From: a virus
Lineage: Duplodnaviria > Caudoviricetes
Virus record (IMG/VR): IMGVR_UViG_3300031673_000001
Length of the DNA stretch: 64,000 bases
Strand: one strand, 5' to 3'
Below are positions 1-64,000 of this stretch, piece by piece. The notes below the pieces were generated by a model that was not told the origin of the DNA, searched no databases, and saw only the letters and a program-made list of their open reading frames with translations. A program made the position numbers and the translations under genes. Within the stretch, counting starts at the first letter, position 1; every line of letters starts with the position of its first letter.

Positions 1-18
1 ACATCATATAAAAAATTT

Positions 19-510
19 GTGAAAAATACTGAAATGTTGATTAGACGATGTACTGAATATAAATTATGGACAAGTTATATTAAAGATGTTCTGCAACAAA
101 ACTGCTGTATGATTACAAATGAAACAAATTTTGAAGTAACAGTTGAAGTTCATCATCACATTCCATCAATGTTCGTTCTTGTTTCAGCATTGGTTAACCA
201 GAAAATTGAAGATAATATTGATTTTTGTAGTTTTGACATTGCCTCCGAAGCTATAAAATTACATTTTGAAAATCGAATTGGTTATGTATGTCTGGTTAAA
301 ACTATACATGAGAAATTTCATAATGGATATTTAACAATCCCTCATCAATTTATAAAAGGAAACTATAGATATTTTGTTGATAATTATTCAAGATATCTGG
401 ATGAATTAGATCTTGATGAAATACAGCATAGAATGACAATAGATGAACATAATTGTACTTGGAGTAGGGATGACTATATTGCACAAGCTCAAGGAGGTTC
501 TGCTTCATAA
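19..510 (+). CDS. hypothetical protein
   Basis: 163 aa ORF, stop abuts next start; no motif recognised. Confidence 0.6.
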   Translation: MKNTEMLIRRCTEYKLWTSYIKDVLQQNCCMITNETNFEVTVEVHHHIPSMFVLVSALVNQKIEDNIDFCSFDIASEAIKLHFENRIGYVCLVKTIHEKFHNGYLTIPHQFIKGNYRYFVDNYSRYLDELDLDEIQHRMTIDEHNCTWSRDDYIAQAQGGSAS

Positions 511-911
511 TGGCAATAACCATATATCAAGAAGCTTTAACTAGAGCTAGAACAGCTGTTGATTTTGAAAAACAAAGTGATCGTTTAAAAACAGATAATA
601 ATTATTTTACGTTTCCTGATCCTAATTTAGAAACCCTTGAAAAAAATATCTATTATCTTCTAAAAAATTCTCAACAAGTTCCATTTGATGATTCAAGATA
701 TAAATATAGACCTGACTATGTAAGTTATGACTATTATGGAACTCCAGCTTTAGATAAACTATTAATGTTTGTAAATGGAATAAGAACAATTGAAGAATTT
801 GCTTATTTAACAAATATTATTATTCCTAATTTAAATGCTATTACTTTTGTATTAAAAGATAATTTCGACCCAGATAAAGATATAGAAGATCTGGAGTCCG
901 TGGGGTGGTAA
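510..911 (+). CDS. baseplate wedge protein, T4 gp53-like
   Basis: YKYRPDYVSYDYYGT..L...NGI motif typical of gp53/LysM-like wedge proteins; baseplate context. Confidence 0.65.
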   Translation: MAITIYQEALTRARTAVDFEKQSDRLKTDNNYFTFPDPNLETLEKNIYYLLKNSQQVPFDDSRYKYRPDYVSYDYYGTPALDKLLMFVNGIRTIEEFAYLTNIIIPNLNAITFVLKDNFDPDKDIEDLESVGW

Positions 912-1805
912 ATGGTAATTAAAAGCAATTTTAGATTAGTTAGCAATGTTCCAAACATACTTGAGTTATCTCCCGCTATGATCAACAACTATATGGATGA
1001 AGAAAATAGTCCACGTCATATTTTTGTATTTTTAGAACTAAAGAGAAAAAGCATACCACACTTCACAAATGATACAATATTTAAATTAATAACAAATTTA
1101 AAGCAACGTGAGCAAGTTCAAGTCGTAGATCTAGAACAATATCCTCTTCACGTTTCATATAATGCTCCAACTAAAGGAATGATTATAAATTTAAAACCAT
1201 TTGGTGTGAAAGAGATTTCAAGTTTAAGTCCAAATGATTTATATGCCTGTTTGGTTTATTCATATACATTTTCAAAATTAGTCACAAAGAAATTTAAAAT
1301 ATCTGAATCTTATTCCAAACATATCATTGATTTTCTCCTATCTATGTATGTTCAATTATTCGGAAGAAAATATGGGTTACTAGCAACATATTCATCTGGT
1401 ATTCCAAAATTGAAATTTATAGTTGCCTGTTATGTATATTCTGCCTTTTTTGGTTATAAAAATGGACCACAATTATTTAAAATCGCATCTATAGCAGCTC
1501 CCTATTTGTATAATAATGAAATAGAATTATTAAAAAAATATGACTTTACCAAAATTGATGATTTTGTTCAGGTCTTATCTGATACTAAAGTTATGCCTGG
1601 AATCAATCTAATAAGATTTACAGCAACAATCCATACCTTCATGAAGGTTGAAATGTTGGCAGCATTAGAAGATCTATCAAGATTTTTCTCTGTTATATTA
1701 GCTTCCAATATACCAGGATCCAGAGTGGTTCCTACCTTTATTTCAAAATATAATGAGAGAGCTTATTATAGTATAATAGACATAATGAGGGGATTATTTA
1801 AATAA
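912..1805 (+). CDS. hypothetical protein
   Basis: 297 aa ORF tightly coupled to neighbours. Confidence 0.65.
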   Translation: MVIKSNFRLVSNVPNILELSPAMINNYMDEENSPRHIFVFLELKRKSIPHFTNDTIFKLITNLKQREQVQVVDLEQYPLHVSYNAPTKGMIINLKPFGVKEISSLSPNDLYACLVYSYTFSKLVTKKFKISESYSKHIIDFLLSMYVQLFGRKYGLLATYSSGIPKLKFIVACYVYSAFFGYKNGPQLFKIASIAAPYLYNNEIELLKKYDFTKIDDFVQVLSDTKVMPGINLIRFTATIHTFMKVEMLAALEDLSRFFSVILASNIPGSRVVPTFISKYNERAYYSIIDIMRGLFK

Positions 1806-2902
1806 TGAATACTCAAAAATACTTAAATCAGATACAAGAGAAGCATGGTGTTATTAAATTAGCTTGGAATCCAAATACTGAATCTATTCTTGCTGGATAT
1901 AAAATTCATTATGGTAGATCATCAAGAAAATATGATCAAACCATTGATGTTGGAAATCCTATTAATAAAGAAATAAATCAATGTGAAACAGTTCTTAATT
2001 TAAAACCAGGAGTTAAATATTTTATAGCAGCTACAAGTTATGATTACAATAATAATGAATCCCCATATTCAAGTGAAGTCGTTACATCACTAACTACAGA
2101 TCTTCAAGAAGTTGATATCTACGATCCAATGTTTGCTATAGGACTTGGTGCTATTGTTGCCACAGGATTGATTTTAAAAGACTTGATATTCTTTTTTATA
2201 TTTGTTGCGCAAATAGCAGCTCAAACTAAGGTTGATAAAAAACTTACAGATAAGTTAAACCCAATAATTAAAAATCTTGGGGTTAAAAAAGATTTTCAAG
2301 TTCACGTCGTCCCTCAAAAGCAACCCAATGCATTTACGCCTGGAGGAAAACACGTTTATATTACATCTGGTCTTCTAAAAATTCTGAATGAAAGAGAAAC
2401 TCTTGCAGTTCTTTTACATGAAGTCTATCACGCAATTGATTTACACATTGTTAAAAGAATGGCAACCGAATTTCCACTTTATTATATAGCTGCACCAATA
2501 GCGATTGCTGCGGCAGTTGCGTCAGGACCTTTAGCGCTTATAACTGGACTTTTAGTTTTTACCATAATGATGGCAATTTTAACCCTCCCTTTAAAAATTA
2601 CTCTTGGCAGAAAGCATGAATATGACGCTGACAATTATGCTGTTAAAGCTGATTATGGCAAAGAAATTGCATCTGCATTAAATAAATTAGAACGAGCTTA
2701 TATTAAAGCAACACAAGGTCAAAGTTGTGGAAAAGTTTGCCAGGTTGTTAATCGAATTGAAGAAGCAATGGATGAACATCCAGCTACTCGTGATAGAATT
2801 GAACGTGCATTAAAAAATGCAGAACTTTTGAAAGCAGTTGCAAAAGCAAATATATCAGCTGTCACTATGAAAGTAAAAAGTTTATTTAGTAAAGGAAATT
2901 AA
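1805..2902 (+). CDS. FN3 domain + membrane M48-family Zn metallopeptidase
   Basis: N-term LAWNPNTE..LAGYKIHYG..LKPGVKYFIAATSYD (FN3); hydrophobic segments; HEVYH, HEYDAD, HPATRDRI (M48 motifs). Confidence 0.75.
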   Translation: MNTQKYLNQIQEKHGVIKLAWNPNTESILAGYKIHYGRSSRKYDQTIDVGNPINKEINQCETVLNLKPGVKYFIAATSYDYNNNESPYSSEVVTSLTTDLQEVDIYDPMFAIGLGAIVATGLILKDLIFFFIFVAQIAAQTKVDKKLTDKLNPIIKNLGVKKDFQVHVVPQKQPNAFTPGGKHVYITSGLLKILNERETLAVLLHEVYHAIDLHIVKRMATEFPLYYIAAPIAIAAAVASGPLALITGLLVFTIMMAILTLPLKITLGRKHEYDADNYAVKADYGKEIASALNKLERAYIKATQGQSCGKVCQVVNRIEEAMDEHPATRDRIERALKNAELLKAVAKANISAVTMKVKSLFSKGN

Positions 2903-3865
2903 ATGGACGAAGGTGTTACAAAAAGACTATACGGAAACTATCGTGCCGAGGTTATTGACAATAAAGATACAGAAAAATTTGGCAGGGTTAAAGTGTGGAT
3001 TCCCGATTTAATGCCTGAAGTTTCTAAACAAAAGGGATTGTGGGCAAGACCTGCAAATAATCCAGTTGGAGGTAGAAATACAGAAGGTGATAACGAAAGT
3101 CATTATATGGGCACCTCTTATATTCCAAAAAAAGGTTCATGGGTTTGGATCTTTTTTGAAACAGGTAATATAAATAGACCTTATTATTTTGGAGCTCTTG
3201 ATTTACAAAATACAAAAGTACTACCTGAAAATCAACTTGGAGCAAATTACGAAGATAAATGGACAATATTTAAAAGTCATAAAGGTCGAACTATTATTAT
3301 CTCTGATGATCCTGATGATCAAAGGGTTGAAATAACAGGGCGTAAAAAGAAATTAACTGGAAATCCACCAACTGGGGGAACAGATTCTGTATATGAAATT
3401 GATGCAAACCAGAATACAATCTTATTAGATGAAAGATCAGGAAAAGAAAAAATTCTAATTAGAACTTATAAAGGTGATTTTATTCATATTGACATTGATG
3501 ATCAAAAACTGCAAATGTATTTTAAAAGTGATATTATTATTAAAACAGATGGTTCATTATATTTTGAAGCGAAACAAGATATGAACATTAGAGCAAGAAC
3601 TGGAGACATAAAAATTGAAGCTAGTGGTAAGGATGTTAATATTAAAGCTGCTGCAGATCTCTATTCAACTGCTGGAAATAAAATACAGGAGTTAGCTGGT
3701 AGAGATCATAACGCTCAAGCCCTATATAATATAAATAGACAAGCTGGAATTAATATCAACCATGATGCTGGCACACTTGTTAATGAACAAGCGGGAGATT
3801 CACAACCAGCAGTTCAAGGAACATCACCAACACCAGCAGACCCGAAAGGAGAACGTAATACATAA
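2903..3865 (+). CDS. baseplate central spike, gp5/VgrG-like OB-fold
   Basis: YRAEVIDNKD..KFGRVKV.IP and P.KGSWVWIFFE.G.INRPYYFG of gp5 OB domain; C-terminal beta-helix-like repeats. Confidence 0.8.
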   Translation: MDEGVTKRLYGNYRAEVIDNKDTEKFGRVKVWIPDLMPEVSKQKGLWARPANNPVGGRNTEGDNESHYMGTSYIPKKGSWVWIFFETGNINRPYYFGALDLQNTKVLPENQLGANYEDKWTIFKSHKGRTIIISDDPDDQRVEITGRKKKLTGNPPTGGTDSVYEIDANQNTILLDERSGKEKILIRTYKGDFIHIDIDDQKLQMYFKSDIIIKTDGSLYFEAKQDMNIRARTGDIKIEASGKDVNIKAAADLYSTAGNKIQELAGRDHNAQALYNINRQAGININHDAGTLVNEQAGDSQPAVQGTSPTPADPKGERNT

Positions 3866-4608
3866 TGGCAATACTACCCGTTGAAAGAGCGCTATGTAAT
3901 AAAATGGTTTATGATTTTGATGGAACGATTGCACCAGCTCAAGCTGCCAAAGGTGGAATTAGAGACAAGGCAAATCAAGCACAAGCTCTTTTAAATAATC
4001 TAACCTCATCTTCACAATCAGCAATAAATAGTGCTATATCTGATTTAAGGAGTCAAGTAAATCTTGTAATACCCACTGATACATTAAGCGATATGAGGGC
4101 ATTAAAGGCATTTATTGAGAAGTGTGAATACTTAAGTGGGTTGTCACCAATTGCAGCAATGTTGGGAGCTTTAGATGCAATATACAATAAAATAAATAGT
4201 TTTCTTGATAATATTGGAGCTAGTGTTCCAGAGTTTAATATAGCAAAAATTTTAAGTTTAATTAATGATTTATTGGGAGGAAGGGGACCAAAAATATCAG
4301 ATTTATTAAAGGGTCTAGATAAGTTACTTAACTGTATATCATTATATTGTGGTGGGGAATATCCAGCTCAATTGACAAGTATGACAACTGCACTAGGTCA
4401 AACATATTCCGACTTAAATATAGTAAGTAATCCAGTAGATCCAAATTATGGACTTTTTGACGTTGGTCAATTATATAATAATGCAGGATTATCATTAACA
4501 CAGCGAACACAAATTGATCAAACTACAACAGCAGCAGATGGAGAAAAAAATAGAGCTGAGACGACAATAGCAAGTGCTATTGATATTTATAAGGAGAACT
4601 TACTATGA
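3865..4608 (+). CDS. hypothetical (probable virion/baseplate) protein
   Basis: 247 aa ORF coupled to spike gene; role inferred from context only. Confidence 0.55.
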   Translation: MAILPVERALCNKMVYDFDGTIAPAQAAKGGIRDKANQAQALLNNLTSSSQSAINSAISDLRSQVNLVIPTDTLSDMRALKAFIEKCEYLSGLSPIAAMLGALDAIYNKINSFLDNIGASVPEFNIAKILSLINDLLGGRGPKISDLLKGLDKLLNCISLYCGGEYPAQLTSMTTALGQTYSDLNIVSNPVDPNYGLFDVGQLYNNAGLSLTQRTQIDQTTTAADGEKNRAETTIASAIDIYKENLL

Positions 4609-5168
4609 GCGTCGAGTCTGATAAATTAAGAGAGATGGCCACCAATGCTGCCTCTGAATCTGAAAATTTAGCAGATAGTATATCACAAATTGAAGATACA
4701 AGAGATGAACTTCTCGATCAAATTGCTGCTGTTGAGGATGGAATGTGTGGTGTAGCTGAAACTGATTTAACAACATATTTAACAGATGTTAAACTTGCAG
4801 AATTTCAGCTAACATATCCAACTGCTGTTATAGAATTTGGTGCCACATATGCAAGCATTGATTATGATACAGGAAATTTAACAGATTGGGAAATATATTA
4901 TATGACGATTCCTATACCACCTGCTTTTGCAACAAAAGTTGTATTGTATGCATATGAGGGGACTGGATGGGATAACGATGCTCAAATAATTTCTTGGGTT
5001 AATGATTTTGATTTTGGAAATGACTATTTAACAAGACCTCTTGAATCAGGTGCAACGTATGGACTGATTCCTTATAAAGATAATTTAAATTCAGCAATTA
5101 GCATTTTAACAAACAACAAAGATAAGATTGATGACTCTGTATCATATCTGGAAGATTATGCATCATAA
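4605..5168 (+). CDS. hypothetical (probable virion) protein
   Basis: 187 aa acidic ORF, ATGA overlap. Confidence 0.55.
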   Translation: MSVESDKLREMATNAASESENLADSISQIEDTRDELLDQIAAVEDGMCGVAETDLTTYLTDVKLAEFQLTYPTAVIEFGATYASIDYDTGNLTDWEIYYMTIPIPPAFATKVVLYAYEGTGWDNDAQIISWVNDFDFGNDYLTRPLESGATYGLIPYKDNLNSAISILTNNKDKIDDSVSYLEDYAS

Positions 5169-5176
5169 GGAGAATT

Positions 5177-6223
5177 ATGCCATTTAGTTCAAGGTTAACA
5201 GACATCTGGAGTGGTATCTGTTGTTGTCATGACGATCCAAAGTGTGTTCCAATGAGTGGTCGAGTTTTAACTGGAGCATCCAAAAATAAATCAGGTGGAT
5301 TATCACAAGCAATTCTTACTTCAAAAACACAGGGATGGTGTGGGCATATAGGTCAAATTGTAACAGCAAGTGCCACAGTTAAAACTGGTTCTCGTGGAAA
5401 AGCTAGAATTGGAGATATTGTAACTGGTTGTAATATAGGAATAATGGTTACAGGTATGTCAAAGCATAATGTTGAAACAGGATCGTCAAGTACAATATCA
5501 ACGAAGATAACATTTCAAGATCAAGTTATAGAATTTACAGAAGTTGACTATGGAAATATTGATGATGATGAAGATACAGACGATGGTTTAAATATATTTC
5601 CTCCTGTTGTAGATAGGGTAGCTACACCACAGGAAATTGAAAAATCACAGGAATTAGATGTTTCTCCAACCGTGGAGGTAGCACAGGATTCAACAGCATC
5701 AAATACATCTACTCCAACTGTTACTTGTTCTGACATTGGAGATGTAGCTGATCCTGATTATCAATTGTCAACAAATTTTCAACTAAAAGAGTTATCAACA
5801 GAAGCTATTATCTCACATTATTATATAAAATCACAGCATGGTTTAAGTGTCTCTGACATTGTTTGTAATTTACAAGCATTGACACAATTCATTCTTGAAC
5901 CTCTGGCAACAGCATATGGAAAAGAGAATTTCATTATAACATCAGCATTTAGGCATGGTAGTTCTATTTCACAACATGAAAGGGGTCAAGCTGCTGACAT
6001 TCAATTTCCATTATACACAAATCAAGAAGTTTATGATGTTGCAAACATAATTAAAACTACATTTAATTTTGATCAGTTAATACTTGAATATGGTGGTAAT
6101 CGTCCATGGATCCACTGCTCATTTAAGAGAGAAGGTAATAGAGTAGATGGTGTATCTAATAAATTTGGTACAAGAGTGTCACCAGGAAATTATGTTTGGG
6201 GCACAATTAAATATATGACATAG
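5177..6223 (+). CDS. PAAR-like spike tip fused to peptidase M15A
   Basis: N-term Cys/His-rich PAAR-like repeats (SRLTD, KARIGD); C-term LSTNFQL, ITSAFR, SQHERGQAADI, WIHCS. Confidence 0.75.
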   Translation: MPFSSRLTDIWSGICCCHDDPKCVPMSGRVLTGASKNKSGGLSQAILTSKTQGWCGHIGQIVTASATVKTGSRGKARIGDIVTGCNIGIMVTGMSKHNVETGSSSTISTKITFQDQVIEFTEVDYGNIDDDEDTDDGLNIFPPVVDRVATPQEIEKSQELDVSPTVEVAQDSTASNTSTPTVTCSDIGDVADPDYQLSTNFQLKELSTEAIISHYYIKSQHGLSVSDIVCNLQALTQFILEPLATAYGKENFIITSAFRHGSSISQHERGQAADIQFPLYTNQEVYDVANIIKTTFNFDQLILEYGGNRPWIHCSFKREGNRVDGVSNKFGTRVSPGNYVWGTIKYMT

Positions 6224-6234
6224 GAGACATTACA

Positions 6235-6831
6235 ATGATAGACCCAATTACTAATTACATCTTAGAACAAGATGACCATTACTTAATAGAACAAGAAATT
6301 TTTGATGAAAATACCATGCTTCTTGATGAAGGTGTATTGACAGTAATGAATAAATTCTTTGTTTTATTTGGATTTGGAAGACCAGCTGATCCAAGAGTAA
6401 AAGCAATTTCAAAAGCATACTTTCGTTGTAAAAGTTCTTGTTGGAAGGCATATCCTGATGAAGTAGAAACTACCTCAACAACTCAGAGAAGAAGTAGTGG
6501 AGAACGAGGACAAACTGATGGTCAAATAGATAAAGAAAAACAAGAAACAATTGAAACAGTTAAACGGAATCCAGAACGTGGAAAGTGTTTAATCATGTGT
6601 CTTTATGATAATCTTAAAGAAACAATTGATGTTATAAAGAAAGATAGAAGAACTATATGTGATAAAAACATCAATAAAGATCTCTGTGAAAAATGGATAG
6701 ATAGATATTTACCACAATTAGAAGCTGATTTAAAATCTCTTGAAAATGCAGTTCGTTTAATGAAAGGTGGCAAAGAAGGGGATCAACAAAAAATTAAAGT
6801 TGTTGTAAATACATTAAAGAAAGTATTATAG
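6235..6831 (+). CDS. hypothetical protein
   Basis: 198 aa ORF with GGAG RBS. Confidence 0.6.
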   Translation: MIDPITNYILEQDDHYLIEQEIFDENTMLLDEGVLTVMNKFFVLFGFGRPADPRVKAISKAYFRCKSSCWKAYPDEVETTSTTQRRSSGERGQTDGQIDKEKQETIETVKRNPERGKCLIMCLYDNLKETIDVIKKDRRTICDKNINKDLCEKWIDRYLPQLEADLKSLENAVRLMKGGKEGDQQKIKVVVNTLKKVL

Positions 6832-6902
6832 GATAAATAAAATGATAAATAAAATGATAGATCCAATTACAGAATTTATGTTAAAAGTTGAGGTAAATAA
6901 TC

Positions 6903-7421
6903 ATGAGGATGCCATTTAAAGCAGCATTATTAAATATAAGACGAGGTCCAGTTAAATGGATCATCATTCATCATACAGCAGAAATGTATGAAGCACCTGA
7001 GACAAAAATTGATAATGCTAAATTTCAATATCCTGGTATTATAAATGGTGTCCTAGAAAAAGCTGCTCCAGATATTAACTATCATTATATTATTGAGAAA
7101 ATCAAAGAAGATTATATTCCAATCGTATGCCGTCCTATTTCAAGTCTATGTGAGTGGGATGATATATCTGATGATATAAATAAAAGAGCAGTTCATCTTG
7201 CTATTATGGGTTCATATGACTTCAAAATTCCAGAGAGAAGATTGTATGAAATATTATCCTACCGCTTAATTAGTCCAATGATAAAGATCTATGGACTTAC
7301 TCCAAAACGTGTTAAATTCCACAGAGATGTATCCTCAAATAAAGACTTATCTTGTCCCGGTGAATTTGCTGATGCAGGTAAACTTGAAGCAATAATAAGA
7401 AGATTTATGATAACAAGGTAA
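6903..7421 (+). CDS. N-acetylmuramoyl-L-alanine amidase (Amidase_2-like)
   Basis: IIIHHTA, YHYII, FHRDV..SCPG Zn-amidase motifs. Confidence 0.75.
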   Translation: MRMPFKAALLNIRRGPVKWIIIHHTAEMYEAPETKIDNAKFQYPGIINGVLEKAAPDINYHYIIEKIKEDYIPIVCRPISSLCEWDDISDDINKRAVHLAIMGSYDFKIPERRLYEILSYRLISPMIKIYGLTPKRVKFHRDVSSNKDLSCPGEFADAGKLEAIIRRFMITR

Positions 7422-7440
7422 TATCATTTAAAAAATCCTA

Positions 7441-7455
7441 TCTATATATATTAAT
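7441..7455 (+). promoter_or_regulatory. phage promoter-like motif TCTATATATATTAAT (copy 1 of 4)
   Basis: identical 15-mer also at 9097, 21680, 21848, always intergenic and same orientation. Confidence 0.6.
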
Positions 7456-7536
7456 AATTGAAAAGGAAGATTTATAACTATTTTTTTGATTATTCCGATA
7501 TCATATGAAAGGAGAACTAATTTTTGAATTTCAGTT

Positions 7537-7702
7537 TGCGAAGATAGGACTAGGATATTACGTATAACGTAGTTGATATGGCAGGGATCTTTAAACTATT
7601 AAAATCCCATACCCATTCGATCAATATCCAATATATAATTATAAATGGCGCGAATGTTTTTTATATTAAAGATATCGCTCATTTTATTATCCTATCTTCG
7701 CA
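7537..7702. ncRNA. putative multibranch structured RNA
   Basis: perfect 13-bp closing stem TGCGAAGATAGGA/TCCTATCTTCGCA enclosing nested hairpins; no ORF. Confidence 0.5.
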
Positions 7703-7707
7703 TTTCT

Positions 7708-7826
7708 TGCAGAGTAAGTCCTATAAAGAGAACATTAAAAGGTGAGGTAGATGATCCTTGACTGAATACCTGAGTCATTTCTGTCTCCAGGTACAAGATC
7801 CTATCAAACGTTTCACTTACTCTGCA
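7708..7826. ncRNA. putative structured RNA with H-type pseudoknot
   Basis: 12-bp stem TGCAGAGTAAGT/ACTTACTCTGCA enclosing interleaved TGACT/AGTCA and TACCTG/CAGGTA. Confidence 0.5.
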
Positions 7827-7914
7827 TTCTTTAAAATAGAAATATTTTTTTAAATAAAGAACAAATATATAATGGATATACATATATTGATTATTTTTTT
7901 GAAAGGATATAAAA

Positions 7915-8832
7915 ATGGATGTTGATTTAAAAGACAAAAATATTCTTGTGGTTGGAGATATAATGCTAGATCACTATATAATGGGGGAAGTTGAAAGGAT
8001 ATCTCCTGAAGCTCCGGTTCCAATAGTTCATGTTCAAAAGGAATATTCTACCCTTGGAGGATGTGGTAATACGGTTAGGAATATTAGAGAATTGGGAGCT
8101 AACGTTTATTGTTTATCATCTATTGGGAATGATTTATATGGTAGAGAAATAATAAATCATTTAGACAAAATTAAGGTTATTCCAATTTTAGTTCAAGAAT
8201 CCAAGAGCACAATTGTTAAAGAAAGAGTCATTGCAAGCGAAAGAAAGATTCAAATGATTCGTATTGATAGAGAGATTGTCCATCCTATTAATTCAAAAAT
8301 TCTAATTGAAAAGTTATCAGACTATGAAATTGAATACGATATAATTGTTATTTCAGATTATGCCAAAGGATTAATTACAAAAGAGTTAATGGATTATTTA
8401 CATTCATTAAAAATAACAATTATTGTAGATCCAAAACCCAAAAATTTTAATTTATATAATAACGTTTTTATGATAACTCCCAATGAAAAAGAATGGGAAG
8501 AAATTGTTAAAAATACATTTCCAAAACCCCCCAATTCAACTAATTATACATTATTGACTCAAGGAAGTGGTGGAATGCTCTTGATAAATAATGTTGATAA
8601 AACACGAATTAAGATTTATTCTGAAGCAGTTGAAGTCTATAATGTATCAGGTGCTGGAGATACTGTAATTTCAATAATGACAGTGTGTTTATCTATGGGT
8701 TGGAATCCAATTGATGCTGCTTATATAGCTAACAAGTGTGCGGCATACGTCGTAACTCAATCGACTACAGCAATAGTTCCAAAAGAATTTTTCTTTAAAA
8801 TTGTTAAAGATTATAAAAAGGGAGAATTTTAA
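7915..8832 (+). CDS. rfaE1: D-glycero-beta-D-manno-heptose-7-phosphate kinase (HldE/RfaE kinase domain only)
   Basis: VVGDIMLD.Y..G.VERISPEAPVP, SDYAKG, VDPK, TPNEKE, VSGAGDT; PfkB family. Confidence 0.85.
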   Translation: MDVDLKDKNILVVGDIMLDHYIMGEVERISPEAPVPIVHVQKEYSTLGGCGNTVRNIRELGANVYCLSSIGNDLYGREIINHLDKIKVIPILVQESKSTIVKERVIASERKIQMIRIDREIVHPINSKILIEKLSDYEIEYDIIVISDYAKGLITKELMDYLHSLKITIIVDPKPKNFNLYNNVFMITPNEKEWEEIVKNTFPKPPNSTNYTLLTQGSGGMLLINNVDKTRIKIYSEAVEVYNVSGAGDTVISIMTVCLSMGWNPIDAAYIANKCAAYVVTQSTTAIVPKEFFFKIVKDYKKGEF

Positions 8833-9087
8833 ATGAACACCTCAGACCAATTTCTAAAAAGGTCAAAAAAATTATTTGCAGCATTTCGTGATCTTGATCC
8901 TAAAGATCTTGGAAATAAAACCCTGATTGAATATCATAGGAAAACACATATGCTTTATGCTGGAAATATAAAACGTGACCCACCAAATAAGCAATTTATA
9001 AATAGTATTGTTACATATCACGATCGTTTGGTTGAGGAGATGTTAAAACGAAACTTTAATCACAATACTCCACTAAAGAAAATTTAA
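8833..9087 (+). CDS. small protein, possibly pyrimidine-dimer glycosylase (DenV)-like
   Basis: L..YHR...HDRLVEEMLKRNFNH resembles endonuclease V-like family; weak. Confidence 0.35.
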   Translation: MNTSDQFLKRSKKLFAAFRDLDPKDLGNKTLIEYHRKTHMLYAGNIKRDPPNKQFINSIVTYHDRLVEEMLKRNFNHNTPLKKI

Positions 9088-9096
9088 ACTCATTCG

Positions 9097-9111
9097 TCTA
9101 TATATATTAAT
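9097..9111 (+). promoter_or_regulatory. promoter-like motif TCTATATATATTAAT (copy 2)
   Basis: exact match, 30 nt upstream of ORF 9141. Confidence 0.6.
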
Positions 9112-9140
9112 TACCGAATAGGCAAAACAACTTTAACAAT

Positions 9141-10598
9141 TTGAAAGGAGATATTTTATTGCTGAATTTTGAAAAGGTAGCACCAAAAGAATGGAACTTA
9201 TTATATGAAGATGAAATTATTCCATTGAAACTCGTAGCTTCAACAGTGACAAATAAATATCAAATTGTCACGAAATTTATACAGCGAGTTGATGCATTTC
9301 ATGGAGAGGAGTTTAGTAATTGGTTTGTTAATTTAATAAAAGACTGTCAAGACATTGATAGAAGATCAGAAATTTTTGTCAATAATATTGATAAACTTAA
9401 ACTATATGTTGATCAATATATAGAATCAACACATATAGATTATGATAGATTTGTTGATATTACTAAAGCAAAGAAAAACTCAATTCTATTTAATGCGAAT
9501 GAAATTAAAAATATACTAAGGTTATCCTCCTATTTGAAAATTTATTCAATTATTTCAAATAATGAAGAGATGGCATTTGGTAAAAGTTTGCATAAACAGA
9601 TTTATAATAAACTTGCAACTAATGTTATTGAAACAGATATAGCATCAAAATTATTTGATGTTATCAAAACAAAAACATTTAGATATAATCTTTCAGATAA
9701 GTATATGTGGGACTATATTAAAAAGATTCAATGCAAGGATATTGGTTCTCATATAATTGAAATTTTTAATTTCATAATGAATTACATTATAGTATTATGT
9801 GAGGAAGATAAAAATCCAATTACTTATTTTGTTGGTGTCATTGATCAATCTGTAAAATGGATTCTTCGTTCTGTATATAAAGGCACTATTGTCTATGATG
9901 ATAGTATCTCAACTGAAGATATTCATGGAATTAATATAAATAACTTATTAACTTATAGTTTTAATGACACCCTTGGTAGAATAAAAGCAATGGCATTTGA
10001 AAAAATCCATTCACAATTGGAAAAATCAACTTCTCTAACAGTAGATGAAGATGCTGTAGACAAAGATCTGATTGAATTTAATAATCGTGTTGAACAAATT
10101 GAATATATTTCTCCTCTTTGCACATCATTAGTGTTTCCTTTATTAGCAAGGATGACTAATATTTCATATGTTCATTTTAAAACTATTTCTCCAGATCATG
10201 CTGCTATTCTTTCATACTACTTACATAGTCTTTTACAAAAATCATTTAAAGGAGAATATAAAAATTTATTATCATTATTGCAATATTATCCTTTAAGTCA
10301 ACCATCAATAAATACGACATATAAAATAAAAACAATACATGATTATATCAACATTCAAGATGACACACAAAATTTTTATGGGTTTAATACAAAGATGTTA
10401 CCTCATAAAATTCTATGTCATTTTATTGGAAGAGTATCTAGAATAAACTTTTGTCATCTTTTAACAGGACAAAAATTATCTGGTATCCCTCTTAGTAAGG
10501 TTGAACTTGATATGATTTTATTTTATACTAAACTATTTGCTGGTGAAATGGATCCAAAAATAAAACAATTAGTCCGTTTAATGAATCAAGATTTTTAA
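9141..10598 (+). CDS. hypothetical protein (485 aa)
   Basis: long ORF; start may be TTG 9141 or slightly downstream of the AGGAG at about 9146. Confidence 0.7.
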   Translation: MKGDILLLNFEKVAPKEWNLLYEDEIIPLKLVASTVTNKYQIVTKFIQRVDAFHGEEFSNWFVNLIKDCQDIDRRSEIFVNNIDKLKLYVDQYIESTHIDYDRFVDITKAKKNSILFNANEIKNILRLSSYLKIYSIISNNEEMAFGKSLHKQIYNKLATNVIETDIASKLFDVIKTKTFRYNLSDKYMWDYIKKIQCKDIGSHIIEIFNFIMNYIIVLCEEDKNPITYFVGVIDQSVKWILRSVYKGTIVYDDSISTEDIHGININNLLTYSFNDTLGRIKAMAFEKIHSQLEKSTSLTVDEDAVDKDLIEFNNRVEQIEYISPLCTSLVFPLLARMTNISYVHFKTISPDHAAILSYYLHSLLQKSFKGEYKNLLSLLQYYPLSQPSINTTYKIKTIHDYINIQDDTQNFYGFNTKMLPHKILCHFIGRVSRINFCHLLTGQKLSGIPLSKVELDMILFYTKLFAGEMDPKIKQLVRLMNQDF

Positions 10599-10680
10599 TT
10601 ATTAAGATTTTTTACGGAGAATAAAAAAAATGTTAAAAATAACAATATCTAAAATAATTACCTATTTTGTAGAAGATAAA

Positions 10681-10720
10681 AGTGGGGTTTCTAATTAAGA
10701 CTCCCCACTGAGTCTTTTTT
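10681..10720 (+). terminator. intrinsic terminator
   Basis: AGTGGGG...CCCCACT hairpin followed shortly by a T run. Confidence 0.65.
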
Positions 10721-10780
10721 TTAGTTAGATTTTAGAACAAAATACAAATATGGAATTGTACAGATATTGGAGGAAACAAA

Positions 10781-11227
10781 ATGGAAAATATAAAAATACA
10801 AGAAAGTCTTGAAGTAATAGATGAACTAATTAGGTCTGTTGCAAGAAATCTAGAACCACATGATACATTAAAAGCACTTCAAAGTCAAGATCTAAGAAAT
10901 AGACTGAGGGGGAAATATCCTAAATGTTTTCTTTCTGTTAAATCAATAGGCGGGCAAACTCCAGATTTCTTTCCTGTTTGTAATACAGCAGGAATGATAG
11001 ATCCGAGAGCTATTGAGTTATCTTTAAGATCGGTATCGAGATTAATGAATGATGATAGTGGAACATATGATACCAATGATTTATCTAATATGTTATCAAA
11101 GTTAGAGAGAATGAGAAGTGTTTATTCTAAAGACATAGCAAAACCACCCAATCAAGCAGGAAGAAAAGCAGTAGTTACAAGAATGATGAATCATGTAAAA
11201 GATCATTTAAGAACAATTAGGACTTAA
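10781..11227 (+). CDS. hypothetical protein
   Basis: 148 aa, GGAGG RBS, heads RNAP-1 operon. Confidence 0.7.
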   Translation: MENIKIQESLEVIDELIRSVARNLEPHDTLKALQSQDLRNRLRGKYPKCFLSVKSIGGQTPDFFPVCNTAGMIDPRAIELSLRSVSRLMNDDSGTYDTNDLSNMLSKLERMRSVYSKDIAKPPNQAGRKAVVTRMMNHVKDHLRTIRT

Positions 11228-11229
11228 TA

Positions 11230-14200
11230 ATGAAAATAAAATTTCTCGATATTAATAAGTTTATAAGAGGATTAAAACCCGTTACAACTGCTGAATTTAG
11301 AACTAGAGCTGGAGAATTTCATCCGGATGGTTTATTTAGTGAAAAGATATTTGGAGTTGAAAATTCTAGGGAAAGATCTCAAACTTATTCATATATAGAA
11401 CTCCATACGCCAGTAATCCATCCCGCAGCTTTTATAATCTTTAAAAGAATTGATAAAAAACTAATTGATTTCTTTTCAACTGAAAAACTTTTCACAATTC
11501 AAAATGATGGATCATATTTTGAATCTGAAAAGGGGGTAACAGGAATCAAGGAGTTTATTAAGGCGTTTCTTAATTTAAACTTTAAAGGGGGCACACCTGC
11601 TCGAGAAGCTTTAATTAAAGTTCTAAAACAAGGTGGTAAAGATGGGACATTATTCATTGATAAAATTCCAGTTATACCACCCGAACTTAGACCTGCATAC
11701 GAAGATGAGAATAAACGATGGATTATTGATGAACTTAATACTGTTTATACTGGTCTAATAAGAAAAGCAACTCAAATAAAAGGTGTTGGAAAATCTGGAG
11801 CATTATTTGATCTTCTAAATTATAATTTACAGTTAGCTGTTAATTCGCATGATGCATATATACGCACAAAAATTTCTAAAAAGCATGGAATAATTAGAGA
11901 TAAAATGTTGGGAAAGAGAGTGGATTTTTCAGCTAGAGCTGTTATTACTCCTGGTCCAAAACTAAAAATTAATGATGTGGGTTTGCCTGTTAGAATAGGA
12001 GTTATTTTATTTGAACCCTTCATTATACATTACATGCTTTATTCTAAAAGATATCCTAGATATGCAGAATTAGAAAATGAAATTAGAAATTATACTGATT
12101 CAGAACTATCAGTTGATACAATAAAAAGAGTTATGAAAGGAATTAAAGATGATGATAAAATTCCAGATCTCTTATATGAACTATTATTTGAAGCGTGTGA
12201 AATTGTAATGAAAGGCAGGGTAGTAATATTAAAACGAGATCCTGCACTACATGATGGTTCATATAGAGCATTTAATCCAGTATTAACAAGAGGATCAACA
12301 ATAGAAATATCAACAATGCAGGTTGGTCCATTTAATGCTGATTTTGATGGAGATCAAATGGCGGTTTATCATCCTCTTTCTCAACAAGCACAAAAAGAAG
12401 CTAGAGAAAGAATGATGCGAGGAGTTGGAAGTAAAAGCTCAAATGCAACCATGTTTGAAATTTCAAAGGAGATGAGTTTAGGAGTTTACTTGATGACCAA
12501 AGATACTAAACTAAAAACCTCTCCAATAGCAGTAACACTTCAAGATTTAGAAAAAGCAAATAATCCTTTTATTCCTGTTAGATTTAGAGGACATAATACA
12601 ACAATGGGAAGAGCTATAATAAATTCTGCTTTTCCTTCTGATTTTAAATGGATTGATGGTCAAGTCACAAAGAAAATTATCAATAATTTAATTCCTGAAA
12701 TTATTGATAAGTATGGAGATGATACTGCAGCTAATATTTTTACAGATATAAAAAATGTGGCATTTAAATTTGCAACCATCGGAGCTTCATCAATAACTCT
12801 AGATATGCTTGATATTCCTGATAGTATATTAAAATTGAAAGAAAAACTTACAAGTTCAACACCAGAAGAAGCACAAAAATTATTGAAAGAAATGGAAATA
12901 ATATTAAAGAAACATTTAAAAGATACAGGTTTGTATGAATTAGTTGAATCTGGTGCTGGAAAAGGATGGGATCAACCCATGCAGATTCTTGTTGCTAAGG
13001 GTATTATTGCTGATACAAGTGGTAAACTGCTTGAACCAATTAAAGGATCATTTTCAGATGGATTGACAAATATAGAATATTTTAATGCAGCTGGTGGTGC
13101 TAGAAAAGGAATGGCAGATAGAGCTTTAAATACTGCTACAACTGGATATTTTACAAGACAACTTGTCTATGTATTGTCTCCAATAGAAGCACATCCTACT
13201 CTAAAAGATTGTAAAACAAAACGAACAGTTCAATTAAGATTGACCAATGATCTTATTAAAAGAATGACTGGACGATATATTATCAAAGGTAGTAATGTAA
13301 TTCCATTTAAAAAATCAGACTATAATATAGGAGACGTTGTTAATTTAAGAACTTCTATTTATTGTGAATCTTATAAATTATGCCATACCTGTTATGGAGA
13401 TTTATTAAAACGACACAAATCTCCTTATGTTGGAGTGCTAACAGGAGCATCAATTGGAGAACGTGGCACCCAGTTAATTATGAGAACATTTCACACTGGT
13501 GGTGCTGTTAATATAGTTGTTCGAGATATTTTATCTGATATTATTGATAACGATCCATTGATTGAAGCATCTAAACAAAAACTTGGTCAATATTTAGAAC
13601 AACTAGATGATAAATTAATAGCTAAAAAACAGTGTAATATAAAAATTGATTTATCAACATATGAAGTGCAGAAATCTTATTTAATTGACGACGATAAAGA
13701 TTATGTTTGGTTTAATCATCTCATATCTCAAATAGAATTTGATGATATAATTTTTAATATATCTCTTGATTATCCAGTCCATTTATTTAAACAAAAATTT
13801 CAAAAAATTGGAAAAGAAACATTGACCTTTGATTATTCTGTTGGAGATACAATGATGGAAACACCTTTACAAACAACAGAAATTAAAGAAGAGGTAAATT
13901 ATATTAACAGATTGATTGGAGGTCGAGTAGTTTATAAAGATCCAAGTCATTTGTTACTAAAGGTTTTGAAAGTATATGGTGGTTCGGTATCCGATTTAGA
14001 TTTATGCTATTTTGAAGTATTATGTTCACAGGTATTAAGAGATAGAAAAAATGAATCATTGCCTGCAAGAATGGGAAAGACTTGGGATCCCGTAATGATG
14101 AATATTAAAAGCACAGTATTTACTACAGGTTTTATTCAAGGATTAGCTTTTGAAAATATAAATAAAGCTATTGATACAGGATTGGTTTCTGAACAGGATC

Positions 14201-14253
14201 TGCCTCCATCAATATTAGAGAAATTGGTAACAGGAGAGGAATTAAGGAAATGA
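11230..14253 (+). CDS. rpoC: DNA-directed RNA polymerase beta' subunit (set 1)
   Basis: PDGLFSEKIFG, LGKRVDFSARAVITP, RDPALH, FNADFDGDQM, RKGMADRALNTATTGY, TQLIMRTFHTGG. Confidence 0.95.
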   Translation: MKIKFLDINKFIRGLKPVTTAEFRTRAGEFHPDGLFSEKIFGVENSRERSQTYSYIELHTPVIHPAAFIIFKRIDKKLIDFFSTEKLFTIQNDGSYFESEKGVTGIKEFIKAFLNLNFKGGTPAREALIKVLKQGGKDGTLFIDKIPVIPPELRPAYEDENKRWIIDELNTVYTGLIRKATQIKGVGKSGALFDLLNYNLQLAVNSHDAYIRTKISKKHGIIRDKMLGKRVDFSARAVITPGPKLKINDVGLPVRIGVILFEPFIIHYMLYSKRYPRYAELENEIRNYTDSELSVDTIKRVMKGIKDDDKIPDLLYELLFEACEIVMKGRVVILKRDPALHDGSYRAFNPVLTRGSTIEISTMQVGPFNADFDGDQMAVYHPLSQQAQKEARERMMRGVGSKSSNATMFEISKEMSLGVYLMTKDTKLKTSPIAVTLQDLEKANNPFIPVRFRGHNTTMGRAIINSAFPSDFKWIDGQVTKKIINNLIPEIIDKYGDDTAANIFTDIKNVAFKFATIGASSITLDMLDIPDSILKLKEKLTSSTPEEAQKLLKEMEIILKKHLKDTGLYELVESGAGKGWDQPMQILVAKGIIADTSGKLLEPIKGSFSDGLTNIEYFNAAGGARKGMADRALNTATTGYFTRQLVYVLSPIEAHPTLKDCKTKRTVQLRLTNDLIKRMTGRYIIKGSNVIPFKKSDYNIGDVVNLRTSIYCESYKLCHTCYGDLLKRHKSPYVGVLTGASIGERGTQLIMRTFHTGGAVNIVVRDILSDIIDNDPLIEASKQKLGQYLEQLDDKLIAKKQCNIKIDLSTYEVQKSYLIDDDKDYVWFNHLISQIEFDDIIFNISLDYPVHLFKQKFQKIGKETLTFDYSVGDTMMETPLQTTEIKEEVNYINRLIGGRVVYKDPSHLLLKVLKVYGGSVSDLDLCYFEVLCSQVLRDRKNESLPARMGKTWDPVMMNIKSTVFTTGFIQGLAFENINKAIDTGLVSEQDLPPSILEKLVTGEELRK
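14174..14253 (+). repeat. 3' end of rpoC-1, repeated at 14760-14839
   Basis: about 80 nt direct repeat with 7 substitutions, 6 silent. Confidence 0.9.
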
Positions 14254-14735
14254 TAATTGAAAATTACTTATCTGAAATTCAGTCTACCAAAAAACTATAT
14301 CATATAGCTCAACAAGAATTAGATGGTAAAATAGTAAAACCCAAAATTCCAGAAAATCTTTTTACTAAATTAGGACTAGAGGATAAAACAATTCCAAGAA
14401 TTTCTTTTGCTCCTACTATTAATCAATGTATTACTGCAATAGGAAACAATAGAATTGAAGGATCTATCGAAAAAAGATGGATAGTATTTGAACCCTCTAA
14501 TTATAACACAATTAAAATAATATCAAATAAAGAGTTAATAAGAAGAAAGCTAACAATTGATGCAAAATATAGTGGTGAAATTTGGGTTACATCTACTATT
14601 GAATTTAAAGAAATTGGAGTAATTGAGGTAATAAAGAAAATTAGATTAGCATATGAAATTCAGCTTCCTGGTCACAAAGAAATATCTAAATTTTATCATT
14701 GGAAATATAAGGTCTTAGATGGAGACATAGAATGA
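14250..14735 (+). CDS. hypothetical protein
   Basis: 161 aa; ATGA overlaps on both sides. Confidence 0.65.
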   Translation: MIIENYLSEIQSTKKLYHIAQQELDGKIVKPKIPENLFTKLGLEDKTIPRISFAPTINQCITAIGNNRIEGSIEKRWIVFEPSNYNTIKIISNKELIRRKLTIDAKYSGEIWVTSTIEFKEIGVIEVIKKIRLAYEIQLPGHKEISKFYHWKYKVLDGDIE

Positions 14736-14839
14736 TTAAATTTCAATTATTAACACAATATACAGGATTAGTTTCTGAACAAGATATGCCTCCATCAATA
14801 TTAGAAAAATTAGTAACAGGAGAGGAATTAAGAAAATAA
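14732..14839 (+). pseudogene. 35-aa chimeric mini-ORF: rpoB-1 N-terminus joined to rpoC-1 C-terminus
   Basis: MIKFQLLTQYT (= start of 15278 ORF) + GLVSEQDMPPSILEKLVTGEELRK (= end of 11230 ORF). Confidence 0.85.
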
Positions 14840-15285
14840 TGGATACAGAAACAAAAGTCACAATAAATTTTTTAGATAAAAATCCAATAGGTCTAAAAAA
14901 CTATTTGCAGCATAGATACGCAAAAGAAATAAATCAAATAATGCAAAGGTTAACCTCATATTTTAATGAGAGAGTTGATATTCATTATACATTTGAAGAT
15001 CAGGAACCTGTATGGTCTTCTGATTTAGATTTCTATTTAGCAGATAACAAATCTAAATATCCTATTGCAAATGCCGGTAATAGAAAATTACCTGTATGTT
15101 TTGTTATAAATCCTCCATGTTATAAAAAACCAAACTTAGATGAATGGATAATAAAAGATGAGGGAATATATTTAGTTGAACCTTTTAAATCTAAAAAACT
15201 AAAATGGTTATATAAGAAAAAAGTTAATACCATTTCATGGGAACGATTATTTAAGAAATCTTTGGAGATTAACCTATATGATTAA
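14839..15285 (+). CDS. hypothetical protein
   Basis: 148 aa ORF between duplicated rpoC end and rpoB start. Confidence 0.6.
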   Translation: MDTETKVTINFLDKNPIGLKNYLQHRYAKEINQIMQRLTSYFNERVDIHYTFEDQEPVWSSDLDFYLADNKSKYPIANAGNRKLPVCFVINPPCYKKPNLDEWIIKDEGIYLVEPFKSKKLKWLYKKKVNTISWERLFKKSLEINLYD

Positions 15286-18200
15286 ATTTCAATTACTAAC
15301 ACAATATACAAGAGTAGTAGATGGAGTTCGTTTCTTAAAAGAAAAAGATAAACCATTTGCATTATTTTATTTCTCCGAGAATTCAACTCTATATAATGAC
15401 TATCCAAAGATGAATCTAATGAGAATAGATTCTAAATATGTAGTCGTTCCGATAACAAAAATTCCTGTTTCACGATTAACAGGAGATCAAAGAAAGATTT
15501 ATAAATCATTTGGTTTAATTCCATTTCAATCAAATCAAGCATATCCTCCAAACTCAAATATTATATTTGATACAAGTCAGTATGTTTCATTAATAGATCA
15601 AACATATAAACCAACAACATATAGACAAAGAGCAGGATTTCTTCTTAATAACTTTTTTTACAAATCATTCAATTCCCTTCCTAATAATTATCAAAAGGTT
15701 CTAATTTACACTGTTGATATTAATAAACCAATAAATTCGTTTATAAATAGAAAAATATTTCCTATATTAAGAAACATGAAAGAAAATGAAATTTCATTTG
15801 ATCATATGCTTTTAGGATTGGTCGGTGAGACATCAACTAGATATAGACTATTAGTTAAAGATAGAAACTATAAATTTGCAAGAGTTACTCAATATATAAG
15901 AAAAATTAAAATGGTTGATTCAGATGAAGAGAAAGAACAAGATGTTGAATCAGCAACCAACTCATTTGATGAGAAAGATTCTAAAATTAAAACAGCAATT
16001 CAAAACTATCTAAATAAGAATGATAAAGATCTTGAGAAAGTTTCTAATGATGAACTTGATAAAACAGAAAAAGATAGATTGACAATAGCTTCTATCTTAT
16101 ATAAAGTTACAGGAAACTATTCAAAATCTCAAAGACTTGCAAAATCTATACCTGACTCAAACATCAAAACTGCAGTTCAAAAGATAAGTAATTTATATAG
16201 AGATGATTTATTAACAGGTGAAAAAGCTGTTAGTCTTAGTGAGTCGTATATTATTCAAGGAATGAATGTTGGTAAAGCAGTCCAAAATAAAACACCAGAG
16301 CATATATTTGATAAAAGAAGAATCGACTTTGAAACAAATTTGAAAAAAGATATGTCCAGTGCTTTTAAAGTTTTACAAAAAGGAAATGTTCCTATTAAAT
16401 TCAATTCAATTAAGGTTACTAGTAAAATATCAAGACCTGGAGAACTTAAAAAATCAGACGTTGCAATTGTATCTATAAGCGTAACAGATGCTGCAGGAAA
16501 TGAGCAAATAATTGAATTTGAAATTCCTGAGATTGATCCTAACTCTGGAACTTTTAGAGTAAATGGTCAACGTAAATGTTTAATAAATCAAATAGTGTTG
16601 ACCCCTATTAGCTTTCCTAAACCTTATGATTCTAAATTTGAGAGTTCATATTCAAAATTCCATATCTATAGTAGGAAGACCAAGAGATTGTCGTATCTAG
16701 AAGCATACATGGGTTCATTCCGCCTCCCATTGATGATCTTGTTATCATATAGTTTTGGATTTGAAGAAACAGTCAAAAGAGTAGGAATAAAATATAAAAT
16801 TGTTCAAGATAGACCTGAAAAAGATGTAGTTTTTACACAGGTTCCGTCCTCATATATGATATTTGAAGGTTTAGATACTGATTTAAAACGAGAAATGGTA
16901 ACATCATTTACTCATAGTAACATCAGTCAATATAAAAATGATAAAGAATTTTTATCAAAAGATTATTTCATAGATTTAATTATTCAAATGACTGGAAGGG
17001 TTGACTCAACATATTTGATAAATAATAATATTGAATACATTGTTGATCCAGTTTCAAAACAAGTTTTAATCAATCAATTATTACCATATAAACTAGAAGA
17101 TATTATGCACTATATGGCATCTAAAGCTGTTGAAGGTTATGTTCAAGAAAGAAATGATATTCAATATCAAAGAATTAGAAATTCAGAAATTCTAGTTCAT
17201 TTAGCACAAAAACAATTTCTTAAATCATATACTGAATATAAAGAACAATATCTATCAGGAAATAAAGATGCAAAATTTAATTTTCCACCTGGTTCTATAT
17301 TAGGTCAATTTACTAATTTAGAGATTGTTCAAAATATGGAATATGCAAATCCAGTTGAAGAAATGGCAACCATTACAAAAATTTCTCCAGTTGGAAAAAC
17401 TGTTGGTGGAGTTCCTGATAAGGAGGGATTAAATCTTGAAGCTCGAAATGTTCATAGATCATATTTTGGAAATATTGATCCAGTTGATACAGCAGAGGGT
17501 GGTAATATTGGTATAACCCAACAACTAACAGTTGATGCATATTTAACATCTTCAAGAGGACTTTTTGGAATTAAAGATTTAAAAAATGATGAAGGATCTG
17601 GAATACTATCAACGACTCTTTCAATGGTTCCATTTATTGAAAACAATGAAGGTGCCAGACTTATCATGGCAGGAAATCAAGGAAAACAAATGCTGCCCTT
17701 GAAAAATCCTGAACCTCCTATTGTTCAAACTGGATATGAGTCATTACTTTCCAATGTTCTATCTGATAGCTTTATTAAGAGATCTCCATGTGCTGGAAAA
17801 GTATCAAGTATTACAAATGACTTTATTGAAATAAGTTGTAAAGAAAATTCTAAAAAGAAAGTTGATATTACACCAGGTCAACTAAAATCTGGATCTGGAA
17901 AAAATACATTGAGCACATTTAGACCAACTGTGACTGTTGGTCAATCTGTTAAAGATAAGCAAGTAATTGCAGAAGGAGCTTGTATATCTGGAGGAACTAT
18001 ATCATTAGGAAGAAATCTTGCAACATGCTATATGCCATATGAAGGATATAATTTTGAAGATGGTCTTGTAATAAATGAAAGATTAGCAAATGATGATAAA
18101 TTAACTTCCTTACATGGAGTTGATATTGAAGTAAAAATTGATCATAAAGATAGAATTTTACATATTATAGAAATGGGAGCTTATACTAAAAAAGGTGAAC

Positions 18201-19342
18201 CTTTATTAATAAAAACAGCAGGAGATATTGAAGAACTACTGGGTTATCAAGAACAGGAAGAAGAAGGAGTTGATGTATATGAAGGTCAAATTGTTATAAA
18301 AAGTCCAGGAGGACAAGTTGTTGATATTGAAGTATTCTCTAATCTTGATATAGATGATTTTCCTTCTATTAAAAAGTTAGTTAAAAGAACTAACTTAAGA
18401 CATAAAAAACCTGATAAAGATAAATATACAGATAGATCAATTTCAATTAAAGGAATATTAATTGTATTTAAAGTTGAACAAGAATTGAAAATTAGAGTGG
18501 GTGATAAACTCTGTAACAGATATGGAAATAAAGGAATTATTTCATTAATTGAAAAAGATAATTTAATGCCAAGAACACCTTGGGGTGAAACAGTTGATAT
18601 AATTATGAATCCTCTTGGAGTTACAGGTCGAATGAATATGGGGCAAATATACGAATTATACTGTGGTCTTATTTCTAAAGAAGTAGCAAAGAGAATGATA
18701 AAGTTGACCAGACCACAAGGAATTGCATTGATGAAATCTGTAATAACAAAACTTGATAATACAAAAGATAAGAAAATTAGCACATCATTAATTGCTTCCT
18801 TAACTAAAATGAGTGATGGAAAATATAAAGAAATGTTAAGTCAAGTTGAAAAGAATAAATTTATACCAATAGTTATTCCTCCATTTCAATCTCCTAATCA
18901 CAAAAGTATAGCGGAAGTATTAAAATTATTAAAACTAAAAACAGGATATAAATTAAAACTTCCAAAGTATAATACATTGACGCAAAATGAAGTTCCTTTT
19001 GGTTATGAATATGTTTCTAAATTAGAACATCTCGCAGATGCTAAATTACATGCAAGATCAACAGGACCAACAGCAGGAAAAGGAGGACAACCAACTGCTG
19101 GAAAAAGAAAAGAGGGTGGTCAAAAAATGGGTGAAGGTGATACATGGGCGTTAGCTTCTTATAATTGTCCAACAGTATTATCTGAATTTTTTGGTCCTAT
19201 GTCTGATGATTTTGCATCTAAAAATGAAATGTTATCAGAAATTATACAAACTGGAACAACAGATTTTAAGCAAACAAAAATGTCTCCAACTAGAGATCTA
19301 TTAAGTGCATATTTTATTTCATTGATGTTAGGAGGTCAATAA
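15278..19342 (+). CDS. rpoB: DNA-directed RNA polymerase beta subunit (set 1) with about 330-aa N-terminal extension
   Basis: FRVNGQRK, IDPVDTAEG.NIG, EGYNFEDG, GDKLCNRYGNKG, RMNMGQ, KLEH, GGQKMGE. Confidence 0.95.
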   Translation: MIKFQLLTQYTRVVDGVRFLKEKDKPFALFYFSENSTLYNDYPKMNLMRIDSKYVVVPITKIPVSRLTGDQRKIYKSFGLIPFQSNQAYPPNSNIIFDTSQYVSLIDQTYKPTTYRQRAGFLLNNFFYKSFNSLPNNYQKVLIYTVDINKPINSFINRKIFPILRNMKENEISFDHMLLGLVGETSTRYRLLVKDRNYKFARVTQYIRKIKMVDSDEEKEQDVESATNSFDEKDSKIKTAIQNYLNKNDKDLEKVSNDELDKTEKDRLTIASILYKVTGNYSKSQRLAKSIPDSNIKTAVQKISNLYRDDLLTGEKAVSLSESYIIQGMNVGKAVQNKTPEHIFDKRRIDFETNLKKDMSSAFKVLQKGNVPIKFNSIKVTSKISRPGELKKSDVAIVSISVTDAAGNEQIIEFEIPEIDPNSGTFRVNGQRKCLINQIVLTPISFPKPYDSKFESSYSKFHIYSRKTKRLSYLEAYMGSFRLPLMILLSYSFGFEETVKRVGIKYKIVQDRPEKDVVFTQVPSSYMIFEGLDTDLKREMVTSFTHSNISQYKNDKEFLSKDYFIDLIIQMTGRVDSTYLINNNIEYIVDPVSKQVLINQLLPYKLEDIMHYMASKAVEGYVQERNDIQYQRIRNSEILVHLAQKQFLKSYTEYKEQYLSGNKDAKFNFPPGSILGQFTNLEIVQNMEYANPVEEMATITKISPVGKTVGGVPDKEGLNLEARNVHRSYFGNIDPVDTAEGGNIGITQQLTVDAYLTSSRGLFGIKDLKNDEGSGILSTTLSMVPFIENNEGARLIMAGNQGKQMLPLKNPEPPIVQTGYESLLSNVLSDSFIKRSPCAGKVSSITNDFIEISCKENSKKKVDITPGQLKSGSGKNTLSTFRPTVTVGQSVKDKQVIAEGACISGGTISLGRNLATCYMPYEGYNFEDGLVINERLANDDKLTSLHGVDIEVKIDHKDRILHIIEMGAYTKKGEPLLIKTAGDIEELLGYQEQEEEGVDVYEGQIVIKSPGGQVVDIEVFSNLDIDDFPSIKKLVKRTNLRHKKPDKDKYTDRSISIKGILIVFKVEQELKIRVGDKLCNRYGNKGIISLIEKDNLMPRTPWGETVDIIMNPLGVTGRMNMGQIYELYCGLISKEVAKRMIKLTRPQGIALMKSVITKLDNTKDKKISTSLIASLTKMSDGKYKEMLSQVEKNKFIPIVIPPFQSPNHKSIAEVLKLLKLKTGYKLKLPKYNTLTQNEVPFGYEYVSKLEHLADAKLHARSTGPTAGKGGQPTAGKRKEGGQKMGEGDTWALASYNCPTVLSEFFGPMSDDFASKNEMLSEIIQTGTTDFKQTKMSPTRDLLSAYFISLMLGGQ

Positions 19343-20205
19343 TGAACTTATGTGAATATGGTTGTGGACAAGAAGCAAAATATAAAACATCTAATAACAG
19401 ACAATGTTGCAGTCCTAAATTTAATTCTTGTCCAGGAATAAGAAAAAGAAATTCAGAAACAAATAAAATAAAACAGTCAGGAAAAAATAATCCAATGTAT
19501 GGAAGAGAACAAACTATAGAATCTAAACTAAAAAATAGTGAGTCAAATAAAAAAGTTTGGAAAGATAAATCATCAACTTTTAATAATCCTCAATATAGAA
19601 AGAAATTAAAAAAAGCTTTGATAGAAGCATCCAAAAAAAGAAAAAGAACTATTAAAATGCTAAAAGAAAAATATACGCTATTTTCAAAAATTGAAGAAAT
19701 GAGATATAATCCAGATAAACCAAAAGAAAAAGAAATTCAAGTTCATTGTAAAAATCATAATTGTTCAAATTCAAAAGAACAGGGAGGTTGGTTTACACCA
19801 ACAAATATTCAACTATATGAAAGAATAAGAAATGTAGAACACCACGGATTAGATAACTCTTATTACTATTGTTCTCAAAAATGTAAAAATGAATGTCCAT
19901 TATTTAATTTACATTCTGATCCATTTAAAAATAATGAAATACCATATACATCACAAGAGTATCAAACTTTTAGAAATTTCGTTCTTGAAAGAGATGATTA
20001 TAAATGTCAGTATTGTGAAGATTTAGCAACAGATGTTCACCACGAAAGATCACAAAAATTAGAACCATTTTTTGCGCTTGATCCTAATTTAGCTTGGAGT
20101 TGTTGTGAGAAATGTCATTATACAAAAGGTCATAAAGATGAATGTTCAACTGGAGCTTTAGCTAATAGAATTTGTACAGATGGAGTCAATAATGAATGCT
20201 CCTAA
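19342..20205 (+). CDS. HNH endonuclease with NUMOD3-like motif (free-standing homing endonuclease-like)
   Basis: GKNNPMYG..QT.ESK.K.S; VLERDDYKCQYC...DVHH......CEKCH. Confidence 0.75.
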   Translation: MNLCEYGCGQEAKYKTSNNRQCCSPKFNSCPGIRKRNSETNKIKQSGKNNPMYGREQTIESKLKNSESNKKVWKDKSSTFNNPQYRKKLKKALIEASKKRKRTIKMLKEKYTLFSKIEEMRYNPDKPKEKEIQVHCKNHNCSNSKEQGGWFTPTNIQLYERIRNVEHHGLDNSYYYCSQKCKNECPLFNLHSDPFKNNEIPYTSQEYQTFRNFVLERDDYKCQYCEDLATDVHHERSQKLEPFFALDPNLAWSCCEKCHYTKGHKDECSTGALANRICTDGVNNECS

Positions 20206-20707
20206 CTACAAACAAATTGACTTATTAAGAAAAGCAGGTTTAAGACCTGAGGTTGTTGCTTATATTATTAGAGATGGAGAATTTCTATTAACATATTCCA
20301 AAGAACATGATCTCTGGTTTGTTCCTCAAGGTGGAATTGATAATAAAGAAACACCTGAAAAAGCATTATATAGAGAGCTTGGAGAGGAACTAGGAATAAA
20401 ATTACAAAAAAGTTTATATGGAAAACCTGAGTTAATACATTTAGATAAAATAATGTTTACAAGTGGAATTGGAAGCAGAGACTTAAGAACTGACTCTGGA
20501 GAGTCTGTAGTTATGAAAGGTAAATACTATTTACATTATGTAGTTCAATCTACTATTCAAGAAATAGATGTTAGAGATACCGAGTTTGATAAATTAATTT
20601 GGGTAGGAAAAGAGAAACTATATATTGTTCCAAAAATTATAAATGTATCCACAAAGAAAAATCAATTTATAAATGTAATGCCTAAATTGGAAAAATATCT
20701 AACATAG
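20180..20707 (+). CDS. NUDIX hydrolase
   Basis: Nudix box GGIDNKETPEKALYRELGEELG; likely start ATG 20192. Confidence 0.85.
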   Translation: MESIMNAPNYKQIDLLRKAGLRPEVVAYIIRDGEFLLTYSKEHDLWFVPQGGIDNKETPEKALYRELGEELGIKLQKSLYGKPELIHLDKIMFTSGIGSRDLRTDSGESVVMKGKYYLHYVVQSTIQEIDVRDTEFDKLIWVGKEKLYIVPKIINVSTKKNQFINVMPKLEKYLT

Positions 20708-20717
20708 GAGGTCAATA

Positions 20718-21311
20718 ATGAGCGGTTTAGAAGCTTTATGTGGCGATTCAATCATTCCACCTGAAATGGATAACTATGAAGAAGATGTTGATAAATACAA
20801 TGATGTTGCTAGTTTTAGATATTCCGCTCTTGATATAATAAACTCTGTTGGATTAGAAAATTTTAAAGAACTATATATGGTTCAAATTGATGTTGTTAAA
20901 AATGAAACTCTACATGCACAAAGAACATTTCTTATTGAAATGCAACAAAAGATAAGCGAAATATATGACTGGGAATTTTCTGATGAGTGGGGATTAGTTG
21001 ATACTACATATCAACAAGAACAATTATATAAATTTATAGAATTTCTTGAATTTGATAACTATTTATTTCTATCTTATGTTTGGAAATTTTTACTTGATGA
21101 TCCTTTAAAACTTATGAAGCTTAATATTAAAGAATTCTGTAAATTAAATGAAATGAGGATTATTAAAGAAACAGAAGAACAATTAGAAATACATTCTCAA
21201 AATCAATTAGTTAATATATTTTTAAAAACTTTTTATAAAGAGAAGTATATTGAATGGTTTATAAAGAATACAAGCAAAAATAAAACCGTTATTATTACTG
21301 AAATTATGTAG
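20718..21311 (+). CDS. hypothetical protein
   Basis: 197 aa, GGAGG RBS. Confidence 0.65.
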   Translation: MSGLEALCGDSIIPPEMDNYEEDVDKYNDVASFRYSALDIINSVGLENFKELYMVQIDVVKNETLHAQRTFLIEMQQKISEIYDWEFSDEWGLVDTTYQQEQLYKFIEFLEFDNYLFLSYVWKFLLDDPLKLMKLNIKEFCKLNEMRIIKETEEQLEIHSQNQLVNIFLKTFYKEKYIEWFIKNTSKNKTVIITEIM

Positions 21312-21403
21312 TAAAATTTAAGTTTCTAACTGACTAAAATTTTTAGTTGATTTAAAATTTTTTTAGAACAAAAAAATAAACTGAATTGTGAGAGGAGAGA
21401 AGA

Positions 21404-21661
21404 ATGGCAGAACCTATAATTAAAATTACGAAAGGTAATGTTGTTATAACAGGACCTAAATCTGAATTAGTTGAAGTATCCGAAACCCATGATGGTATAG
21501 CATTTAACTTCAAACGTGGTTTACAGGTGTATCAAGTTGAACAGTTCATGCCGACTCATATAAAACAACTTATCAAAAATACAACTGACTCATTTGAAGG
21601 AAATAATATTATTATAGATTTGGATAATGCTAGAAAACCTGTTATGGTTGATGCTACCTAA
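21404..21661 (+). CDS. hypothetical protein
   Basis: 85 aa, GAGG RBS, preceded by AGAACAAAA motif. Confidence 0.65.
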   Translation: MAEPIIKITKGNVVITGPKSELVEVSETHDGIAFNFKRGLQVYQVEQFMPTHIKQLIKNTTDSFEGNNIIIDLDNARKPVMVDAT

Positions 21662-21679
21662 TTCATTTTAAAGAAAATG

Positions 21680-21694
21680 TCTATATATATTAAT
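21680..21694 (+). promoter_or_regulatory. promoter-like motif TCTATATATATTAAT (copy 3)
   Basis: exact match upstream of ncRNA unit 1. Confidence 0.6.
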
Positions 21695-21729
21695 AAGTGA
21701 TAATATATGATTTGACTTATTTTTTTCAA

Positions 21730-21830
21730 TTTCTGGGAGGACTTGATATAATTTCAGAACTGTGTAATTACAGTGCCATTAAGGGGATTAAATTCCCTGA
21801 CATTAAATTACATCTTCTGCTTCCCAGAAA
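21730..21830 (+). ncRNA. stem-loop RNA unit 1 (Y-RNA-like array)
   Basis: TTTCTGGGAG/TTCCCAGAAA outer stem, GAC-TT loop, GATATAATTT/AAATTACATC inner stem, TTTCAGAAC, two apical hairpins. Confidence 0.7.
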
Positions 21831-21847
21831 ACATTTAAGAAAAAACA

Positions 21848-21862
21848 TCTATATATATTAAT
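21848..21862 (+). promoter_or_regulatory. promoter-like motif TCTATATATATTAAT (copy 4)
   Basis: exact match; downstream leader (..ATTTGACTT..) resembles that of copy 3. Confidence 0.6.
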
Positions 21863-21895
21863 AGGTGTAATAAAAATTTGACTTGTATTTTTAGT

Positions 21896-22004
21896 TTCCA
21901 AGAAGACTTTATGTAATTTCAGAGCTGATTGGTTCAGCATCTTACTTGAAATGAGACGTGAGGGTTCGATTCCCTATTTTAGTTACATCTATTACTTCTT
22001 GGAA
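21896..22004 (+). ncRNA. stem-loop RNA unit 2 with tRNA-like D, anticodon and T arms
   Basis: TTCCAAGAAG/CTTCTTGGAA, ATGTAATT/AGTTACAT; GCTGA-TTGGT-TCAGC, TCTTA-CTTGAAA-TGAGA, AGGG-TTCGATT-CCCT; no acceptor stem. Confidence 0.75.
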
Positions 22005-22015
22005 TCATTTTTATT

Positions 22016-22089
22016 TGGGGACAATAAAGAGAATTAACTTAATACAAGCGTTGGCCCGCCCGGATTAAATTAGTTCTCTGTCCCCACCA
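22016..22089 (+). ncRNA. stem-loop RNA unit 3, acceptor-like stem ending ACCA
   Basis: GGGGACA/TGTCCCC + A + CCA; inner AGAGAATTAA/TTAGTTCTCT. Confidence 0.6.
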
Positions 22090-22094
22090 ATTTT

Positions 22095-22177
22095 AGATGA
22101 GAAGACTTTATGTAGTTTCAGAAAAAATACAATTGGCGTATTCACTATCTACATATTTTTAATAATACTTCTCATCT
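22095..22177 (+). ncRNA. stem-loop RNA unit 4
   Basis: AGATGAGAAG/CTTCTCATCT, TATGTAG/CTACATA, TTTCAGA, AATAC-AATTGGC-GTATT. Confidence 0.7.
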
Positions 22178-22184
22178 TTACTTT

Positions 22185-22248
22185 TTCAAAAGACTTTATG
22201 TAATTTCAGAACCGATTGAGTTAATGACTTACATATGCTTCTTTTGAA
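22185..22248 (+). ncRNA. stem-loop RNA unit 5
   Basis: TTCAAAAG/CTTTTGAA, TATGTAA/TTACATA, TTTCAGAAC. Confidence 0.65.
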
Positions 22249-22254
22249 TACATC

Positions 22255-22330
22255 TTGTGAGGACACTGGGTATAACAATTTCAATATCATTCGGGGATCA
22301 TTGTTAATTATACTGATATTGTCCTCACAA
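22255..22330 (+). ncRNA. stem-loop RNA unit 6
   Basis: 11-bp TTGTGAGGACA/TGTCCTCACAA, GTATAA/TTATAC, AACAAT/ATTGTT, variant TTTCAAT. Confidence 0.6.
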
Positions 22331-22335
22331 TCTTT

Positions 22336-22394
22336 AATGGACTGAGTGTGATTTCAGAACTCGCAGAGAAGTTTCAATTACACTCAACTCCATT
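22336..22394 (+). ncRNA. stem-loop RNA unit 7
   Basis: AATGGA/TCCATT, TGAGTGTGATT/AATTACACTCA, TTTCAGAAC; followed by T run. Confidence 0.65.
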
Positions 22395-22490
22395 TTTTTG
22401 AAAGGAAAGTAATGAAATTCCTTAAACCAAAAATATTAGATATCATTGCTTTACGTTGGTTGTTAAAAACTAAAATAAAGGAGAAGCTAA

Positions 22491-24014
22491 ATGCCAATAG
22501 GGGAACTGGGAATCATTGATTCGGGAATTTTACAATTCGCCCCGAAGGGAGCTTATTATGAAGAAAAGGATGAACAATATCAAGCAGTTAAAAACATGTG
22601 GATGCAATTATTAGATTACGACAGAACCTTATTCTCTTTAGTAATGTTATTAAATGGCACTGGTTTCTCTAAAGGAGCTATGAGTCACATCCTATTATCA
22701 AATAGTATAAAGAATGTGAATAATCTACCAGCAATTACAGATGGATTACCAGAAGAATTTGAAAAGGAGATTATTAGATATAATCTCTATAAAGAGAGAA
22801 CACCAAGAGCATTGAAAAATCTATTAATGTTGGCAGGGGAAGAAGGACATAAAAAAATAAATAATTCAAAAACCAGAAAAATTATTTTGGAGTTCATCTT
22901 CAATCGAGATAATAAAAGTCTTGATTATCTTGCTGTAAATTATAAGATTAAACTTCAAAAACTAATTAAACATGCTCTTGGAAAGCAAGATCTCTATAAA
23001 ATTTTAAATGGAAGCAATAGTGATACTATATTTAGAAAAAATATTGGCAGATACAATAATCATTCTTTTCCAGTTGTATGCCATATATTCAATAAACCTA
23101 TTCCTTCCGGAACTTTCTTTCCAATGATTCAAAAGTATTATGAACTCAAAGATGCAGCAAAAATTGGAAATCTTGTTGAATTTAGAAAGCATATGAAAGG
23201 TTTTCCAGAAAGAACCGTTATGGGAATGAGAAATTTATATAAACTTGATATTCCCATATCTGATATAAAGAATGATACCCAGAAATCAGAGAAAGATAAA
23301 ATTCAAGGAATAGCAGCAGCAAAACGAGCTGGTGCAAAGAAAGTAGATATTAATTATAAAAAACAAGATATCTATGATCTATTCAAGCTTCTATATTTTA
23401 AACTCAACACTAAAGATGAAGAGGATGTTGATAAAATAATAGAAGCAATGGATTATGTTACAGATAATATGATCAAACTTGATATTGGAGAGTGTATAGT
23501 TATTATGGATGCCTCTCATTCAATGTTTGGAAGTGAAGAAAGACCAATGCATCCATTTTTAACTGGACTGTGCATTATTGCAAACCTCGACAATGTAAAA
23601 GATATAATATATGTTGGAGGACAAGCAATTAAATTTTCAACAATTAATCCAGGAGTTATAATACCAAAGAATTATACAGATCTCTGGAGAGCATTAATTA
23701 AAGCAGTCTCAAAAGGTGTTGAAAATATAGTTATTATTTCTGATGGTTATGAAAATTCTATTAAAGGGATGTTCGGGCACGTATATAAGCATTTGAAGGA
23801 GACAGGATATAATTTTAAATTAACACATCTCAATCCTGTATTTTCAGCTGGATCCTTAACAGGAACCTCAATAAGATTAACAGAGGATGTTAGACCATTT
23901 CCAGTTGGAGATTATAAGTTTCTTGAAACTGAAATAATCTTTTCTAAACTTATCGAAGATAAAGATATGGTTAGAAAATTATTAATATCAAAATATAAAA
24001 GTCTGATTCAATGA
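22491..24014 (+). CDS. Ro60/TROVE-like protein with C-terminal vWA (MIDAS) domain
   Basis: 507 aa; helical basic N-terminal two-thirds; IMDASHSM (DxSxS), YTDL, IISDGYEN; the vWA call is firm, the TROVE call is inferred from size, architecture and adjacent RNAs. Confidence 0.6.
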   Translation: MPIGELGIIDSGILQFAPKGAYYEEKDEQYQAVKNMWMQLLDYDRTLFSLVMLLNGTGFSKGAMSHILLSNSIKNVNNLPAITDGLPEEFEKEIIRYNLYKERTPRALKNLLMLAGEEGHKKINNSKTRKIILEFIFNRDNKSLDYLAVNYKIKLQKLIKHALGKQDLYKILNGSNSDTIFRKNIGRYNNHSFPVVCHIFNKPIPSGTFFPMIQKYYELKDAAKIGNLVEFRKHMKGFPERTVMGMRNLYKLDIPISDIKNDTQKSEKDKIQGIAAAKRAGAKKVDINYKKQDIYDLFKLLYFKLNTKDEEDVDKIIEAMDYVTDNMIKLDIGECIVIMDASHSMFGSEERPMHPFLTGLCIIANLDNVKDIIYVGGQAIKFSTINPGVIIPKNYTDLWRALIKAVSKGVENIVIISDGYENSIKGMFGHVYKHLKETGYNFKLTHLNPVFSAGSLTGTSIRLTEDVRPFPVGDYKFLETEIIFSKLIEDKDMVRKLLISKYKSLIQ

Positions 24015-24023
24015 GGAGAACTT

Positions 24024-24992
24024 ATGTCAATTTTTAGAATATTAAAATTTTCAGATGAAGATATTGGAGCTGGAAGTATTCAGGGTGTAGATGAAATGAC
24101 AGTGGTGCCTCTCATTGGTGAAAATCTAGGTAATGTAGCAGAACCACTTTCATTAAAATTCAAACGAACGGATAGTTATGGTTCCATGGTATATGAAAAT
24201 ACAGATAAGGAACTATCCGGAATTATTCCTACAAACATAATGGTTAGAGGATTTAATGCTCAAGATCATGCAATGGCAGGTTCAGGAATAATTACAGCAA
24301 ATAAAACAACAAAATTCACTAATGCATGCTGTATTGAATCAGGTCAGGGAGGATATCTACAAGATAAAGGTAATGATTATGATATCTTACCAATTGAGCT
24401 TCGTAAAAATCTCTTACCATTAAAAATGAGAGACAAGAATAGATATGATAAATTATGGCCAGACATTTCAAAATGGTTAGCTGGCACAGGAGTTTCTAAA
24501 TCAATAATGCAGTCACATTTAAGATATTTCTATGATAATCCTCAAATAAAGGAATCTCTTGAAGAGTTTTCTGCTTCCTTTGAACCAGTATCTAATCAGA
24601 TTGGAGCTGTCATATTATTTAAAGACAAAGTTGTTGGAATAGAAATTATGCCAAGTGTTCAACATTGGGAAAGTTATTGGAAGTTATTAATTCGAGGATG
24701 TTACGGCGCCGAGTTATTGAGACTTAAAAAACTTGGCAAAATTAATTCATCTCTTAAACTACCAAAATTTAAGAAGGGTGATAAGGTGGAACATCTAGAA
24801 CTAATTGTTGATAATTTTTTACATGATATTAGAAAAGATATTTTACAAATAATAGATAATATTAAAATAAAAAATGCCTCAATATTAAATAAAATTGAGA
24901 ATTTTGAAACTATATTAATAGAAACAGATTCAGGTGGTGGGGATCTTATAACTCAAGATAAAAAACCTATATATCTTTCACTGGTTCTCTAA
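24024..24992 (+). CDS. ARPP-1 (DUF6569)-like protein
   Basis: MTVVPL, IP....VRG..AQDH, ACCIE..Q, FE.V.NQIGAVI......GIE..P pattern recalled for this family. Confidence 0.55.
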   Translation: MSIFRILKFSDEDIGAGSIQGVDEMTVVPLIGENLGNVAEPLSLKFKRTDSYGSMVYENTDKELSGIIPTNIMVRGFNAQDHAMAGSGIITANKTTKFTNACCIESGQGGYLQDKGNDYDILPIELRKNLLPLKMRDKNRYDKLWPDISKWLAGTGVSKSIMQSHLRYFYDNPQIKESLEEFSASFEPVSNQIGAVILFKDKVVGIEIMPSVQHWESYWKLLIRGCYGAELLRLKKLGKINSSLKLPKFKKGDKVEHLELIVDNFLHDIRKDILQIIDNIKIKNASILNKIENFETILIETDSGGGDLITQDKKPIYLSLVL

Positions 24993-24993
24993 T

Positions 24994-25164
24994 ATGAATC
25001 AGCAAGATCTTGAGCATTTAGTCAAAAAAGTAAGGAGAAGGTTGGTAGCAATTTTCCAAAATCCAGCAACATCTCCTAGCATTATTGTTAAAGTTGCAAA
25101 AATTTGTAGTATTAAGATTCCACTTGAAGTTGAAAAACATTATTATGGTTCTGACGAACCCTAA
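24994..25164 (+). CDS. small hypothetical protein (56 aa)
   Basis: MNQQDLEHLV...YYGSDEP read manually; not in ORF track. Confidence 0.45.
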   Translation: MNQQDLEHLVKKVRRRLVAIFQNPATSPSIIVKVAKICSIKIPLEVEKHYYGSDEP

Positions 25165-25172
25165 AAGATACT

Positions 25173-25289
25173 CGCCCCTGCTATTACGATAGCTTGTGGA
25201 AGATGCTTTTAGTTTTTGATCTTAGTTATTTAATTAACTAGGATTGAGACTAATAGTATCTTCCACAAGCTACCGTAATAGCAGGGGCG
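25173..25289 (+). repeat. long inverted repeat (about 55-bp arms)
   Basis: CGCCCCTGCTATTACG.TAGCTTGTGGAAGAT... / ...ATCTTCCACAAGCTA.CGTAATAGCAGGGGCG. Confidence 0.9.
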
Positions 25290-25343
25290 TATATATCACC
25301 TTACTTTTTGTTGTCTAAACTTTTTTTGATGAGAGGTTAATTA

Positions 25344-25961
25344 ATGGTAAAACTATCTTTAATTTCTGTTCCAGGGGATAGATATATGAGAAGAGTATCA
25401 GCAGAAAGATACATAGAGCAATTAGGAGCAGAAGTTTATCCCATTGCACTTATTAAGTTTCTATTAAATAAAAAAAGAATTATGAATTATTTCTCAAAAG
25501 CGGCAAGTAAAAATTTCAATCCAAAATTTAAATTTGACTTAAAAACAGATGAATGTAAAGAATGTCAACAAAAGAGAGACCAAGGAATGTTTTGTCGTCA
25601 GCATACATCAATTCAAAGAGTATTAAATGCTGATGAAGTAATGTATGATCTAGATACATATACCTACATATATCAAAATGAAATTTATCGAATGGTGGGA
25701 AATAAATTAGTTATTGTTTACTGTCCACATACAAAATTAATTTCAGGAGGAATTACAGATTCAAAAGTTAGAAAAATAAATCCTATAACAGTTGAAGATC
25801 CAGATTTAGAAGATCTTCCAGAATATAATAAAGTTCATAAATTTATATCATCACAATTATTAGATCGATATATGTCTTGCTGGTTTGATAATGAATTTTC
25901 AATTGTAACAATACCGATGGATAGAGATGGTCAAAATTGGTGCTTATTTCCAAACAGATAA
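25344..25961 (+). CDS. hypothetical protein with CxxC..C...H Zn-finger-like motif
   Basis: ECKECQQKRDQGMFCRQH. Confidence 0.6.
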   Translation: MVKLSLISVPGDRYMRRVSAERYIEQLGAEVYPIALIKFLLNKKRIMNYFSKAASKNFNPKFKFDLKTDECKECQQKRDQGMFCRQHTSIQRVLNADEVMYDLDTYTYIYQNEIYRMVGNKLVIVYCPHTKLISGGITDSKVRKINPITVEDPDLEDLPEYNKVHKFISSQLLDRYMSCWFDNEFSIVTIPMDRDGQNWCLFPNR

Positions 25962-25982
25962 AATTAAAAAGGAGAAAAACTA

Positions 25983-26945
25983 ATGAGTGGATTTGAAGAG
26001 TATGGTGATTTACAAGGTGTTGGTTTTCAAGGTCAATCAGAATCCGTACCACCAGAGGAAGAATTTTTCAAGAGCATTTATATTGCTGGAATTACAAGAA
26101 AGAATCATATTAATATAGAAGAAGTAGCAGGCAAATTACAAATTAGAGGATTACAGTATAATGTAGATGAAGTTAATATGGTTATTACTCATACAAAACC
26201 AATACTTGTTAGAGAACCAGAAAAGGGAACTAGAGATTTATATTCTTGTTTTTCATATAAAAATGGTGCTCCGCCATGGCATGGGACAACTAAACTTCAA
26301 GATGGTAGAGACAGACCTTGTCCAGCAACAGCACCTGAAAGAGCAGTTAATGATTTTTGTGCTCCATGTAAAGCACAAATTATTGTTGCAGGAATATGTT
26401 GTAAAACCAATGGTTCTCCAGTTGTTGATACAGAAGGAAAACCAGTATTTATATTCCTAAGAGGTAAAGGTGTAAAATATGGAAATATATCAGGTTATCT
26501 TGATGAAATGTATAAACTAGAACTGTCTCCTATATTTGAACCTGTTACAACTCAAAGTCAAGAGTTTGAAAAACAAGTCGTTAATAATAAACGTCATGTT
26601 ACCAGAATTACAATTGGACAATCAAATACAAGATATGGTGATAAAAATGTCTTTGTATTAGAAAAAGGTCCAGCATTAGATAAAGAATCTGTAATGAATA
26701 TATTAAAAGTTACAAAACAAACTTTAGAAAAGTTTAATGAGAAGTTTGACTGGTCAAGAAAACGTCAAGCGGTGGCACCCCCAGTAGATGGAGTTTTAAC
26801 AATGGATGCTCCTCCACCTGTATCTGATACTCCTCCAACTCAAACACAACCACAAACAACCCAAAAACAATTCACTCAACCTCCAGTTCAAAAAGAAGAA
26901 GATACCTCAGATAAGTCATTTAGCTTTGACAAAATTTCATTCTAG
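25983..26945 (+). CDS. hypothetical, possible ssDNA-binding protein
   Basis: 320 aa, Cys cluster, P/Q/T-rich linker, acidic-aromatic tail (DKSFSFDKISF); SSB role is inference. Confidence 0.4.
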   Translation: MSGFEEYGDLQGVGFQGQSESVPPEEEFFKSIYIAGITRKNHINIEEVAGKLQIRGLQYNVDEVNMVITHTKPILVREPEKGTRDLYSCFSYKNGAPPWHGTTKLQDGRDRPCPATAPERAVNDFCAPCKAQIIVAGICCKTNGSPVVDTEGKPVFIFLRGKGVKYGNISGYLDEMYKLELSPIFEPVTTQSQEFEKQVVNNKRHVTRITIGQSNTRYGDKNVFVLEKGPALDKESVMNILKVTKQTLEKFNEKFDWSRKRQAVAPPVDGVLTMDAPPPVSDTPPTQTQPQTTQKQFTQPPVQKEEDTSDKSFSFDKISF

Positions 26946-26974
26946 ATAGTTAATCTTTACTAAGGAGATGCTAA

Positions 26975-28195
26975 ATGTCAAATGAAAATATTCCAGTCGA
27001 AGAACAGAAATATTACGAGAAACTAAATATTTCAGTTCTTTCAATCAGCAGAATTAAAGAATTATTAAAAGATGATATTAAATCAACAATCATCTCCTGG
27101 CAACAAGGAAGAAATGTTGAAAGACAATGTTATAGAATTATTGGACCAGCTGGCGTTGGTAAGACTCAAATCTGTTATCAGATAGTTGATGAATTAACCC
27201 AAGAAGTAGGTCAAAAATTTCATATTATTATGATCAAAGCTCCCGTTTTATCAAGGGATGATTTTATTATTCCATTTCCAGTTATCGACAATGGAAATAC
27301 AAGATTCAAAATGTTGTATTCGGATTTCGTGCCAGAAGGTAAAGATACCTATGGACTATTTGTTATTGACGAGTGTGGTCGTGGAGATCATGCATTACAA
27401 CAATTATTATGGCAAGTTCAAAATGAATATGCCATCCATAGGTATGAGTTTCCAAAACATTGGTTTGTTATATCAATTGATAATCCAGATGATTCTGAAT
27501 ATTCAATGGATATAATTGAGGATGCTGCAGGACTTCGTCGAAATCTTCATATTTATACAGAGGTTAGTGCAAAAGATTTTCTTGATTATGCAATTCTAAA
27601 TGACTTTCATCCATTTGTAATTGAGTATATTCAAACTCATCCAGAAAGGGTCTATGACTTTCAATCTCAAAAAGTAGGAGCAGTTTACGCCAATCCTGCA
27701 AGTTGGGAAAAGATTTCAGATCATCTATGGAAAATGGAAATAGCTCATGGAAGTATATTATTTGATAAGTTTGAACCCAAATGTTCTGGTTTGATTAATA
27801 CTAATCAAACTAGAATGTTTTTAGAATTTGCAAGAGATAAGAAGGATATTAATCCAAGAGATATCTTTTATAATTTTAATAAAGTTGAATCTCAAATAAA
27901 AGATCTTATTAAAAATAATGATAACTCCAAACTTGGTGAATTAATGATAAGTTTCGGAACTTTTATGGTTACCACAATGCCTAACTATGAAAATGGTAAC
28001 TTAAAGAATGTAATTGAGTTTCTATTATTAATGCCAATAGATACAGCAGCATTATTTATGTCTCAAATAGATCAATATGAAAGAAGCTCAAAAGCATTTC
28101 AATATATGGTAAAACTTCACATTATATTGACTCAAAGATCAAATAAATACAAGAAAGAATTCTATGATCCATTGGTTGGACTTGGACTAGAATAA
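26975..28195 (+). CDS. MoxR-like AAA+ ATPase
   Basis: GPAGVGKT Walker A, FVIDE Walker B, AGLRR. Confidence 0.8.
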   Translation: MSNENIPVEEQKYYEKLNISVLSISRIKELLKDDIKSTIISWQQGRNVERQCYRIIGPAGVGKTQICYQIVDELTQEVGQKFHIIMIKAPVLSRDDFIIPFPVIDNGNTRFKMLYSDFVPEGKDTYGLFVIDECGRGDHALQQLLWQVQNEYAIHRYEFPKHWFVISIDNPDDSEYSMDIIEDAAGLRRNLHIYTEVSAKDFLDYAILNDFHPFVIEYIQTHPERVYDFQSQKVGAVYANPASWEKISDHLWKMEIAHGSILFDKFEPKCSGLINTNQTRMFLEFARDKKDINPRDIFYNFNKVESQIKDLIKNNDNSKLGELMISFGTFMVTTMPNYENGNLKNVIEFLLLMPIDTAALFMSQIDQYERSSKAFQYMVKLHIILTQRSNKYKKEFYDPLVGLGLE

Positions 28196-28216
28196 ACCAA
28201 ATGTAAAGGAGTCAAT

Positions 28217-29494
28217 ATGCCTGGAAATCAAACCGATCAAAGAATAAAAGAATTACTTGCTAAATTTGTTCTAAAGTATGATTATTGGGGATATTTATTT
28301 TCTATAATAAGAAGAAAACCATCTGACAATTTTCCATCTATTATGGGAGTAGCACCTGAAATGGATGGAACAATAACTCTATGGTATAATCCTAAATTAA
28401 CCGATGGAACAAATGATAAAAATATTAGATTAGTTCTTGAACATGAAGGAATGCATTTATTAAATAAGCATGTAGCAAGATTAATAAGAATTCTTTCGGA
28501 TGAGACTGATATTACAAAGTTCCATATAAAAAGAGATTTATGGAATTTTGCAGCAGATGCTGCTGCTAATCAGCAAGCAAAATTTGAGCAAACACTTTGT
28601 ATAAATGGAGAAACCTGGCCATTAATATTTCCAAGTAGTTTAAACCTTCCTGATGGTAAAACCACTGAATGGTATTTTCATGAGCTATTAAAAAAGAATA
28701 AAGATTCAATGGATAAGCTTTCAGAAGAAATGAAAAAAATCTTTAAGATGTTAGAAAATCATTCAGAATGGGGAAAAGGTTTATCTAAAAGTCCAGATCC
28801 AAATTCTTTATCAAGAAAAATTGATAGTTTTCTAACAGATATTATAAAAAAATCTGTTAGAAGTTTTTCAAAAGATAGAGGAAATCTTCCAGCACATATA
28901 CAAGAATTAGTTGAACAAGCATTGGGTCCACCAAAAGTTCCATATTATGCATTAATTAAAAAACTTATTAAAGGAAGCAGACTATCTAAATTCAAAAGAT
29001 CTCACACTAAAGTCAATCGAAAGAGAGGGTATGTATTTATAATTGGAAATAAAGGTATTCCAGAAATATCACCTTTTCCAGGTCGAACTAGAGATTTCAC
29101 ATTTAAGGTGGGTATTGTTATTGATACATCAGGTAGTATGTTAATACAATGGATTGCAGAAGGTCTCTCTGGTGTGAAAAATATATTAGAAAAAGATAGA
29201 CACTGTCATGTTACAGTTATGCAAGTTGATACAGTAATTGAAAGTGAATATCAACCAAAGAAAATTAGAGATATTAAATTTGAAGCAAAAGGTAGGGGAG
29301 GAACATCACTATTTCCTGGTTTGGAAAGATGTAAAGAGTTAGGAGTTGATGTTTGTCTAGCATTTACAGATGGATTTTGTGAAAATATAAATCAAATATC
29401 TAGAAAATTATTACCAAAAAAAATTATTTGGATTCTAACTCCAAATGGAAGTATAAATAACATTAATAAAACTGGATATGTAATAAAGATTTAA
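28217..29494 (+). CDS. DUF2201-type metallopeptidase + vWA protein
   Basis: LEHEGMH, N.AAD..N, IDTSGSM, GRGGT, FTDG. Confidence 0.85.
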   Translation: MPGNQTDQRIKELLAKFVLKYDYWGYLFSIIRRKPSDNFPSIMGVAPEMDGTITLWYNPKLTDGTNDKNIRLVLEHEGMHLLNKHVARLIRILSDETDITKFHIKRDLWNFAADAAANQQAKFEQTLCINGETWPLIFPSSLNLPDGKTTEWYFHELLKKNKDSMDKLSEEMKKIFKMLENHSEWGKGLSKSPDPNSLSRKIDSFLTDIIKKSVRSFSKDRGNLPAHIQELVEQALGPPKVPYYALIKKLIKGSRLSKFKRSHTKVNRKRGYVFIIGNKGIPEISPFPGRTRDFTFKVGIVIDTSGSMLIQWIAEGLSGVKNILEKDRHCHVTVMQVDTVIESEYQPKKIRDIKFEAKGRGGTSLFPGLERCKELGVDVCLAFTDGFCENINQISRKLLPKKIIWILTPNGSINNINKTGYVIKI

Positions 29495-29507
29495 TTTCTC
29501 ATCAAGA

Positions 29508-29541
29508 AAAGGTCTAGTTCTTTTATAAGGACTAGACCTTT
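29508..29541. terminator. intrinsic terminator-like hairpin
   Basis: AAAGGTCTAGTTC/GGACTAGACCTTT. Confidence 0.7.
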
Positions 29542-29564
29542 AAAATGATAGGAGGTAGTGGAGT

Positions 29565-31364
29565 TTGCATACGCCAAAGAAGGAAACAGGTTATACTTCT
29601 AAAGATATTAGAGTTCTAGAAGAAATCGAACATATAAGATTGAACCCATCTATGTATATTGGGTCTACCAACAATCCAGTTCATCTTGTTGAAGAAGCAA
29701 TTGACAATGCTCTTGATGAAGCATTAGCAGGTTATGCAACAATTATTGCTGTAGTAATTGATACTAAAAAACATATATGTACAGTAATGGACAATGGAAG
29801 AGGAATTCCAATTACAAATGATGCTCCTATAATTATATCATCTAAATTATTTTCTGGAGCAAAGTTTCAAGATAAGAAAACCGCATATCAGATAAGTAGT
29901 GGCATGCATGGTATAGGACTAATTGCTATCAATGCTTTGAGTAGTGACTATAAAATTGAAATATTTAGAGATAACAAGCATGCTTTATTTATCTTTAAAA
30001 ATGCAAAATTAAAAAGCACATTAATTGAACCAAATGGAGATTCACGATTCTCAACAAAAATTGAATTTATTCCAGAAAAGAAAATTTTTGAAACTCTGAT
30101 TCCAGATATTGATAGAATAAGAAAAAGATTGATTACAGCATCTGCTGAACTAGATGAGAAAATAACATTCGTTTTACAAGTAGATGATGAAAAGGAAATA
30201 ATCAAATTAAGTTTGGATGACTATTTCAAAAATAATTGCACATCAACAGGTGAAGTAGAAACAACAATAGTTTTAAATTCTGTTCATAAACCAGAACAAT
30301 TTAGAGTAATGATGGCGTATGAAGATTCAGGGTCAATATCTTCCAAGGTATTATCGTCAGTTAATTTATTACCAGTAGAAGGAGGAGGAACTCATGTAAA
30401 TTGTTTTTATGAATTGCTTAGAGATTTCTTTATAACTAAAGCAAAAAAATTCAATTATAAGTTTCAACCAAATGATTTTCTCTATGGTTTAAGAGCATAT
30501 TTAATGTTGAGTTTGATTGAACCAAAATTCTCAGGTCAAACAAAAGATAAGTTAACAAATAGAAAAGTTTATTTTGATAAATTTATAAAAGATTGTAGAT
30601 TTCAATTAGAAGAATTTTCAAATAAATATCCAAAAAAACTTGATGAATTTCTACAGAGATTTCAAGATTATAGAAAAAAGATTGATGCAAAAAAATTAAC
30701 AGCAAATGGTTCAGGTGGCAGAAGAGCATCAACAAAATTTACAAAGCTTAGAGATTGCACAAGTAGGAATGGAGAGTTATTTATAGTTGAAGGAGAATCA
30801 GCAGGTGGTTCTATTATACAAAGTAGAAATCCAGCTATGCACGCAGTCTTACCATTAAAGGGAAAATCAATTCCAAATGTTACAATGAAAAAAGAGATAT
30901 TGAAAAATAAAGAAGTAGGTGAATTAGTTATGGCAATCGGAGCAGGAATTGGTCCTCATTTTGATATATCTAAAATGAGATATTCTAAAATCATTTGTGC
31001 TACGGATGCTGATCACGATGGTGCTCACATTGCTTGCTTGTTGACGATGGTTGTGGGAATACTATTACCTGAGATTATCAAGCAGGGTCGGTATTATATA
31101 GCACAGACGCCGTTGTTCGCAATCAATGAAAAGAAAGTATTTATCCCACTCTGGACAGAAGAGGAATTAGAAAAAGCAAGAAAAGCAAATAGAACTATTC
31201 AAAGATATAAAGGTTTGGGAGAAATGAATCCAGCACAATTGAAAATTAGTTTATTAGATGAAGCAACAAGAAATTTAACTCCACTAATATATAGTGAAAA
31301 TATTTCTGGATTGACCAAGTTATTTTCGAGTGCTGAAGAAAAAAGAAAATTAGTCACTGGATAG
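29565..31364 (+). CDS. type IIA DNA topoisomerase, B (ATPase/TOPRIM) subunit
   Basis: EAIDNALDE, DNGRGIP, GMHGIGL, IVEGESAGG, LPLKGK, TDADHDG, RYKGLGEM. Confidence 0.92.
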   Translation: MHTPKKETGYTSKDIRVLEEIEHIRLNPSMYIGSTNNPVHLVEEAIDNALDEALAGYATIIAVVIDTKKHICTVMDNGRGIPITNDAPIIISSKLFSGAKFQDKKTAYQISSGMHGIGLIAINALSSDYKIEIFRDNKHALFIFKNAKLKSTLIEPNGDSRFSTKIEFIPEKKIFETLIPDIDRIRKRLITASAELDEKITFVLQVDDEKEIIKLSLDDYFKNNCTSTGEVETTIVLNSVHKPEQFRVMMAYEDSGSISSKVLSSVNLLPVEGGGTHVNCFYELLRDFFITKAKKFNYKFQPNDFLYGLRAYLMLSLIEPKFSGQTKDKLTNRKVYFDKFIKDCRFQLEEFSNKYPKKLDEFLQRFQDYRKKIDAKKLTANGSGGRRASTKFTKLRDCTSRNGELFIVEGESAGGSIIQSRNPAMHAVLPLKGKSIPNVTMKKEILKNKEVGELVMAIGAGIGPHFDISKMRYSKIICATDADHDGAHIACLLTMVVGILLPEIIKQGRYYIAQTPLFAINEKKVFIPLWTEEELEKARKANRTIQRYKGLGEMNPAQLKISLLDEATRNLTPLIYSENISGLTKLFSSAEEKRKLVTG

Positions 31365-31377
31365 AAAGGAGAATAAA

Positions 31378-31866
31378 ATGGCAAGAGAAGGAAGGCAATG
31401 GACAAAAGAAGATCGAAAATTACTCTGTTTAATATTAAAAAAGATAGGGTTCAAATTTGAAAATTGTGAAACTGCAGAAGAATATTCGAATCTAAAAAGA
31501 AAACATTCACAATTATATGAAAAAGCAGCTCAAATTATGACAGTTATTTTTGGAGAAACATTTTCTGATTCCCAGTTAGAGTTACAAGTAAACAAAACAA
31601 ATATGTATCGTTTTCGAGAAACAGGACAAATAAATGATTCTGCATTACAGATGACAGGATGTATGATTGATACTGGACTTATAGATGCAGAAGGATTTAA
31701 AAATCTACATCATACATATTTTGATTTGCTACACATCAAAAAGCAAGAAGATCAAATTTTAAAGAAAGCTGAAGAAATAATTGAAAGAAAAAAATTAAAT
31801 AATAATTTTAATTTAGATAAAGAGATAGCATCTATAGATGATTTTATTAATGGAGATAAAACATGA
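31378..31866 (+). CDS. hypothetical protein
   Basis: 162 aa, AGGAG RBS. Confidence 0.65.
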   Translation: MAREGRQWTKEDRKLLCLILKKIGFKFENCETAEEYSNLKRKHSQLYEKAAQIMTVIFGETFSDSQLELQVNKTNMYRFRETGQINDSALQMTGCMIDTGLIDAEGFKNLHHTYFDLLHIKKQEDQILKKAEEIIERKKLNNNFNLDKEIASIDDFINGDKT

Positions 31867-32027
31867 GACAAAAAACTCTAACAAAACAATGTGATAGCTG
31901 TAACTTTTGTATAATGAATGAAAGGAATCAATTGTGTTGCACCTGGGGACATGGAAAATTTATTAAAGTTTTAAATACTCCAAAAAGAAAAAAAGGATAT
32001 CCAAATTGTAATTTAATAAAGAGTTGA
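31863..32027 (+). CDS. small Cys-rich hypothetical protein (54 aa)
   Basis: MRQKTLTKQCDSCNFC...CCTWG read manually; ATGA overlap. Confidence 0.5.
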   Translation: MRQKTLTKQCDSCNFCIMNERNQLCCTWGHGKFIKVLNTPKRKKGYPNCNLIKS

Positions 32028-32053
32028 ACATCTTAAAGGATGGAGAGTTTAAA

Positions 32054-32482
32054 ATGGGAACTAAAGCAGATTTCTATATTGATAATATCGGGGACATGAC
32101 CTGGTTAGGAAGTATTCATACACATGGAGAACCCTGGCATATTCCAATCAAATTATTAACAGAAATTAATCCAACTATGTTTGCCGAGGAGTTAAGCAAT
32201 TTTCTCGAGACAGTAAGACATGATGATTACAAGTGGCCCTGGCATTGGGAAGATAGTCAAATGACAGATTACTCATATATGCTTGATTGTGAAAGAGGCA
32301 AAGTTGTTGGATATTCTATGAAGGATAAAATGATTTTTGATCCATTGAAAGTTATAGGAGGTGAAGATCTAAACTCTTCAAAAATTGCAAATGCTATACC
32401 AAACTTTCCAAAGCTAGGAGTGAAACATGGACCAACGCCTTCCAAACCTTTACAAGGAATACGGGACTTATTCAAATTATAG
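32054..32482 (+). CDS. hypothetical protein
   Basis: track ORF 32024-32482; ATG 32054 has GGAG RBS. Confidence 0.6.
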   Translation: MGTKADFYIDNIGDMTWLGSIHTHGEPWHIPIKLLTEINPTMFAEELSNFLETVRHDDYKWPWHWEDSQMTDYSYMLDCERGKVVGYSMKDKMIFDPLKVIGGEDLNSSKIANAIPNFPKLGVKHGPTPSKPLQGIRDLFKL

Positions 32483-33734
32483 AAACTTTCCGCTTGATCT
32501 TGATGGATTAAAACCAGTTGAGAGAAGAGTTTTATTATCAGCATTTAAGATTGCAAAAACTAAATTTGCTAAATGCAGACAAGTCGATAGTTATACCTGT
32601 GGTCATTATCATCCACATGGAGAATGTTATGGAACAATAGTTCAATTAGTTAAGCAGGGGTTTTTAACAGGACAAGGAAATTTCGGAAGCAATGTCGGAA
32701 TTGAAATTGTTGGACCAGCTGCTCCAAGATATACAGAATGCAGAATTAATGACTATACATTAAATCTGGCATTCAAGATGATCAACTATGTTCCATGGGT
32801 TCAGACAGAACTTGATGATAAAGAACCATCTTATCTTCCAACCATGTTTCCGATATGTTTAATAGGTAGGGAATATACACAGGGAATAGGTTTTGGATTT
32901 AAAACATTCATTCCCTGTTTTGAAGTGAAAGATTTATATAAAAGATTATTGTGGTTATTAGAACAACGAAAAACAAAACCCACAATAGCACCAATTACAG
33001 ACTGTAAAATATTATCAGATAATAAGGTTTTGGAAGAGTTATTAACTATTGGAAAAGCAAAAATTGAAGTAACAGGAATAGTTAAAGAAGATGTAAGAAC
33101 TAATAAAGTAATATTACAATCTTGGCCACCTGGTAAAAGGTTTGAAACAATTCTTAATAAATTATCAAAACATTTTGAAAGTGGTGAGGTTGGATTTACA
33201 GATCTGTCAGTATCAACTACACAAATTGTATTTCAAATTTTAAGAGAAAGAAATAGAGATGCAATTTATCGGAGGTTTGTATTAGATTTAAAAGAGGCAA
33301 TTAAAGGATCAATATCATTTGAAACAATAACTGTCAATACAGATCAAAATGTAATCCATAAATCAATTGATAAAATGCTATTAGATACTTATTCTTCTTA
33401 CTGTCAAACGACAGAAAAAATGATCAATGAGGAAATAAAAAAGATAGATCAAATTATTACAGAGTATAAAGCATTACAGATAATTAGACCAATAATTGCA
33501 AGTGGAATTTATCATAAGTTATCACAAGAAGAAATATTAAATGTAATTGAAAAAAGCACAAATGTTTCTAAGCAAGTTACTAAAGAATTAATTAATAAAT
33601 ATAAAATAAACAAATTATTAACATTGGATACGGATACATCTCAATTAAATATCAAAATAAAAGAATTAAATGAAATTTTAAAACAAATAGTTCCATATGT
33701 ATTGGAGGATTATAATGGATTTATCAGATCGTGA
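32427..33734 (+). CDS. type IIA DNA topoisomerase, A (breakage-reunion) subunit without C-terminal pinwheel
   Basis: DGLKPVERRVL, YHPHGE, GQGNFG, AAPRYT catalytic Tyr; only 435 aa. Confidence 0.92.
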   Translation: MDQRLPNLYKEYGTYSNYRNFPLDLDGLKPVERRVLLSAFKIAKTKFAKCRQVDSYTCGHYHPHGECYGTIVQLVKQGFLTGQGNFGSNVGIEIVGPAAPRYTECRINDYTLNLAFKMINYVPWVQTELDDKEPSYLPTMFPICLIGREYTQGIGFGFKTFIPCFEVKDLYKRLLWLLEQRKTKPTIAPITDCKILSDNKVLEELLTIGKAKIEVTGIVKEDVRTNKVILQSWPPGKRFETILNKLSKHFESGEVGFTDLSVSTTQIVFQILRERNRDAIYRRFVLDLKEAIKGSISFETITVNTDQNVIHKSIDKMLLDTYSSYCQTTEKMINEEIKKIDQIITEYKALQIIRPIIASGIYHKLSQEEILNVIEKSTNVSKQVTKELINKYKINKLLTLDTDTSQLNIKIKELNEILKQIVPYVLEDYNGFIRS

Positions 33735-34062
33735 AAAAGAAGGTTTTGTTATATGTCCAAAATGCCATGGAGACGATTATACAAGAGGGAGATGTATTTA
33801 TCTATTAGATATTTGTATGAAATGTGGCGGGCAAGGTTATGTTGATTTTGTTGCAGCAGCTATGACTAATAGATATAGAACACCAGATAGGAGCAAACAA
33901 CTTGATTATGCTATGAAAAATATTGAAATACTTCGTATGGAAATAGTACAACAGGGAGCATTGGTAGGAGCTAATGTGCGAACTAATATAGACATTGAAA
34001 CCAGAGATCAATTCACGTATTCAATGAGACCAGAACTATCATTATATCGCGGAGGATATTAG
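33697..34062 (+). CDS. Zn-ribbon hypothetical protein
   Basis: CPKCHG...CMKCGGQG; likely start 33715. Confidence 0.6.
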   Translation: MYWRIIMDLSDREKEGFVICPKCHGDDYTRGRCIYLLDICMKCGGQGYVDFVAAAMTNRYRTPDRSKQLDYAMKNIEILRMEIVQQGALVGANVRTNIDIETRDQFTYSMRPELSLYRGGY

Positions 34063-34063
34063 T

Positions 34064-34498
34064 ATGTATAAAATTGAAAGAAGATTTAGTTTTGCAGGAG
34101 GACACAGATTAAGTAAACATCAAGGATCTTGCAAAAACATCCATGGGCACAATTATATTGTATATGTTGGTTTGAAAAGTTATATATTGAATGAGAATGA
34201 TATGATTATGGATTTCTCTGACTTAAAAAGTATTTTCGAAACTTATCTTCAAGAGTATGATCACTGTTTAGTTATAAATAAAAAAGATATGGAATGGTTA
34301 GAACCTCTTTCGCAGAAGATGAGTTGGAAGGTTAAAATAATGGATGATGAAGGTAGGGATCCAACAGCAGAGGTAATGGCGAATCATTTTTATAAATATC
34401 TTAAATCATTATTTGAAAAAGAGTTTAATAATATTCAGATTGATTATGTAACAGTTTATGAAAATGAGAATTCCAAATCAACATATACAGAGGAATAA
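34064..34498 (+). CDS. queD: 6-carboxy-5,6,7,8-tetrahydropterin synthase
   Basis: F..GHRL....G.C..IHGHNY, MDFSDLK, PTAE, VYEN. Confidence 0.9.
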   Translation: MYKIERRFSFAGGHRLSKHQGSCKNIHGHNYIVYVGLKSYILNENDMIMDFSDLKSIFETYLQEYDHCLVINKKDMEWLEPLSQKMSWKVKIMDDEGRDPTAEVMANHFYKYLKSLFEKEFNNIQIDYVTVYENENSKSTYTEE

Positions 34499-34500
34499 TT

Positions 34501-34962
34501 ATGAATACCTCTAGAAATAATTTATTTAAAAAATTAAAACAAATGAGCGAAATTTATGAAAAAGAGAATAAGATTTCACATGAAATACTAAAAGAGTTTT
34601 GTCGAATAATGCTTTCAAGTTCATCTACCTCAATTACATTTGTTGCTATGTATGATGGTTGCTCCAATTTTCGTTCAGGTAGAAATTCTTATAAAAGAAA
34701 ATTCTATCAATTATCAAGGTATATTGATCAGGAAATTGTTAATAAAATGAAAGACGAATTTATATTTAAAAGATATGATAAAGCTATGGATAAATTTTAT
34801 GCTTCAAAGGGTAGTATGAAAAATATGATATCTCTTCGATTAACAAAACAATATAGAGAATCAGATAGTATTTTTAATTTTGATCTATTAGAAGAAGAAG
34901 AAGTCATTGAAACACCACCAATGCAATCATATCAATTTGATCCACAAAATTTAATGATATGA
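34501..34962 (+). CDS. hypothetical protein
   Basis: 153 aa ORF. Confidence 0.6.
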   Translation: MNTSRNNLFKKLKQMSEIYEKENKISHEILKEFCRIMLSSSSTSITFVAMYDGCSNFRSGRNSYKRKFYQLSRYIDQEIVNKMKDEFIFKRYDKAMDKFYASKGSMKNMISLRLTKQYRESDSIFNFDLLEEEEVIETPPMQSYQFDPQNLMI

Positions 34963-34971
34963 GGACATAAT

Positions 34972-36375
34972 ATGAATATTATTAAAAGATCTGGTTTTCT
35001 TATTTCAAGAAAATATGAGAATTTAGAATTTTATAAAATGATTAAAGATCATTTAACAAGAAGAATGAAGAATTTTCAAAATTCAACATATGATATAAGT
35101 TTATTTTATTTAGAGTCAAATGATTATCTATTAATACCAAGATGCTTTCCTTTAAAAAATTATCTCTTTGATTTTAAGATACAAGATATAACACATAAAG
35201 GTGAAGATATTGAAGTTCAGCATAATATTATTCCAAGAACTGAAACACAGAAAAAAGCAATATCTAAAATGTTAAATTCTGAAAATTGTATTTTACAATT
35301 ATCACCTGGTGTTGGTAAGACTGTAATTTCAATATACACAATTGCAGTTAGAAAAAAGAAAAGTTTTATATTAGTTCATAGGGATGCATTAGCAGAACAA
35401 TGGCATAATAGATTAAAAACATTTACTAATCTTGAAGATGATAATATTTCAAGATTAACATCTGCAACATTTGAAAAAGATCTAACAAAACCAATAATCA
35501 TAAGCACATCGCAGACATTTATATCTCTTTTAAAGAGAAATAGACAAGCATTTTTAAGATCATTGGATGATGCAAATATCGGTGTCTTTATTGCAGATGA
35601 AGTTCACACATCTGTTGGAGCTCCAACATTTTCAGAATGTTCAATTCACATACCAGCAAAATATACATACGGATTGAGTGCAACTCCATATAGATATGAT
35701 GGCAATGGAGATATAATTGAATACCATCTGGGAGAAATATTTTCTGATGATGATGTGGAAGGGACAATGGATGTAAGAGTAACAGCTATACTACTCGATT
35801 ATCAAATTGATACTCCTAAAAGACATACTTATATTAGATGGGGTGGAGAATTTCAAAGAGCAAGATATTTCAATATGATGAAAAAATCAGAAACATTTTT
35901 AAGAGTTATAAAAGGATTGCTATTAAAATTCAAAGAAGATAGAGATCTATTATGTCTTTCAGAACGGATTAAATTAATTGAAGACCTTTACAACTGGTTA
36001 CCATCTGATAGTAAATCAAAATTTTGTGGTTCAGCAAAGTTAGATCAATTAGATTATAAAATGACATTCACAACACCTGGTAAATGTAGGGATGGAATTG
36101 ATGCACCACAAAAAGATTGTGTTATAATGACTTCTCCAATTACAAATATTGAACAATTAACTGGAAGAATTGTTAGAAAACATCCAAATAAAAAGACTCC
36201 AATTGTAGTTGATATGGTTGACTATGGATGTAAAGAAATATCAAGAACATTACATAATCGAATTAAATTTTATAATAAGAAAAATTGGCCAGTTAACTTT
36301 CTTTTGGCAACACAAACTAAAATAATTGAGTTAGATGAGGAACACGCATACGGAATTATTAATGGAGAAATGTAA
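34972..36375 (+). CDS. superfamily 2 DNA helicase (UvsW-like)
   Basis: SPGVGKT, IADEVH, GLSATPYR, GIDAP, QLTGRIVR. Confidence 0.88.
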   Translation: MNIIKRSGFLISRKYENLEFYKMIKDHLTRRMKNFQNSTYDISLFYLESNDYLLIPRCFPLKNYLFDFKIQDITHKGEDIEVQHNIIPRTETQKKAISKMLNSENCILQLSPGVGKTVISIYTIAVRKKKSFILVHRDALAEQWHNRLKTFTNLEDDNISRLTSATFEKDLTKPIIISTSQTFISLLKRNRQAFLRSLDDANIGVFIADEVHTSVGAPTFSECSIHIPAKYTYGLSATPYRYDGNGDIIEYHLGEIFSDDDVEGTMDVRVTAILLDYQIDTPKRHTYIRWGGEFQRARYFNMMKKSETFLRVIKGLLLKFKEDRDLLCLSERIKLIEDLYNWLPSDSKSKFCGSAKLDQLDYKMTFTTPGKCRDGIDAPQKDCVIMTSPITNIEQLTGRIVRKHPNKKTPIVVDMVDYGCKEISRTLHNRIKFYNKKNWPVNFLLATQTKIIELDEEHAYGIINGEM

Positions 36376-36581
36376 TGACCAAACGAGAAGAACTTATTGG
36401 ACAAGGTCCAATGCAATTTATTTATTATATGACCCTATTAGAAGATAGTCCTTGTCAGATATGTATTGTTAAACCAATGTGTTCTAAATCATTTATGGAA
36501 GACACTGCATGTGATTTATTTTTAGAATTTATTGAGAAGAAAGAAAAAGAAGTAGAAGAAAAGGGTGTATGGATTTATTAA
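36375..36581 (+). CDS. small Cys-rich hypothetical protein
   Basis: 68 aa, PCQICIVKPMC. Confidence 0.55.
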   Translation: MTKREELIGQGPMQFIYYMTLLEDSPCQICIVKPMCSKSFMEDTACDLFLEFIEKKEKEVEEKGVWIY

Positions 36582-36593
36582 TGAGGAGGGAAA

Positions 36594-37616
36594 ATGAAAT
36601 TTGGATTTACAGCAGATATACATCTATCTAGATATGGTCAAGATCCAATAGAAGACTCATCAGGTCTTCCAGAAAGATTACATGGACTAACTAGATCTTT
36701 ATATTTTATGATGGATCATTGTAAGAAAAATGAAATAGAGAATATTGTAATTGGAGGAGATATTCTTCATGGAAAATCAATTATCTATGCATTAGCACAA
36801 GATGTTATGCTTCAATTTTTTAATGATTGCAGCTACTTTCAATTTTGGGTAATTGATGGTAACCATGATTTATCTGGAAAGGGAGAGGATGCTGTTTCTG
36901 CATTAAGATCATTGGAAAACATTTCAAATGTTCATTGGATAAGTAAGAAATCTGAAAAGTTTGAAAATATATTATTTGTGCCTTATTCGACTAAGGTTGT
37001 TGAACAGGTTAAGAAAGGAAAAGCAGATATACTAATTTCACATTTTGGATTAAGTGAAGGAGTGTTAAATTCAGGAATAAGTATCATTTCAAATATTAGT
37101 ATGTCTGATTTAAGATCAAGATATAAACTAATTCTTCTCGGACATTATCATAAACCACAAGAAATTATTGAAGAACATACAAGTATGTATTATGTAGGAT
37201 CTCCAATACAATTAGATTGGGGAGAAAAAGGAGATCCTAAAAGATTTTTGATCATTGATTCAAAAACATTAGAAGTAAAATCAGTTCTAACAAAAGGATA
37301 TAAAAAATTTATACAAATTGAGTTAACATCAAAAAATAAAAAACAGATAATGAAAGTTGCAAAAGATGCACGAGATCAAGGTCATTATATCAAGATTCTA
37401 ATGAAAGAAGAAAAAGTTGATATTACAGGTTTTGAAGACTTCAATGTTGTTGATAAAACAGAAGCTGATGTGACTGATAGAGGTATTACAAGCACAATGT
37501 CACAAAAAGAAAAATTAGAAAGATATCTCGAGATAAAAGAAATTCCAGAAAATGAACGTCAAGAATATTTAGATATAGGACTTCAAATAATTGATGCTTG
37601 TGAGGTGAATATATGA
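36594..37616 (+). CDS. SbcD/Mre11-like (T4 gp47-like) nuclease
   Basis: ADIH, GGDILH, GNHD, LGHYH, GSP metallophosphoesterase motifs. Confidence 0.9.
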   Translation: MKFGFTADIHLSRYGQDPIEDSSGLPERLHGLTRSLYFMMDHCKKNEIENIVIGGDILHGKSIIYALAQDVMLQFFNDCSYFQFWVIDGNHDLSGKGEDAVSALRSLENISNVHWISKKSEKFENILFVPYSTKVVEQVKKGKADILISHFGLSEGVLNSGISIISNISMSDLRSRYKLILLGHYHKPQEIIEEHTSMYYVGSPIQLDWGEKGDPKRFLIIDSKTLEVKSVLTKGYKKFIQIELTSKNKKQIMKVAKDARDQGHYIKILMKEEKVDITGFEDFNVVDKTEADVTDRGITSTMSQKEKLERYLEIKEIPENERQEYLDIGLQIIDACEVNI

Positions 37617-39808
37617 GAGAAATAACACTGCATGAAGTAGGGATGGAAAATTATGGACCCTATATTGATCCAATGATTCTATCATTTGTAAATGATAATA
37701 TTACTCTTCTAACTGGTCCAAATGGTGTTGGTAAAACAATGGCGCTAGATGCAATACCATTTACATTATTTGGAACAACTAGTAAGGGATTGAAAGGAGA
37801 TGATGTTGTCAATAACGTTGTTGAAAAGAACTGCCATACATGGGTTAAATTCTCAATTAATGATGATAATTATTTTGTAAAAAGGTATCAAAGTTATTCA
37901 AAGTTTGGAGGAAACAACGTTGTATTAAATAAGAATGGAGTTGATATTAAATCAGGATCAAAAGAAGTAATTCCAGAAATTGAAAGATTGTGGTGTTCAC
38001 AAAAAAGTTTTATGAACACTTCAATGTTTGGTCAGAAAGTTAAAGACTTTTTCACTGATTTAACTGATTCAAAACAGAAAGAAATCTTTCGTAAACTATT
38101 AGGTCTTGATAATTATGTTGACTACTATAAAGAAGCAGATAATAATAAGAAAACAGCAGGACAAATTATTGAATCTCATGAACGACAGATGGGGATTAAG
38201 CAAGGATTAATTACTGAATCACATGAGAGGATAGAAGAATTAAAAAATCTAAAGATACAATTTGAACTTGACAAATTAACTAATATAAGGGATCTTAAAC
38301 AATCGGTAGAACAATCTAACCGTATCATCAACACTTGGAAAGAAACTATAGCTCAACTACAATTAAAAGATTTCGATCCAACTAAAGTTCAAACAGAAAT
38401 AGATGTCTTACAAAAAGATTTAGATTCTATTGAACTGCAAAATGAATCTCAAGAAAATCAACTGCTAACTCAAAAAGAACTTAAAATATATGAGTTAAAA
38501 AGTAAAGCAGATGAAGCTAAAGAAGATCTCACCATAAGTTACAATAAAATTAAAGACGAATCAGTAGCTGAATGGAGAGAAGGTGAATCCAAAATAAATA
38601 AAAAAGTAAAAGAATTAATAGAAGAGAAACATAAACTCGAAGTAGATGTTCAAACATTTAAAACTCAAGTTTTATCATTCAAGCAAAATATTAATAAAAT
38701 CAATCAAAGCGTATTTGAATCTAAAATATCATCATGCCCAACTTGTCTTCAAAAAATTACTGGTGATGTTAAACAACATCTAAAAGATGAAATTAAAAAA
38801 TCTGAAGATTCTATTATAAACTGTGAAGAAAGTATTAAGAAATTTAATGATAGTATTTATGCACTTGGTTTAAAAATTACTGATGAACAACAAAAGTTAA
38901 ATAATCTCAACATTCAATATGATATTGAATTAAAAGTATTAAAACAAAATCATGAAGAAAAACTTGAAGAAGTAAATGAAAGAATAAAAACTGTTCTTGA
39001 AAAAGTTGAAATAGCTGGAAAAGAACAATTATCTATTCTTCGATCTAATTCACTTATAAAGATCAATCAATTAAATGAATCAATAAAGAAATTGTTATCC
39101 AAAAAAATAGAAGTTGAACTTATTAAACAAGAACTAGAATCATCTAAACAATCTTTACAAATAGCAGAGAACACAAAACAAAATCTTTTGAGAGATATTA
39201 GACAAAAAGAAGAAGAAGAATATAATGAAACCCAATTGAATGGTTATATCAGTAGAGTTATAGAATATACAAAAGAGATTCAAGCTATTCAAAAATCAAT
39301 TATATCTGAAAATAGACTATATCAAATATATGATTTTTGGAAATCTGCTTATTCACCCACTGGTATTCCATCAACATTAATTGATGAAGCTATTCCATTT
39401 ATGAATAAAAAAGTATCTGAATATTTGGAGGAAATATCAAATGGTCGTTATATTATTTCATTTGATACCCAGGATGCAATCAAGTCAGGAGAAATGAGAG
39501 ATAAAATTTCAGTTAAAGTTTTGGATACACATACAAGAGCAAATAAAAGACTTCAGTTATCAGGTGGTCAAACAAGATTAGTTGATATTGCAACAGTATT
39601 AACCCTTGGAGATTTACAATCAAAGAATTTAGGAATAAAAGTAAATCTATTAATATTTGATGAAATCTTTGATAGTTTGGATGCTCAAAATATTGATTAT
39701 GTATCTAAGGTATTAATAAGATTAAAGAAAGGAAAATCAATATATTTAATTTCACATACTCACCAAGACCAACTAGAAGCAGATCAAGTTCTTCAGTTTA
39801 AATCATAA
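37613..39808 (+). CDS. SbcC/Rad50-like (T4 gp46-like) SMC ATPase
   Basis: GPNGVGKT, coiled coils, CPTC hook, LSGGQ, IFDE, ISH. Confidence 0.92.
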   Translation: MREITLHEVGMENYGPYIDPMILSFVNDNITLLTGPNGVGKTMALDAIPFTLFGTTSKGLKGDDVVNNVVEKNCHTWVKFSINDDNYFVKRYQSYSKFGGNNVVLNKNGVDIKSGSKEVIPEIERLWCSQKSFMNTSMFGQKVKDFFTDLTDSKQKEIFRKLLGLDNYVDYYKEADNNKKTAGQIIESHERQMGIKQGLITESHERIEELKNLKIQFELDKLTNIRDLKQSVEQSNRIINTWKETIAQLQLKDFDPTKVQTEIDVLQKDLDSIELQNESQENQLLTQKELKIYELKSKADEAKEDLTISYNKIKDESVAEWREGESKINKKVKELIEEKHKLEVDVQTFKTQVLSFKQNINKINQSVFESKISSCPTCLQKITGDVKQHLKDEIKKSEDSIINCEESIKKFNDSIYALGLKITDEQQKLNNLNIQYDIELKVLKQNHEEKLEEVNERIKTVLEKVEIAGKEQLSILRSNSLIKINQLNESIKKLLSKKIEVELIKQELESSKQSLQIAENTKQNLLRDIRQKEEEEYNETQLNGYISRVIEYTKEIQAIQKSIISENRLYQIYDFWKSAYSPTGIPSTLIDEAIPFMNKKVSEYLEEISNGRYIISFDTQDAIKSGEMRDKISVKVLDTHTRANKRLQLSGGQTRLVDIATVLTLGDLQSKNLGIKVNLLIFDEIFDSLDAQNIDYVSKVLIRLKKGKSIYLISHTHQDQLEADQVLQFKS

Positions 39809-39817
39809 GGAGGTTTA

Positions 39818-40840
39818 ATGATAAGAATAGTAAATTGGTTGTTAACTCGTAGATGTAACCTAAATTGTGACTACTGTGCAATTGTAAAAAACTATCCCAC
39901 CATGCCTTCTGAATATCCTCCTATGAGTCATTATATAAAAAATGAAATGACCACAGAGCAAGTTATCAAAGGATTAGATCAATTTCAGTTGCACAATCCA
40001 GATTGCTTTCATATCTGGTATGGCGGCGAGCCAATTTTGAGGAAAGATTTAGCTGATATTATCAACCACTGTAATGAAAATTATATTCACTACACTATCA
40101 TATCAAATAATACAAATGAAATTATTCCATTGATTGAAAACTTATTTGATAACGTTGATCATATTCAAGGATTTACTGCATCTGTTGATCCATCATTTAA
40201 TGAAAAAGGTAAGTTTGACAGAATAATAAAAAGCATATCTGGTTTTGAAAATCTTTTAAAACTCAAAGATCGTATTAATGATGTTGTTGCTGAAATAACA
40301 GTTATGAAACATAATGTAAAATATCTATATGATCTTGTTAAACTATTAACAGAAAATGGGATCAGCAGTGATATAACATTTGTTGATATAGCAAAAAGTC
40401 CATTTTATGATTTCTCTAATATAAGTGATGAAAACTTATTGGTAGAACAATCTTCAGAATTATCTGATGTATTTGATTCGTTAAATGATAGTGATTTAGA
40501 TATTCATATGAAAGAAATCTTATTACCAAAAATCTGGGAAATTCTACCATCAGAATTAGATTGTGAATTGGAGAAAGATCTTCATAATGTAACCGTTGAT
40601 GCAGATGGAACGATTAGATTATGTTTAAGAATAAGAGGAACTCATGCTCCAAAATTAGTTAAGGTATCAAATTTAATCGACTCAAAAGGTAACATATCAT
40701 TTATTGCTGAAAAAGCAATTTCAAAAGATAAAGAAGTTCATTGTCTAGGATGTAACCATACATGCTTATTAATGAGTAAACATATTAATGAAACAGATCA
40801 AGGAACAGAAGATTTAATTCATCTCGATAGGAGGGTATAA
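39818..40840 (+). CDS. radical SAM protein
   Basis: CNLNCDYC, YGGEP, C-terminal Cys cluster (CLGCNHTC). Confidence 0.85.
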   Translation: MIRIVNWLLTRRCNLNCDYCAIVKNYPTMPSEYPPMSHYIKNEMTTEQVIKGLDQFQLHNPDCFHIWYGGEPILRKDLADIINHCNENYIHYTIISNNTNEIIPLIENLFDNVDHIQGFTASVDPSFNEKGKFDRIIKSISGFENLLKLKDRINDVVAEITVMKHNVKYLYDLVKLLTENGISSDITFVDIAKSPFYDFSNISDENLLVEQSSELSDVFDSLNDSDLDIHMKEILLPKIWEILPSELDCELEKDLHNVTVDADGTIRLCLRIRGTHAPKLVKVSNLIDSKGNISFIAEKAISKDKEVHCLGCNHTCLLMSKHINETDQGTEDLIHLDRRV

Positions 40841-40842
40841 AA

Positions 40843-41157
40843 ATGGCAGCAGAAGAGCAGATTAGAAATGCAGTTAAATTTTGGGAAACCATATATGAAG
40901 CTGGAGAAGCAACCATTCGATTTATTAAAAAGAGTGGAGTTTCAAGAACTATGAAATGTACCTTAGATTTTGAAAAAATTCCACAGAAACATCATCCTAA
41001 AAGTGTTAATATGCCAAAGATATTAAAGTTGATGCAAAAGAGTGGAATAATTCATGTCTATGATTTAGATAAAGGTGACTGGAGATCAGTTCCATTTGCA
41101 ACTGTTGATTGGTTAGAAACTTCTGATCAGAGATATAAAATTTCACCTATAAAATAG
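40843..41157 (+). CDS. SH3/WYL-like beta-barrel phage protein
   Basis: F.KKSG..R.MKCTL...YDLDKGDWRS. Confidence 0.6.
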   Translation: MAAEEQIRNAVKFWETIYEAGEATIRFIKKSGVSRTMKCTLDFEKIPQKHHPKSVNMPKILKLMQKSGIIHVYDLDKGDWRSVPFATVDWLETSDQRYKISPIK

Positions 41158-41165
41158 GAGCAATT

Positions 41166-41543
41166 ATGGATATTATAGATCAACTTTTAAAAGATATCCC
41201 ATCAAGTGATATTACAGTACTGATAAAGGAATTTTGCACAAAAATATGGGAAGAAGAAAGCACAAAAGTAAAATATCCTCAAGTACTGCCAAGTGGAGCA
41301 AATATATTTCTTGCATTAGAAGTTCCTGCTAAAAATAAAGGACACATCTCATTTTTAACATTAGAAAGAGATCCAATGGATGAATATATTTCTAATTACT
41401 ATTCAATAAAAATAATTGATATTCAAGGTGCGGATTTACCCCAGATGCCACGAAGACATCAATCTCATAAACTTGAGGGAAGATCAGCAAAAAAAATAAT
41501 AACTGAATTTGCAAAACTTATAAAATTCTATAGAGGGGAATAA
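41166..41543 (+). CDS. hypothetical protein
   Basis: 125 aa, GGAG RBS. Confidence 0.6.
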   Translation: MDIIDQLLKDIPSSDITVLIKEFCTKIWEEESTKVKYPQVLPSGANIFLALEVPAKNKGHISFLTLERDPMDEYISNYYSIKIIDIQGADLPQMPRRHQSHKLEGRSAKKIITEFAKLIKFYRGE

Positions 41544-41546
41544 CAA

Positions 41547-44207
41547 ATGCAATTGGGAATGAAAGATCTTTATGAAGATTATGATATTAGAATAAATAAA
41601 CGTTATACATCTCTATTAATTTCGCATCAACCAACTGATTTATCAGCACAGGATCATACTGAAGCATTACCAACTAAACGAATAAAAGTATTACCAACAG
41701 ATGAATATCTTAAAAAATATTCATTATTATCAGAAAAAACTTCAACGATTCTTCCTCCTGGTTGTAGATATATTGAAACGCTTAAAAATGGAGGAAGAAT
41801 ATATGTTATTGAAGAACCACCCCAATTTAGAACAGTAGCAATGTCATTAAACTTTGATCTTATGTATGAAGAAATTAAATCAAAAGGATTACTAGAAGAA
41901 TATGATATTAAAGGTTGGTTAGAGAGCAATGTTACACAAACTTCATCAACTAACAGATACTATAAATTAAATCTTGCATTTCCATATGTTGTATTTGTCA
42001 TTTATATTAATGAAAAAGCAAATGTCGAAGTTGGTTATTCTTTTATTAGAACTAGTCAAATGATAGGATTATCTGATTATCTTTTAAAAATGCCAATGTC
42101 AAATATTGCAGAAAGTCAGGCAATATGTTTTGGTGATAGACTTAATTCAGAATCATATAACACAGATCATGAAGCTGTTAGATCAACTATTGATATATTT
42201 TGGACAAGTATCTTTAATACAGACTACACATATAACATCAATGCATATAAAAACGTTGTAGGAATATCAAATTTTTTAGAATGGCAATATCTATCAAGAA
42301 AAGATCCAATGTTTGTATATGTCGCTGACTGGGTTAGATATAATCACAATATCTTTGAACTTATTAATATTATAAAAGAAAGAAGAACCAGCAGATCAAA
42401 TAATAATGGTAATTCAGATACTTATACTACATTTTTAAAAACCTTTACAAAACCCGCAATCATTGGAGAAATTCAAACTGGAAAAATTAATAAAAGAGTT
42501 GATCAGCTTTATTATGACATCACTACTGGTTTTTATATAACTGATATACTTAAATTAGAAATTGGAGATTCTTTTGAAAATGTAAATAAAACAAAGAAAT
42601 ATTTCGTTATTTCATTTATTGGCATTAGAGGAGACGATCCTAAAATAATAAGAATTTCATATAATGAAAAAGTATTTAATTTTACACTAAATAGAAAATC
42701 TATTCAATATTTAAAAGAAAGAATTGAAGAACAGCGATTTATTAAAACTATTGATCTTAATGGATTCATTATTAAATCCGGTGATATTATTAAATATATA
42801 GATATCACTGGGTCAGAAGTATGTAAAAAAATTTACTATATTAGAAAATGTATAGATGGTCGACCAGAGATAAGAATGGGAAATAGATATTATTTAGCTA
42901 ACAATCTTCCAAAAGGATTAGAAAAAGTAGATACAGATAATTTAAGCATATATGATATGAATTTGAAAATAGGGGATGAATATTTATACAGTCATTCTAA
43001 TGCAAGTGATTCTCCTATTATCAAACAAATAGAAAGATGTATATTTGATAGTATTGATGTTGCATCAAATAATGACTTGATGTTTAAATTTAAGTCTATG
43101 GATCCTCAAAGACAAAATGCCGACTTAGCAGTATATAGTAATAATACTTCAAACAATCGTCGCAATAGAAGAATATATCCAAAACTTGATTATACAGCAA
43201 TATGTCAAAATTCTAAAGCAACTTCAGTTGGTCGAAGTATTATGGAATTTATAGAGTTTGATGATAATGGAAGCACAATTCCATCCATAGTCTATAAAAC
43301 ACCTACTCACTATAATATTAATGTTAATGCACTTTGTGAAAAATCTAAATCAGAAAATATTAAAAATCTCATTAAGAATGATACCACATTTGAAATAGAT
43401 ACCCACTCTGGCATTGTTAAATTTGAAGTTGGTGATCTAGTTGTAGTTGCAAATTGGACAAACCCTTTAAGTGTTCTAGATATTAAAAGAATTGAAGCAT
43501 TTAAAATAGAAGAGAAAGTAAAAACCATTAACATATCATTTATATTAGCAAATAAACTAGGAAATCTATCTGAAGAATTATTTGTAACTGGTTCTAATGT
43601 TCGTATTGGATATATCAGAAAAATTACAACTAAATTTCAACAGGTATCTGCTGGAATGAAGATTAAAGCAGAAAAAGGAAGAATATCAAATTTTCCAAAA
43701 AAAGATTACAATATTATTGTTGGTATTATTACTGACGGTCCGCAACCATTAGTATTATGTTCAAATGGTTGTACTTTATGGTATGAAGATGTTATAGAAA
43801 ATTTCAAACTAATTCCAATAAACTCTATACTATGGAAGAGCAATGATCATGTTGAATTTGATCTAAAGAAAATTAAACTTCAATCGGGAGATATTGCTAT
43901 TCCTAATTATTATGGTAATGTTAATGATCCAGGACTCTTGATGGTTCAAAGTCAAATGAAAAGAGCTTTGAGATATCATCCATTAGACTCGTATTCAAGA
44001 AGGTATGATAGTTATAGCGCTAATTCTGATATGTCGCTTCATAAAGACTGTACATTACATTGTATACCAAATCCAAGAGTTTCAAAATCCGAGCAAGATA
44101 AAAATGGTTTTATTAGAGCAGTTCCTAATTTTCATGGAGGTTTTTATCTAAGTGAAAACTCACACTTTCTATATGTAAATGACTCAAGGAGCTTAATTAA
44201 TGTTTAA
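41547..44207 (+). CDS. prokaryotic E2 (family D-like) fused to long beta-rich C-terminal region
   Basis: IEEPP..R, AFPYVVF, KMPMSNIAESQAICFG (putative catalytic Cys); next to JAB and E1. Confidence 0.65.
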   Translation: MQLGMKDLYEDYDIRINKRYTSLLISHQPTDLSAQDHTEALPTKRIKVLPTDEYLKKYSLLSEKTSTILPPGCRYIETLKNGGRIYVIEEPPQFRTVAMSLNFDLMYEEIKSKGLLEEYDIKGWLESNVTQTSSTNRYYKLNLAFPYVVFVIYINEKANVEVGYSFIRTSQMIGLSDYLLKMPMSNIAESQAICFGDRLNSESYNTDHEAVRSTIDIFWTSIFNTDYTYNINAYKNVVGISNFLEWQYLSRKDPMFVYVADWVRYNHNIFELINIIKERRTSRSNNNGNSDTYTTFLKTFTKPAIIGEIQTGKINKRVDQLYYDITTGFYITDILKLEIGDSFENVNKTKKYFVISFIGIRGDDPKIIRISYNEKVFNFTLNRKSIQYLKERIEEQRFIKTIDLNGFIIKSGDIIKYIDITGSEVCKKIYYIRKCIDGRPEIRMGNRYYLANNLPKGLEKVDTDNLSIYDMNLKIGDEYLYSHSNASDSPIIKQIERCIFDSIDVASNNDLMFKFKSMDPQRQNADLAVYSNNTSNNRRNRRIYPKLDYTAICQNSKATSVGRSIMEFIEFDDNGSTIPSIVYKTPTHYNINVNALCEKSKSENIKNLIKNDTTFEIDTHSGIVKFEVGDLVVVANWTNPLSVLDIKRIEAFKIEEKVKTINISFILANKLGNLSEELFVTGSNVRIGYIRKITTKFQQVSAGMKIKAEKGRISNFPKKDYNIIVGIITDGPQPLVLCSNGCTLWYEDVIENFKLIPINSILWKSNDHVEFDLKKIKLQSGDIAIPNYYGNVNDPGLLMVQSQMKRALRYHPLDSYSRRYDSYSANSDMSLHKDCTLHCIPNPRVSKSEQDKNGFIRAVPNFHGGFYLSENSHFLYVNDSRSLINV

Positions 44208-45858
44208 AATAGTAGTTGCCGATGGAAAACAAGAACTACCAGATGATGATATTTATTATATAGTTGCAAAAGAAGGTATTTTTATAAAAAAGAAATTGGG
44301 CATTATGGATAGTGTATCACCAGTTAAAAATATTTCAATATTAAAAAGTGTTCAAGCAACAGCAAAGATGAATATTGAAAAAATACCATCAATATCTATA
44401 GCTAAGGTTTCTAATTTCTTTAGAGCTGTTCAAAAAGAACATAGATCAGAAGCAATTGTATTATTATTTTATAATGAAAAAACTAAAAAATATAAGTTAT
44501 TTCCGCCAGCACAAAAAGTGAGTCCTGCATCAATTGAATATAATAGGGCAGTTGTTATAGATGGTTGGACCATGATTGGTGATATTCATAGTCATAGTTC
44601 AATGTCTGCATTTCATTCAGGAACAGATCAAGGAGATGAGGAGTCTTTCGATGGATTACATATTACATTTGGAAATATGAACTCTGATTTAATAAGTATC
44701 TCCGCCTCAATTGTTTCAAATGGTAACAGAGTAATAGTTAAACCAGAAGAATATATGAAAGGTATAGAATTAAAAGAAGAGATTGATGAAGTTGAGCAAA
44801 TTCCTACCACAAGAGTTTATAGGTGGATCAATGGAAAAATGGTTGAAACAACTCCAAAATTTACAACCGCAGGATTTAAAACCTATCGTAAATATGATAA
44901 ACGATACAAGGTAGTAAGTGAGAATGCTATTAAAGCTCAAGTTCCACCCTCATGGTTAGATGCTATTGAAGAACATGAAGTTCGTCATATTTATGGTAAT
45001 TTTAATCAGTCATTCATAAATTGGCCAGAGCATTATAGACATGGATATCCTCAATTTAATCGCGGACCTTGGGCTCCTCGTATTAAAAATGGATGGAATA
45101 GAAATTTTGATCCAGATGTTTGGAGTAGAGAATCTATTAAAGTTCCACCTCAAAATGTTGGAGTTAAAACTAAACCTATTACATTTCCTCCGCATGACCA
45201 AGGTCCACTTATTACTGATATAACTACTCCTACCAAACCAACTCCTTGTGAATCCTGTGCATTCAAGGAAAGAGCAATTGAATATGTTGCTAAAATAATG
45301 GTAGAGAAAAATCAAGGATCCATTGAAGAACAGGAAGATGATATATTTGATAAAGAGTCATATGAATGTGAGAAGTGTAATCTAATTGTATCATTTTATT
45401 ATGATGACTGTGGAGAAATTAAAGATGATATTATATGTCCATCATGTAAATCAGATGAGCATTTAACCCTACTTGATATAGGATTAAAGGATAAAGATGA
45501 AGATGAAGATGATGATCCCTATAATTTTGATGACTATCTTTCTGATTTAAAACAAGATTATAAAATCAATTGTAAAACTTGTGGAAGTCAGTTTGATTTA
45601 TCAATGACAAAAAAAGATGATAATGGAGTATCATGTCCATTCTGTGGAAAATTATTATCTACAGAAACAGAAAGCGATCTATTAGATTTAGATGGAGTTA
45701 ATATAAAGAATATAAGCGAAGAAGAAATTTCTAATTATAAAGCAGCAAAAGAAAATCCAAATCCATCTAATATAATACCAGATCCTTCTAAACAAATGGT
45801 AGCAGACAGTATAAACTCACTTAAACAATTATTTGAAAAATTTAGGGGAAATAGATGA
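44200..45858 (+). CDS. JAB/MPN+ metalloprotease with two C-terminal Zn ribbons
   Basis: SEAIVLL, IGDIHSH...AFHSGTD; CEKC..CPSC, CKTC..CPFC. Confidence 0.88.
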   Translation: MFKIVVADGKQELPDDDIYYIVAKEGIFIKKKLGIMDSVSPVKNISILKSVQATAKMNIEKIPSISIAKVSNFFRAVQKEHRSEAIVLLFYNEKTKKYKLFPPAQKVSPASIEYNRAVVIDGWTMIGDIHSHSSMSAFHSGTDQGDEESFDGLHITFGNMNSDLISISASIVSNGNRVIVKPEEYMKGIELKEEIDEVEQIPTTRVYRWINGKMVETTPKFTTAGFKTYRKYDKRYKVVSENAIKAQVPPSWLDAIEEHEVRHIYGNFNQSFINWPEHYRHGYPQFNRGPWAPRIKNGWNRNFDPDVWSRESIKVPPQNVGVKTKPITFPPHDQGPLITDITTPTKPTPCESCAFKERAIEYVAKIMVEKNQGSIEEQEDDIFDKESYECEKCNLIVSFYYDDCGEIKDDIICPSCKSDEHLTLLDIGLKDKDEDEDDDPYNFDDYLSDLKQDYKINCKTCGSQFDLSMTKKDDNGVSCPFCGKLLSTETESDLLDLDGVNIKNISEEEISNYKAAKENPNPSNIIPDPSKQMVADSINSLKQLFEKFRGNR

Positions 45859-46541
45859 AAGAATTATCCATTAAAATCATTGGGTTGGGTGGCGTTGGTT
45901 CAGTATTATGTGAAAAGATAGCAAGATTTTTAAATTACGCCACAGATATTAACGCAAAGTTGACATTAGTAGATGGTGATTCGTATGAAAGTAAAAATTA
46001 TCAAAGACAAGAATTTACACAGATGGGAAATAAATCTAGGATTAAAGGTGGAGATTTAGAAAATAAGTTTCCAAATATAGATTTAGATTATTATCCTGCA
46101 TATATAAATAATGTAAATATTAATGAAGTCATAAAGTCAGACGATATTGTATTTCTATGTGTTGATAATCATAAAACTAGAATGATCACATCTAAATACT
46201 GTAATATGTTAAGCAATATTACTTTGATATCTGGTGGAAATGAATTTACGGATGGTAATGTACAAATTTATGTCAGGAAAGGGGGGAAAGATTTAACACC
46301 TGATCTCTGTTCTTATCATCCAGAAATTGCAAATCCCGCAGATAAATTACCAGAGGAAATGAGTTGTGAAGAATTAGCAAATTCAGATCCTCAACTCTAC
46401 TTCACCAATGTGTGGGTAGCTACACTTATGTGTGCAGCATTTTATAATGTAGTTATAAAAAATAACATTGGACCATCTGAAATTTATTTTGATATGACAC
46501 AGATGTCCGCTATTGCGAAAATAAGAGCTCTTAAACAATAA
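45855..46541 (+). CDS. ThiF/E1-like activating enzyme
   Basis: IIGLGGVGS, VDGD.YE.KN..RQ, K, CVDN..TR. Confidence 0.9.
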   Translation: MKELSIKIIGLGGVGSVLCEKIARFLNYATDINAKLTLVDGDSYESKNYQRQEFTQMGNKSRIKGGDLENKFPNIDLDYYPAYINNVNINEVIKSDDIVFLCVDNHKTRMITSKYCNMLSNITLISGGNEFTDGNVQIYVRKGGKDLTPDLCSYHPEIANPADKLPEEMSCEELANSDPQLYFTNVWVATLMCAAFYNVVIKNNIGPSEIYFDMTQMSAIAKIRALKQ

Positions 46542-46571
46542 CTGTAAAACAAAGCAAGGAGAATTAAAATC

Positions 46572-47063
46572 ATGGCAAGCGAATATACTTATGAAAATCT
46601 GGATAAAATGACCGTCCCCGAACTTCGACGTCTATGTGTTGATAAACTTGGAATTCCAGGTATGACCAAAAAACGCAAAGATATTATCATTAAAGCTATT
46701 ATAAAGCTTCAAGGAAGTTCATCCAAACCCTCAGTAGCACCTACTGCAGTAGCTACTGCACCAAAACAAGAAGGTCCATTAACTGAATTAGGTTTTTCTG
46801 GACATAGTGTTTTAGATAAACCCTATGCATCATTTGGTAATAAAATGAAAACCACAATTCAGGTAACTTGTGGTGCTAGTTCAGGAGCTTTTCCTGTTGA
46901 AGGAAAAAGTGTATCTGAAGTTGGTGAGTTCCTGCGGGAAGTTCTGAATGTGGATAAACTGTCCACAGGTCTGGTCAATGGAAAAGAAATCCCTGGAAGT
47001 TATATACTGAAAAACGGAGATAGTTTGGAATTTATGAAACCTGCTGGTCGTAAAGGTCGTTAA
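46572..47063 (+). CDS. ubiquitin-like (beta-grasp) protein with N-terminal Rho-N/HeH-like domain
   Basis: LDKMTVPELRRLC...KKRKDIII; VTCG...LVNG...LKNGDSLEFMKPAGRKGR. Confidence 0.75.
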   Translation: MASEYTYENLDKMTVPELRRLCVDKLGIPGMTKKRKDIIIKAIIKLQGSSSKPSVAPTAVATAPKQEGPLTELGFSGHSVLDKPYASFGNKMKTTIQVTCGASSGAFPVEGKSVSEVGEFLREVLNVDKLSTGLVNGKEIPGSYILKNGDSLEFMKPAGRKGR

Positions 47064-47074
47064 TTGTGCTCCGA

Positions 47075-47102
47075 GGATGGGGATTCTATTGGATCCCCAT
47101 CC
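47075..47102 (+). terminator. GC-rich hairpin after Ubl gene
   Basis: GGATGGGGATTC-TATT-GGATCCCCATCC; weak U tract. Confidence 0.55.
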
Positions 47103-47129
47103 AATTCTTCAGAAAGGAGATCTTAATCT

Positions 47130-48032
47130 TTGAAATTGGATAGTTTAACAATAATTGGAACTGGAACATTAGGAGCACATCTTTGTAAACATCTTGCTGA
47201 AAGTTCAGAAATAAGTAAGTTAATATTAATTGATGCTGATACAGTTGATTCAAAAGACATATCTATTGGTATTTTTAAACAAGTAGATATTTGTCAACCA
47301 AAAGTACATGTATTGCATGATATGTTTTCTACTTATGATACTGAAATTGAACCAAGGGTAGAGTTTTATAAAGATGGTATTACACAATTAGCACCAACCG
47401 ACCTTATAATTGATTGCAGAAATGTGTTTGGAAAAAGGGATATTAACATTGATTTAAAAATGTTTATAACAGAAAGGATTTTAATATTAGATTTTGAAAA
47501 GAGATTTAAAAATGAAAGTCAATTAAAAGGAGAGTACTCCTATAAGTTATCAAAACATGAAATAAGTACAGCTGCTCATTATGCTACAAATTTAATATTA
47601 TGTAGCAATATTCTAGAAGAGTTATTAAAAAGTCAATCAGTTAAATGTATTCATATTGATACAATTAAGTCAATAATATTACAGAATATATGCAGTTCAA
47701 AACAAAGATATGATATAGTTTATGATCTAGATAAGGATGTGGAAAGATTACCACGGATTCATGAAGTTATACAACCAATACTAAAAAAGAATAGAACATC
47801 TAATTTAAAGTTGGCAGTCAAAGAAAGAAGCTCAATTGCTAAAAATATTTTTGAATTTCCAGATGCACCTAAAACAAAATATCAAATAATACCACAAAAT
47901 AGTTTAAGACAACCAGAAGATGTAATTAATTTTTTGAAAAAAATAGTTCAAACTAAAAACGGAACTTCGAAACTTAGACCGGTTCTTATACATGATGAAA
48001 TTTATATTTTGTCAGAAACAGGAGGTGCATAA
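47130..48032 (+). CDS. second, divergent ThiF/E1-like protein
   Basis: IIGTGTLG, LIDADTV, K, IIDC; TTG start with AGGAG RBS. Confidence 0.7.
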   Translation: MKLDSLTIIGTGTLGAHLCKHLAESSEISKLILIDADTVDSKDISIGIFKQVDICQPKVHVLHDMFSTYDTEIEPRVEFYKDGITQLAPTDLIIDCRNVFGKRDINIDLKMFITERILILDFEKRFKNESQLKGEYSYKLSKHEISTAAHYATNLILCSNILEELLKSQSVKCIHIDTIKSIILQNICSSKQRYDIVYDLDKDVERLPRIHEVIQPILKKNRTSNLKLAVKERSSIAKNIFEFPDAPKTKYQIIPQNSLRQPEDVINFLKKIVQTKNGTSKLRPVLIHDEIYILSETGGA

Positions 48033-48033
48033 T

Positions 48034-57870: not shown

Positions 57871-58599
57871 ATGAAAATAAATTTAAACTTAGACTTAATT
57901 ATAAAAGAGGTTTATATTTATGATATTCAATCATGCCATTATACACTTATGAAAATGAATGGATATGATTTAGAAGATATAGATCCAAATGATAAATTAG
58001 CTAGAAATATTGCAATTGGAAAAATGATGCAAAAAAATCCAAGACTTACAGAATTTTTAAGAGCAACAACAATATCATTAATTGATGAATATATAACAGC
58101 AAATGAAATTGAGGAAGATGATATTGTAATTAGACAATATGATGGTTTATTGCTTACTAAACTTCTACACAAAAATAACATACAGGAGATTCCTTTAAAT
58201 CTAAGAAAAACTTTTGACGTATTTATTTCATCCATAAAAAGAGATATGTATATTGCAATTGATACAATGAAACAACCTTCAATTAAAGGAGTTCCTTTTA
58301 GATATCCCCATATGGATCAAATTTATAAAAGAATATGTCAGTTAAATTTTTTTAATAAACCAGAATTATTTAAAGGATTGGAAAAAATAAAAAGATTGAT
58401 TCTTGATTCAAATGATATAAATTTATTTGTTATTCCTATAAAAAGCAATAAATTAAGCATTTTTATGTTACGATATGGAGAAATGGAAATATCACCAGGA
58501 ACAGTAAAGTTAATTGATACAGATGAAATTGATAAACGTAGATATTTTGATATCTATATATCACCATTTACAAAAAGTATCGTTTCACAATATGCCTAG
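57871..58599 (+). CDS. hypothetical protein with polymerase-palm-like motifs
   Basis: YDIQSCH and RQYDGLL; palm assignment is inference. Confidence 0.45.
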   Translation: MKINLNLDLIIKEVYIYDIQSCHYTLMKMNGYDLEDIDPNDKLARNIAIGKMMQKNPRLTEFLRATTISLIDEYITANEIEEDDIVIRQYDGLLLTKLLHKNNIQEIPLNLRKTFDVFISSIKRDMYIAIDTMKQPSIKGVPFRYPHMDQIYKRICQLNFFNKPELFKGLEKIKRLILDSNDINLFVIPIKSNKLSIFMLRYGEMEISPGTVKLIDTDEIDKRRYFDIYISPFTKSIVSQYA

Positions 58600-58607
58600 G
58601 AGGTTAT

Positions 58608-59249
58608 ATGAAATTTATGAAGTTATTGAATATTGCAGCGGGTAAAATGCCATATCTTCCAGACATTGTTGGAGATTCAAAATCTTTATTCGTTGTTAAC
58701 CTAGATACAATGTATTATAATCATACTTTAACAGAAACTATCGAACAAACATATCATCAAATAAATGATATCCAGATATATGATGAGACAAGTAATATTA
58801 ACGCATATAATCAAAATAGAGTATTCTACTGTAAAGAGGATGTATTTCAGTTTCTAGAAAGAACTCAAATGGAATTTGACGTAGTTACCATTTATAGATT
58901 TCTTGAGCATGTTTCCTTTACACAGATTTTATATTTTATATATCTAGTTTCAGGGGTTGTTCATAAAGGTGGAATTGTTGACGTTATTGTTCCAAATTAT
59001 AAAATCCTGGCAAGCATGTTGATTCAAGAACATCCGAAAAGTAAATCTTTTGAACAAGATAACATCTTATTAACAACAGAATTATTAAATGAACCATCAT
59101 GCCCACATGTTTCGATATGGACTCCTGAAAGAGCTAAATATTTTTGGGAATTAGAAAAAAGATTTTTCGTTGCATCTGCTAATACCAAATCTAGATTTGA
59201 ATATGATGGAAGAGATATATACCTTAGATTTCAAGCGGAGAGAATATGA
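58608..59249 (+). CDS. class I SAM-dependent methyltransferase-like protein
   Basis: LLNIAAG, FDVVT..RFLEHV, GGIV.V.VPN, H...WT. Confidence 0.7.
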   Translation: MKFMKLLNIAAGKMPYLPDIVGDSKSLFVVNLDTMYYNHTLTETIEQTYHQINDIQIYDETSNINAYNQNRVFYCKEDVFQFLERTQMEFDVVTIYRFLEHVSFTQILYFIYLVSGVVHKGGIVDVIVPNYKILASMLIQEHPKSKSFEQDNILLTTELLNEPSCPHVSIWTPERAKYFWELEKRFFVASANTKSRFEYDGRDIYLRFQAERI

Positions 59250-59557
59250 AACATTCTCATAATTTAATTGCTAACAGAAATGATACTTTACGTATGAATA
59301 TGTATATGTCAGATTATGTTATTGCATTAACAAGAACTCGTGAAAAACCAAATGAAAGATTTGTTAAAGTGTTAAAAAATAGAAACTCAGGAAAAACAGG
59401 AAGAGCAGATCCTCAATTAACAATTGATCTCTGCTGTCATATGATTACTATGTCTATTTTTGGAGACACTTCAATGAAGCTATTTCGAGTAGAATTAGAA
59501 GAACTAATAAAAGAAACAATAATAAAAAAGTTAGGAGACGCTCATGACCCCTTTTAG
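59246..59557 (+). CDS. hypothetical protein
   Basis: 103 aa. Confidence 0.55.
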   Translation: MKHSHNLIANRNDTLRMNMYMSDYVIALTRTREKPNERFVKVLKNRNSGKTGRADPQLTIDLCCHMITMSIFGDTSMKLFRVELEELIKETIIKKLGDAHDPF

Positions 59558-60473
59558 CGAAAGAGCACAGACGATGGGACTTGATGTTTCATGCGCCCAT
59601 AAAGGTTTATTCTCATATGAAGATCGATATTCTAAAATAGCATATAGATCATTAATTTCTGCAGAAGTTTATTCAGAGGATGAATATCAAAGACATCCAA
59701 CCGATGGACTACCATCTCCTATCATTGGAATATGGACAGCAGCTCCAGATAACGATGAGTATGTATATGCTGGATATGTTTCACAAATGTATAAATTTGT
59801 TGGAAATGCATCGTTAACTGATAGAGTTCGAGAATCATTATTAGGAATTGGAAGTCCTGTATTAACTATTAATACTTTTACTGATGCTTATCTAACTTCC
59901 ATGAGAGAAGAAATTATTTTACAAAGTAGTTTAAGTTCACAGCAGATTGGAGATATCCATCCTGTTATGATTATTGGAAATAGTTATAATGGTGAAAGAT
60001 CAGCTTCTGTTGGTTTTGGTATTGCTGTTGATGGAGGAGAAACTATCGGAAATACTGTATTTTGTTTCTCATTAGGTGAGATGAAGATGATTCATGTTGA
60101 AAGTTCAAATACAACATTAACATCGGGAATCAATCAGTATCTTGAAGTATTTAATAACAATATAGTTGAGATGATAGATACAACTTTTCAGACACAACTA
60201 ACACAAGAACAAATGTTTGCTACTCTAGATATTATTGAAAAATATGGAAAAAGAAGAGTGGCCAAGATAACTGATATATTAACAACTCTGCAACCAGCGC
60301 CAGTAGAAGGTCAACCCCCACCATTACCAAGTGCATGGAATGTCTTTTTAGCTATTACAAGATACTGTGCCCTTGAACCAAATTTAAATATAAAAAGATT
60401 ACTGGAAAATATTGCAGAAAGTGTGCTAATCGTTCCAACCAGAATGTTTGAAGTATTGGATAAACTACAATGA
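59544..60473 (+). CDS. DUF932-like protein
   Basis: IIGNSYNG.RS..VGFG resembles the DUF932 NSxDG motif; tentative. Confidence 0.45.
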   Translation: MTPFSERAQTMGLDVSCAHKGLFSYEDRYSKIAYRSLISAEVYSEDEYQRHPTDGLPSPIIGIWTAAPDNDEYVYAGYVSQMYKFVGNASLTDRVRESLLGIGSPVLTINTFTDAYLTSMREEIILQSSLSSQQIGDIHPVMIIGNSYNGERSASVGFGIAVDGGETIGNTVFCFSLGEMKMIHVESSNTTLTSGINQYLEVFNNNIVEMIDTTFQTQLTQEQMFATLDIIEKYGKRRVAKITDILTTLQPAPVEGQPPPLPSAWNVFLAITRYCALEPNLNIKRLLENIAESVLIVPTRMFEVLDKLQ

Positions 60474-60580
60474 TTATAAAAATATTATTTGTAATAGGTT
60501 ATATGCTATTTTGTTGCATTTGTTTAATAATAGCAAATCATGGAAATCCAAAATTAGATATAGAATAAGTTATATCATTT

Positions 60581-60650
60581 AGGCGGGGAATAAGGATGTA
60601 TGCTTCGGACCTTTAAGGGACAAGCGAGTGCCATTATTCCCCGTCTTTTT
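60581..60650 (+). terminator. long-loop stem followed by T run (terminator or structured RNA)
   Basis: AGGCGGGGAATAA/TTATTCCCCGTCT enclosing 40 nt, then T run. Confidence 0.55.
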
Positions 60651-60685
60651 TTTGGAACAAAATATAAAAGAAGGGGTGTCTGTCT

Positions 60686-61921
60686 ATGGCAACAAGATTT
60701 TGGTCACCGTCAAGAACATATGAGTTTGAAGTAAAAGTGGTAGATAGAGATCTCACTCCCGATTTATATAAATTGACCATTTTAACTTCAATAGATTTCC
60801 CATATCAAACATTTGTATTAGAATTCTTACTTGATCCAGATGATTTGGTACTTGAGAAAATATATGGTCAACAAGAAATTAAACTAACAGCAAAGTTAAT
60901 GGCAACAGCTCCTGATCTTGTAAATGATCAAATTGATTTTACTCTAATGTACTTATCAGGAAATATACCATTACACATAAAAAATACAATACAAAATCAA
61001 ACTGAAGTTAAAAAAGTACCAATTGTAATAACCACAGTTTCTCGAAAATCATTTATTACAATGTCAACTTATGTTAATGACGTATTTGAGAATACTACTA
61101 TTGAATCAGTTATTTCAAATTTAGTCTCTAAAGCAAAAGGTGAATTAAAACAGGATATTGTTGGAAAAAATATTGAAAAAATAGATCAAATTATTATTCC
61201 TCCCACAACTCTTTATCAAGCATTAAAATATTTAAATAAAACTTTTGGTGTATTCAATGGGTGGATGGCATTATGGTGTTTATATGATAATAAAGTTTAT
61301 ATAAAAAATTTAACATCAAAAATGAAATCATCCTACTTATTTTCAATATATCAGTTCGCATCTAATGTTGATAATAATGAACTTACAACAGTATTGGATG
61401 AAATTGTTTATTATACAAAATATGATATTAAAACTTCATATAATGGTAATGCCAAATTTGCTGTTTTTGCTCCAACTATGAAACACATTGTTAAACCAAA
61501 AGATAAATTAAGTGAAACATTAACAATTCATCTAGAAAATTTTTGCAAAACATACGGTTTGATATCCCAAAAGAATAAAATCTTTTTAGATAATTTAGCT
61601 ATGACTAAATCTAACAGGCAAAGAGTTTATAAAGATCATACAGGATATGAGAAAAATCAGTCTTTTATTAATTCCAATATGGCAGAAGAAATTGGAGATC
61701 TCGCGCAGATTGAAGTTAAACTAGAACGTTTTTTAAAAATAAAAAATCTTATGAATGTTGGTGAAGCAGTAAAATTTATCTCAAAAATTGATGATTATAA
61801 AGATTTAACTGGACTTTATATTCTTAGGTCATCCGAGTTAAACTTTATTAAGGCAAAAGATTGGGAATCTTCTGCAAATTTAAAGTTAATGAGAACAAAT
61901 AGAATCATAGCAAAAGGTTAA
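60686..61921 (+). CDS. probable baseplate hub/tail protein
   Basis: 411 aa beta-rich, next to terminase; structural role is inference. Confidence 0.4.
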   Translation: MATRFWSPSRTYEFEVKVVDRDLTPDLYKLTILTSIDFPYQTFVLEFLLDPDDLVLEKIYGQQEIKLTAKLMATAPDLVNDQIDFTLMYLSGNIPLHIKNTIQNQTEVKKVPIVITTVSRKSFITMSTYVNDVFENTTIESVISNLVSKAKGELKQDIVGKNIEKIDQIIIPPTTLYQALKYLNKTFGVFNGWMALWCLYDNKVYIKNLTSKMKSSYLFSIYQFASNVDNNELTTVLDEIVYYTKYDIKTSYNGNAKFAVFAPTMKHIVKPKDKLSETLTIHLENFCKTYGLISQKNKIFLDNLAMTKSNRQRVYKDHTGYEKNQSFINSNMAEEIGDLAQIEVKLERFLKIKNLMNVGEAVKFISKIDDYKDLTGLYILRSSELNFIKAKDWESSANLKLMRTNRIIAKG

Positions 61922-61951
61922 AAACATAGAACAAACACCAAAAGGAGTTAT

Positions 61952-63601
61952 ATGTCTGTTCACATTTCAAAGTTAGCTCAAAAATATGTAGAAGAGTTTA
62001 TTAAATGTAAAGCATCATTTGATTACTACTGTAGAAACTACGTTCTAATTGAGCTACCAGGTAGAGATGAAAAATTAATTCCTTATAGAAAACAAACTGA
62101 ATTAATTGATTTAATTGAAAGTCAACATTATGTTCTTGTATTAAAGAGTAGGCAGATTGGAATCTCAACAATTATTCAAGCATATTCTTCTTGGTTAACC
62201 ATATTTTTTGATAATGTTGTAATAGGAATTATTTCAAAAGATGGAAAAGAAGCAACCGATTTTGCTAGAGCTGTTAGAGGAATTATAGAAAAACTTCCAG
62301 ATTGGATGAAACCATTAAAGGGTATTTTAGGGAGAGGATTTGCAAAAAGAACTGAACAATCATTTATTTTAACAAATGGTAGTAAAGTTTTTGCTTCACC
62401 AGTAAATCCAAATGCTCCAGAAAAGACACTTCGTGGAAAAGCAATTACATTTTTAGTTATCGACGAAGCAGCATTTGTTCATTATGTTGATACTGCTTGG
62501 ACTTCTATGGTACCAGCTCTTTCAACAAATCAGATGCAAGCTCGTAAAGCTAATATTCCATTTGGAACAATTGTTTTATCAACCCCAAATAAAACCATCG
62601 GTGTTGGGCAATGGTATTTTGAAAGATATTTAAAATCAATATCTGGAGATGATATATTCAAACCATTCGTTATTCATTGGAAAATGATTCCTGAACTTGC
62701 TGAAGATACTGAATGGTATAGTATGCAATGTAGATTATTCGATTATGATAAAAAGAAAATAGCTCAAGAGTTAGAATTAAAATTTCTGCCAGCAGAAGGA
62801 TCATTTTTTGAAGCTGATACAGTTGAAAAAATGCAAGACAGCTCTATGGTTCCATTACAAAAAATTAAGTTATATAATGGAGAAATATGGCAATTTTCGC
62901 CATCAATACCTGGAACAACTTATATTATAGGAGTTGATACAGCACCAGAACATGGTACAGATAAATCAGCTATCACAGTTTGGGACTATACAACATTAGA
63001 ACAGGTATGGGAGTATCAAGGTAAATGTAAGGTATTAGATTTTGTAAATGTTGTCAAGGTAGCTGCTACAACATATAAAAATTCTGTTATAGTTGTAGAA
63101 TCAAACTCATATGGAAATCAAGTTGTAGAACATTTAAATGCAAGCGAATATTCTACACAATTGTATAAAGAGAAACGTGGAAAGAATACTTTAGTTCCAG
63201 GTCTATCAACCAATTCTAAAACGAGACCATTGATGATTGATGCACTATATTCTTATATGACTCAATATCCAGAATCTGTAAAATCAGAAAGATTAGCACT
63301 AGAGTTAACAGGACTTGTTTCTAAATCTAGTGGAAAGGTTGAAGCTGATACCGGGTGTACTGATGATATAGCATTATCAGCAGCTTTATGCTTTTATGTT
63401 AGAAAATACGATCCACCTCTAGCATTACAAATGAACTTGATAGATGGTTCAATGATAACAAATGATTTAAAAGATGTTCTCGGTTATAACGTTGGTCTTT
63501 CTGATGTTGAATTTACTGATCAAAGCATTATGAGATATGTTAAAAATAAACCAGAAGAAAATTTAGGGTATATAGATACAATAAGTTTCTTCAAGGGATG
63601 A
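61952..63601 (+). CDS. terL: terminase large subunit (T4 gp17-like)
   Basis: LKSRQIGIST Walker A, LVIDEAAF Walker B, LSTP, IGVDTA, DDIAL. Confidence 0.92.
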   Translation: MSVHISKLAQKYVEEFIKCKASFDYYCRNYVLIELPGRDEKLIPYRKQTELIDLIESQHYVLVLKSRQIGISTIIQAYSSWLTIFFDNVVIGIISKDGKEATDFARAVRGIIEKLPDWMKPLKGILGRGFAKRTEQSFILTNGSKVFASPVNPNAPEKTLRGKAITFLVIDEAAFVHYVDTAWTSMVPALSTNQMQARKANIPFGTIVLSTPNKTIGVGQWYFERYLKSISGDDIFKPFVIHWKMIPELAEDTEWYSMQCRLFDYDKKKIAQELELKFLPAEGSFFEADTVEKMQDSSMVPLQKIKLYNGEIWQFSPSIPGTTYIIGVDTAPEHGTDKSAITVWDYTTLEQVWEYQGKCKVLDFVNVVKVAATTYKNSVIVVESNSYGNQVVEHLNASEYSTQLYKEKRGKNTLVPGLSTNSKTRPLMIDALYSYMTQYPESVKSERLALELTGLVSKSSGKVEADTGCTDDIALSAALCFYVRKYDPPLALQMNLIDGSMITNDLKDVLGYNVGLSDVEFTDQSIMRYVKNKPEENLGYIDTISFFKG

Positions 63602-63604
63602 AAA

Positions 63605-64000
63605 ATGACTAAAAATATATATGAACTATTTGCACCTCCTGTTGGACTTAAATTAGTTAATACCATTGATGGAATGGAATTATATTCATCATCAAAATTA
63701 ATGAAGAATTTTTTATTAGCTTTTGAAAAGTCCAGTAGAGGAAGTGATAAGGTTAAAATAATTGATAAATTATTAAGCAAAGGATTGATAGTTCCTTGCT
63801 TTAAATCAAAAGGAATTTTTCCTTTTCTAAAATATAAATTATTTGGAAATGAAGATTCCAAATCAATCCTTGGAATGTATCATCTAGAAACAAAAAGAGT
63901 TTATATTATAATTGATAATAGTTCAACAATCTTTGGAACATCCTCTAATGACGAGTTAGTATCTACAACTCTACATGAAGCAATGCATTTAGCAGCAGGA
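63605..64000 (+). CDS. partial HExxH (zincin-like) protein, runs off window
   Basis: open frame MTKNIYELF...LGMY...TLHEAMHLAAG read manually. Confidence 0.65.
   Translation, partial: MTKNIYELFAPPVGLKLVNTIDGMELYSSSKLMKNFLLAFEKSSRGSDKVKIIDKLLSKGLIVPCFKSKGIFPFLKYKLFGNEDSKSILGMYHLETKRVYIIIDNSSTIFGTSSNDELVSTTLHEAMHLAAG

What the first reader, a model, noticed from the sequence alone, without database searches (positions are those of the whole stretch)
21896..22004. tRNA body without acceptor stem mounted on the conserved handle
Seen: D-like arm GCTGA-TTGGT-TCAGC, anticodon arm TCTTA-CTTGAAA-TGAGA (anticodon UGA), a short variable region and T arm AGGG-TTCGATT-CCCT. Positions that should form the acceptor stem do not pair and there is no CCA. 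Knowledge: tRNA-Ser(UGA) has a long variable arm, and YrlA mimics tRNA through D/T/acceptor elements rather than an anticodon arm. Units 1 and 4 retain degenerate D- or T-like hairpins. Inference: a non-chargeable anticodon-loop decoy against host anticodon nucleases or a sponge for tRNA-binding defence proteins.
Basis: partly seen in the sequence, partly recalled or inferred. Interest (0 to 1): 0.75.

Follow-up and report, generated by a model that had tools for sequence, protein, structure and literature searches.

The report
Acceptor-less tRNA mimic, phage Y RNA
A giant phage encodes a small RNA that looks like a transfer RNA with its amino-acid-accepting stem replaced by a conserved two-helix handle. 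It sits in an array of handle RNAs just upstream of a very diverged Ro60 gene, so it is most likely a new variant of the tRNA-mimicking Y RNAs that partner Ro60.

Summary
Window 21898-22002 (+) folds into an 8-bp outer stem, an internal loop, an 8-bp inner stem, then a D arm, an anticodon arm (7-nt loop, UGA) and a T arm. It has no acceptor stem and no CCA. ARAGORN makes no call. The Rfam tRNA model matches only positions 9-63, at 25 bits against a 29-bit cut-off.

It is not a decayed tRNA. A covariance model finds the same architecture in 18 of 20 related phage loci, always in the gap upstream of the same gene. In those copies 97% of cells pair and 23 of 29 pairs show compensatory changes.

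That gene (22491-24014) has no Pfam hit, but its model matches only Ro60/TROVE structures at full length (Z 13-15). An ARPP-1 gene follows it.

All five handle units of the window lie here. Ordinary tRNA genes in related phages lack the handle. One relative carries a YrlA-type permuted tRNA-like domain on the same handle.

Best reading: a Y-RNA-class partner of a phage Ro60-like protein. The handle would be the docking site and the tRNA-like body the effector module. This scan had already noted the Ro60-like/ARPP/RNA module in this genome.

The parts
21832..21867 (+). Promoter-like repeat ahead of unit 2. Its core, TCTATATATATTAATA, lies at 21848-21863. A second copy at 21664-21699 precedes unit 1.
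   Evidence: Direct repeat D3, 83% identity. The core occurs four times in the window, each time intergenic on the + strand: 7441, 9097, 21680 and 21848. The same motif opens the RNA gap in L069, L070 and L071.
21898..22002 (+). Unit 2: the handle-mounted tRNA-like RNA, which is the finding itself.
   Evidence: R1 covariance model 110.3 bits, E 7e-22. RNAfold gives outer stem, inner stem and three arms. Rfam tRNA model 25 bits over positions 9-63.
21898..21923 (+). 5' half of the handle: outer stem 21898-21905, loop ACTTT 21906-21910, inner stem 21911-21918, single-stranded TCAGA 21919-21923.
   Evidence: Over 87 distinct units the G-ACU is 94-99% conserved and the UUUCAG 82-99%. Both stems covary.
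21924..21975 (+). tRNA-like body: D arm 21924-21938, anticodon arm 21940-21956 (anticodon TGA at 21947-21949), variable region 21957-21960, T arm 21961-21975.
   Evidence: The GG of the D loop and the UUCRANU of the T loop are kept in all copies aligned.
21976..22002 (+). 3' half of the handle: linker 21976-21980, inner stem 21981-21988, loop CTATTA 21989-21994, outer stem 21995-22002.
   Evidence: 3' UACA and A-CUU conserved.
21733..21827 (+). Unit 1: the same handle with a different apical domain.
   Evidence: R1 39.6 bits; fold z -3.9.
22097..22175 (+). Unit 3: the same handle with a small apical domain.
   Evidence: R1 31.1 bits; fold.
22185..22248 (+). Unit 4: the same handle, with a remnant of the 5' half of the D arm.
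   Evidence: R1 40.9 bits; repeat D1, 82% identity to unit 2.
22333..22399 (+). Unit 5: the handle variant GGACTGAGTGTGATTTCAGAAC, followed by a run of seven T (22393-22399).
   Evidence: R1 23.7 bits; fold z -4.6. The same last unit plus T run is seen in L069 and L070. Reading the T run as a terminator is inference; the simple scan did not call it.
22491..24014 (+). Ro60/TROVE-fold gene, 507 aa: a helical-repeat ring plus a vWA domain with the MIDAS motif D340-x-S342-x-S344.
   Evidence: No Pfam, PHROG, NCBIfam or PDB sequence match. AF2 model pLDDT 82, pTM 0.78. The top full-length structural matches are all Ro60/Rsr/TROVE (Foldseek E 1.6e-5; VIA Z 13.0-15.2 over about 400-417 residues). D340, S342 and S344 are invariant in 40 homologues.
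24024..24992 (+). ARPP-1 domain gene, always directly downstream of the Ro60-like gene.
   Evidence: Pfam PF20208, E 2.5e-20. The pairing holds in every fetched locus with gene calls, including a 27%-identical relative.

Best explanation
Unit 2 is a Y-RNA-class noncoding RNA of a jumbo phage. Its 5' and 3' ends pair into a sequence-conserved two-helix handle. The rest folds into a tRNA-shaped body with a D/T elbow and a canonical anticodon stem-loop, but with no acceptor stem and no CCA. It therefore cannot be aminoacylated.

Proposed mechanism, marked as shown or inferred:
1. Inferred: it is transcribed from the phage promoter motif about 35 nt upstream, as part of a multi-unit RNA array that ends at the T run after unit 5.
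2. Inferred: the units are cut apart in the short spacers.
3. Inferred from conserved adjacency and from the Y RNA precedent: the handle docks on the very diverged Ro60-fold ring protein encoded immediately downstream.
4. Inferred: the tRNA-like body projects as the effector module. It would bring a tRNA-recognising protein to the Ro60 ring or gate the ring's RNA-binding cavity. That protein could be a host enzyme or nuclease, or the ARPP-1 partner. This mirrors how Y RNAs tether Ro60 to PNPase in Deinococcus and in Thermus phage phiLo.

Shown here: the structure, its conservation and covariation, its exclusive location next to the Ro60-fold/ARPP-1 gene pair, and the absence of tRNA acceptor features.
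For: Structure. RNAalifold on 8 copies returns the outer stem, inner stem, D, anticodon and T arms, and 18 of 29 pairs show compensatory changes. On 21 model-aligned copies 97.2% of cells pair and 23 of 29 pairs change on both sides. The covariation score is 0.689, against 0.16 for shuffles and 0.08-0.13 for slid controls.

Distribution. R1 scores at least 69 bits in 18 of 20 distinct loci, always in the 700-840-nt gap upstream of the 507-aa gene homologue. Synteny is conserved.

Specificity. All five handle units of the 83-kb record lie here. Of 46 pattern-hit loci elsewhere, only the one on a Ro60-homologue contig matches R1. The 26-29 ordinary tRNA genes of related phages lie in separate arrays, and those inspected have no handle.

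Partner gene. The fold search gives only Ro60/Rsr/TROVE at full length, and the MIDAS residues are invariant.

Link to known Y RNAs. One relative (L091 1419-1566) carries the YrlA-type order of T arm, closed acceptor-like hairpin and D arm on the same handle. Y RNAs lie next to Ro60 genes in bacteria and phages and mimic tRNA (PMC4201824). Phage phiLo Ro60 binds two upstream Y-like RNAs and host PNPase (PMC12135203).

Depth. A 27%-identical Ro60-like plus ARPP-1 pair in huge phage LR756500.1 also has a handle-mounted tRNA upstream.
Against: No binding or expression data exist; no RNA sequencing run holding this DNA was listed. The handle lacks the GNCGAA/CGAA motif that marks the Ro60-binding strand of known bacterial and phage Y RNAs (direct reading). 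Docking on the Ro60-like protein therefore rests on adjacency and analogy. The binder could instead be ARPP-1 or the conserved 85-aa protein encoded upstream. A canonical 7-nt anticodon loop with U33 is kept in nearly all copies. A pure elbow-mimic scaffold does not obviously need this, which hints at a function that reads the anticodon loop.
Confidence: 0.65

Rival explanations
1. One reading: the RNA is a non-chargeable anticodon-loop decoy or sponge. It would soak up host anticodon nucleases or other tRNA-binding defence proteins, either on its own or presented on the Ro60-like platform.
For: The anticodon arm is under selection for canonical geometry: 5 bp with covariation in all 5 pairs, a 7-nt loop in 20 of 21 copies, U33 in 20 of 21, and a purine at 37 in 19 of 20. 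Meanwhile the triplet itself changes between close relatives, for example UGA here and UGU in the phage with an 80%-identical Ro60-like protein, and GAU, UAU, ACA, AUU, AUA, UCG, GCU and GCC elsewhere. Lacking an acceptor stem, it cannot enter translation, as expected of a decoy. Related arrays carry handle-mounted full tRNAs with anticodons unusual for decoders (A34 in AUG, AUC, AAU and AUA; UUA).
Against: No nuclease, defence gene or host is identified. Anticodon turnover can equally be neutral drift in a loop whose shape alone matters. The changes follow phylogeny (UGU and GAU clusters) rather than showing obvious diversifying patterns. The decoy idea does not by itself explain the conserved handle or the Ro60-like/ARPP-1 linkage.
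Confidence: 0.15
2. The handle is a processing or stability cassette, a double-stranded cleavage or protection signal that defines each unit of a polycistronic RNA. On this view its position next to the Ro60-like gene is incidental and the tRNA-like unit acts independently of that protein.
For: Units are packed 5-11 nt apart and need some excision mechanism. The same handle flanks unrelated apical domains, and in relatives it flanks complete tRNAs with an encoded CCA.
Against: The sequence conservation lies in loop and single-stranded positions (G-ACU, UUUCAG), which is more typical of a specific protein site than of a generic duplex signal. The handle is absent from the inspected ordinary tRNA genes of related phages. 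It is found only beside the Ro60-like gene, even at 27% protein identity.
Confidence: 0.1
3. It is a precursor from which a working, chargeable tRNA-Ser(UGA) is released.
For: The D, anticodon and T arms are tRNA-like. In relatives other units on the same handle have 6-7 bp acceptor stems and an encoded CCA, and ARAGORN and Rfam call them tRNAs.
Against: The unit has no acceptor stem in register, no CCA, a 4-bp T stem and a 4-nt variable region instead of the long arm of bacterial tRNA-Ser. ARAGORN makes no call and the Rfam score is below threshold. The acceptor-less state is conserved in 19 aligned copies.
Confidence: 0.02
4. It is a decaying pseudogene of a handle-mounted tRNA, kept by chance.
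For: Unit 4 of the window does look like a deletion remnant of such a unit.
Against: All five helices keep pairing through compensatory changes at protein distances down to about 50% identity, and the tertiary-contact bases of the D and T loops are invariant.
Confidence: 0.03

Closest known systems
Deinococcus radiodurans Yrn1 (Y RNA of Rsr)
   Same: The 5' and 3' ends pair into the protein-binding stem, which occupies the place of the tRNA acceptor stem. The body has D-like features, a 5-bp anticodon-like arm and a T arm, in the normal tRNA order. It is encoded next to the Ro60 gene (PMC4201824).
   Different: Yrn1 has a 6-nt anticodon-like loop, no clear D arm and no variable region, and it keeps the metazoan-type Ro60-binding helix. 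The phage RNA has a complete D arm, a canonical 7-nt loop with U33 and a different handle sequence. No sequence homology was detected, and no Rfam Y RNA family matched.
YrlA RNAs of Salmonella, Mycobacterium and several phages
   Same: A tRNA-mimicking effector module on a terminal stem, encoded in one to several copies beside a Ro60 orthologue and not chargeable as such. One relative of this locus (L091 unit 3) has the YrlA order T arm, closed hairpin, D arm on the same handle.
   Different: YrlA is circularly permuted relative to tRNA. The Ro60 stem takes the place of the anticodon stem, the acceptor-like stem is a closed loop and there is no anticodon loop. Unit 2 is the converse: an anticodon loop is present and the acceptor stem is replaced. 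The GNCGAA motif is absent.
Thermus phage phiLo Ro60 with Yrl1 and Yrl2
   Same: A phage-encoded Ro60-fold protein with Y-like RNAs directly upstream. phiLo Ro60 is among the best structural matches of the 507-aa protein (9kop and 9l5y, Z 14-15).
   Different: The phiLo Yrls are stem-bulge-stem RNAs with a CGAA motif, and the parts of the paper read here describe no tRNA-like cloverleaf. No ARPP-1 partner appears in the parts read. Protein identity is about 14%.
Canonical tRNA and phage tRNA genes
   Same: A D arm with GG, a 5-bp anticodon stem with a 7-nt loop (U33, A37), and a T loop UUCGAUU.
   Different: No acceptor stem, no discriminator or CCA, a 4-bp T stem, and 5-nt linkers to an extended handle. 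It scores below the thresholds of ARAGORN and the Rfam tRNA model.

Membership tests
Canonical tRNA | A 7-bp acceptor stem formed by the 5' and 3' ends | tested here: not met
   In tRNA register only 3 of 7 positions pair (direct reading). The Rfam alignment covers model positions 9-63 only. The nearest helix is the 8-bp inner handle stem, separated from the body by 5-nt linkers.
Canonical tRNA | A discriminator base plus 3' CCA, encoded or addable at a free 3' end | tested here: not met
   No CCA follows the T arm; the sequence runs on into the handle. Whether processing and CCA addition occur in vivo cannot be tested here.
Canonical tRNA | D arm, anticodon arm (5 bp plus a 7-nt loop with U33) and a T arm with a UUCRANU loop | tested here: met
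   The T stem has 4 bp rather than 5 in most acceptor-less copies.
Canonical tRNA | Called by tRNA gene finders or reaching the Rfam RF00005 gathering score | tested here: not met
   ARAGORN finds 0 genes. RF00005 gives 25 bits against a gathering score of 29.
Y RNA (Ro60-associated ncRNA) | The 5' and 3' ends pair into a long stem interrupted by a conserved internal loop or bulge | tested here: met
   Outer and inner helices with a conserved asymmetric loop. There is covariation in 7 of 8 outer and 4 of 7 inner pairs.
Y RNA (Ro60-associated ncRNA) | Encoded adjacent to a Ro60/TROVE orthologue | tested here: met
   The array ends about 90 nt upstream of a gene whose model matches only Ro60 structures at full length. 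The adjacency holds in all loci fetched.
Y RNA (Ro60-associated ncRNA) | The conserved Ro60-binding sequence (GNCGAAN0-1G / CGAA on the 5' strand, or the metazoan bulged helix) | tested here: not met
   The handle consensus is G-ACU ... UGUAAUUUCAG with 3' UACA ... A-CUU and contains no CGAA. The motif definition comes from PMC4201824 and PMC12135203.
Y RNA (Ro60-associated ncRNA) | Physical binding to Ro60 | not testable with these tools
   This needs RIP, EMSA or a structure. No RNA-protein complex predictor was on hand.
YrlA subfamily | The permuted order T arm, closed acceptor-like stem-loop, D arm, with the Ro60 stem at the anticodon-stem position | tested here: not met
   Unit 2 has the normal tRNA order D, anticodon, T. 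A YrlA-type order is seen only in relative L091 unit 3.
Ro60/TROVE protein (neighbouring gene) | A helical-repeat ring plus a C-terminal vWA domain with a MIDAS motif | tested here: met
   In the AF2 model residues 1-330 are helical and 335-507 are alpha/beta. Ro60 chains take the top ranks over about 400-417 aligned residues, at Z 13-15.2. DxSxS at 340-344 is invariant.
Ro60/TROVE protein (neighbouring gene) | Sequence match to the Pfam TROVE domain | tested here: not met
   No Pfam, NCBIfam or PHROG family and no PDB sequence hit, even with a 40-sequence profile. Membership therefore rests on the fold alone.

The most novel reading that the evidence does not exclude
The Ro60-like ring, ARPP-1 and the handle RNAs form a phage counter-defence particle. 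It would display non-chargeable tRNA bodies, each with a real anticodon loop and a fast-changing anticodon, as bait for host tRNA-cleaving or tRNA-sensing immune proteins. The acceptor-less unit would be a dedicated bait that cannot leak into translation.
Probability: 0.15. Interest if true: 0.85.

Novelty: new variant of a known kind. Interest (0 to 1): 0.6.

Why it matters
Y RNAs that mimic tRNA are known, but what their tRNA-like domains bind is still open. Known YrlAs lack the anticodon loop.

This lineage offers the converse design: the anticodon arm is kept and the acceptor is replaced. It comes with a sequence-conserved handle, a Ro60 relative too diverged for sequence models, and an obligatory ARPP-1 partner.

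There are dozens of natural variants. They include full tRNAs with an encoded CCA on the same handle and one YrlA-type permuted unit. This gives a ready comparative series for asking which part of tRNA shape a Ro60 particle uses. It also allows a test of whether phages use such particles against tRNA-directed host defences.

Tried and rejected
- Rfam at gathering thresholds on the whole window gave no family. At permissive thresholds only the partial tRNA hit was credible.
- blastn of the locus against cultured and deposited phages gave no match. tblastn of the Ro60-like protein found only one uncultured 462-kb phage.
- The single-protein scan of viral contigs failed. The profile scan worked.
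- An exact-pattern scan for the 5' handle in viral contigs returned 63 stretches at about chance level. Only one was real by the covariance model.
- The genome-contig scan gave one 23%-identical hit in a Microscillaceae MAG, with no handle RNA or tRNA in the DNA held.
- Sequencing-run search: no RNA holder was listed, so expression and RNA ends could not be examined, and read laying was not used.
- The simple promoter/terminator scan gave promoter counts at chance level and did not call the unit-5 hairpin plus T run. Its single terminator call is just the D arm.
- I considered a kink-turn and a bulge-helix-bulge reading of the handle loop and dropped both. The required G-A pairs or 3-nt bulges are not there (direct reading).
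- I did not run complex prediction on the Ro60-like and ARPP-1 proteins, because the claim here concerns the RNA.
- My first regex for handle units returned nothing because the pattern was faulty. It was replaced by a stem-pairing scan.

Full report
CONTEXT. The window is part of an 83-kb IMG/VR virus record estimated at 27% complete, which implies a jumbo phage. GC content is about 29% and almost all genes lie on the + strand. The finding lies in an 830-nt stretch without long ORFs (21662-22490). Upstream are an RNA polymerase beta-like gene (15278-19342), an HNH endonuclease-like ORF, a NUDIX ORF, a 197-aa ORF and an 85-aa ORF. Downstream are a 507-aa ORF (22491-24014) and an ARPP-1 domain ORF (24024-24992).

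THE OBSERVATION. RNAfold of 21896-22006 gives an 8-10 bp terminal stem, an internal loop, an 8-bp second stem and three hairpins that correspond to D, anticodon and T arms (-30.1 kcal/mol, z -3.3). The Rfam tRNA model aligns to model positions 9-63 only. That is everything except the acceptor stem, at 25 bits against a gathering score of 29. ARAGORN calls no tRNA anywhere in the window, and no Rfam family reaches its threshold. In tRNA register the flanking bases pair at only 3 of 7 positions and no CCA follows.

THE ARRAY. The conserved handle is real. The 5' motif occurs five times in the window, against 0.03 expected by chance, and nowhere else in the 83-kb record. Each copy has a matching 3' strand, so there are five closed units: 21733-21827, 21898-22002, 22097-22175, 22185-22248 and 22333-22397. 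Two further hairpins of another type sit between them.

CONSERVATION. The 507-aa protein has at least 249 metagenomic relatives, none with a Pfam domain, many on contigs of 100-300 kb. I fetched loci through identical-protein look-ups and a profile scan of viral contigs.
- In every locus with gene calls the order is the same: RNA polymerase beta, a protein of about 200 aa, a protein of about 85 aa, a gap of 700-840 nt, the 507-aa homologue, then ARPP-1.
- The gaps contain the same kind of handle units, and their outer stems differ in sequence but stay complementary.
- Eight units with a tRNA-like body aligned cleanly.
- A covariance model built from them (R1) found 4-7 units per locus, all on the + strand in the gap.
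- Full-architecture matches of at least 69 bits occur in 18 of 20 distinct loci.
- On the 21 best copies 97.2% of cells pair and 23 of 29 pairs change on both sides. The covariation score is 0.689, against 0.16 in shuffles and 0.08-0.13 when partners are slid. That alignment was fitted to the model, which favours the structure, but the independent MAFFT/RNAalifold result agrees.

DETAILS OF THE BODY. The anticodon loop has 7 nt in 20 of 21 copies, U33 in 20 of 21 and a purine at 37 in 19 of 20. The GG of the D loop and the UUCRANU of the T loop are kept throughout. The T stem is 4 bp in most acceptor-less copies. The anticodon itself is not conserved: GAU, UGU, UGA, UAU, ACA, AUU, AUA, UCG, GCU, GCC and others. 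The RNA is therefore a maintained class, not a decaying tRNA, and it does not mimic tRNA-Ser specifically.

THE NEIGHBOUR. The 507-aa protein matches nothing by sequence, whether Pfam, PHROGs, NCBIfam or PDB, and a 40-sequence profile does no better. An AlphaFold2 model built on 40 homologues (pLDDT 82, pTM 0.78) shows a helical-repeat region followed by an alpha/beta domain. Foldseek's twelve best PDB matches are all Ro60/Rsr/TROVE chains over the full length. In the VIA second look the ten best entries are Ro60 proteins: phiLo phage, Xenopus, human and Deinococcus, at Z 13.0-15.2 with 398-417 residues aligned. vWA-only matches come next at Z 11.8 or less. A DxSxS motif at 340-344 is invariant. 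The gene is thus a Ro60-fold protein too diverged for sequence models. ARPP-1 is a predicted enzyme domain of unknown activity, described from ADP-ribose-related conflict systems (PMC9503650).

IS THE HANDLE TIED TO THIS GENE OR TO tRNAs IN GENERAL?
- Related phage records of 223 and 248 kb carry 26 and 29 matches to the tRNA model. Apart from the units at the Ro60-like locus, these lie in separate tRNA arrays.
- R1 finds clear handle units only at the Ro60-like locus.
- The few weak R1 hits inside tRNA arrays are ordinary tRNAs without the G-ACU ... UUUCAG flanks.
- Of 46 loci picked up by an exact 5'-handle pattern across 2.9 million viral contigs, only one matched R1, and it lies on a contig with a Ro60-like homologue.
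- A 27%-identical Ro60-like plus ARPP-1 pair in the 462-kb uncultured phage LR756500.1 has one handle-mounted tRNA about 1.45 kb upstream (R1 51 bits).
- Across 87 distinct units the most conserved bases are in the loop and single-stranded parts of the handle: G-ACU at 94-99%, the U-U-C of UUUCAG at 94-99%, and a 3' UACA and A-CUU. That pattern fits a sequence-specific protein site.

RELATION TO KNOWN Y RNAs. Chen et al. (PMC4201824) found Y RNAs beside Ro60 genes in more than 250 bacteria and phages.
- YrlA has the order T arm, closed acceptor-like hairpin, D arm, with the Ro60 stem in place of the anticodon stem.
- Deinococcus Yrn1 has the normal tRNA order, with an anticodon-like arm and the Ro60 stem in place of the acceptor stem.
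- Phage phiLo Ro60 binds two Y-like RNAs encoded upstream and forms a complex with host PNPase (PMC12135203).
Unit 2 shares the Yrn1 orientation but has a complete D arm and a canonical anticodon loop. One relative, L091 1419-1566, carries a YrlA-type permuted domain on the same handle, which ties the handle RNAs to that family by architecture. The known Ro60-binding motif (GNCGAA/CGAA) is absent, so I do not file the RNA as a YrlA or Yrn1 member. I call it a new variant of the Y RNA kind.

RELATIVES WITH FULL tRNAs. Most related arrays also hold a second kind of unit. This is a complete tRNA with a 6-7 bp acceptor stem, often with an encoded CCA, mounted on the same handle. ARAGORN and Rfam call it a tRNA, at 45-69 bits. 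Its anticodons are often unusual for bacterial decoders: AUG, AUC, AAU, AUA, and UUA twice. The window has none of these. The acceptor-less form may be derived from such units, but the direction of change was not tested.

MECHANISM. Shown: the structure, the conservation, the location and the lack of acceptor features. Inferred: transcription from the promoter-like motif that precedes units 1 and 2 and two other intergenic sites, excision of the units, docking of the handle on the Ro60-like ring, and use of the tRNA-like body to recruit or occupy a tRNA-recognising protein. I put 0.65 on this reading. A pure processing cassette (0.10), a chargeable tRNA precursor (0.02) and a pseudogene (0.03) fit the data less well.

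LIMITS. There are no expression data, no binding test and no host assignment. The covariation counts come from related sequences, so they overstate independence. The Ro60 assignment rests on a predicted fold.

Noticed in passing
window 22017-22089: A 73-nt hairpin directly after unit 2 closes with a G-rich 7-bp stem followed by A and CCA, a tRNA-type acceptor end on a rod-like interior. Hairpins with GGGGNNN/NNNCCCC plus ACCA recur in related arrays (L069 2322-2386, L082 946-1009, L089 504-567 and 775-831). Overall, 7-bp stems followed by NCCA number 35, against a mean of 18 in shuffles. An acceptor-end mimic thus sits next to an acceptor-less body.
   Followed up: partly
window 22255-22330: A second long hairpin of the non-handle type (11-bp perfect closing stem TTGTGAGGACA/TGTCCTCACAA) lies between units 4 and 5. 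Its fold z-score is -4.2.
   Followed up: no
L071 2748-2862; L075 2118-2244; L078 2132-2264; L082 1274-1404; L087 540-665; L090 1265-1386: Related arrays carry complete tRNAs on the same handle, with 6-7 bp acceptor stems, most of them with an encoded CCA followed by A-rich spacer. The anticodons called by ARAGORN are odd for decoders: atg, atc, aat, ata, tta (twice), plus ttg, tgg, gat, ttt and gtg.
   Followed up: partly
L091 1419-1566: In a 40%-identical relative, one unit on the same handle has the YrlA-type permuted order: T arm, GC-rich closed hairpin, D arm, then another hairpin.
   Followed up: partly
window 7441-7456, 9097-9112, 21680-21695, 21848-21863: A candidate phage promoter core, TCTATATATATTAATA, preceded by an ATTTAAA-like element, occurs four times. 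Every copy is intergenic on the + strand, and two of them precede RNA units 1 and 2.
   Followed up: partly
window 19342-20707: An HNH endonuclease-like ORF and a NUDIX ORF sit between the RNA polymerase beta gene and the 197-aa ORF. Several relatives (L070, L073, L075, L078) lack one or both, so this spot is variable.
   Followed up: no
L097 (LR756500.1 101548-107819): A 462-kb uncultured phage has a 27%-identical Ro60-like gene followed by an ARPP-1/ARPP-2 gene. Upstream lie a CYTH-domain ORF and a handle-mounted tRNA-Leu(taa).
   Followed up: partly
window 21404-21661: An 85-aa ORF with no family match is conserved (83-87 aa) directly upstream of the RNA array in every locus with gene calls. 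It is an alternative candidate for a handle-binding protein.
   Followed up: no

What the first reader, a model, noticed from the sequence alone, without database searches (positions are those of the whole stretch)
22491..24992. Ro60/TROVE-like vWA protein paired with an ARPP-1-like protein
Seen: a 507-aa protein with basic helical N-part and intact MIDAS (DASHS, T, SDG), followed after 9 nt by a 322-aa ORF. Knowledge: Ro60 is an about 60 kDa HEAT ring plus vWA, acting in RNA quality control, often with RtcB or PNPase; ARPP-1 is a predicted conflict-associated domain. No rtcB is visible in the window. Inference: a phage RNP system (RNA array + Ro-like + ARPP-1-like) for counter-defence or RNA repair/decay, with ARPP-1 as RNA-tethered effector.
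Basis: partly seen in the sequence, partly recalled or inferred. Interest (0 to 1): 0.8.

Follow-up and report, generated by a model that had tools for sequence, protein, structure and literature searches.

The report
Ro60-like ring protein with ARPP partner
An uncultured giant phage encodes a very diverged cousin of the RNA-surveillance protein Ro60 that always travels with an enzyme-like ARPP protein and with small tRNA-mimicking RNAs, a three-part module that recurs in about 100 phage and bacterial loci, often inside large tRNA gene arrays, and that I found described in no paper.

Summary
In detail: 22491-24014 encodes 507 aa, and a 322-aa ORF follows after 9 nt. The 507-aa protein matches no Pfam, PHROG or PDB sequence model. 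Its AlphaFold model (pLDDT 82) matches Ro60 structures over its full length and ahead of everything else. Its MIDAS residues are invariant across the superfamily. The 322-aa protein is a true ARPP-1 (Pfam E 2.5e-20) and keeps the family's conserved Cys and Gln.

New here:
- An ARPP-1 or ARPP-2 gene accompanies the Ro-like gene in 99 of 100 evaluable loci (22 viral, 80 cellular); it is directly downstream in all viral loci but one. One fused form exists.
- A controlled complex prediction puts ARPP-1 on the MIDAS face of the vWA domain (score 0.64, best control 0.00).
- The partner RNAs share a covarying two-helix "handle". In other phages and in Planctomycetes this handle carries tRNA look-alikes.
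- In many relatives the pair sits inside tRNA arrays of 15-38 genes.

Best reading: a Ro60/Y-RNA-type particle with a docked ARPP enzyme that acts on tRNA-like RNAs. RNA binding, catalysis and target are inferred, not shown. The scan has reported this module before on other DNA (at least six other genomes), and my tests agree with those notes. I class it as a new variant of a known kind.

The parts
21680..21699 (+). AT-rich 20-mer (TCTATATATATTAATAAGTG), a likely phage promoter, in front of RNA unit 1
   Evidence: There are 4 copies in the window, all on the + strand and all intergenic (7441, 9097, 21680, 21848). Shuffles give 0.06 expected. The promoter function is inferred.
21848..21867 (+). 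Second copy of the same 20-mer, in front of RNA unit 2
21730..21830 (+). Handle RNA unit 1: closing stem, GACU internal loop, second stem, UUUCAGA, and a reduced tRNA-like insert with a T-like hairpin
   Evidence: The covariance model R1 hits 21734-21826 at 34.2 bits, E 1.8e-5. The fold is -31.8 kcal/mol, z -4.0.
21896..22004 (+). Handle RNA unit 2. It carries a tRNA look-alike (D arm, anticodon arm, T arm with GGTTCGATTCC) and has no acceptor stem.
   Evidence: R1 hits 21899-22001 at 51.2 bits. There is a partial Rfam tRNA match at 21923-21975, 25 bits against a gathering score of 29. Fold. ARAGORN calls no tRNA here.
22016..22089 (+). Second RNA class: a rod-like hairpin that ends in ACCA and lacks the handle motif
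   Evidence: The fold is -27.7 kcal/mol, z -5.8. R1 does not match it.
22095..22177 (+). Handle RNA unit 3
   Evidence: R1 hits 22098-22174 at 34.9 bits. Fold.
22185..22248 (+). Handle RNA unit 4, the minimal form: handle plus a short hairpin
   Evidence: R1 hits at 63.2 bits, E 3.9e-13. The fold has z -3.6.
22254..22331 (+). Second RNA class: a hairpin without the handle motif
   Evidence: The fold is -24.7 kcal/mol, z -4.8.
22333..22396 (+). Handle RNA unit 5
   Evidence: R1 hits 22334-22396 at 48.9 bits. Fold.
22491..23468 (+). Ro60-like gene, N-terminal helical (HEAT-type) part, residues 1-326, basic. It contains the conserved motif around N124-N125-x-R127-T-R129-K.
   Evidence: AF2 model. 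Full-length fold matches to Ro60. pI 9.3. Conserved residues.
23469..24014 (+). Ro60-like gene, C-terminal vWA domain, residues 327-507, with the MIDAS residues D340, S342, S344, T396 and D418
   Evidence: vWA fold matches at Z 8-9.6. MIDAS residues are invariant. This domain forms the predicted ARPP-1 interface.
24024..24992 (+). ARPP-1 gene (322 aa). Invariant residues include C103 and Q108 (putative active site), Q80-D81, R127, and F186-E187 in the segment predicted to touch the MIDAS face.
   Evidence: Pfam PF20208 at 73.5 bits. Invariant columns. AF2 pLDDT 89. AFDB matches are all ARPP entries. Interface.
25173..25289 (+). 117-nt near-perfect hairpin that closes the unit. It may be a processing site or a transcript end, or a further RNA of the system.
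   Evidence: The fold is -83 kcal/mol. It produces spurious miRNA-precursor matches in Rfam. Hairpins lie at the same position in L003, L006, L008, L010, L011, L012 and L015.

Best explanation
The two genes and the RNA array in front of them form one ribonucleoprotein module of the Ro60/Y-RNA type.

The 507-aa protein is a very diverged Ro60-like protein: a helical ring followed by a vWA domain. I infer that it binds the conserved two-helix handle shared by the upstream small RNAs. That handle is a closing stem, an internal loop with 5' GACU and 3' ..UAC, a second stem, and then U(U/A)CAG. In most relatives the handle carries a tRNA look-alike.

The 322-aa ARPP-1 protein is predicted to dock on the metal-binding (MIDAS) face of the vWA domain through a segment that holds an invariant Phe-Glu. 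It would be the catalytic subunit, using an invariant Cys and Gln.

I think the particle most likely works on tRNA or tRNA-like RNA. The ring and the RNA would select or present the substrate, and ARPP-1 would act on a ribose or on an RNA end. This would serve tRNA surveillance, repair or protection during conflict between phage and host.

Shown here: the fold, the motifs, the obligate gene pairing, one fusion, the covarying RNA handle, and the link to tRNA arrays. Predicted: the docking of the two proteins. Inferred: RNA binding, catalysis, substrate and biological role.
For: Fold of the Ro-like protein:
- The AF2 model has pLDDT 82 and pTM 0.77.
- The 12 best Foldseek PDB matches are all Ro60 chains aligned over their full length. 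The best is D. radiodurans Rsr 2nvo, E 7e-6.
- An exhaustive VIA search puts three Ro60 representatives on top at Z 12.2-12.8 with 389-410 residues aligned. Every following row matches only the vWA domain, at Z 9.6 or less.
- The top six Swiss-Prot models are five Ro60 and telomerase p80.
- In the ESM Atlas, TM is 0.70/0.74 to a cluster named TROVE and 0.58/0.57 to a chordate Ro60 cluster that is 96% PF05731.
- 65 of the 100 nearest feature clusters are TROVE sets.
- The MIDAS residues are invariant down to 20% identity.

ARPP-1:
- Pfam E 2.5e-20.
- C103 and Q108 are invariant, as described for the family in PMC9503650.

Coupling of the two genes:
- ARPP-1 lies directly downstream in 21 of 22 viral loci.
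- An ARPP-1 or ARPP-2 gene lies beside the Ro-like gene in 99 of 100 evaluable loci.
- One 884-aa fused protein exists.

Docking:
- Complex score 0.64 against a best control of 0.00. That mark was reached by 58 of 80 solved complexes and 2 of 110 mismatched pairs.
- The three runs agree in at least 97% of contacts, and the partner's pLDDT is at least 87. I supplied my own alignments, so the calibration counts hold only roughly.
- The interface covers residues 342-344, 393-397, 418 and 420-427 of the vWA domain, and 18-29, 184-190 and 244-266 of ARPP-1.

RNA:
- 15 handle base pairs are 91.7% paired, against 68% in shuffles and 35-49% when slid. 14 pairs change on both sides.
- All 49 model hits at E<0.01 lie on the + strand in front of the Ro-like gene, in 13 sources (window, L003, L005-L015).
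- The nearest upstream 'tRNA' is flanked by this handle in other phages and in Planctomycetes, where the Ro-like protein is only about 25% identical.

tRNA link:
- The loci carry 0.30-0.35 tRNA genes per kb.
- Arrays of 15-38 tRNA genes surround the pair in 8 loci.
Against: - No sequence model of TROVE or of the Ro60 vWA domain matches. Profiles of the family find no Ro60 chain in the PDB by sequence. The kinship therefore rests on predicted structure and on language-model features.
- Helical repeat proteins can reach Z of about 13 by arrangement alone (note).
- I had no coordinates, so I could check neither ring closure nor the position of the ARPP active site relative to the ring.
- Rfam YrlA and Y_RNA do not match in the window. 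The handle differs from the GNCGAAN0-1G motif of bacterial Y RNAs.
- No enzymatic activity of any ARPP has been shown. ARPP-2 partners have no invariant Cys, so a common chemistry is uncertain.
- The window itself holds no true tRNA gene.
- The far actinobacterial branch shows almost no tRNA genes near the pair (at most one per locus, none directly upstream).
- The docking is a prediction only.
Confidence: 0.55

Rival explanations
1. This is a pre-tRNA handling factor and not a Y-RNA particle. The handle would be a paired leader and trailer of array-encoded tRNA precursors. The Ro-like protein would bind it to protect, fold or time the maturation of these tRNAs. ARPP-1 would be a processing or end-modifying enzyme that releases or marks them.
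For: In many relatives the handle encloses a complete cloverleaf in normal order, often with an encoded ACCA 3' end (L005, L007, L010, L011, L013). The pair lies inside arrays of true tRNA genes. M. smegmatis YrlA is itself cut by RNase P and receives CCA (PMC4201824).
Against: Many handle units carry no tRNA body at all; 4 of the 5 in the window are of this kind. The enclosed 'tRNAs' have anticodons that are odd for decoders: ATG, ATC, ATA, AAT, ATT, TTA. In near-identical Pirellulaceae copies the anticodon triplet is the most variable site, which does not fit a fixed decoding role. The ordinary tRNAs of the same arrays that I read, the one or two next upstream in L017 and L034, lack the handle.
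Confidence: 0.2
2. This is a classical Ro60/Y-RNA adaptor for a host exoribonuclease, as in the Deinococcus Rsr-Yrn1-PNPase machine or the phiLo Ro60 that dampens PNPase. The tRNA-like modules would tether host PNPase or another tRNA-binding enzyme. ARPP-1 would be a non-catalytic accessory or regulator.
For: The protein has the Ro60 fold, and adjacent RNAs carry tRNA-like modules. The phage phiLo Ro60 with Yrl1 and Yrl2 binds host PNPase and attenuates it (PMC12135203).
Against: An ARPP partner is present in 99 of 100 evaluable loci, which none of the characterised Ro60 systems has. ARPP-1 keeps an invariant Cys/Gln constellation typical of an enzyme. The family has spread widely on its own as a two-gene unit.
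Confidence: 0.15
3. The pair is not RNA-directed. As in the ADP-ribosylglycohydrolase-centred systems of Iyer et al. 2022, the vWA protein would be a peptide-binding chaperone and ARPP would process ADP-ribose-derived sugars. The neighbouring RNAs would be unrelated cargo of tRNA regions.
For: vWA domains and ARPP co-occur in ARG-centred NAD/ADPr systems, and ARPP was proposed to act on ribose moieties from ADPr (PMC9503650). A NUDIX gene lies 1.8 kb upstream in the window.
Against: No ARG gene is present in the record. The NUDIX and HNH genes are insertions special to this window. The N-terminal 326 residues have the Ro60 ring fold and are not a bare vWA domain. The handle RNA keeps its position directly upstream of the gene in phages and bacteria whose proteins are about 25% identical.
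Confidence: 0.07

Closest known systems
Bacterial Ro60 (Rsr) with YrlA/YrlB or Yrn1 Y RNAs (Salmonella rsr-yrlBA-rtcBA; Deinococcus Rsr-Yrn1-PNPase; Chen et al. 2014, PMC4201824)
   Same: Ring plus vWA architecture with a MIDAS motif. One or more small RNA genes lie beside the gene. The RNAs are closed by a 5'/3' terminal stem and carry a tRNA-like module. There is a link to tRNA damage and repair biology.
   Different: No TROVE sequence signature. The handle motif is different (GACU ... UNCAG ... UAC instead of GNCGAAN0-1G). The tRNA body sits in normal D-anticodon-T order on the handle, whereas YrlA has T-acceptor-D order. There is an obligate ARPP partner in place of RtcB, RtcA or PNPase. 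The window has five handle units and two other hairpins in tandem.
Thermus phage phiLo Ro60 with Yrl1/Yrl2 (PDB 9L5Y; PMC12135203)
   Same: A phage-encoded Ro60-type protein with phage-encoded partner RNAs. It is the top VIA structural match (Z 12.8, 389 residues aligned, rmsd 6.0).
   Different: phiLo Ro60 was identified as a Ro60 homolog despite limited sequence identity (abstract), and no ARPP partner is reported for it. It was shown to act through host PNPase. About 15% identity to the window's protein in the structural alignment.
ARPP domain proteins of ARG-centred NAD/ADP-ribose conflict systems (Iyer, Burroughs, Anantharaman, Aravind 2022, PMC9503650)
   Same: Same Pfam family (PF20208), same conserved Cys and Gln, and same predicted fold. 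vWA domains were noted in those neighbourhoods.
   Different: Here there is no ARG, rhodanese-phosphatase, HIRAN, WYL or deacetylase partner. The partner is a Ro60-like ring-vWA protein with RNA genes. That paper does not contain the word TROVE. The Ro-linked branch carries an F-E motif that one non-Ro-linked ARPP-1 seems to lack (weak).
[quoted passage not shown] 2021, PMC8421152; Tran et al. 2015, PMC4758250)
   Same: Relatives of the pair are embedded in arrays of 15-38 tRNA genes in Myxococcota, Planctomycetota and phages. HNH endonuclease and RNA-repair genes are known neighbours of L-arrays.
   Different: Term searches of these papers for vWA and von Willebrand (both papers), and for TROVE, Ro60 and Rsr in the library search that listed them, found none. 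The window itself has tRNA mimics and no true tRNA array.

Membership tests
Ro60 / TROVE (Pfam PF05731 with PF25045 vWA_Ro60) | Significant match to the TROVE or Ro60-vWA sequence models | tested here: not met
   Pfam scan of the protein at E up to 1 gives only DUF7720 at E 0.28. PF05731 finds nothing in the whole 83-kb record at E up to 10. Ten distant family members give no TROVE hit. Family profiles find no Ro60 chain in the PDB by sequence.
Ro60 / TROVE (Pfam PF05731 with PF25045 vWA_Ro60) | N-terminal helical HEAT-type ring followed by a C-terminal vWA domain | tested here: met
   The AF2 model is helical for 1-326 and alpha/beta for 330-507. Ro60 entries are on top in Foldseek PDB (12 of 12), VIA wide (Z 12.2-12.8, 389-410 aligned), Swiss-Prot models and the ESM Atlas (TM 0.58-0.74). 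Ring closure itself could not be inspected.
Ro60 / TROVE (Pfam PF05731 with PF25045 vWA_Ro60) | MIDAS motif (DxSxS ... T ... D) in the vWA domain | tested here: met
   D340, S342, S344, T396 and D418 are present. D340, S342, S344 and D418 are invariant in A1 and A3.
Ro60 / TROVE (Pfam PF05731 with PF25045 vWA_Ro60) | Adjacent genes for small RNAs closed by a terminal stem, at least one with a tRNA-like domain (Y RNA partners) | tested here: met
   Five handle units and two other hairpins lie at 21730-22396. Covariation supports both handle helices. Unit 2 has D, anticodon and T arms. The same arrangement occurs in other phages and in bacteria. However, Rfam YrlA and Y_RNA do not match in the window; there is only a weak partial YrlA match in L002 (29.6 bits against a gathering score of 69).
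Ro60 / TROVE (Pfam PF05731 with PF25045 vWA_Ro60) | Binds the Y RNA helix on the outer surface and single-stranded 3' ends in the central hole | not testable with these tools
   This needs binding assays or a structure with RNA.
ARPP-1 (Pfam PF20208) | Match to the family model above the curated cut-off | tested here: met
   73.5 bits against a cut-off of 27, E 2.5e-20, covering residues 18-236. All 120 listed homologues carry PF20208.
ARPP-1 (Pfam PF20208) | Absolutely conserved cysteine and glutamine (Iyer et al. 2022) | tested here: met
   C103 and Q108 are invariant in 19 sequences down to 25% identity. The description of the family is in PMC9503650.
ARPP-1 (Pfam PF20208) | Family fold (beta-meander core with an inserted barrel) | tested here: met
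   The AF2 model has pLDDT 89 and pTM 0.88. Most of the 30 best AlphaFold DB cluster matches are ARPP-named entries or fusions; the best has E 4.7e-35 and TM 0.85. No solved structure resembles it.
ARPP-1 (Pfam PF20208) | Neighbourhood with ADP-ribosylglycohydrolase or rhodanese-phosphatase genes (the contexts that named the family) | tested here: not met
   There is no PF03747 match in the record, and none among ten neighbouring genes. The record is 27% complete, so this holds for the neighbourhood only.
Rsr-YrlA-RtcBA RNA repair operon | RtcB ligase (and RtcA) encoded with Ro60 and the Y RNAs | tested here: not met
   No RtcB and no RNA_ligase PF09414 in the record. The neighbours are annotated.
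L-type tRNA gene array | At least 20 tRNA genes at 2 or more per kb | tested here: not met
   ARAGORN finds no tRNA gene in the 64-kb window. The feature is met around the pair in relatives: L027 has 38, L021 32, L036 24, L025 20 and L049 20.

The most novel reading that the evidence does not exclude
The module is a tRNA-directed conflict machine of a kind not yet described. The Ro60-like ring would display tRNA mimics whose anticodon loops diversify quickly. These would act as baits or guides for anticodon-directed or acceptor-end-directed enzymes. ARPP-1, held on the ring's MIDAS site, would be a new RNA-end or ribose-modifying (or cross-linking) enzyme that repairs, marks or traps the damaged RNA or the attacker. 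If so, this would give the first natural ligand of a Ro60-type MIDAS site and the first activity for the ARPP family.
Probability: 0.2. Interest if true: 0.9.

Novelty: new variant of a known kind. Interest (0 to 1): 0.78.

Why it matters
Ro60 has been studied for decades as an autoantigen and as an RNA quality-control factor, yet I know of no identified natural ligand for the metal-binding site on its vWA domain (my own knowledge, not checked here). Here a diverged branch of that architecture comes with an obligate enzyme-like partner that is predicted to sit on exactly that site. This gives a directly testable hypothesis for what the site is for.

The ARPP family has no known activity. A fixed partnership with an RNA-binding ring and tRNA mimics narrows the search for its substrate to RNA ends or riboses.

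The module also supplies a recurring protein component for the horizontally spreading long tRNA arrays of bacteria and giant phages, whose biology is poorly understood. It also occurs in cultured bacteria where genetics is possible, including Minicystis rosea DSM 24000, Roseiconus nitratireducens JC645, and Stieleria, Novipirellula and Actinomadura species.

Tried and rejected
- Sequence routes to a name for the 507-aa protein all failed: Pfam, PHROGs, profile against PDB sequences with a close alignment and with a wide one, and Pfam on ten distant relatives.
- DNA similarity to GenBank phages found nothing. A protein search there found only one uncultured 462-kb phage, at 27% identity.
- Rfam on the region gave only spurious miRNA-precursor hits on the long hairpin and a sub-threshold tRNA hit.
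- The sigma-70 promoter and terminator scan was uninformative: 29 sites against 23.5 expected.
- RtcB, ADP-ribosylglycohydrolase and RNA ligase are absent from the 83-kb record, which is only 27% complete.
- ARPP-1 has no solved structural relative. The best Foldseek E is 0.047, and the best VIA Z is 5.9 over a 42-residue meander.
- I first read a 901-aa ORF in Actinomadura (L080) as a fusion and then rejected it. It gives no Pfam hit, the real hits lie in another frame (coordinates), and the open frame around ARPP is 374 aa. Long ORFs in these 70-75% GC loci are spurious. Only P0379 (L001) stands as a fused form.
- The last homology search, for longer fused forms, covered only 1237-3530 aa and found none. 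It says nothing about forms of about 900 aa.
- NUDIX and HNH as parts of the system: rejected, because they are absent from all related loci.
- The ATPase plus DUF2201 pair 3 kb downstream was not linked to the module by any test.
- My HMM of Ro-linked ARPP-1 did not detect non-Ro-linked ARPP-1 copies. The comparison of the F-E motif therefore rests on one weak profile alignment.
Full report
OBSERVATION. The window is a stretch of an uncultured giant phage. All long ORFs run on the + strand, GC is about 29%, and single-ORF RNA polymerase beta' and beta genes lie at 11230-19342. The held record is an 83-kb IMG/VR fragment that CheckV rates 27% complete, and the same protein also occurs on a 238-kb contig. 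ORF 22491-24014 encodes 507 aa. After a 9-nt spacer, ORF 24024-24992 encodes 322 aa. The first protein has a basic helical N part (pI 9.3) and a C-terminal alpha/beta domain carrying D340-A-S-H-S344, T396 and S417-D418-G419.

IDENTITY OF THE 507-AA PROTEIN. Sequence methods give no name for it. There is no Pfam or PHROG family, the TROVE model finds nothing in the whole record at E up to 10, and family profiles find no Ro60 chain in the PDB. An AlphaFold model built from 26 homologues is confident (pLDDT 82, pTM 0.77). Four independent structure libraries give the same answer:
- The 12 best Foldseek PDB matches are all Ro60 chains aligned end to end: Deinococcus Rsr, Xenopus and human Ro60, and Thermus phage phiLo Ro60.
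- An exhaustive VIA comparison with 48,161 representative chains puts the three Ro60 representatives first, at Z 12.2-12.8 with 389-410 residues aligned. Every later row matches only the vWA domain, at Z 9.6 or less.
- The top Swiss-Prot models are five Ro60 proteins and telomerase p80, another TROVE protein.
- In the ESM Atlas, TM is 0.70/0.74 to a cluster named TROVE and 0.58/0.57 to a chordate Ro60 cluster.
Language-model features agree: 65 of the 100 nearest clusters are TROVE sets. I therefore treat the protein as Ro60-like by architecture, while noting that the family's sequence signature is not met. The MIDAS residues D340, S342, S344 and D418 are invariant in an alignment reaching 20% identity, so the metal site is under selection.

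IDENTITY OF THE 322-AA PROTEIN. It is a member of Pfam ARPP-1 (73.5 bits, cut-off 27). The family was defined by Iyer et al. 2022 as an uncharacterised, probably enzymatic domain with an absolutely conserved Cys and Gln. They proposed that it acts on ribose-type sugars (PMC9503650). In 19 sequences down to 25% identity, C103 and Q108 are invariant, together with Q80-D81, R127, F186-E187, R224 and others. The model is confident (pLDDT 89). It matches ARPP entries of AlphaFold DB and no solved structure.

THE PAIR IS OBLIGATE. A profile search of 1.8 billion representatives finds 438 family members at E up to 0.001. In 22 viral loci, ARPP-1 follows the Ro-like gene directly in 21 and lies 1.9 kb upstream in one, down to 23% identity of the Ro-like protein. 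A scan of bacterial and archaeal genomes gave 80 further loci, in Planctomycetota, Myxococcota, Actinomycetota, Ktedonobacteria, Bacteroidota and others. Fifty-nine of these carry ARPP-1 and 18 carry the sister family ARPP-2. Two are cut by the contig end and one has neither. Overall, 99 of 100 evaluable loci pair a Ro-like gene with an ARPP gene. One 884-aa protein fuses the two. Apparent fusions in high-GC actinomycetes were artefacts of long spurious ORFs and I withdraw them.

PREDICTED DOCKING. A complex prediction with controls supports binding. The score is 0.64 against a best control of 0.00. That mark was reached by 58 of 80 solved complexes and by 2 of 110 mismatched pairs. The three runs agree in at least 97% of contacts, and the partner's pLDDT is at least 87. 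I supplied my own alignments, so the calibration holds only roughly. The interface is the MIDAS face of the vWA domain (342-344, 393-397, 418, 420-427 and the following helix). On ARPP-1 it covers segments 18-29, 184-190 and 244-266. Segment 184-190 holds the invariant F186-E187. An acidic side chain completing the MIDAS metal is the classical way vWA domains hold ligands (established knowledge), so E187 is the obvious candidate; this is inference. The F-E..xxQ(I/V)G motif is also kept in ARPP-2 partners. It seems absent from one ARPP-1 of Haliangium that lies beside a kinase and not beside a Ro-like gene, but that alignment is weak (probability 47%).

THE RNA PARTNERS. Between 21730 and 22396 lie five units that share one handle: a closing stem, an internal loop with 5' GACU(U) and 3' ..UAC, a second stem, and then UUUCAGA. 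Two rod-like hairpins of another type lie among them. On 18 short units from 11 sources (the window and 10 related viral loci), the 15 handle pairs are 91.7% paired, against 68% in shuffles and 35-49% when the partner is slid. Fourteen pairs show changes on both sides. A covariance model built from them finds 49 hits at E<0.01 in 552 kb. All are on the + strand directly upstream of the Ro-like gene, in the window and 12 related loci. In the 64-kb window there are only these five. Unit 2 carries a tRNA look-alike without an acceptor stem.

In other phages and in bacteria, the 'tRNA' that ARAGORN calls nearest to the gene is enclosed by the same kind of handle. In nine Pirellulaceae genomes this RNA is nearly identical except in the anticodon loop, where the triplet reads TAG, CTT, ATT, ATG or TTT. 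The body is in normal D-anticodon-T order on the handle. That differs from YrlA and resembles the orientation described for Deinococcus Yrn1 (PMC4201824). Conservation of the handle signature between phage and planctomycete RNAs, whose proteins share about 25% identity, is the best available indirect evidence that the protein recognises it.

CONTEXT. In the close clade the order is RNA polymerase beta, two small genes, the RNA array, the Ro-like gene, ARPP-1, a long hairpin, and two further conserved genes. The HNH and NUDIX genes of the window are local insertions. A 20-nt AT-rich motif occurs four times in the window, always intergenic on the + strand, and twice at the head of the array. It is probably a phage promoter. 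In distant phages and in many bacteria the pair is embedded in long tRNA arrays: 38 tRNA genes in 9.3 kb in Minicystis rosea, 32 in phage locus L021, and 24, 20, 20, 19, 17 and 15 in others. tRNA density over all loci is 0.30-0.35 per kb, roughly thirty times a typical bacterial genome (general knowledge). The far actinobacterial branch shows almost no tRNA genes (at most one per locus, none directly upstream). Long tRNA arrays are known to spread horizontally, to carry HNH and RNA-repair genes, and to respond to translational stress (PMC8421152). Term searches of the papers I read on them found no vWA or von Willebrand protein in them, and the library search counted no TROVE, Ro60 or Rsr there.

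MECHANISM. The best-supported reading is a Ro60/Y-RNA-type particle with a docked ARPP enzyme that works on tRNA or tRNA-like RNA (confidence 0.55). Shown: fold, motifs, pairing, one fusion, RNA covariation and position, tRNA-array context. Predicted: docking on the MIDAS site. Inferred: RNA binding, catalysis, substrate and purpose. The rivals are a pre-tRNA handling factor (0.2), a classical exonuclease adaptor with a non-catalytic ARPP (0.15), and an RNA-independent ADP-ribose system (0.07). No RtcB, RNA ligase or ADP-ribosylglycohydrolase was found in the partial record.

NOVELTY. Phage Ro60 proteins with partner RNAs are known: phiLo (PMC12135203) and the mycobacteriophages in Chen et al. 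2014, and a subset of jumbo phages encodes a TROVE protein (PMC7824862). ARPP is a described domain. A full-text search for ARPP together with TROVE returned only unrelated papers, and the ARPP paper does not contain the word TROVE. The obligate Ro-like/ARPP pairing, the new handle and the tRNA-array setting therefore appear undescribed in the library searched, which lacks most subscription journals. The scan itself has already reported this module on at least six other genomes, with similar conclusions. I saw those notes after my own tests and they agree. I class the finding as a new variant of a known kind.

Noticed in passing
window 7441-7460, 9097-9116, 21680-21699, 21848-21867: A 20-nt AT-rich motif (TCTATATATATTAATA plus 4 nt) occurs four times, always on the + strand in intergenic DNA. 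Shuffles give 0.06 expected. It is a candidate promoter for the phage's own RNA polymerase.
   Followed up: partly
window 25173-25289; L003 about 6736-6860; L011 about 6676-6800; also L006, L008, L010, L012, L015: A very long hairpin (-83 kcal/mol in the window and in L003) follows the ARPP-1 gene at the same position in most close relatives. Several start with a CCACAUAGUGG-like motif. It may be a processing site, a transcript end or another RNA of the system.
   Followed up: partly
L028, L030, L031, L034, L035, L036, L039, L043, L045 (handle-borne tRNA mimic about 265-495 nt upstream of the Ro-like gene): Across nine Pirellulaceae genomes the mimic is almost identical except in the anticodon loop, where five different triplets occur (TAG, CTT, ATT, ATG, TTT). 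This suggests diversification of that loop and not a decoding role.
   Followed up: partly
L051, L054, L055, L057-L059, L061-L063, L065, L066, L068, L073, L075-L077, L088, L095: A second Ro-like subfamily is paired with ARPP-2 (PF22549) instead of ARPP-1. ARPP-2 keeps the F-E..xxQ(I/V)G motif but has no invariant cysteine.
   Followed up: partly
window 19342-20707: An HNH endonuclease gene and an overlapping NUDIX hydrolase gene sit between the RNA polymerase beta gene and the conserved small genes. Both are absent from all related loci, so they are local insertions.
   Followed up: yes
window 26975-29494: An ATPase gene (PHROG 1297) is followed by a gene with DUF2201_N putative metallopeptidase and DUF2201 vWA-like domains. 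It is a second vWA-type pair, 3 kb downstream, and is not linked to the module by any test here.
   Followed up: no
L002 4044-4660: Upstream of the RNA array of a distant phage locus lies what reads by eye like the zinc-finger end of a TnpB/IS605 OrfB gene remnant.
   Followed up: no
L028, L030, L031, L034, L035, L036, L039, L040: A tRNA-Cys (GCA) gene lies a short distance upstream of the handle-borne mimic in these planctomycete loci (about 20 nt in most, about 350 nt in L040). This is a conserved local order of unknown meaning.
   Followed up: no
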